DNA of 46,740 nucleotides from Octopus bimaculoides (lineage: Eukaryota): positions 199,135,409-199,182,148 of the forward strand of contig NC_068981.1 of the NCBI RefSeq assembly GCF_001194135.2, given 5' to 3'. Every line of letters starts with the position of its first letter. Position 1 is the stretch's first letter. The notes under the pieces are model-generated. The model saw only the letters and a list, made by a program, of their open reading frames with translations. It had not been told where the DNA came from and ran no database searches. Below, piece after piece: positions 1 through 46,740 of this stretch. A program made the translations under genes and the position numbers.

Positions 1-34
1 TCTAGGTGAGTAGAATATAACGTAGCATGGATTT

Positions 35-284
35 AGGGCTCTTAATTGTAGATTTTAAATATTTGAGAGACAACAATGCATAAATCGTAATCTTTAAAAG
101 AGCAATGAATTCTAGGTGAGTAGAATATAACGTAGCATGGATTTAGGAAGCTTAGAAAATGAATAAGTATGAATTTAAGACAACTGAATTCAATTGAATT
201 TCATGGAGAGAAACAAGATAAATAATAGAGGGCAAACTAAAGCGCGAAGGTATGAGATGTTTGAGGCCGTAAATAAATAAAAAA
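35..284 (+). repeat. Unclassified dispersed repeat, copy 1 (A-rich 3' end); 1-37 is repeated at 111-147
   Basis: Reverse complement of 46432-46686 at roughly 95% identity by eye. Ends in gccgtaaataaataaaaaa. Confidence 0.85.
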
Positions 285-1605
285 TCTCTATCTTATCTGC
301 ATCTTGGAGATTTCGTCGTAGTATGTCAGCGAGATAATTTCTGCTTTAGAATTAAATTACAAATGAGTGTTCCACTAATAACTAGTTTAAAAGCTTTTAG
401 ATGTTTGCCATGCTCTTCTCTACCTAGTTTGTCTGTTCCTTTATCAACACTGATTGGCATGTATTAAATAAATATAAAATGATATTATAATAAAATACTT
501 ATTGAATTTGGTCTCTATGAAGTAGCCTACCTTTAAAATGTTCTCACATATTTGTTTAATTCTATTCTGTAGATGGTTTATGAAATGATTATCACCATTA
601 TTATTTCTTTACTTGGAAAGAAAAGCAGGCTACTATTGTCAGACCTAAAAATTCTTTACAGAGGCTGTATTCCAATAAATTAGGAGAATGGAAAGCCAAT
701 TATAATTCTTTATTTGAAAATTTAAATTTATTGAAGATGTATTATTTTATGCCTACTGAGATGCATTTGTTAACTAAACCCAAGAAAAAATTTCTACAAA
801 TAGAGAAATATTTTTTTTTATTGTGTTTCAAAAATACTGAGTAATTGAAGGAATAGGGACTTAAAATCTAATAATAACCATTGTTTTGTAACATGATTTT
901 AAAAATATGTTTTTAACTGAATACCTTTTTTGTTTTTTTTTTAATTATTTGACTACAAATAGCTTTCAAAGCAGCAGTGGATATTAGGGATGTGACTTCA
1001 CAGAGATATGACACATATTTGTGTTGTTTGGAGAAAGTCATTAAATAATTACAGTCGGAACTCGGATGAGGTTCCAACAACAAAAGATAAAAACTTGAAA
1101 TTTTGTCGTTGCTTTTCAACTCTGTTCAATATAAATGTTATTATTTTATCAAACTGTTTCGTTAAAACGTGTTCTTACTAATTCTTTAACTCTTTCAAAT
1201 CCAGAACCCCTGCTGCTTCTCTTATAAAACGCTTCCATACAACTGGTTTTACAGTAAAATTTATCTGATATGCTGATCTGATTATTCTAAGATCCATTTT
1301 TTTTGATGGTCAAATTTAGTGACTTGAAATTTCAATCACTTTGCACTTGAAATTGAATCTTTTTAAGAAAAATGCTTTCATTTTTCTTTATTCTAATAAC
1401 CTTTAATAGAATCTTTATTTTACTAACTTATGTTCTGCTTCTCTGTTAATAAAACCATTTTTGTCCTGTTTTGTTTGTATAAAACCCCTTTGTTTTTTTT
1501 TTTTGTTTTTTTTTTTCAGTCAAAATTTCTTTCTCTCCATTTAAATGTTTAATCTTTGTTTTCTTTCTTAACTGCATAAAATATCCATTTCTGTATTATT
1601 TCCAG

Positions 1606-1769
1606 CTTTTCTGCTTGGTAATGAAAGTGTAGAAAAACTTTCTGATATCAAGATGTTAGTGTCTCAGTTATATAGCACACTAAACATTGAACAATACCAA
1701 TTAGAAAGAGAAAACGATTTGCTACAGAGGTTAGAGGATCTTAAACTTCAACTGGAACCACTAGAAAAG
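1606..1769 (+). CDS. MCU: Mitochondrial calcium uniporter, internal coding exon (end of N-terminal domain / coiled-coil 1)
   Basis: tttccag acceptor at 1604-1605 and AAG|gtaacg donor at 1770. The 164-nt exon (phase 1 in, phase 0 out) translates FLLGNESVEKLSDIKMLVSQLYSTLNIEQYQLERENDLLQRLEDLKLQLEPLEK, matching the animal MCU segment LNDVKTLVQQLYTTL...LEDLKEQLAPLEK. Confidence 0.95.
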
Positions 1770-2684
1770 GTAACGTTTTTCTTCTGTTTGTTTCTAAACT
1801 AAAATTTAAACTGATTCTGATTAATTAATAAATTCATAGCAGTTGAATTGTTTTGATAATTCAAATTCAATTTTCTAAACTGTTTTTAACCTTAAAAATG
1901 TTAATACTTCTTCAAGAACATTGTAAAATAAAGACATATTCCACACAACCTTTTAATTATATTCCAACAATCTCAAGGAGTCCATAAAATAAAACACAGG
2001 AATAGGGAATCCCTCACTTTGCTGGTTAGAAAAGTGAGTTTAGTGAGAGGAGTTGATGCTTATTTAGACTCGTTGAAGACATCGAATTCTTTTTGTGCCA
2101 CTGTGTCCACTCCTTGCTTACTCCTTTGCTGAGACCACACACAAGAATCTGTACCTCTGTCTTTTTGGGTTATCAAAAACCTACCTAAGTCCTATGCCTT
2201 CATCTTGTCATTTGTACATAACTATTCATCTTTGCTCCAACATCTCTTCAATTTCACCTGACCTACATCTCATAGTTATTGATGCTAGCCTGAAGTTTTA
2301 AACCATTCAGGGAAAGTAGCGTGTCAGTAGGTGGATAGCTTAAAAGTACGAGAGTCTGTGTGAGTGTTCTGGTCATGTCTGAAAGGTGTCACACTGGTCA
2401 GTCATTTCCATCTTTATCTAATACTTATTCTTTCATTTACTAAAGAATTCATTACAAAATAATTATCAACATATGTCAGGTGTTAGTCCTAATATCTGAG
2501 ATTTCACAAGTTTTGATGCATTGGAAAATGAGGCTGTTTAAAATGTAGTCTTCACTATATTGTCTGGAGCTTGTGTCAAGAATAGGTTTTTGAAGGAATT
2601 AGGTTAGTGTGGTGGGGGGATGAAACGGTGAGGTAAAGTGCTGGAAGGTAGAACACATAGTTTTTTTATTCTAATTAAAGCATT

Positions 2685-4100
2685 CATCATCATCATTGTT
2701 TAACGTCCGTTTTCCATGCTGGCATGGGTTGGACAGTTTGACTGAGGTCTGGAGAGCCAGAATGCTTCACCAGGCTCCAATCTGATCTGGCAGTGTTTCT
2801 ACAACTGGGTGCCCTTCCTAATGCCAACCACTCCGAGAGTGTAGTGGGTGCTTTTTTACGTGCCACCGGCACAGGAACCAGTCAGGGGGTACTGGCTTTG
2901 GTCATGTCTGCATAGTGCTTTTTACATGCCACCAGCATGGGAGTCAGTTGGGGTACTGGCATCGGCCATGTTCGGATGGTGCTTTTGATGTGCCACTGGC
3001 ATGGGAGCCAGTCAGGGGACACTGGCATTGACCACGTTCAGATGATGCATTTTATATCGCACCGGAATGGCAGCCAGTCAGGGAGCACTGGCCACAGCTG
3101 TGATTTTGGTTTTACTTGACTCAACAGGTCTTCTCAAGCATATCATATCATCCAACACATCAAGGCTACTCTTAAATGGGTCGGACATGCAACACTGGCA
3201 TCGGCCATGGCTGTAATCTCACTTGGCTTGCTGGGTTTTCTCAATCACAACATATTTCCAAAGGTCCCGGTCTCCTGTCATTGCCTCTGTGAGGCCCAAT
3301 GTTTGAGGGTCATGCTTCACCATTTCATCCCAAGTCTTCCTGGGTCTACTTCTTCCACAGGATCCTTCCACAGGATCCTTCCACAGTTAGGGGTGGCAAT
3401 TCCTTACACAGCTCTCCTCATCCATACGCAACACATGACCATACCAGCGCAGTCGTCTCTCTCTTGCACACCACATATGATGCTTCTTATGCCCAACTCT
3501 CCCCTCAGGGTGTTTATACTCTGTCATGTATGCACACTGACATTACACATCCAGCGAATCCTACTAGCTTCATTTCTTTCAACCCTACGCATCTCCTCAG
3601 CAGTCACGTTGCATGTTTCACTGCCATGTAGCATGGCAGTTTGCACACATGTATCACACAGTCTACCTTTCACCCTGAGCAGCAGAAATAGGAGCTCCCT
3701 GAACTTTGCCCACACTACTCTTATTCTAGCAGCTACACTCTCAGAGCCACCACCCAAACTACTGACTTGGTTGCCTAGATTGCAGAAGCTATTAACTACT
3801 TCTAGTTTCTCCCCCTGGCATGTGATGGAATCTGTTTTCTGTACATCTTCAGTGTTTATGGCCCCTGTGCATCTGCTATACACAAAAACTATCTTCCCAG
3901 TTAACCTTCCTTTGATGTTGCTGCGCCTTTTATGTGTCCATAGCTTACACTGGGTACATCATAAGGAGTTTCTACCGATGCCTTTTCTACAGATCAAGGG
4001 GTTTGTGATCTGTCAGCCTTCCCACTTAATAAGACTTTGGTTCTTGCTAGATTAACCCTAAGGCCCTTTGATTCTAGACCTTTGCTGCCTGCAGCCTACA
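2685..4100 (-). mobile_element. 5'-truncated RTE-clade LINE (RT C-terminal region + 3' UTR + (GAT)n tail), degenerate
   Basis: ORF 3524-3883 (-) reads ...LEVVNSFCNLGNQVSSLGGGSESVAARIRVVWAKFRELL...AMLHGSETC..., typical of the post-RT region of RTE LINEs. The 3' end aacccatgccagcatggaaaacggacgttaaacaatgatgatg is shared by many copies in the window. Confidence 0.88.
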
Positions 4101-4107
4101 GTACCAT

Positions 4108-4205
4108 ACTATCTGTTCTTTTCAACTAATACTTTCCTGATAATTCTGGCCGTGCCAAGGAGGCAAACCTTTTGTAGCAGTTCGACTGGGCACACTATTC
4201 TGAAT
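4108..4205 (-). mobile_element. Small R4/Dong-like non-LTR fragment (extreme C-terminus)
   Basis: Minus strand reads IVCPVELLQKVCLLGTARIIRKVL, similar to 5050-5130. Confidence 0.7.
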
Positions 4206-4211
4206 TATTAT

Positions 4212-4335
4212 TGCCTTTCATCCTTTCAGGGTTGATAAATTAAGTACCAGTTGAACTCGGGGGGAGGGGGATTGATGTAATCGATACATACCCCTGCCCC
4301 CCAAATGGCTGCCCTTGTAACAAAATTTGAAATCA
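4212..4335 (+). mobile_element. 3' half of a SINE (same family as 19048-19270) with (ATT)n tail
   Basis: gcctttcatcctttcagggttgataaattaagtaccagttg...gctgcccttgtaacaaaatttgaaatcattatt aligns to 19149-19270. Confidence 0.8.
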
Positions 4336-4372
4336 TTATTATTATTATTATTATTGTTATTATTATTATTAC

Positions 4373-4932
4373 TGAGTGAGAGAGCAGAACACATCATCAA
4401 AATGATGCTGGAGTGCAAATATACGAAGCCCATTATACCCATCATGACTACATGTTTGATAAGGGTACTCCAGGTACATACATCACAACCATACATGTGT
4501 AATGTGGTGATCTCATTTTAAGATAAACAGTGCATGACCTTGCAGGTAGGGTCCAGTTAGCATTTTCATCTGGTCAAGAAGCCCATCCCGCTCAAAAGGT
4601 CCCTGAATAAGGTTTGTTTAAGGATGTTGAGCAAAACACCCATGTTTCCAGAGGTGAATTATTCAAACCCCAAAGAATTCCTCTCAACACTTGGCTATGA
4701 TGCTCCCCCACTACTTCTGCTCATCATCAGAGATGCACATATCATCAGCCACCAAGGGACATGCTCAACTGGTTAAGGTCAAACAACTGACAAGAAGCAA
4801 ATCTGTGGTATTGAGCAGAATATTTGCTGTAGCCCATCTTTTATACCAAGACAAAACAATGTACATGATGACACTTCCAATCAATTAAGATCAGAAGCCA
4901 TGAGAGCCACTGCCTGGCACTGCATCCAGGCA
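4373..4932. repeat. About 560-bp apparently non-coding element flanked on both sides by (ATT)n
   Basis: Sharp boundaries at the (ATT)n tract 4333-4372 and at ttattattatcatcatc (4933). No recognisable protein homology in any frame. Confidence 0.5.
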
Positions 4933-4957
4933 TTTATTATTATCATCATCATCATTT

Positions 4958-5416
4958 TTTTTTATCTCAGGTTTTGTTAGAACTCCTGGAGTCTTGCATG
5001 CATAGTGGGCTTGCTGCCTGCTGCTTAAGATACCATGATATCCATTCCTTTCAGTGATCTAATACTTTCCTGATTATTCTGGCCGTGCCAAGGAGGCAAA
5101 CCTTTTTGTAACAGTTCTACTGGGCACTCTATTCCGATTTCCTTTATATTCCTCTTGATGCCTTCTGATACTGTCCCCAAGGACCCATCAATAATTGACA
5201 TTATCTTCACCTTCTTCATTTTCCATAGTCAGGCTATTTCATACTTAAGAGGGTTGTATCTATTTATCTTTTCGCCTTCCTTCTTGACTATTCGTGAATC
5301 AAAGTGGCACACAACATCAACTATATAGATCATGTGGTGCATCTTGTTGACCACCACTAGGTTCGGTCTGTTATGCTCTAGTACCTGATCTGTTTGGATT
5401 GGGAAACCCCAGAGGA
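4958..5416 (-). mobile_element. R4/Dong-like non-LTR retrotransposon 3' fragment (restriction-like endonuclease domain)
   Basis: Minus strand: LWGFPIQTDQVLEHNRPNLVVVNK...IVDV...KYEIA*LWKMKKVKIMSII.GSLGTV...ELLQK..LLGTARIIRKVL. This is the RPD-type REL motif plus the conserved C-terminus. Confidence 0.85.
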
Positions 5417-5434
5417 TTATTATTATTATTATTT

Positions 5435-5922
5435 TGGTTTGTCTCAGGTTCAGTCTTATTCCTGCTAGGGATTATGTGGATAACAGATTACTACTTATAA
5501 CCACAAGTTTTCAGTAGTCCTTCACGTGTTTAGAACCCTCCTGATAATCCTTGCTGTCTTCCCTAAGAGACAAACTTTTTGTAGGAGGTCTACCAGGCAT
5601 TCTATTTCAAATCTCCTTCAGCCATTTGTCTATATCTTTGCTCACAGTTCCCAATGCACCGATTATTACAAGCACAACCTTTACAGTTTTCATACTCCAA
5701 ATTCTTCCTATTTCAAATTTTAGGAGATTGTATTTTCTTTGTTTTTCTTTCTCTTTCTATATCAATCCTCTAATCAAATAGGCATGATGGGTCAATAAGT
5801 AAGCAACTTTGCTTTTCCTAATCATTATTTCTAGTCTATTATTTTCCAATTTCTGTTTGAATAGGAAAGTCTCACAAAATCTTACAGTTCTCCAATTCCA
5901 GTACTCTTTCAACTCAATGATT
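5435..5922 (-). mobile_element. R4/Dong-like fragment (REL C-terminus + 3' UTR), frameshifted; runs into an N-gap
   Basis: Minus strand ...KYNLLKFEIGRIWSMKTVKVVLVIIGALGTVSKDIDKWLKEI...; its 3' end abuts (ATT)n at 5417-5434. Confidence 0.8.
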
Positions 5923-6199
5923 NNNNNNNNNNNNNNNNNNNNNNNNNNNNNNNNNNNNNNNNNNNNNNNNNNNNNNNNNNNNNNNNNNNNNNNNNNNNNN
6001 NNNNNNNNNNNNNNNNNNNNNNNNNNNNNNNNNNNNNNNNNNNNNNNNNNNNNNNNNNNNNNNNNNNNNNNNNNNNNNNNNNNNNNNNNNNNNNNNNNNN
6101 NNNNNNNNNNNNNNNNNNNNNNNNNNNNNNNNNNNNNNNNNNNNNNNNNNNNNNNNNNNNNNNNNNNNNNNNNNNNNNNNNNNNNNNNNNNNNNNNNNN

Positions 6200-6444
6200 T
6201 GGCACAAAAAAGACACCATTTCGAGCGTGGCCGTTGCCAGTATCGCCTGACTGGCCTTCGTGTGGGTGACACGTAAAAGCACCTACTACACTCTCTGAGT
6301 GGTTGGCGTTAGGAAGGGCATCCAGCTGTAGAAACTCTGCCAAATTAGATTGGAGCCTGGTGTTGCCTTCCGGTTTCACCAGTCCTCAGTCAAATCGTCC
6401 AACCCATGCTAGCATGGAAAGCGGACGTTAAACGATGATGATGA
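6200..6444 (+). mobile_element. Young RTE LINE 3' end with (GAT)n tail
   Basis: Nearly identical to the reverse complement of 40720-40935; ends ggacgttaaacgatgatgatga. Confidence 0.85.
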
Positions 6445-7155
6445 AATCCCCGTTTCTGGCACAGTTTCCAGCGTAAAACCTTATAACTTGGTCGTGCTTC
6501 CATTTCTTATATTCTTCCTGTACCATCTTTGGGCACTTTGCCATAGTGTGTGCCACTGTCTCATTCCAAGTTCCACAGACTCTACATTTTTCTGACACAT
6601 TCTCTCCATATATTTTCTCCTGTTTATACCGCTTGATCTTGGGCTGCTACAATTAAGCTCTGTTTCTTTTTTTAATTGCCCCTTTCTTAACCAAGCCCAG
6701 AATTTTCTTCCACTTACATCTTCAGTAGCTTTCCAAAAACTGGCCATGCACAGGGTTCTCTTTGATCTGTCTGACGTGCTCTCTTTCTATTTAATTTTTG
6801 TCCTTTTCTCTTATTATGCGCTTCATCACCTGTTCTCTCTTAACTGTTTTCAGTAGTTTTTCTCTGCTGCACTGAAAATACTCTACTCGACTTTGTCGTT
6901 CTGTCTGTACACATTCTTCTATTTCTTTTAAACCTCTTCCACCCTAGTCTCTCCTCAAGTACAGCCAGTTGATATCTGCTTTCAGATGGTGGGCACCGTA
7001 CATTGTCAATGACTTCCTGGTTTTTCTGTCAAGTTTCTTTATATTGTTTCTGGTCCAGTCTATAATTCCAACTCTGTATCTGATTAAGGCTACAGCTCTT
7101 GAATTTATTGGACTTAGCTGTAACAACAATACTTTTCTGACTCTCCTTGTGTCAG
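6445..7155 (-). mobile_element. R4/Dong-like fragment (thumb to CCHC zinc-knuckle region); probably the upstream part of 5435-5922 interrupted by the RTE copy
   Basis: Minus strand ...INSRAVALIRYRVGIIDWT...KLDRKTRKSLTMYGAHHLKADINWLYLRRD... and ...HGQFWKATEDV..FWAWLRKGQLKKETE..IVAAQDQA. Confidence 0.82.
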
Positions 7156-7199
7156 AAAAGTATTATTATTATTATTATTATTTTGTTGTTATATAAAAA

Positions 7200-8045
7200 C
7201 TCAGTTTATTTTGCTGGGTATAATGGAAAGTGTCATCTGTCCACAGCCAGCAGACTAAGGTGACCCTTGTTTACTGGTCATGCTTAAAAAACCCTGCAAA
7301 TAATAGAAGTTCCAAGCAATGTTGATTTTTGTAAGTGTTCACCCTTCACACTTGCACCAATCTTTTCCAGCCATGTTGGTAGTTGAATGCTGATACTTCC
7401 AACTGCACCAATTACTATTGCTATCACGTCTACGCTCTTCTTTGGCCACAACCTTCGTATTTCCCACTTCAAATCGTCATAGTTGTTTATTTCTTCTTCT
7501 TCTTTCACATTGATCCTGTTGTCACTGGGGCATGCTATGTCGATTATCATACACGTTCTTTCTTTTTTATTCACCACAACAATGTCCGGTTTCCGATGTC
7601 TGGTTAGGTGACCACACTGGGTGATCACACAAGATTTTGCAATTCTCATTCTCGGTGACTCCTCCTGGAGTTTTTTCATACCACATCTTTGCTCTTTGTA
7701 GGCCGTGATTTGCACAGAGCTCCCAATGGATCATTCTTACCACATTGTCATGGCACCATTTGTATTTGTGTTGTGCCAGTGTCGGGAATTTGATAACAAT
7801 GTGCCATATCATTTCACCCCTCTCACCACAGATTCTGCATTTGCTGCTATTGGTAGTGTTGTCTATTCTGCACTTCACATAGTTGGCCCTGAATGTTAGT
7901 TCTTGAGCTGCGCATATGAATGCTTCTGTCTCTACCTTCAGGTCAGTCCTCCTCATCCATAGCCACCGGTCCTCTCTGTCTGTCCTGCCATTCACATCTC
8001 TCGCAAACTGACCATACATTTTCTTTTCTTTCCATGTTTTTTTCT
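7200..8045 (-). mobile_element. R4/Dong-like non-LTR fragment (CCHC knuckle + REL endonuclease)
   Basis: ORFs 7567-8019 and 7284-7715: MYGQF...LKVETEAFICAAQE...CRICGERGEMIWHIV...HDNVVRMIHWELC...RKPDIVVVNKKERTCMIIDIACP...LQKSTLLGT. Bounded by (TAT)n at both ends. Confidence 0.92.
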
Positions 8046-8114
8046 TTCATTATTATTATTATTATTATTAGTAGTAGTAGTAGTAGTAGTATCTTTATTA
8101 TTATTATTATATTT

Positions 8115-9000
8115 TAATTCTCAAACCTCTGGGTCTTACTCTGATTCTGTGAAAGCAGACAGTAACCTGTTGTCATCAGAGGTGTCACGGTGTCCCTTTC
8201 CACAAATTATAAGCTTTGGTACTTGGATGGCACCTTATCATAGAAGGCACCCGACACCCCATCACCAGTCTCAAAATCCTAGCCGTCCCCAAGAGAGCAG
8301 GTTTTTTAGGCCTGCTCTGCCCTCATGTCAATTCCAGTTTCTCTGACATATTCCTCAAACCTGGTTGTTAGTGCTCCAAGGGTCCCTAAAACTACTGCGA
8401 TAACAGTTACTCTCCTCATTGACCACATTTCTTGTCATTTCGTCTTTTAGTACTTTGTATTTCTCCATCTTTTCCAGCTCTTTGTCCCCTACGCATGCAT
8501 CCTCAGGAATGGCAATATCTGTTACCTTGATTTCCTTATTTCTTTTATATATCACAAGGTCAGGTCTCCAAGCATCGATTAGGGAGTCACATTGGATTGT
8601 AAAATCTCACAGGGTCTTATACTCATTGTTCTCAGTGACGCCCTCTGGTCCACGTTTGTACCATTTCCATGCGCTGCCCAGACCATACTTTTCACACAGT
8701 CTCCAGTGGACAAACTTAGCCACATTATTCTGCCTCCTTTTTCTAGTGCTTTTGGCTCAGCTTGCTACACTCACTCACTCACATGTGAGATTGTTTCATT
8801 CCTGCTGCCACACATCCTACGAAGGACTGATTCACTGCTCTTATCTATTTAGAACTTGGTGTAATTAGTTCTCAGAGCTTCTTCCTGGACACTCAGTGCA
8901 TCCTTTCACATCAATTTTTCTTAGCCATCTCTACGTGTGTTGGTATTTCTCTGAGGTATTGCCCATGCATTGTTTTCATTTTTCAGTTGTTTAATCTGTG
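8115..9000 (-). mobile_element. R4/Dong-like non-LTR fragment, degenerate
   Basis: Minus strand ...NNVAKFVHWRLCEKYGL...WYK..PEGVTENNEYK..DFTIQCD..IDAWRPDLVIYKRNKEIKVTDIAIP... Confidence 0.85.
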
Positions 9001-9069
9001 TTCTCCATCTTGTTTCTTAAAATTTTTCCAAACACATCACATTTGCATTAGGTATTATATTGTTAATTC

Positions 9070-9985
9070 TAACAGCAGCATGCAAGGATTCACTCTGCTG
9101 TTTGATGTACCATCCCAAACTATTCTTCTCATTGAAAACACAGATCTTGCATCTTATGAGGCCTCTTCCTCCCTTGGGTATGTGCTGTGGTTTGCTGTGG
9201 TGCTCTTATGTTTACTGTATTGAAAGTGTTTTGCGTAGAATGTGTGCAGTACCCAGTAGTGCAATTTTCTGTATGTTATATATATTTGTAAGTCCTGGTG
9301 TTTTTGTTATGTATTTGTCTGAATATTTTATTATTATACCTAAGGCACCTACTATGATAGGAATTGTTTCTGTTTTTAGATTCCACATTCGAGTTACCTC
9401 TATTTCCAGGTCTTTGTATTTTGAAAGTTTCTCCATTTCTTTTAGGGAAACGTCATCTGCTGGTATTGATACATCAATTAGAAAGCATTTTTTTCCTTCA
9501 TGATCTTNNNNNNNNNNNNNNNNNNNNNNNNNNNNNNNNNNNNNNNNNNNNNNNNNNNNNNNNNNNNNNNNNNNNNNNNNNNNNNNNNNNNNNNNNNNNN
9601 NNNNNNNNNNNNNNNNNNNNNNNNNNNNNNNNNNNNNNNNNNNNNNNNNNNNNNNNNNNNNNNNNNNNNNNNNNNNNNNNNNNNNNNNNNNNNNNNNNNN
9701 NNNNNNNNNNNNNNNNNNNNNGTATATAGGTCCCAGCTCTGTCGTGTCTGTGAATATATTCCTTCTTAGCCAGGACTGGGCAGCCAGAGATAATATGATT
9801 TATTGTTTCTTGTCCATCGCCACATATTCTGCAGTTACTTGTTATGTTTCTTTTCATTATATGTTTTTGGTAATTTCTGGTGAGGAGGCTTTGGTCTTGT
9901 GCAGCAATTAAAAATCCTTCAGTCTCTGCTTTAAGTCCTGAGCTTCTCAACCATTGCTGGGGTTTTGCTTTGTCTCTTTCTTGTT
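9070..9985 (-). mobile_element. R4/Dong-like non-LTR fragment, well preserved, spans an N-gap
   Basis: ORF 9498-9950 LKAETEGFLIAAQDQSLLTRNYQK...CRICGDGQETINHIISGCPVLAKKEYIHRHD and ORF 9212-9436 KYKDLEIEVTRMW...IPIIVGALG...QKIALLGTAHILRKTL. Confidence 0.93.
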
Positions 9986-9998
9986 ACTATTATTAGTA

Positions 9999-10031
<33 letters not shown>

Positions 10032-10249
10032 CATCATCATCATCATCATCATCATTATTATTATTATTACTAATCTGTTATAGTGTTGGTACTATAATAG
10101 CAAAAATCAGGTTTTAAATTTATCTTAGCAACTTTTGGCTGTGGAGCTGTAAAAAAACATACATATTTGACTATCGAGAAGTGGTGGAGTGGGATATGGC
10201 CTCGTCCCATGTGCAGAGTTTCAAGTCATCCAGGAAGGGGTCACACTCA

Positions 10250-10430
10250 ACAACTGGTGTAGCAGCATTATTATCAACAGCCACAAAGGTGAATGAGAAG
10301 CCTTGAACAAAAATAAATATGGACATATCAAAGTAGTAGACCAGGTCATGAAAGGTGGAGAAAGGGTCATAGGTCAAGTAATTAGAGAGACCTGGATGAA
10401 GTGGTGAAGAATGTTCTAAAAAAAGCTGAA
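10250..10430 (+). mobile_element. Old RTE reverse-transcriptase fragment
   Basis: Reads KGEALNKNKYGHIKVVDQVMKGGERVIGQVIRE, a degraded version of KGD.LDRNNYRGIK.LDQVMKV.ERVIAQLIRE seen at 37560-37680 (-). Confidence 0.55.
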
Positions 10431-10636
10431 CTTCACAGGGGAGATGGCAAAGGACTGAGACAAATGGCAATTTGCTAAAATTTTAGCTGCATAAATGGTG
10501 TGATTGCCAATAGTCAGAACAATAACTTGTGTGTCTAACAGAGATTCAAAGTAAACTTCCAAAATACATCTCAGTAAATAATGCTATTGTCCTCCATCTG
10601 GTGAACAACCAAGGAGAAAAAAGCATATGCAGGAGC

Positions 10637-10897
10637 CATCATCATCATCATCATTTAACATCTGTTGTCCATGATGGCATGGGTTGGACGGTTTGACTGG
10701 GCTGACAAGCTGCAAGGCTGCACCAGACTCCAGTCTAATTTGCCATGGTTTCTACGGCTGGATGCCCTTCCTATCGCCAACCACTCTGAGAGTGCAATGG
10801 GTGCTTTTACGTGCCACCCACATGGGTGCTATTTTGCCTGACACCAGTATCTGCCACAACTGCAATTTTGCTCAGCTTGATGGGTCTTCACCACCCT
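10637..10897 (-). mobile_element. RTE LINE 3' end
   Basis: (CAT)n followed by ttaacatctgttgtccatgatggcatgggttggacggtttgactg..., the shared RTE tail. Confidence 0.8.
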
Positions 10898-10993
10898 GAA
10901 GAAATCAGCCAAAGAAGAATGATTTGTAAAAGTACAAAATCACGGTGGTGCTCCTGCATGACTTCAGCTGCATGGCTGAAATGAATAAAAGAG

Positions 10994-11071
<78 letters not shown>

Positions 11072-12189
11072 TTAACGTCCGCTGATGATGATGATGATGA
11101 ATATATATGAATCATTCCTTTCTAAACTTTTATTTCTTTCAAAATGAAACTAGTTATTATTTCAGGAGATTTATTTCGTTAAAAGGAAAACATGTAATTT
11201 TCTTGCCATGACCTAAATGTTTTTACAATATTTTAGCTTGTTTTAACGAATGTTAATGCTCCTAATTACCATGTTCATTAACTTTCCCACTCCTTTGCAT
11301 AAACATCTCTGTCCCTCTCTCTCTCTTTCATTATAAGATCTCTTTTAACTAAATTCTTTTCTTATCATCCATAATGAGTTCCTGACTGAATTCTTCATCA
11401 ATGATTGTTTCCAACATCACCTGCTTTTCCTACCCAGATAAGGTCCCCCAGACCAAAGTGCTGTGAAAAGCTTTATTAAACTAGCTTAATCCCCTTAAAC
11501 CTTTTCGATACCAACCCCCATGCTAGCTTCATAAGAACCTTCCTGTTTTAAAGGGATCTCAATTAAAACCTTCTTCCATCGAAATTCCAGATTAATTCAC
11601 GTTCTAAACCTTTGATAACAACAAATTTATTTTCTTGAATTATTCATTAATTTCATAATTAGTCGAAGTGAAAACAGTGTATTTCAACAGAAATATTTTG
11701 GGTGCAAAAGGGCTAAACTTGATTTTTGTTTCATTTGCTCTGCTGGTAGGGACTTAGCGTCCATGACCCTTAAAGGCTCTCAATGAGAATGATGGGGTTT
11801 AGGTTTACATTTCTCTTGATTAGTTGGAAGTTGCAAGACAGCAATATAAACCTGTTCTCATACAGCACTAGACTTCTCAGTCAACCTATACAGTAGTGGT
11901 AGTAGTAGTAGTATAGGATGTAACAGAAAGGGTTTGTTGTGAAATGTTTTGTTACATTAGTGGCAGACAAAGCCAGTTTTATATATTAGGTTGGTGAACA
12001 AAGACAACTATACACACACACACACACATGTATATGTATAACAGGCTTCCACACAGTTTCCATCTACCATGTTCACTCCCAAAGCATTGGCTAGTGCAGG
12101 GCTATGGGGTTACAAGGTAAGCTTCTTCCTACAGCTGTGCCTGCACTCACACACACACACACACACACACACACAGATAGATAGGGAAT

Positions 12190-12958
12190 TGTATCCCGTC
12201 CCTTCTGCTGGTTACATTCCCCCCCTCTCTCCCTACCTCTCATCCCTGGAACCATTTCCATCCCTTTCCCTGCACTATTTCCAACAATTACCCCCTTTCT
12301 GTGCTTTCACTCTTCTCTCTCTCTCTCCCTCCCCCCCTCCATTCTCACCTGCTTTCATTTTCAATTTCCTTTCATATCTATCTTCATGCCCCATGATCTA
12401 TCTCTATGTCTTCCTGTCTCCATGGCCTCTACTCCTTGCACGTCATCCCACTGCTTTCTGATCTATTCCCCTTCCTGAGCCACTATAATCTCTTACCTCA
12501 TTTCCCTTCAAACGCACCTCTACCCTTGTTCATCACCCTACTCGTCCCTTACCCCCTCTTTCTTATTCCTTCAGCATTTATTCTAGCACCTCATCACTCT
12601 CTTCCGGTCATCTCCTCCATAGCAAGACACCTGTGCTTGTCCTTCTCCCATACTTTAGCCTATCAACCCCTGGCACATCGTCACCCATCTCTTCCTCCTC
12701 GTCTCACAGACTTCCCTCTTGGTATTTGGAGCTTCTTCTTTGTCCCTGTTCTTTTTCTGTCTTGTCAGTTTATGTAGCAACCTCACTTGCGCCAATGGCA
12801 GGGGGGGGGGGGAATCACCCTGTACACTCTGTAAAGTGGTTGGTATTTGGAAGGGTATCCAGTCATAGAAACCATACCAATGCTGACACTGGAGCTTGAC
12901 ACATTTATGCAGCTCAACCCAAGTCAGCTGGGAAAAAGATGTTGAATGATGATGAAAT
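12190..12958 (+). mobile_element. Pyrimidine-rich element ending in a diverged RTE-type 3' tail
   Basis: About 600 bp of C/T-rich body, then gtggttggtatttggaagggtatccag...gatgttgaatgatgatga. Same architecture as 33750-34480. Confidence 0.55.
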
Positions 12959-13102
12959 AGAGATTTTACTTCAGTCTAGTCAGTCTCTTGCTACTCTGAG
13001 TTTTGCTTGTGAGTTTGCCCAACCCATGCCAGCATGGAAAGCGGATGTTCGATGATGATGATGATGATGATGAGTTCACAAGATTTTCAAACAAGTTCTA
13101 AC

Positions 13103-13148
13103 TTGCCTGAAGATCCTGTGTACCCACTAGCGAAACTTAGAGTAGCAA
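13103..13148 (+). ncRNA. Degenerate type I hammerhead ribozyme motif (Penelope-type)
   Basis: TTGC-CTGAAGA-T-CCTGTG tacc CACTAGC-GAAA-CT tag AG-TA-GCAA: stem I TTGC/GCAA, GUA cleavage triplet. The G10.1:C11.1 pair is lost and stem II is bulged. Confidence 0.6.
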
Positions 13149-13223
13149 AAAACTAACTTGGCAAATAAAGCATATCATTAATCTCTACTATGGTATTCAG
13201 AAGCCTTTTATTTCTGACAGTTA

Positions 13224-13283
<60 letters not shown>

Positions 13284-14289
13284 CATATACATATATACAC
13301 AACGTAGATTGGATTAAAATCCAAGTTGTGTCCTCTTGAAGCACGTCTGCTTATTTCAGTATTTCAAATCTGTTTGTAGATGTTATATTTGTGTGAAATA
13401 TTCATAAGAGTTGAAAACTCTGGGAAATATTTTTTGCAGAGTAACGTGTTTCATTTGCTAACAGGAGATGCAAAACTGTATGTATTAGATAAACATTAGA
13501 AATTCTTCTCAGAGAGTATCAAACACTACATAATATTTGATTCTCAGTCTGAAGAATTTCTAATCGGAGATATCTTGCATGTCTTCTATTATCTGTACAG
13601 TTTTGTAATTCCTACTAGCAAATGAAACATGTGTAATGGTGAATAAATACCAAACAATGCTCCAATCTCCTGTTTTTTACACACACGTATGTATGTATGT
13701 ATGTATGTATGTGTGTGTGTGTATATATATGAGCGAGAGAGAGAGATGAGCAGGGAAACATTTTTGGTTAACGATGAGAGTAGTGTTTAGAATGTAATGT
13801 TGCAGGAAATAGTGAGGATTAGCTGTGAAGTCTACCATGTTTTAGTTAGCATCTCCCTTCATTTTCAGTTGGGTCCATGATACAGATGCAACCAGTAGAT
13901 ACTTACTTTAATGATTTTCTTTGTAAGATAACACAGTTTTCTAAAAGCTCTGTGAATGTAAAATAAAATCATAAACATTGCTAAATAGGTTTGTTCCCCT
14001 GCTCCCCCCCCCACTCAATCACACATACACAATTACCAAATTGTAGAATTGTGAACATTTCTATATTTTAATAGACTATGTTAGATATCTAAGGAAAGCG
14101 ACACAGTTTATGTTAAGTGGTTTTTGAAAATGGAAAAAAAAAAAAAACATTAGAGTGGTGTATGGCTCTCAGAAGTAAGACGCTTTTACTGAAATGAAAG
14201 TTTTATTTCATTTCTGCCATCATAAAATATTAAATGACTGCAAAGTGTTTCCTGCTGCACCACCTGTGTTTAGCAGTGAAGTATTCCTC

Positions 14290-14657
14290 TTGGCTTCACT
14301 TAGTACTTGATATGGTAGGCTCTTATATAACTGGCACTCCATCAGTTGTGTCAACTAATGTTCCAGTTGATCCAACCAACGGAACAGCCAGTTCATGAAA
14401 TTCACATGCAAGTGGCTGAGTACTCCGTAGGCATGTGTGCCCTAAATGTAGTTCTCAGGGAGATTCAGTGTGACACAGAATGTATCAAGGCTGGCCCTTT
14501 GAATTATAGGTACAATTCGTGTTTTCCAACTGAATGAACTAGAGCAACGTGAAAGTAAAGTGTTTTGCTCAAGGACACAAGGCATCAGCAGGAATTGAAC
14601 TCACAACTTTACGATTGTGAGCTGACAACCCTGACCACTTAGCCTCATGCTTTTCAC
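14290..14657 (-). mobile_element. tRNA-derived SINE (family distinct from the other two)
   Basis: Minus-strand head gcatgaggctaagtggtcagg (A-box-like) ... gagttcaattcc (B box), followed by gtgtccttgagcaaaacactt. Confidence 0.75.
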
Positions 14658-15359
14658 TCTCGGTTGACAGCTTCACCAGGTTCCATTGTTTGTTCTGGTC
14701 ATACTTTCTATGACTGGATGCCCTTGTATAATGCATAGCATCTCCATCAACTGACACTATCCATATAATTATTAGATGAATACGTCATCTAAGGGGGCCT
14801 CAAAGAGGCCACAAACAGGAAAGATTACTTCAATAAAATCAGTTAATCCAAAATTTCGAACAAATTAGACAATGTGGATAGGAGATGGCAAGGTCTTTAA
14901 GACCAACTGGTTAATGTAATGAATATGTTTGTATAGTGAAATATCTTCAGAACACGGAATGGTTTTGAGATGGTATCCACCTAAGACGAAGGGTAATCAG
15001 TGTTGTGTGTGTGTAGTGAGAGATTTGCTGTGATTTTCAGCAACACAGCTAGAAACGTATTCAGAGGAGTTTCCTGCTTGATAAATATAAGCTCAGTAGG
15101 AGTTAACTCCCATGTTGTGTTTACATTTTCGATATCAAAAGGGAGTTTTTGTATACTAATAACTTACATAGTTTAACTCAAATGAAATTTCTCATTCTTT
15201 GTATTATGCACGTGCGACAGTATTTCACAGAAAGAAACCAACCCTGAAGCATTTTTAGTCACCCTTTATTGAAATTTATAACAAGTCTCACTATTTCTCC
15301 ACCCACCCTTCTCCCTCTCTCTCTCCCCCACTTCCCAATCACATAATGTAGTTTTAAGA

Positions 15360-15530
15360 CCCTACTGCAGGGCATCTTGGGCAAGTGTCTTCTACTGTAG
15401 CCTCAGGCTCATCAAAGCCTTGTCAGTGAATTTGGCAGACAGTCTGAAAAGCCCATATATATAGCTTTTCCTTTTATGTGTTTCAGTCAGAGACTGAGGC
15501 CATGCTGGTGCACCACCTTTACTGCATCCA
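15360..15530. mobile_element. Degraded SINE pieces (family of 44658-45096)
   Basis: catcttgggcaagtgtcttctactgtagcctcaggc...aaagccttg and gtttcagtcag..ggccatgctgg.gcaccacctt match the intact copy. Confidence 0.6.
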
Positions 15531-15723
15531 GGGATTTTTCCAGTATTGCTTCTGGTTTATGAAACTAGTTCTGTATTAACCACAGTAACTTTAAAATAAA
15601 CTTCATCTCACCCACATTCTACAATCATTTCATATCAAGGAGAATTGCCAATGTTTTATTTAAACATTAATCATTCAACACACATGGAAGATAAGTCTTT
15701 TAACTGCTCTTCTCCCTCTCTCT

Positions 15724-15950
15724 ATCATCATCATCATTGTTTAACGTCAGCTTTCCATGCTGGCATGGGTTGGACGGTTTGACTGAGGATTGGCAATCCA
15801 GAAGGCTGTACCAGGCTCCACTGTGATCTGACAAGGTTTCTACAGCTGGATGCCTTTCCTAATGCCAACCACTCAGAGAGTGTAGTGGGTGCTTTTATGT
15901 GCCACTGGCACAAGGGCCAGTTGGGTGGTACTGGCATCAACCACACTTAT
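15724..15950 (-). mobile_element. RTE LINE 3' end
   Basis: (CAT)n tgtttaacgtcagctttccatgctggcatgggttggacgg... shared tail. Confidence 0.82.
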
Positions 15951-16192
15951 TCTACACACGTATATATCTTTCTGAAGAATTTTCTAATATTGATTTCCTG
16001 ATATTAATAACAATATATTGTATAATATATATAATCGCTCATATTAAATGTATAAATACTTTAATAGTATTAATACTTTGATACAAAAGAGCACTCACTG
16101 TAAATTCAGTATACAATATCCTCATTGAATATATTTAACTAAAGATTTATATATCTATGTGTGTGTATATATATATGTATATATATATTATT

Positions 16193-16223
<31 letters not shown>

Positions 16224-16412
16224 TTATATTATCTTAGTTGGAAAACTTTGATAAGGTAAATATGTTAATAGTTACCAGGGTAGCAAAATTCACAAAGAAG
16301 CTGGGATATTATACCTGGTTGAGAGGTAGAAATTCCATGTTAAAGTGATGTATTTTGAGTTGATATAATAAAGAATAAATGGAGTAAAATGCATATAATA
16401 AATAAATTCCTT

Positions 16413-16504
16413 TAATTCCGACACATGTTTCGAAAATTACATGCCCTCTATTCCAAAGGAATAAAAGATGTTATTATACATGTAATTTTCTCTTCCGGGA
16501 ACCA
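16413..16504 (-). ncRNA. Hammerhead motif, antisense arm, core-mutated (CGGAAGA instead of CTGAAGA)
   Basis: Reverse complement of the left arm gives the same fold as 16627-16718 but with U4->G in the core. Confidence 0.7.
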
Positions 16505-16626
16505 TTCTTTAAATGCAAGACTTGTACCGAATGTCAAAATTACATATTTGGAAGATCACTGTATAGCTAAGTTTAAAAAGACTGTTAGATGAAGAAACAT
16601 TTGGTACAAGTCTTGCATTTAACGAA

Positions 16627-16718
16627 TGGTTCCCTGAAGAGAAAATTACATGTATAATAACATCTTTTATTCTTTTGGAATAGAGTGCATGTAATTTTCG
16701 AAACATGTGTCGGAATTA
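16627..16718 (+). ncRNA. Type I hammerhead ribozyme with intact catalytic core
   Basis: Stem I TGGTTCC(16627-33)/GGAATTA(16712-18, two G:U pairs); core CTGAAGA 16634-40; perfect 12-bp stem II GAAAATTACATG/CATGTAATTTTC; GAAA 16700-03; stem III ACA-tg-TGT; GUC cleavage triplet ending at C16711. Confidence 0.85.
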
Positions 16719-17014
16719 AAGGAACTTATTTATTATATGCGTTTTACTCCATTTATTCTTTATTATTATTATATATATATATATATNNNNNNNNNNNNNN
16801 NNNNNNNNNNNNNNNNNNNNNNNNNNNNNNNNNNNNNNNNNNNNNNNNNNNNNNNNNNNNNNNNNNNNNNNNNNNNNNNNNNNNNNNNNNNNNNNNNNNN
16901 NNNNNNNNNNNNNNNNNNNNNNNNNNNNNNNNNNNNNNNNNNNNNNNNNNNNNNNNNNNNNNNNNNNNNNNNNNNNNNNNNNNNNNNNNNNNNNNNNNNN
17001 NNNNNNNNNNNNNN

Positions 17015-17709
17015 TGTGTAATGTCAGTGTGCATGTACGAAAGAGTGTAAGCACCCTGAGAGAAAAGTTGGACTTAAGAAGCATCAAATGTGGTGTGCAA
17101 GAGAGACGACTGCGCTGGTAAGGGCATGTGTTGCATATGGATGAGGACAGCTGTGTGAAGAAGTGTCACATCCTAGCAGTAGAGGGAAGCTGTGGAACAG
17201 GTAGACCCAGGATGGGCTGGTGAAGCACAACCTTCGAACTTTGGACCTCACAGAGGCAATGACAAGTGACCGAGACCTTTGGAGATATGCCATGCTTGAG
17301 AAGACGTGGCAAGCCAAGTGAGACCATAACCGTGGCCTATGCCAGTGTAGCATAACTGGCCCATTTAGTGATTGGCAATATACTATGCTTGAGAATACCT
17401 GGTGAGTCAAGTAAAATCATTGTTGTGGCCGATGCCAGTGCCAACTAACTGATCCCGTGCTGGTGGCACGTAAAAAGTACCATTTGAGCATTGTTGTTGC
17501 CAGAACCGCCTGACTGGCGCTCATGCTGATGACACATAAAAGTACCCACTACACTCTCAGAGTGGTTGGCATTAGTAAGGGCATCCAGCTGTAGAAACAT
17601 TGCCAGATCAGATTGGAGTCTGGTGCAGCCTCCTGGCTTCTTAAACCCCAGTCAAACCGTCCAACCCATGCCAGCATGGAAAGTGGACGTTAAACGACGA
17701 TGATGATGA
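17015..17709 (+). mobile_element. RTE LINE 3' fragment
   Basis: CNVSVHVRKSVSTLREKLDLRSIKCGVQERRLRW*GHVLHMDEDSCVKKC... followed by the 3' UTR and ttaaacgacgatgatgatga. Confidence 0.88.
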
Positions 17710-17946
17710 CGGTACATTTGTATGCACTTATGTATACATTTATATACATATATATACATACATATATACATACGTATGTTAAATTCAAATTACGACAAAT
17801 GTAAACAAACAAACGAAGTTTGCTTTTAGAAGCGTTGAGATGTCTTAGAAAGTTAAAGAAGTGATTTTAAATTCTCAATCGCAGAAGTCCACAGCTAGCC
17901 ACCTACACTTTTCTCTGAAAAATAGGGGTAGTTTATCCTGTTCAGG

Positions 17947-17988
<42 letters not shown>

Positions 17989-19047
17989 CTCACACACACA
18001 CACACATATACATGCACACACGCATGTGTACATATGTGTTTGTGTTTGTTTTCCTTGAGTTTACTGGTTTGTAAGCCAATGACATTCCTTTGCAGTCCTC
18101 CATTAAAGGATATCCAAGCTTTCTGACATGTTGTAACATGTTGCACAATCTGTTAACAAAAGGCTGCTTAAACAGTGCTTTTCGTACCCAATTCACACCT
18201 AAAGCATGTCTGCGCTGTTCAGAAGAATTGGAGCTTATTATGTTTGTTGGTTCACTACCATTCCCTCTGTTGTTCAAACTCATTCTGTTAGTATTGTCTC
18301 ACTCTGATTGTTTTTAGTTTTTAAACATCTCTAGACGTAGTTTTCACTACTAAATGGTTAGATAATGTCAATTCATTGGAGATTTTTCAGTTTACTCCAC
18401 ATGCGAGAGCCTACAATATTTCAAAGAACTTGTGCTTTGGTGTACTTTTTTTTTCACTTGAGGTGGATTCCATCTCAAAACCATTCTGTAGAACTTAAAA
18501 GAAATGTCTTTAAAATTGTCATAGTACAATGTCTTTAAATAATCTCATTGCCAACTGTGAAAGAGCAAATAATGTGATACCATTTGGAATCTGTTTTCAG
18601 TTTGGCAATCAAATTATCAAAATTCTGTAGAATAACTGAAAGAGAAGCGAAGACATATTAGCTTACCATTTTAGCCAATTGTTTTTGTTTTTTTTTTTTG
18701 CTTCTTTCTGTTTTGCTCATAAATGTCATCATACTAAACTGATCTTTTGTGTTTTTATTTCTGATATGTTTAACACACAAAGTAGTTGTTGCATATTTTA
18801 TGTTTTGTACTTTATCATTTGTAAATACAGATTTCTTGCTGACACAGAATAATCATATTTGATCATCAACAAAGTGATTAACGTGCACCAGCTGTAGCTG
18901 CTTTTAATTAGATTATCAGACAACCTCTAACTTAGATTTCACTCACACAACTCGCAGTTAGATTCACATCAGTAAGATAATATGGAAGCTTCAACCGTTG
19001 GACTGTGGCAACACTGGGGCATCAACATGAATTATTATTATTATAAC

Positions 19048-19270
19048 TTTGGCAGTGAGCTGACAGAACCATCTGCATGCTTGACAAAATGCTTAGCAGT
19101 ATTTCGTCTATTTCTACATTCTGAGTTCAAATTCTGCCAAGGTCGACTTTGCCTTTCATCCTTTTGGGGTCGATAAATTAAGTACCAGTTGAATGCTGGG
19201 GTCAATGTAATCGACCCAGCCCCTCCCCCAAAATAGCTGCCCTTGTTGCAAAATTTGAAACCATTATTAT
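19048..19270 (+). mobile_element. Near full-length SINE inserted in (TTA)n
   Basis: ggcagtgagctgacagaacc head, gagttcaaattc B-box-like motif, central gcctttcatccttttggggtcgataaattaagtacca, (ATT)n tail; (TTA)n also immediately upstream. Confidence 0.8.
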
Positions 19271-19548
19271 TATAATAACAAAGGTAATAAACCACTGAGG
19301 AGAGATCTCACAGAACCAACAATTGAATTTATCTCCAATTACAAGCTTCCATCTTGAAACAAAATGCAACGTTTTGAATAATACATTGTCCGAAAAACAT
19401 TAGGGGAGGTTATGGTTGAAATGCCTTTGATCATGTGTTCAGTCAGGCTTGACCTGGGCCAAAACTATGATATAGCATCTGAATCCATTGCAAATAATGA
19501 TTTCTGTTGTATATTTATCCCCTTTTCTAAAATTTTATTTCTGCGCAG

Positions 19549-19752
19549 GTAAAGAAAGATCTTGAAGTTCGTGCCCAAAGAAGAACAAACATGCTCTCGT
19601 GGCTCGGACTAGGCATGATGGGATTGCAATTTGGAATTCTTGCTCGGCTCACTTGGTGGGAATATTCTTGGGATATCATGGAACCTGTAACTTATTTTGT
19701 TACCTATGGAACCACAATGGCCATGTATGCTTATTTTGTTGTTACTAAACAG
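19549..19752 (+). CDS. MCU: Mitochondrial calcium uniporter, TM1-pore-TM2 exon
   Basis: ttttatttctgcgcag acceptor and CAG|gtaaaa donor; 204 nt, phase 0/0. Translates [68 protein letters not shown], containing the diagnostic [24 protein letters not shown] selectivity-filter motif. Confidence 0.99.
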
Positions 19753-20302
19753 GTAAAAATTATTCATACATTTTAAACAAGAGCTATTTTCTGAGAATAT
19801 TCACCCCCATCCCCCAAAACATCCTGTACTATTTATATCTATGTCTATTTTGTGGACCAATGAGAAGATCATTAATAGAATTTCTGAAGCTCTCTCTAGA
19901 TGCTTACATGCTTATAAATAGACTTTGCACAATGCAGTAGGAATGAATTTGAGTAACTGTTAACCAAATTAATAATTATAATTTACCTTAAGGTATGGAT
20001 GAATGAAATTTAACTCTAGCCTCCCCATTCTTATAAACACTAAGTAGCTATTTAATTCACTTTGTGGATGTTTTTACGAGTGAATGTACATGCACCATAC
20101 AACCTAAGCGAGGGCATCCATATCTGTTAAGTTATATTTAATACTTTTTTTGCTGTATTGTATATTCGTCACTTCTTGCATCTGTTATTTATTATTGATC
20201 TTCTATAAAAATGAAGCTGCATCCATTAATTTGCTGCTTTTCTATACACAAATCGCGAAGGTATCTTGTAGAACAGTCATTATTTTAATGAGATACATCT
20301 TA

Positions 20303-20356
20303 TTATCACCTGAAGAGACACATCTATGTTGATGGATACCCCTAAAACAGTTGTTA
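20303..20356 (+). ncRNA. Heavily degenerate hammerhead-like motif
   Basis: cacCTGAAGAgacaCATCtatgttGATGgataccccTAAAACagttgtt: the core 5' half is intact, GAAAC is altered and stems are incomplete. Confidence 0.3.
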
Positions 20357-20444
20357 AATATCCCATCCGTGCGGGATTGATGCTAGATGGGTTGAAACAA
20401 TTGTAGTGATTAATAAACATTTTCATATCTTCCANNNNNNNNNN

Positions 20445-20507
<63 letters not shown>

Positions 20508-21575
20508 TGAACTCACACAATGATATAAATATCTGTGAGGGCCTTATGTGTTAGTATATATCAACTCTTACTCAGATAAGAGTTCATATACACTAACAGC
20601 AGAGTTCCTACAAAGAACACAAAGTTGTCGTATTTGGTAAAGAAAGTCAGCCATATTTGTTTCATTAACAACAGCCACATTGTATGAAATATTTTCATAT
20701 AATCATTGAAACATTGCTGGTAGGCTGATGCTGCTGCCAAAATACACTTCTGTAAACTTCATCCAACATTCACTGTCAAATTTCTCAATCAAATCGTTCT
20801 AATTATATTTAAAATTGAATTTTTTCATTAAAAATCTAATTTTTGTTTATCCATGTCCTTCTCCCCATACAGCTGTGATAATATTATTATATTATTATTA
20901 CTATTATTAATCAGGTCGCAGCCGTGAATCGAACTTGGAATCTTGGGGTTAGTAGCCTGCGCTCTTAACCACTACGCCATATGCCCGTGGGCAATTATGG
21001 AGTGAATTTTAGGGCTTATAAATCTATTATTTTTCTATCCTTCCTCAATACCGGTTCCCATATGCTATTCTTATCTGCACTCGGTCTGCTTAGGAGGTTG
21101 TTGTGTCCTAGCATATGTGCTGTTGCTTTTAGTTTTCGTATTTTCCAGTGCTGTTCCCTGTCTATTATTTTAACTTCATCCCACAGGGGGAGGTGGTCTC
21201 CATTTTGCCATACATGATCAGCTATACCCGATTTATCAATATCTCCTCGTGTCNNNNNNNNNNNNNNNNNNNNNNNNNNNNNNNNNNNNNNNNNNNNNNN
21301 NNNNNNNNNNNNNNNNNNNNNNNNNNNNNNNNNNNNNNNNNNNNNNNNNNNNNNNNNNNNNNNNNNNNNNNNNNNNNNNNNNNNNNNNNNNNNNNNNNNN
21401 NNNGGAGATATTTGTGAAGTGTTGTATTGCTCTTGAATACTGCCCTAATGTCATATGGGCCGCATATCTTTTGTATCTTTTCGGAGAGGCCTTTCACATA
21501 GGGTAGACAGACTGTAGACAGTTTATTGGTTTCATCCTCTCTTTTCTTCATAATTGGAGTGGATAGTATGTTCTT

Positions 21576-22170
21576 CGAAAAAATGATCAAGCTCAGTAAC
21601 AATCTATTAAGAAACAACTACCCCAAGAACATACTATCCACTCCAATTATGAAGAAAAGAGAGGATGAAACCAATAAACTGTCTACAGTCTGTCTACCCT
21701 ATGTGAAAGGCCTCTCCGAAAAGATACAAAAGATATGCGGCCCATATGACATTAGGGCAGTATTCAAGAGCAATACAACACTTCACAAATATCTCCTTCG
21801 GGTAAAAGCACCAACAGAAGAGAATTTGACCAAAAACTGCGTGTACTCCATCCCATGCAGCTGTGGCAGGTTATACAAAGGCGAAACATCCCGCCCCCTC
21901 AAAATAAGGGTAGAAGAACATCGCAAAGCTGTGACACGAGGAGATATTGATAAATCGGGTATAGCTGATCATGTATGGCAAAATGGAGACCACCTCCCCC
22001 TGTGGGATGAAGTTAAAATAATAGACAGGGAACAACACTGGAAAATACGAAAACTAAAAGAAGCAGCACATATGCTAGGACACAACAACCTCCTAAGCAG
22101 ACCGAGTGCAGATATGAATAGCATATGGGAACCGGTATTGAGGAAGGATAGAAAAATAATAGATTTATAA
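21576..22170 (+). CDS. Penelope-like retroelement ORF, C-terminal part (RT thumb end + GIY-YIG endonuclease), 5'-truncated
   Basis: Uninterrupted frame: LLRNNYP...VCLPYVKGLSEKIQKI...VFKSNTTL..YL...KNCVYSIPCSCGRLYKGETSRPLKIRVEEHRKAV...SGIADHVWQNGDH..LWDEVKIIDREQHWKIRKLKEAAHM...MNSIWEPVL. The apparent start at 21526 lies inside the inverted arm and is not genuine. Confidence 0.9.
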
Positions 22171-22199
22171 GCCCTAAAATTCACTCCATAATTGCCCAC

Positions 22200-22272
22200 G
22201 GGCATATGGTGTAGTGGTTAAGAACGAGGGCTACTAACCCCAAGATTCCGAGTTCGATTCACGGCAGCGACC
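22200..22272 (+). promoter_or_regulatory. tRNA-like module (Pol III A and B boxes) inside the Penelope-like 3' region; inverted copy at 20914-20986
   Basis: gggcata-TGGTGTAGTGG(A box)-ttaagaacgagggctactaaccccaagattcc-GAGTTCGATTC(B box). The aagattcc.rgttcga segment resembles tRNA-Arg. The acceptor stem does not pair. Confidence 0.7.
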
Positions 22273-22371
22273 TGATTAATAATAGTAATAATAATATAAT
22301 AGTAATAATAGTAATAATAATATAATAGTAATAATAATATAATAATAATAGTAACATCGAAATTTCCCCAA

Positions 22372-22417
22372 GACACCTGACGAAGGCTGGAGGGTATATC
22401 AACCGAAACGTTGTGTT
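22372..22417 (+). ncRNA. Minimal type I hammerhead ribozyme of Penelope pseudo-LTR type
   Basis: GACAC-CTGACGA-A-GGCTG gagggtatat CAACC-GAAA-CG-TT-GTGTT: stem I GACAC/GTGTT, palindromic ACGT stem III, GUU cleavage site, one C:A mismatch in stem II. Confidence 0.8.
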
Positions 22418-22459
22418 AACAACAAACAAGATGAGGACAAATATCCGTCAAATGTAAAT

Positions 22460-22650
22460 AATGTAAGGGGTTAGTTGGTTTCATCAACCGCAATGCTCTC
22501 AACCTGCTTTTATTGACTCTGAAAAGAAGAAAGGCAAAGACGACTTTGGTAGAATTTGAACTCAGAATGTAAAGATGGACAAAATGTGTCTAAGCATTTG
22601 GTCCAGTGTACTAATGATTGTGCCAGTTTGCTACCTTGGTTTCAAATTTT
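22460..22650 (-). mobile_element. Degraded SINE (family of 19048-19270)
   Basis: aaaggcaaagacgactttggtagaatttgaactcagaatgt...ctaagcattt is the reverse complement of the SINE head/core. Confidence 0.6.
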
Positions 22651-23610
22651 GACACTCTTAAAAAAAAAAAAATTCTCATGAGTTCTGTCCACATACCCAA
22701 AAAAACAGTGTCAACTTGAAAATATTTGATTCCCTTAAAATTCTTTCAAAACTGCATTATTACAAATTTCACAGAATCTTAATTCTCAGATTCTGGTGTC
22801 CTTCCCATGCAGTATATCACTGCTAATCATGAATAACACCCTCAATTCACTGCTATAAGAATGAATATATTTGGTATATGACAGACTTGTCTGTGTGTCA
22901 TACCCGAGTTTTCTATTTAGATTCACATATATATGTGTATGTATGATCACCATCATATAATGTTCATTTTGCATGCTGGCATAAGGTGGACAGTTTGACA
23001 GGAACTGACAAGACAGATGGTTCCAATTGTCTATTTTGGGGTGGTTTCTATGGCTGGATTTCCTTCCAAACACCAACCGCTTTACTGAGTGTACTGGGTG
23101 TTTTTCATGTGATCCCAGCATGGGAGTTTTTTGTGTGGAAGCAGCACAGGTGCTTTGTACATGGTACCAACATAGGTGCTTTTTATGTGGTACCAACACA
23201 CAATGGTAGCTTGAAACATTCCCTCACATCAAACCTGCTATATCTGTCTATATATGTTTGACCAATAACCAGAAGTCACACTCTCTCTCTCTCTCTCTCA
23301 CACACACACAAACATTCTTTCATCTCCCTCTTTAGAAAAGTGTGTCAAGAATAACTGACGAAAGAACAAAGCTGATTTTAGTGTTTGTAAGATTTGTTGA
23401 CCAGTCTGATTCTTAGCCAACAGGAACATAGCACAATGTCTGCTAGCTCCTGACATGTCACTTCAACATGTAGCCATGCATTCTGGCCAACATCCAACTG
23501 CCAATATATAAGAGACCAGTCTTGCAATGAAGCTGGTTTCTATATCTTCAATTACACTTTCTGTATCTAAATCCATTTGTCTAATGAGATTTTTATTTTC
23601 TCTTTTCCAG

Positions 23611-23808
23611 GAATATAATTTCCTTGAAGTCAAAGACCGACAGTATCTGCTGAGTTTCTACAAAAATGCCGAGAAAAAACGCCTGGACGTGCACAAGTAT
23701 AACCACTTACGAGATGCTATTTCTCAGGTGGAATACGATCTTCTTCGATTAAGGGATCCCCTTCAATTACAGCTGCCTATAGGTCACATACAGAGGCAAA
23801 AGTCCTGA
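23611..23808 (+). CDS. MCU: Mitochondrial calcium uniporter, terminal coding exon
   Basis: ttttctcttttccag acceptor; phase 0 continues the previous exon. EYNFLEVKDRQYLLSFYKNAEKKRLDVHKYNHLRDAISQVEYDLLRLRDPLQLQLPIGHIQRQKS* matches the MCU C-terminal coiled coil (DRQYLL...KYNQLKDAIAQAEMDLKRLRDPLQ). Confidence 0.97.
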   Translation, partial: EYNFLEVKDRQYLLSFYKNAEKKRLDVHKYNHLRDAISQVEYDLLRLRDPLQLQLPIGHIQRQKS

Positions 23809-23872
23809 GATTCGCTCAGATTTCACAGCCCCTCACTGCGACTAAGTGTTACTGTGTTATTGTTCATGGACT

Positions 23873-23940
23873 ATTTCTACTACTTTGACTACTACTACTA
23901 CTACTACTACTTCAAATACTACAACTACTACTACTACTTA
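23873..23940. repeat. (CTA)n microsatellite in the presumptive MCU 3' UTR
   Basis: Interrupted ctactactac runs about 65 nt after the stop codon. Confidence 0.85.
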
Positions 23941-26045
23941 TGGTGTTGGCCACCGCAGTTGCGATGCACTATGACTTTGCTTCAACTAATTCATTCATTT
24001 GTGGTACTTTTACTCAACCTTTTATAGTAAACATCTTTGTATATTAACTGTAGCATCTTGTTGCCAATTGTTTACCTCAATCACAGAAATATCTTCTTAT
24101 TTTGTTACTAATATCTACAATCTTGATTGGTCAGAATTAAATAATAATAATAATAATGATAATAATGATAAAATGGAAACGTGAAAAAGTGAAGCTTTTT
24201 ATAAAGGAACAAAACAAAAAAAAAGCATTAAAGAAACCGTAAAACTCTCGCGCCTGTCATTGGTTCAAACAAATCTCTCCAGTCTCCAGATTGTTGAGAG
24301 GAATTTGCATTGCTTTATGATTAACAACTTAAACTGTTTTATTGTCTTTTATTTGTTTATTTAGTTTTGTTGTATTGATTTTTTTTATTTTTTTTTTAAG
24401 AAAAAAGAAGAAAAAGATGTTTACATGACTGAAGTGTTTTGTTAACAGACCTCTTTGAACTGAAATCCACCCCTTTGAAACAGTTTACTCATAGTAATTA
24501 AATAGGTGGCTAAGACACTTAAAAACACCTATTTAGACATTAAGCGGTTTTTTTTGTTTTTGTTTTTTTTTCATTTTCCATTTATTTTTGACCAAAACAA
24601 ACAGCGGTGTGTTTCTGCTAGATCAATGTATAATTAAAACAATATACCCTATTTAATTTGACCCCCATCTTAATTAGTGATTTTCTTAACAAAAAGTCTC
24701 TTCTTTGGCTTCCCTGCTTCTTTATTTCTTTCTTCCAAATCCTATATTCTTCACAGTATATTTATAGCTAAAACTCTACAGTATTCTGCACTTTAGATCA
24801 CTTAATTAAAGCATTTAATTAAAAGAAATCTTGGAAATATTAAGCTATCAAATTTGTTGATGTTTGAAATCTTATATTTCATTTCATTTAACATCCAACT
24901 GACTCTACTCTTCAATTGCTCACCTAATATAGTTTGGGGGCCCCAAAGCAATCTATAACATTGTTATTGGTAAATGTTCATCAATAATCCACATTAATTA
25001 CAAACTATCAATAAGAGAGTGTATTACAATACACTTGGCCCTGCTTATGAAAAATGGCTTCTTTTGAACAACAACAACTTGTGCAGAATTGACATTGAAT
25101 CTCAAATATATTTGCTGCTGAACGTTTAAAAAAATGAAACAAAATTTAGTTTTGTTGATGTTAAAGCATATAATTAGTGAATCTCATTTAATTAGTGTTG
25201 GCAGTGGAAGTAGTGATTGTGTGGCTAGACATTTACTTTTGGATTCTCCTCAATACTATCATCAGAGCAATTCATCCTACAATACTTCTGCAAACCCGCT
25301 GATGGTTCCAATAGAGATTATTCTGGATGATTCTAGAAAAAAAAAAGTAATCATTTCCTAGCCTCACCCCGTCCCTCCCTCTAGTTTTCTATCTCTCAGC
25401 CTACCTATCTATCTATGTCTGTTTTTGTATCTATCTATCCATATATATATATATATATATACCTTTGTGATTACACCTTTATCCATACACCTATTTCTCC
25501 ATCCAGCTATCTATCCATCCCTCTCTCAATCTCTCCCCAAAACTATAACATTTTTTTCATGAATTTGATGTTTGTTCCATAAATCACTCTTTGCTCCCTC
25601 TCGTGATTTCTCCAGTCAATCTTACTCTAAAAATTCCTTCTTAAAATGATAAAAGTATTGTCTTTCTGATACTTTCCGTTGTGATACTAAAACTATTATT
25701 CCATTTGAAAATGGTCGTCGTCTTTCTCAGCACAAATTCCTTAAACTTTGATTGCAGTTCTTTTACTTTCTCTAAATCTAACCTACTTTTGTTTTAAAAA
25801 CTGATATTGTACAGCATGTACCCCCACCCCTACTACTACTCAGTTTCTCAAATATGATCTGTGAAAACAAATGGATATTTTTTCTCCCTTTCAGTGTTTC
25901 TGAGATCCATAGAAATATTCCCTTACTGGGACTTCTACAGATCAATTTTCATTTTTAAGTACACTTGGAAAAAAAAAGTGTGAAAGCAACTGTGTGGTGT
26001 GCATATAATCCATATCAACATGGAAAGCAGACGTAAAATGAGGAT

Positions 26046-26086
<41 letters not shown>

Positions 26087-27004
26087 AATGATATATAGAT
26101 AGATAGATTACCAGTGTCCATGAATTGGAGAAACCATTTTCAGGTCCATCTGTAGATCTCCATTTCAAGACATTTGTATTAAAATGGTGATATTTCTTGA
26201 AGACTGAAAGGTAATCTCTTCTATTGTGAAGATATTCCTCATGAAACAGCCTTCACTTCAAGTCTTGCCAGAGCAATCATCCATGAAACTGTCTTTTCAA
26301 ATAAATGGTTAAACTTGACATCCTAAACCCTTCCTTTTCAATCATTTTGATGCTTATAGGAATCCTTGAAGGATAAGCCAATCATTGAACTCCAGACTTG
26401 GAAATAATTCCAGATTTATTTTTGGTAAATATTGACTCTGGCACTGTCAGTTTGACTTGTTCCTTCTTTGCTTAGAAATATTGCAGTTTCACTATTTTCA
26501 GGAAAGGATTCTCTGCTTTTTTTTTTTAGTTTGCCTTCTATTGGTAAATATTTTAAGGGTTAAGGGAAATTAAGAAGTATATCCCTTTGAAAAGTGAATA
26601 GCAGCAGCCTGTGTGTGTGTGTGTGCAATTATTTGCAGCCAGAAACTGAAATTAAATCATTGATTTTATACACCATGAGTTTAACTCAATTATCTTCTAC
26701 TTGCTGCCCCAGAGAGAGAGAGAGAGAGANNNNNNNNNNNNNNNNNNNNNNNNNNNNNNNNNNNNNNNNNNNNNNNNNNNNNNNNNNNNNNNNNNNNNNN
26801 NNNNNNNNNNNNNNNNNNNNNNNNNNNNNNNNNNNNNNNNNNNNNNNNNNNNNNNNNNNNNNNNNNNNNNNNNNNNNNNNNNNNNNNNNNNNNNNNNNNN
26901 NNNNNNNNNNNNNNNNNNNNNNNNNNNNNNNNNNNNNNNNNNNNNNNNNNNNNNNNNNNNNNNNNNNNNNNNNNNNNNNNNNNNNNNNNNNNNNNNNNNN
27001 NNNN

Positions 27005-27048
<44 letters not shown>

Positions 27049-27187
27049 CCTTAGCTGTGTGAATGTGATCTAAATGCCACAATTGTTTGTACCTATGTAT
27101 AATCTTCTTTACACTGAAACAAATTGATGTGATTAATGCTTGAAGAGAATGAACAAAATATCATATACCTGTGCATCTAACCTTATT

Positions 27188-27340
27188 CTTTTTGCTGCCT
27201 CCTATAGTTTTTATTATCTTTTAACTCTTATTGCCTCCCATAGATTGTATCCTTTAACTTTTATCGCCTTCCATAGTTTTTCATCTTTTAACCCTTATTG
27301 CCTCCCATACATCTTATCTCTTAACTCCTTTACTGCCATC
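27188..27340. repeat. About 33-bp minisatellite, roughly 4.5 diverged units
   Basis: Units resemble tcttttaactcttattgcctcccatagattgta. Confidence 0.75.
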
Positions 27341-28193
27341 TTTTGCTTTTTGGATTATCTGAATATGTCCAACTAAAATATGCTTTCAACACACCTGTAT
27401 TCAATTCTGATGTGACTGTGTGTATATGTATATATTCACACACAAATGCATAAGTATGTGTTTGGGTGTGTATATATATGTATGTATATGAGCGTAGAGA
27501 CACATACACAAAGTTGTACAGCTTTTAATGCTGGTTATTCACTATGAAAACAGTTTCTATTTATTTTGCATTTTCGTTTTTTTTTTTTGTTTGTTTATAA
27601 GCCACATTTTCATTTATATTGCCAAATGCTGATAAAAATTATACACCCAATGATATTATTTTGTAGATATCTTTCGGATGACAACAACAACAACTCCTTT
27701 CTGTGCCATGCGTCTCCCAGTGGCAAATTTGTGAAATAAAACATGGCAACTTTGTTTTAAAGAACAAAAATAAAGCATAAAACATTTTGACCATTTCTGT
27801 TCACCTGAATTTCTTACATTGATCAGTCTTTACCCAATTCTATCAGGAAGGATTGATGTCTTCCTTGAATTCCTCCATCCCTCACTCACCTTCTCATTTA
27901 CTTAGATATTTCTCTATAATCCTCTGTAATCCAATTTATAGATTATTCTAAACAAATTAAGTTCTTATAAATCTACAATTATTAAAATTACAATATTTCA
28001 GTTAAACAATTATCTTAATCTATAAAAGGTATTTTTTTTTTTTCCTCCTCAACTCTTCTAACATTATATTAAGTCCTCCTGCACTTTAATAAACATATTA
28101 CATTGACTCACTGATTCGAAAAGCTGGCCAACACTTTCATTATATATTTATATAATCTTAAAATGAAGCTTCATGAAAAGAGTCAAATACTTG

Positions 28194-28230
<37 letters not shown>

Positions 28231-28577
28231 AAACCTCAGTAAATGTTTCAAGGTCTTGTTGAAACCACTGGAGACTCTAACCCCATGTAAAGCAGATCAA
28301 ATTATTGATTCTTGCATTCTAAATTTATGCCATCCCTTTGGAGTATATGGCTGAGCGATAGTGTGTGTGTGTTTGGATTTTTAACCTTTTACACCTTTGA
28401 TTTTGGTGAAAAATCTACATCCGGAAACCTGTGTTTCTTAATAAATTACTTCTCTGTCAGTTTAAAATACCTTTTTTTTTTCTTTTTTTTTAAATGTCCT
28501 GGACAAACAGTTGTTGACGCCAGATTTTAGAGAAGGGGAAAAAGCCATTTTTCATCTGGGGTTTAACTTTGTTGGAA

Positions 28578-28630
28578 AGCTGACTTGAATTAACCAAGGC
28601 AGCTGACTTGAATTAACCAAGGCAGCTGAC
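28578..28630. repeat. Perfect 23-bp tandem duplication
   Basis: agctgacttgaattaaccaaggc x2, then agctgac. Confidence 0.95.
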
Positions 28631-31399
28631 ACCATAAGAAAAAAGGGTGGGTAATGCTGACTGTTGAGGTGGTTGTGAAAGCTGCGGAGCTAATAACTCC
28701 GGCCTTTCATTAAAATATTCACCCAATTGTTGTTTACTAATGTTTATAATAATTGTCAATACAAATGAACAAAAAAAAAATTGCTTTTCTTTTTGATTTA
28801 AGTATCTTTTTTTCTTTTTTGTTTTAAATTTACTCTACCTGCCAAGGTTGTTGGGTAGAATAATAAATGAAATGATGGAAAACATGAAAATGTTATAGGT
28901 TTCAAATATCTCTTGTTATCTAGCTACCAAAGTTTATATTGTTACAAGCTTCAAAATCAAAGAATTCAAACCCTTTTCCATAACATCATCTCTGCTAATT
29001 TACCAATTTTGTTTCTATTTTTTTTTTTCAATATTCTTTATTATGAAGCTCTGGTGATATATATATGTCTATGAAGTAAGGTGTTACAAACATCTTTCTC
29101 TTACAATAACGTCCATTTTAGCACTGCCATTAACCAAGAAAATGTATCCAATTAACCAATTAATGGTTAGGATACCAATTATCATCAACCCAGCTACTTT
29201 GATACAGTTTCGGTGAGTATCTAAGCTTCTGGATTTGTGATTAGTTTTTATCCCTTCAGTTAGTGTGCATATGTATATAAAATAATGTGGTTTGTCAGAA
29301 GAAATTTCTTCTAACTAACCTTATTACCAATATACTATTCTGTACACTATGAAAACTGTTTTATTCCTCCTATATATATATATACACACATTTATATATA
29401 TATGTATATATTTGTGTATGTATACAAATGGAGGTTTATATATATGGGGATAAACTCACACATATGCACGCATGTGTGGATGTGTGTGTTATACAATTAC
29501 TTTTGAGTGAGACTTCAAATTTCACCTAATGGTGGTAAAACCTCAAGTCTCAGTCAAAACTAATTTAATAAGAAATTTGACTATACATTTCATATTGAGT
29601 CTCAACCCCCACCCCCACAACTCAGTAAAAGTTCTGTTGTTATTCCTAAATGTATACATATATGTGTATATTTATATATGTATATATTGTGTGTGTGTAT
29701 ATGTGTCGATAGTTCCTATGTACATTTCAATACATTGCAGTTATTTGGAACTCAATATTAAAAGTTCCGAGTGTATTTGCAAAATGCATTTGGGTGGCTA
29801 ATTGCAATGGATCGTTAGTGGAATGCAATAAAGTGATCTTCTGATAATCCTAATGCTCATCAAACAGCCAAGGCTCAGTTTCAGTTCACTGCAATGTGCA
29901 AACTGATGTAGGAACTCAATAAGCTGACACTTGTGTTTATCTAAGTTCTCCCACATTATATATATATATATATGTGTGTGTGTATATATATATATACCCT
30001 CTGTATACATTAACTAGTAATACTACTAAGCACAGTGGTAGACTAATCTCGATACTGGAAGATGACCAGATAATGATAATCCACATGGAGCTCAAACTCA
30101 TATTACAGTAGTAGTCTTGCATCTAACTGTGCACTCGAGATGTGTGTGCGTGTTTTCACCTGTCTGTATTTTTTGTACGTTTTTGGACCATATGTGTCTA
30201 TATATATATATGTCTGTATTTATATGTAGATACATATATATATATATATATACAATGATGATGTTCATTAGTTCTTCCTTTGTGGCTGTCTGTCACCGTT
30301 GTTCAGAGAGTGGGATTAATTGTGTATAAGCCTTCTCCTCACTTTAAAAAGCACCATACATAGCTATCGCTTGATGCCAAACGATACTTATGTTCAAGAA
30401 CAAGGAAGTAGCCATCATCTTTATATATATGATTATATACATGTTTGTGTGGGTATGTATGAATGTATACATACATACACATGGAAATGTATATATGTGT
30501 GTACGTACATGCAGATATATTTCTGGCAATATGTATACATATATATGTGAAAGGTATATGCCTTTTTGAAATAATACTCTTTTCCTTCTCACTAAGAGCC
30601 CCTAGCCTTCCTTGGACATGGCCAGACCAACTTGGCAGCTAATTACTGCAGCAGAGAAACTTCACCAGAAATTAAGTGTTTAATTAATAGGAATGGACAG
30701 AATTTGTAACTTAACTTCTTCAATGTTACATCATGACTCACCTTGTGTGTGTGGGTGTATGTATAAGCATGTGTGCGCGTGCATGTGTGTATGCCTATGA
30801 GAATGTGTGCATGTGTATGCAATACATTTATACAAAACTACAACTGAGCAAAGCCCAAGACATATTGTTGAAATATAAGGTACATAATATTCTTTTGGTT
30901 TTATGTTCACTTTTAATATGGAATCTCTTATTTTTGAAACCTTATTTTGTATTAAATTACTGTCTTAACTTGGTTTTTTTTATTTTATTTTTTTTTTTAT
31001 TAAAGTTTGCTATAAGATCTAAAAATCAATACAAATTTATAAACTTACCCACTTTTTTTATGGTTATTCTCATTTAGAATATAAACCATTGAAAATAAAA
31101 GTTGGCCAGTTTATTAAGGATTTTTGTTTAAAATTAATTATAATCATTGAACTTTTAGTTTAAGTGCTTTCTTTTATTTTGGATGTTGATTACGATCCAC
31201 ATTTTGTATCCTGTTCTTATACAATAAAAGCAATATTTGTTGAAATTCATAATCGGTCTTATTTGTTATGACTGCAAATTTAAATGAAGGAAGAATTGGA
31301 TACAATTTGTATGACTTATTAAAAACCTTCAGTTTTCTTCTTTCTCTCTTTTAAACCCCCTAACAGTCTTTTGTTTTCTTTTTTTAATCTATAACTCAC

Positions 31400-31723
31400 C
31401 CTGGTTTGACTAGAATTTTGGCCTGTCCTAGCATTTATCTTGCTTTGTGCAGGTTCACTCATTGATGCTACCATAATATTGCTCCAGTCAAGTCTGTTCA
31501 ATATTAAATGATTAACACAGGTACATCCTTTGAGGACCCATCTCCCACTAGAATCTGGAATGGAATTTGAGCTCAAAGCACAAAAGGTCAGAACAGATAT
31601 TGGAAAGATTTCATTCAACAACTCTACCTCTCTATTATCCTGGGTCATTATATTACATACAAAAATAAGAGGAATGACCAGCAAAAGTAGACTCCTATAT
31701 GCTAGAAATAGATGCCGAATCAT
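31400..31723 (-). CDS. Candidate coding exon of an unidentified gene convergent with MCU
   Basis: tttttttttcgtgattag acceptor directly before ATG (31723), 108 open codons, and an AGG|GTGAGT consensus donor at 31399. No recognised homology. Confidence 0.3.
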
Positions 31724-31989
31724 CTAATCACGAAAAAAAAATATGTTCTCAGAAAAAAATTCAGCGACACCCTTGGTCTATATATTTTAGTGACCCAAAA
31801 CAAAGTAACGCTGATTTCAGCAAAATTTGAACTCAGAGGACAAGAACAAACTACTTAAGACATTTTATCTAATGTTCTAAAGAGTCTTTCAATTATCCAT
31901 TTTCATTCATCTCATTAAAATCATGCCGATTATTTGGTATATCCTGCACCTCTCTTGTCTTACAACATTCTACATTAAGTAAAGATGAT

Positions 31990-32160
31990 GGTTTCAAATT
32001 TTGACACAAGGCCAGAAAATTGAGGGCAACAGGTAAGTTGATTACATCAACCTCAGAGTTACTGACCCCCGAAAGGAGGAAAGGTAAAGTGAACCTTGAC
32101 AGAGTTTGAACTCAGAATGTACAGACATGCTAATGAGTCTTCTAGCTTGTTGCCATAACA
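31990..32160 (-). mobile_element. Degraded SINE (family of 19048-19270)
   Basis: ggtttcaaattttg...gacccccgaaaggaggaaagg...tttgaactcagaatgt. Confidence 0.55.
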
Positions 32161-32437
32161 TTACATAAAAATAAACTCATTAAAATGTCAGTGAAATAAT
32201 TGCCATAAGACACGATCAAACTAATGAAATAAAAAGAAGATATTTAAATTTCCTTTGACAATAATTAACTGATATTTCTTAAAATATTCATTAAGGTTTC
32301 ACACTAAGCATAAATTTTGTACCCACACAATTATAGAACTTGTTTCCAAATTTGACATCATTGTGCTGCCCTTCTGAATAAAATTGAGAAGGTGGTAACT
32401 ATGGAAACATGGCATATTTTTCACTGATGAGCAATAG

Positions 32438-32949
32438 ATATGTCTGCAAGAAAAACAAAAAAGAAGAAAAAAACTGTTTCAGATTAAGTCCTTTGTAATA
32501 TTGTTCTGCTCTGAGTTGCTTGCACTTCCATATGCCTCTCCCGGTCAAAACTAAACCAGTGATTGGCCATCTATTGGGAACTTGCACTAACACTTGTTCA
32601 TAAACTGTAAAATAAAATACCATTTCCATTCTGTCTGTCATTGGTGGAGGCCATACAGTTTAATAAACTGGGCTCTAGAAACAGTTCAACTGGTGAATTA
32701 GTTCTAAGCAGGTAGAGTTAAAATTCTTTGTTCTAATAGTTTATATGTCTAATTAAGATTAATAAGAGCAAGTGTGATTGTGTATTTTATTTCACAGTTT
32801 ATGAACAAGTGTTAGTGCAAGTTCCCAATAGATGGCCAATCACTGGTTTATTTTTGACCGTGAGAGGCATACGGAAGTGCAAGCAACTCAGGGCAGAACA
32901 ATATTACAAAGGACTTCATCTGAAACAGTTTTTTTTCATGCAGACATAT
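32438..32949. repeat. Inverted repeat: arms 32438-32620 and 32782-32949, about 160-bp spacer
   Basis: gtattttattt..cagtttatgaacaagtgttagtgcaagttcccaatagatggcc...ctgaaacagtttttt is present on both strands with few mismatches. Confidence 0.92.
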
Positions 32950-32950
32950 T

Positions 32951-33245
32951 CCAGGTTCAGTTCCACTGCATGGCACCTTGAGCAAGTGTCATCTACTATA
33001 GCCTCAGGCCGACCAAAGCCTTGAGAGTGGATTTGGTAGACAGAAACTATGTCTGTCCCCAACTACTACTTGACAACCAGTGTAGGTGTGTTTATGTCCC
33101 CATAACTTAGTGGCTTGGCAAAAGCGACCAATAAAACAAGTACCTGGCTTAAAAAGAAAATAAATACTGGAGTTGATTCAACTAAAATTCTGCAAGGCGC
33201 CCAGCATGGCCACAATTTAGTGACTGAGACAAAAGAACTAACAGG
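32951..33245 (+). mobile_element. SINE (family of 44658-45096), 5'-truncated and internally deleted
   Basis: ccaggttcagttccactgcatggcaccttgagcaagtgtc...gtggatttggtagacagaaact...ccagcatggccacaa. Confidence 0.8.
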
Positions 33246-33749
33246 TTTTCAAAAATCTCCATCTATTTACTCTAGAATATGTCTGAGGAATCTATCTCAC
33301 TTGAACTCTGCTCCATGGGATTTGCTGTTGCTTTAGTTCTTTAACAAAATATTTCAAAACTAACCAGTTCATTTTGGAATATGATGGGGAAAATATTTTC
33401 TTAGAAGTATAATGCCAGAAGTTCTAAGCAAAAGTTACAGTTTAGACTTTGAAACTATAAAAGCCATTACAAGTGCAGTTTTACTGTTATTCTTTAACTG
33501 CAAAGAGCACCAGTGCCACTTAGATTCAGGACAGAGAGTTTTATTGTCTTTTTTTCATTTTAATGTTCTGTTGAATTAAATGATATTTAATAAGGTCAGA
33601 TTAATGAATATTTTGTTTATTAAACAGAAGAACTTAATTAGAATTATTGTGGAAATGAAAATTATATTATTAGAATATGAAATAAACAGTAAAATTGCAT
33701 TTTAATATAAAATGACCTTGTCATTTAAAGGTCATTTTACCTATCTCTC

Positions 33750-34480
33750 TCTCATTCTCTCATATGTGTGTGTGTGTGTGCCATTGATGTACCACCCTGT
33801 TTGTCACTATGTCCACCCCTATATATGCCTCTGATCTCTATTTCTGTTACTGTGCCTCTCCCACACACACTTCACCTCCCCATTTCTCATCACTCTACTG
33901 TTATGTGGTTTTCCATCCACCCTCTTCTCTCACCTCCTTCATGCCTCATTCCTACTTTCCTCCACCTTCTTCCCTTCACTGATGCTTTCATCCATCTTCA
34001 TTCACTACTTTCACTTCCATCCTTATCTCTACCTCCTCCTGTCGCTCTCACAATCTCATGAACCTGCCTACCCACCTCTCCCAGCCTTGGTTCTCTTCCC
34101 CAATTCTTCCCCCCCCCCACGTCTCTCTGCCTTAATGTACCTTGATGTTATACCCTGACACCTCATCTCTACCATCCTTTCTCCCTTTCCTGCTGGAGTA
34201 ACCCGTGTATCTCCTCTACACGAAGACACCTGTTTCTGCTCCCAACATAACCCTCTTGTCACCTGGCCCAAAGCCACTCCCCTCAACAGTACACTTCCAC
34301 CCAGATGAATGGTCTTGTCTTGCAAATTGTTTGAGGGCCTCACCAGTGCTGGTGCCACAAGGGGCATCCAGCTGCAAAGACCCATGTCCACCAAGGCATG
34401 ATCCTCTAGCTCAGCAAATTCTGTCAAGCCATCCAACTCGTAGCAGCACAGAAGACAAACAACGATGATGATGATGATGG
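33750..34480 (+). mobile_element. Pyrimidine-rich element with a diverged RTE-type tail
   Basis: C/T-rich body containing cacctcatctct...agacacctgt (shared with about 12590-12630), then ggggcatccagctg...aacgatgatgatgatgatg. Confidence 0.55.
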
Positions 34481-34686
34481 GAATTCAAAAATCGATTGCC
34501 TCAGCTAGCAACGAAAGCCTTTTCCCTCAAAGTGAAAGGTAGGTTGTGTGATGCTTGTGGAAGAAGTGTGATGCTGCATGGCAACAACAGTGACCCCTTG
34601 AATGCAGACGATTTGTGAAGACCAGAAAGAAATGCACCCTTTTATATATTTTGTGGTTGGGCTTCAAAGTAGTTGTTTGGTATTAT

Positions 34687-35036
34687 TTTACATGTTTCAG
34701 TCATTTGACTGTGGCCATGCTGGAGCACCACCTTTAATTGAAGAAATCGACCCTCGGACTTATTCTTTGTAAGCCTAGTACTTTTTATTTTGGCCTCTTT
34801 TTGCCAAACTGCTAAGTTACAGGGACATAAACACACCAGCATTGGTAGTCAAGCGATGGTAGGGGGACAAACACAGACACACAAACATATACATATATAC
34901 GACAGGCTTCTTTCGGTTTCCATCTACCAAATCCACTCACAAGGCTTTGGTTGGCCCGAGACTATAGCAGAAGACACTTGCCCAAGGTGTTACGCAGTGG
35001 AACTGAACATGGAACCATGTGGATGGTAAGCAAGTT
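34687..35036 (-). mobile_element. tRNA-headed SINE (family of 44658-45096), 5' end clipped
   Basis: Aligns along its length to 44658-45070 but with a shorter internal (TA)n. Confidence 0.85.
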
Positions 35037-35759
35037 GTGGTATAAAAGATATAACTCTATGAATAATTTAATTTGGAGTGCAGAAATAAGTTGTGGGGAG
35101 AAAGAATAAGGGTTGTGAGTAGGTGAAGTAATAAAGGAAGAAGGTAAGACTTCATAGGATGGCGGGGAAAGAAAGGAGAAGGTAAAGATCACATTGCTCT
35201 GTCTTGGTAGAGTGTATTCACTTGATTTAGGTAAAGTGATCTGCTAAAATGGAGTATATTTGAGGTAGGAAATCAAAGATTGGCTGTCTTCAACATCAGA
35301 TTGCTCTTAAACCCAGTTTTTTGTATCTTGACATGTTTGTACTTTGCCATGCACTGACATTTTGCATATTCAACAGAGTGTACTTGTCTCATTTGTTTCT
35401 AGTGCTCTAAATTCAAGGTCCATGTTTCACTACCATGTAGCATTGTTTGTACACAAAACATCATACACTTGGCCTTTCACTGAGAGAGAGAGAGACCTTT
35501 TGTTCTCAACAGAGGTAGGAGCTCTCTGAACTTTCTCTAGTATGTTCTTATTGTAACATTTATACACCCCCCCCCCCCCTTCCACTCCTATTTTGGTCAC
35601 ATAGATAACAGAAGCTATGTAGTACCTCTTGGGAACCTCCTGGCTGTGCACATTCACAAAATAAATGGAAGTGTACATACTCAAAATATAAGGCACTGTT
35701 AAATGTGAGTGAGTTTGCAAAAAAACAAATGACAGCATATAAACATAAAGTAAATGGTA

Positions 35760-35802
<43 letters not shown>

Positions 35803-35831
35803 GAGCTAAAATGGCATGGTGTATACAGAGT

Positions 35832-37705
35832 CATCATCATCATCATCGTTTGCCATCCATTTTCCATGCTGGCATGGGTTGGACGGTTTGACTGGGGACT
35901 GGCAAGCCAGGAGGCTGCACTAAGCTCCTATCTGATTTGGCAAGGTTTCTATAGCTGGATGCCTTTCTTATCACCAACCACTCTGAGAGTGTAGTAGGTG
36001 CTTTTTACATGCCACTGGCACAGGAGCCAGTCAGGTGGCACAGGCATCGACCACGATCAGATGGTGTTGTTTACATGCCACCTGCACGAGGGGTTAGGGT
36101 TAGGGGACTAGCATCGGCCACAACTACAATTTCCATTTTGATCTCTATTTTGATTCAATTCTTGACTCAACAGATCTTCTCAAGCACAGCATATCATCTG
36201 ACAGTTCAAGGGAACTTTTAAATGGGCTGCTTATGCGACACTAGTGTTGGCCACGACTGTGATCTCACTCTACTTGTCGGGTCTTCTCAATCACAGCATA
36301 TCTCCAAAGGTCTCGGTCTCTTGTCATTGCCTCTGTGAGGCCCAACGTTCAAAGGTTGTGCTTCACCACCTCATCCCATGTCTTCCCGGGTCTCCCTCCT
36401 CCATGGGTTCCTTCCACTGTTAAGGAGTGACACTTCCTCACACAGCTCTCCTCATCCATACGCAACACATGACCATACCAGTGCAGTTGTTTTTCTTGCT
36501 GATTCTTCTTGTCTCCAACTTTTCCCTCAAGATACTTACACTCTGTCATGTATGCACACTGACATTTCACATCCAGTGGAGCATACTAGCTTCATTTCTT
36601 TCAAGCCTATGCATGTCCTCAACACTCACGGCCCATGTTTCACTGCTATGAAGTATAGTAATTCGCATACATGCATCATACAGTCTACCTTTCACTCTGA
36701 GCGAGACGCCCTTTGTCACCAGCAGACGTAGGAGCTTTCTGAACTTTGCCCAGGCTATTCTTATTCTAGCAGCTGTGCTCTCTGAGCATTCACCCCCTGC
36801 TACTGACTTGGTCACCTAGGTAACGGAAGCTTTCAACTACTTCTAGTTTCTCCCCCTTAGCATGTGACGGAATCTGTTTTCTGCACATTTTCAGTGTTTA
36901 CTGCTCCTGAGCATTTGCCAGACACAAGCTATTTTCCCAGTTAACCTTCCTTTGATGTTGCTACACTTCTTATGTGTCCATAGCTTACACCAGGTACGTC
37001 TTATGGAGTTTCTGCATATGCTTTTTCTACAGATCAAGTAGGGTTATCTACCTGAAGGGATTTGTGATCTGTCCACCTTCCTACTTACTAGGAATTTGGT
37101 TTTTGTTAGATTAACTTTAAGGCCCTTTGATTTCAGAGCTTGCTTCCACACTTGAAACTTCATCTCTAGTCCTGGTAGTGATTCAGCTATTAGAGCAAAG
37201 TCATCAACTTGGAGGAGCTCCCAGGTGCAGCCTGTCTTGAATTCCTGTGTTATTGCCTGGAGGACTATGATGAATAGGAGGGGGCTGAGGACTGATCCTT
37301 GGTGGACCTCTACGTCTACCTGGAATGCTTCACTATACTCGTTGCCAACCCTCACCTTACTGAGCTCTTACCAACCACTCATCTATCCCTAGTTTCTGCA
37401 TTGCTTACCAGATAAGGAAATGGAGGACCCTGTCAAAGGCTTTCTCCATGTCAATGAAAGCCAGATACAGAGGTTTATCATTGGTTAGATATTTCTCCTG
37501 CAGTTGCCTTGCCAGAAATATAGCATCAGTGGTGCTTCTACATGGCACAAACCCAAACTGCATCTCATCTAAACTGACTCTCTCCCTAATTAGTTGGGCT
37601 ATGACCCTTTCCATGACCTTCATCACCTGATCCAGAAATTTGATACCCCTGTAGTTATTTCTATCTAAAACATCACCTTTGTAGCAGTTGATTATGGTGC
37701 TGCTA
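35832..37705 (-). mobile_element. 5'-truncated RTE LINE with a disrupted reverse transcriptase
   Basis: ORFs 37405-37725 (NYRGIKFLDQVMKV...QFGFVPCRSTTDAIF...LYLAFIDMEKAFDRV), 37044-37355 (HQGSVLSPLLFIIVL...LQVDD, a degenerate YADD), 36567-36815 and 36349-36570; (GAT)n tail at 35832. Confidence 0.95.
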
Positions 37706-37726
37706 CACCTGTCATTGGGTGTCATT

Positions 37727-39200
37727 TAATGTCCATTTTCCATACTGGCATGGATTAAATGGTTTGATGGGAACTGGTAAACCAGAGAGCTGTCCCATTC
37801 TTCAGTTTGGTTTCTATGGCTGGATGCCCTTCATAACTCTTTCGTTGCTCTGGCTCTGAGTACAAATGTCTTGTTTTCATAAGTTTTGAATTAAATCTTC
37901 CACAAAGCCTTAGTGTTAGGAACATAAATTGTTACTAACTGAATGATAACTAAGTTATTTTACTAAATTCTTTGTTATATTTAAAGTAATTGAAAGAAAC
38001 CTGACAGAGCATCTTAAAATAAATACAGCAACAAAAGGTTTAATACCAATCACTTCAAGAATGTAGTGGGTGCCTTTTACTGGAACAAGCCCCTTTTATG
38101 GATCAATGGCACTGGCCATGACTATGACTCCACTTGGCCTGATGTGTCTTCTCAAGCACAGCAAATCACCAATGGTCTCGATCACTTGTCTTCACCTCTG
38201 AAAGACTTGGCATCCGAAGATCATGCTTCACCACCTTGTCTCATGTCTTCCTGGCTCTACCATCACATTTAGAGATCATCATTTCTTTACACAGCTGTCC
38301 TCGTCCAAACACAATACATGACCATACCAGCACAGTCCTCGTCCAAACACCACATTTGATGCCTCTCATGCCCAATTTTTATCAAAAGACACTTACACTC
38401 AGTCATACATGCACACAGACATTGCACAGCCAGTGAAGCATACTAGCTTCATTTCTTTCATGCCTTCACATGTCCTCTACAGTCACAGCCTATGTTTCAC
38501 TGTCATGTGGCATGGCTGTTCACACACAGGCATTATACAATCTGTCTTTCACTCTGAGGGAGAGGCCCTTTGTTACCAACAAAGGTGAAAGCTCTCTGAA
38601 GTTTGCTTCAGCCCATTCTTATCCTAGCAGCTATGCTCTCAGAGCATCCACCTCCACTGCTGACTTGGTCACCCATAAGCTATCAACAACTTATAAGTAT
38701 ATCCCTGGCATTTGACAGAGTCCATTTTCTGTACATTTCTGGTGTTTATTGTACCTATACACTTGCCACACACAAACACTACTTTCTTTATACTCTGATA
38801 CTGCTGCACCTCCTATGTGTACATAGCTTGCATTGAATACACTTTATGGAGTTTCTACCTACACATTTTCTATGTATCGAGCAGGGTCATCTCCCTAAAG
38901 GGATTTGTGATTTGTCCATTTTCCTACTTACTAAGACTTTGGTCTTTGCTAAATTAACTCTAAGGTCCTTTCATCCCAGACCTTGCTTCTACACCTGAAA
39001 TATCTTCTCTAGTTCTGGTAGTGATTCAGCTAAAAGAACAAGGTCATTAGCATAGGGAAGCTTCCAGAAGCAGCCCATCTCAAATTCCTGCTATAGCCTG
39101 GAGGACTATGATAAACATGTATCCGAGAACCGACCCTTGGTGAATTCTTACTTGTACACTGAATTCTTTGCTGTGGAACTGATCCTTGGTGAACTCCAGC
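37727..39200 (-). mobile_element. Older, fragmented RTE LINE
   Basis: Tail remnant at 37727-37830. Segment 38075-39190 aligns to 36200-37330 with many stops and indels. Confidence 0.75.
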
Positions 39201-39699
39201 TTGTATACTGAATGAGAGTATTTAAAATCAAAATCCATTGAAGAATGGAGTTAGCAAATTTCTTTTACTATATTGTTTACAATTGTTTCATCAATTTCCA
39301 TTATGTAAAAAATAAGTACTAGGCCTTGATTCATTTGATTGAAACTCTTCAAGGCATGGCTGTAATGACTAATGACTGAAACAAATAAAAAATAACTAAT
39401 CTTGCATCATGTTCTTACCATGTCAGCATTTACTGACTTATTCCCATGCACTGTGCAAGCTCTCTTTCGCAGTGCATAGTGAAATCAACTCATCAGAATT
39501 CCACAAAAAGCAAAATGCTGATTGATTTTGCCATATCACTGATAACTATCCCCATATCACTCAAGTATGTGGTTACTAGTAATCATATTTGGCCAAGAAA
39601 AATAGAGGCAGAAAGGAGGTAGAATGGGAGGAGCAGAAGAGTTTGACAGGATAATTAACTTCCTTAGTTTCCCCCAAGCCAAGTGAAATTGTAGTCATG

Positions 39700-39910
39700 G
39701 AAGATACTGGTGTCCACACAACTGGCACCTATCCTGATGGTATGTAAAAACACCCATTACACTCGGAATGGTTGGCATTAGGAAGGGCATCAAGCTGTAG
39801 AAACAATGCCAAATCAGGCTGGAATCTAGTGCAGCCCCTCACCTTTCCAGCCCTGGTCAAACTGTCCAGCCTATGCCAGCATGGGCAATGAATGTAAAAT
39901 GATGATGATG

Positions 39911-39912
<2 letters not shown>
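39700..39912 (+). mobile_element. RTE LINE 3' end
   Basis: tggttggcattaggaagggcatcaagctgtagaaac...ccagcatgg...gatgatgatg. Confidence 0.75.
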
Positions 39913-39958
<46 letters not shown>

Positions 39959-40057
39959 TTAAATCCCAAAAAGAAGAACAAACACAAAAAGACACAACAA
40001 CATGAGGACATGGTACATGTAAAGTATTAGCAGGCACCCAGGGAAGGAAGAAAGATG

Positions 40058-40093
40058 GTTTAACATTTCAAGCAGATGCTCTTCTTCGGAAAC
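40058..40093 (-). ncRNA. Degenerate minimal hammerhead motif in a (TA)n-flanked remnant (about 39960-40150)
   Basis: Minus strand GTTT-CCGAAGA-A-GAGC atct GCTT-GAAA-TG-TT-AAAC: stem I GTTT/AAAC. Three transitions (U4C, C11.1T, C15.2T) from the canonical CTGAAGA..GCTCGAAACGTT. Confidence 0.6.
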
Positions 40094-40154
40094 AGAGGAA
40101 AGTCCAATAGAAGGGAAGACAGAGGAAGTAAATCACCAATGATTCACATGTGGT

Positions 40155-40203
<49 letters not shown>

Positions 40204-40708
40204 GAAAAGTACTGAGAAAAGGTTGAAAATGCATTAATTTTTTATACACACATGTTTTTTGTGTAATTAAAAGAAGTGCAACTTTTTAACATAAGAGGAA
40301 AATAGTTTTATTCTATGTATTTACATGTACAAAAATAAAAATACATTTACACAGAATGTTATAGTTTAACTGAAAATATATTGGTGTCTGTATTCATAAG
40401 TCTGACATATACAACACAAGTGAGACACAGTGAGAAGGTAAAAAGGATCACATGTTACTTCTCTTTTGTATAGAAAAGAGTTTTAGTGTTTATAAATTAT
40501 TGTGTTGTGATTAAAAGAGGTTTTGCAGTTGAGCAAAAATTTCTTATCTTGTGTGTGAATATATACTACAATTTGTTTTGGGTGTGTGTGTGTGAATATA
40601 TACTACAATTTGTTTTGGGTGTGTGTGTGTGTGTGCAGATACAAACAAAATAAACTGTAGTACATATACATAAATTTTAAAGGCAGTAGATAATACACAA
40701 ATAGCAGT

Positions 40709-41120
40709 CATCATCATCATCATCGTTTAACGTCCGCTTTCCATGCTAGCATGGGTTGGACGATTTGACTGAGGACTGGTGAAACCGGATGGCAACACCA
40801 GGCTCCAGTCTAATTTGGCAGAGTTTCTACAGCTGGATGCCCTTCCTAAAGCCAACCACTCAGAGAGTGTAGTGGGTGCTTTTACGTGTCACCCGCACGA
40901 AAACGGCCACGCTCGAAATGGTGTCTTTTATGTGCCACCCGCACAAGTCAGTCCAGGGGCACTAGCAACGATCTCGCTCGAAAATCCTACGGGAGCCAGT
41001 CAGGTGGTACTGGCAACGGCCACGCTCAAAATGGTGCATCTCATGTGCCACCCGCACAAGAACCAGTCCAGGGGCACTGGCAACGATCTTACTTGGCTTG
41101 CCGGGTCTTCTCACACACCA
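40709..41120 (-). mobile_element. Young RTE LINE 3' end
   Basis: (CAT)n cgtttaacgtccgctttccatgctagcatgggttggacgatttgactgaggactggtg...; near-identical to 6200-6444. Confidence 0.88.
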
Positions 41121-41548
41121 GCAATGGTGTATAAAGAGAAATTCTATGGAACTGTATATAGATCACCTACAATGGCTATGTTTATAACAAAATAAATGAC
41201 AGTGTATGTACATAAAGTTAATATCATTGTATATACTCAAATTAAATGGCAGAGTATATACTAAAACTTGACTGTAACTGCATATACACAAAATAATGGT
41301 AGTGTATATACACAAAGTAAATGGCAGTGTACGTGCACAGAAAAAGGGCAGTGAATATATGCATATTAAATAGCAATGTATATACACAAGTTGAATGACT
41401 GTATATACACAAAACAGGAATGTATATATGTACAAATAAATGGCAGTGCATATAATCAAATTTACTGCTAAAAGGACAGTATACCCAAAATAAATGTCAG
41501 AGTATATAAATGAATTTGGAACTGTATATGCACAAAAAATATATGGCA

Positions 41549-41588
<40 letters not shown>

Positions 41589-41994
41589 TGGTAGTCAATA
41601 CACACAAACCTAAATGACAGTGTATGTGCACAAAGCAAATATCAGGGTGTGTGTATATATACATACCTAGTAAATGCCAGTGTATAAAGCAAACTAAAAT
41701 GTCTGTGAATATACACAAATACATGGCAGTGTAAATATAAATACTGCATGTCGGTGTATATGGAGAAAGGAAATTTCAGTTTCATATAGACACAAACAAA
41801 ACTGTTGTTCTGTTCGTCTGTAATTTACTTTGTATTTCATCTTCCATTGTTTTGGCCAGTAATGCTTATATTCACAATGCTTACCTTACTCTCATCCTCA
41901 GTAGAGGCAACAGTTTTAACAGGTTTGAATGGTGATAAGTTAAAAACGAGAACAACTTATGACATGTCTGCTATCAAATGATCATGGAAACCTT

Positions 41995-42982
41995 CTTTTC
42001 AGGTGCTGAATACCATCTCTCCTTCCCATGTTCTCTCCCACATCCCTTTCCCAGTTTTCAGAGTTGGCACTGTAAATGTAGGTACATTGAAAGGTAGGTC
42101 TAATGAAACTGTAGAGATGCTTGAAAGGGGGCATGTTGATGTATGTTGCATCCAAGAGATAAGGTGGAGAGGAGCTTTGGCCAGGTTTCTCACAAGCAAG
42201 ACAAGTATAAAATCTTCTGGGAAGGTAACAGTGATGGAGCAGAAGGTGTGGGCATACTTCTTGCTGAGAAATGAGTGGATAAGATCATAGAGGTAGTCAT
42301 AGTGTGCGATAGATATTTAAGCTCAGGCTAGTCTTGCAGAATAGTATAGCCTCAATTATATCTGCTTATGTCACTCAAGTGGGCCTACCAAATGTACAGA
42401 AGGGCCACTTTTATGATATTCTTCTGCAGGGTCCCTCAAAGACGAATCACAATTATCTCATCTTTGTGGCTGGGGATTTCAATGGGCATGTTGGACAGCA
42501 GCCTACTATCTTCCATGGTGTTCATAGGGCCCATGGAACTGGCTCCTGAAATGAAGAGGGTACAAGGCTACTGGAGTTCTGTGATGCAAATAACCTTTTG
42601 ATCTGCAACACCAACTTCCAGGTATGGAAGCAAGGTCTAGAATCAAAAGCCAAATTCCTAGTAAGTAGGAAGGTAGACAAATCACAAATCCCTTCAGGTA
42701 GATGACCCTACTCAATCTGTAGAAAAGGCATAGGTAGAAACTCCACAAGATGCACCCGGTGTAAACTTTGGACATATAAAAGGTGCAGCAACATCAGAGG
42801 AAGGTTAACAGAGAAACTAACTTTTGTATGTGGAAGGTATACAGGTACAATAAACGCTGAAAATGTGCTGAAGATAGACTATATCAACTGCCAGGGGGTC
42901 AAGCTAGAGGTAGTAGGTAGCTTCTGTTTTCTAGATGACCAAGTTAGTAGTTGAGGTGGATGCTCTGAAAGTGTAGCTATGA
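41995..42982 (+). mobile_element. RTE LINE 5' fragment (APE endonuclease) fused by internal deletion to the post-RT region
   Basis: FRVGTVNVGTLKGRSNETVEMLERGHVDVCCIQEIRW...LIFVAGDFNGHVG...LEFCDANNLLICNTNF joined at about 42620 to QVWKQGLESK...CRKG...CTRCKLW. Confidence 0.88.
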
Positions 42983-43220
42983 GAAAAAGTAAATGACAGT
43001 GTATATAAACAAATGAAATGGCTGTGTATGCACTTATGCAAATGTAGTGGTATATATACATGATTTAATTACAGTGTATATACCCAAACAAAAATGGCAC
43101 TATATATATATATATATAAAATGTATATGCATAAACATGTAATGGTAATCTACATATACAAACAAAAATGATAGTTTATAGACACAATGTAAATTGGCAG
43201 TGAATATACACAACCTAAAT

Positions 43221-43650
43221 CATCATCATCATCATCATCATCGTTTAACGTCCGCTTCCCATGCTAGCATGGGTTGGACAATTTGACTGATGACTGGTGA
43301 ACCAGATGGCTACACCAAGCTCCAATCTGATTTGGCAGAGTTTCTACAGCTGGATGCCATTCCTAACGCCAATCACTCANNNNNNNNNNCCCATGCTAGC
43401 ATGGGTTGGACAATTTGACTGATGACTGGTGAACCAGATGGCTACACCAAGCTCCAATCTGATTTGGCAGAGTTTCTACAGCTGGATGCCCTTCCTAACG
43501 CCAATCACTCAGAGAGTGTAGTGGGTGCTTTTACATGCCACCGGCATGAAGGCCAGTCAGGAGGTACTGGCAATGACCACGCTCAAAATGGTGTATTTTA
43601 CGTACCACCTGCACAGGAGCCAGTCCAGCGGTACTGGCAACGATCTCGCT
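43221..43650 (-). mobile_element. Young RTE LINE 3' end (partly duplicated across a 10-N gap)
   Basis: Shared RTE tail; 43258-43379 is repeated at 43390-43511. Confidence 0.85.
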
Positions 43651-44657
43651 CGAATGTCTTTATAGCTGTGTATATATACAAATTAATCGATAGTGTGTGT
43701 ACCCAAACTAAAATGGCAGAGTATATAATAAAAAGCTAAATTCTAAGTGCATATATATCTAAACTATATGACAGTGTACATATATACAAACTGAAATAGC
43801 AGTGTATATACACAATGTGTATTGACAATGTATATATGCACAAAGTGAAATAGCTGTGTATATATATACAAACTGAAATAGCAGTGTATATACACAAACA
43901 GAAATAGCAGTGTATACTAAAATAGCAGTGTATACATAGACAAACGAAGTACATTTCTTCGTTTCAGTTTTACCTCTGAAATCTTTCAATGTTTCATACA
44001 TTGAAAATCAACCAGAAAATGTGTGTCAGAGCAAATGCAACCAAAACTGTGTTCATCAGTGCTGATTAGACATAATTAAAAAATAACTTAATTGATCTTT
44101 TGTTTTAAGTATAAAAAAATGGATGACAACATGAAAGCGGAAGCAAATATCTATAAATGAATATGAAAGAATGTTTTTTCTTTTTTTTTCTTTTTGGTGT
44201 TTGAATTTATGTTTGTGTAAGTCTCTTTTTTTCTTGTAAAATCCAGAAACTGAGAGAAAATGATTTGTTGCCCATAAAATCCTTTATTGGCTGAATCCCC
44301 CAGTCATAAATCATTGCAGTCAATCACCATCCAACCATAAATCTGCTCAACAAGATGGCACTTGCTTTAATTCTGTGATAAGCCTTGCATATATAGCATG
44401 GTGCCAAGTCTTTCCATCTGAACACTTTGGCTTGGTTAAGAAAAAAAAAATAAACCATTACCTGACTACAATACATTATTGAACTGTGAATGAATCCAAT
44501 GGCAGCCAGAATCAATACCATGAGTTAGCTGGAGTATATCTCAGAAAACATTATTCTTTGTGTTGGATGATCCCTAATCTCCTTCATCATTGTTACAGCA
44601 TCATCCAATGTTGCTACATCCGGTCATTTCTTAAATATATTCATAATTAAAAAATAT

Positions 44658-44841
44658 CTCTTTTACTTGTTTCAGTCATTTGATTGCGGCCGTGCTGGAG
44701 CACCGCCTTTAGTCAAGCAAATTGACCCCAGGACTTATTTTTTGTAAGCCTAGTACTTATTCTATTGCTAAGTTACGGGGACGTAAACACACCAACATCG
44801 GTTGTCAAGTGATGGTGGGGGGGACAAACACAGACACACAA

Positions 44842-44932
<91 letters not shown>

Positions 44933-45096
44933 CGACGGGCTTCTTCCAGTTTCCGTGTACCAAATCCACTCACAAGGCTTTGGTCGGCCTGAGGCTATAG
45001 TAGAAGACACCTGCCCAAGGTGCCACGCAGTGGGAATGAACCTGGAACCATGTGGTTGGTAAGCAAGCTACTTACCACACAGCCACTCCTGCGCCT
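44658..45096 (-). mobile_element. Full-length tRNA-headed SINE with an internal (TA)n microsatellite
   Basis: Minus-strand head aggcgcaggagTGGCTGTGTGGtaag (A box) ... aggttcattccc (B-box-like), a (TA)n of about 90 bp, and 3' end ...aaatgactgaaacaagtaaaaga. Confidence 0.88.
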
Positions 45097-46431
45097 AATA
45101 ATTTTCTTTTACTTTTATTTAATTGGTGATTTCAGTTAATTGTCATCGGATGTTATTTTCCATAAATTGAAAGATTGTTGATAAATTTGATGTTGTGGCT
45201 ATAAAATGCTGTTTTTCTTTTTGAGGTAGAAATTCATATAAATAAATGCTTATCTATCTTTGCTATCAAACATAATTTATCCCCCACAAAATTACATACA
45301 AAGCACTGGATGGATCAGTTTAAAATATTTCTCATTTTACTGGAAATTTCAAGATTCTGATTTCTAAGATACTGATTAAAATTTTGGAATTATTTATTTT
45401 TTATTAATTAAAAATCTCCAAAGTCCTGAATGCTTGATGTTCAAAGCTATTTTTAAAAAAATGCTTAATGAAAATGTAAGAAAATTTTTAAAATACCTTT
45501 CCTTAAACAATAGATATTTTGTTGACCTGCGACAAAACAATTGTGTGCCTCAATGCACAAACTCGATACCAACATTATCAAGTCATTATCAAAATAAATT
45601 GGTTTTTCTAGAAAAAAAATGATCGTAATTGAGATTTTCACAATGTTGACTTACAACAGATACATCTTAAAGTTTTTATGGCTAAAGTTAAAAGACTGAT
45701 TTTTCTCCTAAGACGAGTGAATCTTTTTAATGTATTTTATATAGCAATTATAATAAATCTGACTAAACTTTTTTTTTTCATATATTATCATAATATCAAA
45801 GAAAAGTTAATGCATTTTATACATGAGAGATTTTTTTTCCTGAGATTTTATCATCCATAATCAATGGTTCACATTCTGCACAAACAAGTTTGTTGTTCTG
45901 AATGTAAAAATAGAATGCAGTTGTTAAAAAGTTGAAATTATCGCTCAAGAAAAAGAAATTTCCTTTTTAAGTGGGACTAGGGTTTTATATTGACCAGATA
46001 AAATATAAATTCATAAAAAAGTAAGGCCAGGGGTTGCACCAGGTTCCATAGTCTGTTTAGGCTTGGAATACACCAAAAAGCCTCTTGGTGGTTGCTTGAT
46101 CTGGTGAAAGTAGCAGCTAAATCTCTCTCAAAGTGTATCCTACCAAAAGACACAGTCTAGTTTTAGAGATATGGTGTGTCTGTAGAAAAAAGTTAAGCTA
46201 GCCATAAGTACTCTTAATCTAAGCTGCCCTGAACTTAAACAGTAGCAGCAATTTGATTTACTTTTTTAAGGGCAGTAAAACTATTCAGTAGAAACCTTTA
46301 GAAACCTTTTCACAAGTAAAGGTCATCTTCCATGAATGGCAGGGAAATAGTTATTGTTGCAGTTTCTCTTGTGGAATATATTCTTATTTTGTTATTCTGA
46401 AACTGGAACCATCTTCAAACTGTTTCTTTTT

Positions 46432-46686
46432 TTTTTTATTTATTTACGGCCTCAAACATCTCAATACCTTGCGCTTTAGTTTTGCCCCCTATTATTTATC
46501 TTGTTTCTCTCCATGAAATTCAATTGAATTCAGTTGTTGTCTTAAATTCATGCTTATTCATTTTCTAAGCTTCCTAAATTCATGCTACGTTATATTCTAA
46601 TCACCCAGAATTCATTGCTCTTTTAAAAAATTACGATTTATGCATTGTTGTCTCTCAAATATTTAAAATCTACAATTAAGAGCCCT
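46432..46686 (-). repeat. Unclassified dispersed repeat, copy 2 (inverted relative to copy 1)
   Basis: Reverse complement aligns to 35-284 (agggctcttaattgtagattttaaatatttgagagac...gaggccgtaaataaataaaa). Confidence 0.85.
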
Positions 46687-46740
46687 ATCTACTCGCTGGC
46701 GGTACCTACCCACCACTACCCATTTTCCTTTATTCAAAAA

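What the first reader, a model, noticed from the sequence alone, without database searches (positions are those of the whole stretch)
16627..16718. Intact hammerhead ribozyme on the sense strand of an MCU intron
Seen: all conserved core nucleotides are present (CUGAAGA, GAAA, GUC), with a perfect 12-bp stem II, a 7-bp stem I and a short stem III whose ACAUGU is palindromic. Established: Penelope-like elements carry type I hammerheads with short palindromic stem III that often cleave as dimers. Inference: it lies in the 17.8-kb MCU intron in the transcribed orientation, so it could cut the MCU pre-mRNA at C16711 co-transcriptionally unless suppressed, and so could affect splicing order or output of an essential mitochondrial channel.
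Basis: partly seen in the sequence, partly recalled or inferred. Interest (0 to 1): 0.85.

Follow-up and report, generated by a model that had tools for sequence, protein, structure and literature searches.

The report
Transposon-derived hammerhead motif inside a palindrome
A sequence with every conserved hammerhead-ribozyme nucleotide does sit in an intron of the calcium-uniporter gene, but it looks like one half of an inverted-duplicate retrotransposon relic that should pair with its mirror copy instead of cutting the transcript, so it is ordinary.

Summary
At 16627-16718(+) there is a type I hammerhead motif with a complete consensus core, a 7-bp helix I, a 12-bp (15 with G-U) helix II and a 2-bp helix III in the palindrome ACAUGU. 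It lies in sense orientation in a 17,779-nt MCU intron. It is the only descriptor hit in the window. None of 400 random windows gave a hit of this quality. Rfam Hammerhead_1 aligns end to end, but at 18.4 bits against a gathering score of 34.

The motif is in the right arm of a 402-bp inverted repeat (arms 16365-16534 and 16597-16766, 96% complementary). The left arm holds a mirror copy on the other strand with a core mutation (U4 to G). A Penelope-like element 5 kb downstream has the same head-to-head palindromic shape.

I read it as a relic of a hammerhead-bearing Penelope-type retroelement, but I found no other copy of it. Cleavage of MCU pre-mRNA is unlikely. Helix III is too weak for a monomer, there is no same-sense partner, helix II is too long for the usual loop contacts, and the upstream arm sequesters the motif by about 110 kcal/mol. 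This is a new member of a known kind, of low interest.

The parts
16627..16718 (+). Type I hammerhead motif with a complete consensus core. Helix I 16627-33/16712-18; CUGAAGA 16634-40; helix II 16641-55/16685-99; GAAA 16700-03; helix III 16703-04/16709-10 with loop AUGU; predicted cleavage 3' of C16711.
   Evidence: Sequence; descriptor scan; Rfam Hammerhead_1 full-length alignment at 18.4 bits, E 0.028; isolated fold gives helices I and II at P 0.98-1.0.
16597..16766 (+). Right arm of the inverted repeat. I read it as a 5'-truncated copy of the parent element in + orientation. The hammerhead ends 48 nt before the arm's outer (3') end.
   Evidence: the repeat finder I1; arm alignment.
16535..16596 (.). 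62-nt centre of the palindrome, only partly self-complementary.
16365..16534 (-). Left arm: a mirror copy on the minus strand with 7 differences in 170 nt. Its hammerhead image is at 16413-16504(-), with the core mutated to CGGAAGA (U4 to G, + strand C16496).
   Evidence: no Hammerhead_1 match at E<=10.
16767..17014 (.). AT-rich (TAT/TA)n flank of 20 nt, then a 228-N assembly gap directly after the right arm.
1770..19548 (+). MCU intron that hosts the element (GT..AG, 17,779 nt including 719 N). It lies between the coiled-coil exon (about 1606-1769) and the WDIMEP pore exon (19549-19752).
20879..22465 (+). Comparator, not part of the element. A Penelope-like element remnant in the next intron with the same head-to-head palindromic shape. 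It has a GIY-YIG endonuclease ORF at 21502-22167 and a min-hammerhead-like motif at 22366-22420, 45 nt before the end of homology.

Best explanation
The motif is a real hammerhead-type sequence. It was inherited from a mobile element of the Penelope-like element (PLE) / non-LTR retrozyme kind. Those elements carry type I hammerheads with a very short, palindromic helix III that act as double hammerheads in multimeric element transcripts.

I read the 402-bp inverted repeat as two 5'-truncated copies joined head to head, with their 3' ends facing outward. This layout is documented for PLEs. It is expected if the element's enzyme cuts and primes reverse transcription on both strands of an AT-rich target.

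In the MCU pre-mRNA the relic is most likely inert as a ribozyme. The antisense arm is made first, so the sense arm zips onto it as a roughly 170-bp RNA duplex. The intron is then spliced out and degraded.

Shown here: the motif, the palindrome, the folding energies, the PLE neighbour and the absence of a same-sense partner. Inferred: the PLE/retrozyme parentage of this particular repeat, since no other copy could be retrieved; the insertion mechanism; and the lack of cleavage.
For: - Complete core, G10.1-C11.1 and palindromic 15.2-16.2 plus loop 3. These match the non-random hallmarks listed in PMC4209133.
- Rfam Hammerhead_1 aligns over the full model. Chance is excluded at the level of this window.
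- Two copies cofold as a double hammerhead with an intermolecular ACAUGU helix III, at -56.8 against 2 x -23.2 kcal/mol.
- The inverted repeat has 170-nt arms at 96% complementarity.
- PMC4209133 reports paired hammerheads 100-700 bp apart on opposite strands.
- PMC8557442 describes an inverted 5'-truncated copy next to PLE insertions, (TA)n targets and resulting short-read assembly problems. Here the arm abuts (TA)n and an N gap.
- PMC11167929 shows a PLE protein that cleaves and extends both DNA strands at AT-rich sites.
- The same window holds a genuine PLE fragment: an endonuclease ORF 78% identical to an Octopus sinensis protein, with relatives carrying RVT_1 and HTH_animal domains. It has the same palindromic architecture, and its own hammerhead-like motif sits 45 nt from its 3' end, against 48 nt here.
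- Sequestration: -257 kcal/mol hairpin and +109 to +116 kcal/mol to force the hammerhead fold.
Against: - No second copy of this repeat was found: not in the window, not in an Octopus sinensis locus, not in two metagenome scans and one viral scan, and not through translated-ORF searches. Repeat-family status and PLE parentage therefore rest on analogy.
- The arm shares no sequence with the neighbouring PLE. That element's hammerhead is of a different subtype, with no loop 3.
- Helix II (15 bp plus a further paired extension) is much longer than the 4-8 bp reported for animal hammerheads. The Rfam score is below gathering.
- Thermodynamic sequestration does not strictly exclude a kinetic window for folding, and no wet data exist.
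- The palindrome lies 20 nt from an assembly gap.
Confidence: 0.65

Rival explanations
1. The hammerhead is catalytically competent in vivo and cleaves the MCU pre-mRNA inside the intron, so it affects splicing or output.
For: All core nucleotides are intact and in sense orientation. Helices I and II are very stable in isolation. Intronic hammerheads conserved in amniotes are known (cited in PMC7229834).
Against: Helix III is only 2 bp, with P about 0.04. There is no same-sense partner for dimerisation. Single motifs of this class were inactive in vitro (PMC4209133). The 15-bp helix II rules out the canonical loop-loop contact (inference). The upstream antisense arm outcompetes the fold by more than 100 kcal/mol. 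Even the right arm alone disfavours helix I, with +8 kcal/mol and P 0.00015. In Anolis, no RNA-seq reads began or ended at the presumptive cleavage site of a PLE hammerhead (PMC11167929).
Confidence: 0.05
2. The 402-bp palindrome is a foldback or MITE-type DNA transposon, or another hairpin-forming repeat. The hammerhead consensus inside it is a coincidence built on a pre-existing 12-bp internal hairpin.
For: Long terminal inverted repeats with a short centre are the classic foldback/MITE shape. Only miRNA-hairpin models score well on the whole structure (MIR7993 at 55.9 bits, below gathering). The Hammerhead_1 score is modest, and my scaling of its E-value to a genome of a few Gb gives on the order of a hundred chance hits at that score. 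No PLE sequence is attached to the repeat.
Against: An existing hairpin would need CUGANGA directly 5' and GAAA directly 3', then A..U-H and a 7-bp helix I in register. By my rough estimate that is below 1e-8 per hairpin. None of 400 random windows gave comparable quality. The palindromic helix III and G10.1-C11.1 were not required by the descriptor yet are present. No clear target-site duplication is visible at the ends.
Confidence: 0.15
3. The inverted duplication is an assembly artefact next to a gap. The genome holds a single hammerhead-bearing fragment, so the sequestering hairpin does not exist.
For: The right arm ends 20 nt before a 228-N gap. The window has seven gaps. PLE-type structures are known to disturb short-read assemblies (PMC8557442).
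Against: The arms differ at 7 of 170 positions, including a core base. An artefactual fold-back of one read set should be identical. The nearby PLE shows the same architecture independently, and the literature describes it as real.
Confidence: 0.1

Closest known systems
Hammerheads of Penelope-like elements with a small palindromic helix III (Drosophila, rotifer and shrimp type; Cervera & de la Pena 2014, PMC4209133)
   Same: Type I topology, full core, G10.1-C11.1, a helix II longer than canonical, and a very short helix III embedded in a palindrome that implies dimeric action. Copies are often solitary, or paired on opposite strands 100-700 bp apart. The motif lies near the 3' end of the insertion unit.
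   Different: No PLE ORF or pLTR is attached here. Helix II is 15 bp with a 29-nt structured loop, against 6-8 bp. [quoted passage not shown] The family consensus is unknown because no other copy was retrieved.
Animal non-LTR retrozymes (Cervera & de la Pena 2020, PMC7229834; bioRxiv 10.64898/2026.07.22.740005)
   Same: Invertebrate-type helix III (2 bp plus tetraloop). The unit size of at least 170 nt is in the retrozyme range. They are thought to be mobilised by PLEs, and many copies are intronic.
   Different: Retrozymes are defined by same-sense tandem repeats that yield circular RNAs. Here there is no tandem array, only an inverted pair. Helix II is not the canonical 4 bp with conserved loops.
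Rfam RF00163 Hammerhead_1
   Same: Aligns over all 45 model positions with every core position matched.
   Different: It scores 18.4 bits against a gathering score of 34. It is missed entirely in a whole-window search because of the 55-nt helix II insertion.
Conserved intronic hammerheads of amniotes (HH9, HH10; de la Pena & Garcia-Robles 2010, as cited in PMC7229834)
   Same: A hammerhead in sense orientation in an intron of a protein-coding gene.
   Different: From my own knowledge, those are ultraconserved, have stable helices and tertiary contacts, and are active as monomers. This one has no demonstrated conservation, a 2-bp helix III and an antisense mirror copy beside it.

Membership tests
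Hammerhead ribozyme, type I (motif level) | Conserved core: C3 U4 G5 A6 N7 G8 A9, G12 A13 A14, A15.1-U16.1, H17 | tested here: met
   CUGAAGA 16634-40, GAAA 16700-03, U16710, C16711.
Hammerhead ribozyme, type I (motif level) | Three helices around the core, with helix I open-ended | tested here: met
   Helix I is 7 bp and helix II 15 bp, with P 0.98 and 0.998 in isolation. Helix III is only 2 bp (P about 0.04) but forms 6 or more bp between two copies.
Hammerhead ribozyme, type I (motif level) | Site-specific self-cleavage 3' of H17 | not testable with these tools
   Needs in vitro transcription or RNA-end mapping.
Rfam RF00163 Hammerhead_1 | Covariance-model score at or above the curated gathering score (34 bits) | tested here: not met
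   18.4 bits, E 0.028 in a 116-nt search. No hit in the whole-window or 491-nt searches.
Canonical metazoan type I hammerhead (Schistosoma, newt and retrozyme type) | Helix I about 6 bp and helix II about 4 bp with conserved interacting loops 1 and 2 (PMC4209133) | tested here: not met
   Helix II is 12 Watson-Crick pairs, or 15 with G-U, with a 29-nt structured loop.
Non-LTR retrozyme | Same-sense tandem repeats of about 170-400 bp, each with a hammerhead | tested here: not met
   One same-sense motif in 46.7 kb. No tandem array in 16000-17100. The only other copy is inverted.
Penelope-like element insertion (pLTR or tail fragment) | Hammerhead in the pLTR near the 3' end of the unit | tested here: inconclusive
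   The hammerhead ends 48 nt before the arm's outer end. The neighbouring bona fide PLE shows 45 nt. No consensus is available to define the true 3' end.
Penelope-like element insertion (pLTR or tail fragment) | Adjacent inverted 5'-truncated copy forming an inverted repeat, with an AT-rich or microsatellite target (PMC8557442) | tested here: met
   Head-to-head arms at 96% complementarity with a (TA)n flank.
Penelope-like element insertion (pLTR or tail fragment) | Sequence homology to a PLE carrying RT and GIY-YIG endonuclease, or to its pLTR | tested here: not met
   No similarity to the PLE fragment in the window or to the O. sinensis PLE locus. Other PLE families of the source genome could not be searched.
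MITE / foldback DNA transposon | Terminal inverted repeats flanked by a target-site duplication, in many copies | tested here: inconclusive
   Inverted repeats are present. No convincing duplication is seen in the AT-rich flanks. Copy number is unknown.

The most novel reading that the evidence does not exclude
The sense hammerhead is occasionally released from the hairpin and cuts the MCU intron. Release could come from helicases, from A-to-I editing of the 170-bp duplex in an editing-rich cephalopod, or from a kinetic folding window. The palindrome would then act as a switchable ribozyme and double-stranded RNA module that tunes pre-mRNA fate of a mitochondrial calcium channel.
Probability: 0.03. 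Interest if true: 0.75.

Novelty: new member of a known kind. Interest (0 to 1): 0.17.

Why it matters
If my reading is right, this matters little for MCU biology. It is one more retroelement-derived hammerhead among the thousands per genome reported in animals.

It has modest value in two ways.
- No paper in the searched library describes hammerhead motifs in octopus genomes. This one has an unusually long helix II, which standard Rfam scanning misses.
- It is a caution that an intact core is not enough to infer activity: flanking sequence, here an antisense twin, decides the fold.

The long intronic double-stranded RNA could be an editing or small-RNA substrate, but that is speculation.

Tried and rejected
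- Rfam at gathering score on the whole window and at E<=10 on 491 nt found no hammerhead. Only the 116-nt search recovered it.
- The MIR7993, mir-580 and mir-3931 matches reflect a generic long hairpin. All are far below gathering, so I rejected them as family membership.
- I searched for other copies and found none. The searches were BLAST within the window, BLAST against four fetched loci including Octopus sinensis, and exact-pattern scans of metagenome contigs (twice) and viral contigs. They also included a protein word-index search of the antisense ORF (nothing) and a full HMMER scan of 1.84 billion representatives. That scan gave one weak hit at E 1.5e-4 and 26% identity, which I did not examine and treated as noise.
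- I tried to compare the orthologous intron. The closest MCU exon matches (87% and 82% identical) come from organisms with a compact MCU gene or short contigs, so no orthologous intron was available.
- Pfam did not recognise the PLE endonuclease ORF. The homologue search did.
- ARAGORN found no tRNA-like genes.
- A retrozyme tandem array was rejected.

Full report
**1. The observation**

- CUGAAGA lies at 16634-16640.
- Helix II is a perfect 12-bp stem, 16641-16652 with 16688-16699. It starts with G10.1-C11.1 and reaches 15 bp with two G-U pairs.
- GAAA lies at 16700-16703.
- Helix III has two pairs (A16703-U16710 and C16704-G16709) capped by AUGU, inside the palindrome ACAUGU.
- C17 is C16711.
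- Helix I is 7 bp, 16627-16633 with 16712-16718, including two G-U pairs.

I wrote an RNAmotif-style descriptor and ran it on both strands. This is the only hit in the 46.7-kb window. Even a looser version adds only one marginal site, at 13103-13148. Among 400 first-order Markov windows, 2.75% gave any relaxed hit. None had helices I and II of at least 6 bp.

Rfam gives a mixed answer.
- The whole window at gathering score gives nothing.
- A 491-nt search at E<=10 gives no hammerhead.
- A 116-nt search makes Hammerhead_1 (RF00163) the best match. It covers all 45 model positions on 16628-16717(+), at 18.4 bits against a gathering score of 34, E 0.028. The model absorbs a 55-nt insertion in helix II.

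The motif is therefore a sequence-complete hammerhead that is atypical for the curated family.

**2. Gene context**

The + strand carries MCU exons. They are identified by Pfam MCU hits at about 1606-1769 and 23512-23805, and by the WDIMEP pore motif at 19549-19752.

The window is from an octopod or a close relative.
- Its interspersed repeats match an Octopus sinensis chromosome locus at 75-88% identity.
- A transposon ORF in the window is 78% identical to an O. sinensis protein.

**3.

The motif sits in the right arm of a 402-bp inverted repeat.
- The arms are 16365-16534 and 16597-16766, 170 nt each and 96% complementary. A 62-nt centre separates them.
- The arms differ at 7 positions. One difference turns the mirror copy's core into CGGAAGA, a U4-to-G change.
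- The mirror copy lies on the minus strand (16413-16504) and gets no Hammerhead_1 match.
- The right arm runs into (TA)n and then a 228-N assembly gap.
- The repeat occurs once in the window. It is not part of any tandem array.

**4. Folding**

In isolation, the 92-nt RNA forms helices I and II with probabilities of 0.98 and 0.998. Helix III reaches only about 0.04.

Two copies cofold into the classical double hammerhead, with intermolecular ACAUGU pairing. The energy is -56.8 kcal/mol against -46.4 for two monomers. This fits a dimer-dependent ribozyme.

In context the picture reverses.
- The whole repeat folds as one hairpin of -257 kcal/mol, z-score -34.
- Enforcing the hammerhead pairs costs +109 kcal/mol for a transcript ending at 16718. 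It costs +116 kcal/mol for the full repeat.
- With the right arm alone, the cost is still +8 kcal/mol, and helix I has probability 0.00015.

The antisense arm is transcribed first, so the competitor is already present when the hammerhead emerges.

**5. What it most likely is**

Three papers describe this kind of object.
- Cervera and de la Pena (PMC4209133) describe metazoan type I hammerheads with a 1-2-bp helix III capped by a small palindromic loop. These act as dimers. They lie in the flanking repeats of Penelope-like elements (PLEs), mostly as scattered single motifs, and sometimes as two motifs 100-700 bp apart on opposite strands. Single motifs showed no detectable cleavage in vitro.
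- Craig et al. (PMC8557442) state that PLE insertions are strongly 5'-truncated. They often carry an inverted 5'-truncated copy directly adjacent, favour microsatellite targets such as (TA)n, and disturb short-read assemblies.
- A purified PLE protein cleaves and extends both strands of AT-rich DNA (PMC11167929). That offers a mechanism for head-to-head pairs.

The window supplies an internal comparator.
- In the next intron there is a PLE remnant. Its C-terminal endonuclease ORF lies at 21502-22167.
- Relatives of that ORF carry RVT_1 and HTH_animal domains, and one is named a GIY-YIG endonuclease.
- The remnant is itself a head-to-head palindrome. Its arms are 20879-21253 with 21933-22307 (97%) and 21404-21575 with 21625-21796 (100%). 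The centre is 49 nt, and an N gap lies inside it.
- Its tail has a min-hammerhead-like motif at 22366-22420 (GACAC-CUGACGA...GAAAC-GUU-GUGUU). The motif is conserved in O. sinensis, and it ends 45 nt before the end of homology. In the studied arm the distance is 48 nt.

By architecture, target, hammerhead subtype and position, the studied repeat fits a PLE-mobilised insertion of a hammerhead-bearing element.

**6. Limits**

I could not retrieve a second copy of this repeat from any source available here. Family status, the consensus sequence and covariation are therefore untested.
- The arm shares no sequence with the neighbouring PLE, whose hammerhead lacks loop 3.
- Helix II is far longer than the 4-8 bp reported for animal hammerheads.
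- The motif fails the defining features of a retrozyme (no same-sense tandem) and of the canonical loop-loop hammerhead.
- A MITE or foldback element with a chance motif remains possible, and so does an assembly artefact. I rate both as less likely. The core is in exact register around the hairpin, the arms differ at 7 sites, and the neighbouring PLE shows the same shape independently.

**7. Function**

It needs a monomer with a 2-bp helix III and no tertiary loop contact to fold and cut while a 96% complementary strand is already available. I put this at about 5%.

The most probable fate is a long intronic RNA duplex that is spliced out with the intron. It might be edited or diced, but that is speculation.

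Hammerhead-bearing repeats in introns are common. About 44% of Xenopus retrozyme copies overlap introns.

**8. Verdict**

The motif is a new member of a known kind, of low interest.

The decisive tests are:
- a genome-wide copy and covariation analysis;
- long-read confirmation of the palindrome;
- in vitro cleavage of monomer, dimer and full-palindrome transcripts;
- RNA-end and editing analysis at 16365-16766.

Noticed in passing
window 20879-22465: A Penelope-like element remnant in the next MCU intron, arranged as a head-to-head palindrome. The arms are 97-100% complementary, the centre is 49 nt, and an N gap lies at 21254-21403. It carries a GIY-YIG endonuclease ORF at 21502-22167(+), 78% identical to Octopus sinensis LOC118763458.
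   Followed up: yes
window 22366-22420; L004 10937-10982: A min-hammerhead-like motif (GACAC CUGAYGA ... GAAAC GUU GUGUU) in the PLE tail, conserved between the window and O. sinensis. Each copy has one helix II mismatch. Rfam finds nothing here.
   Followed up: partly
window 22195-22275: By eye, a tRNA-like stretch (GGTGTAGTGGTTAAGA...GGTTCGATTC-like) follows the PLE ORF's stop codon and precedes a (TAA)n run. ARAGORN calls no tRNA anywhere in the window.
   Followed up: partly
window 6270-6428(+), 40730-40888(-), and about ten further sites (e.g. 2696-2881, 10658-10828, 15737-15946, 35846-36004, 43419-43736): A high-copy interspersed repeat whose translation reads ...APTTLSEWLALGRASSCRN.... 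Two copies give identical 53-aa ORFs. It is probably a young SINE-like family.
   Followed up: no
window 37047-37725(-): Frameshifted reverse-transcriptase fragments (Pfam RVT_1, E about 1e-10 to 1e-11), presumably from a non-LTR retrotransposon (my inference). A related zf-RVT-like fragment lies at 7570-8046(-).
   Followed up: partly
window 16480-16649(-): The centre of the palindrome scores 55.9 bits (E 5e-10) against the plant miRNA family MIR7993, whose gathering score is 100. This reflects a generic long hairpin, not homology.
   Followed up: yes
window 13103-13148(+): A marginal hit to the most relaxed hammerhead descriptor (helix I 4 bp, helix II 3 bp with bulges). It is probably chance.
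   Followed up: no
window 5923-6199, 9508-9721, 16787-17014, 20435-20444, 21254-21403, 26730-27004, 43380-43389: Seven N gaps, two of them inside or next to palindromic retroelement insertions. Intron lengths and repeat boundaries are therefore approximate.
   Followed up: partly
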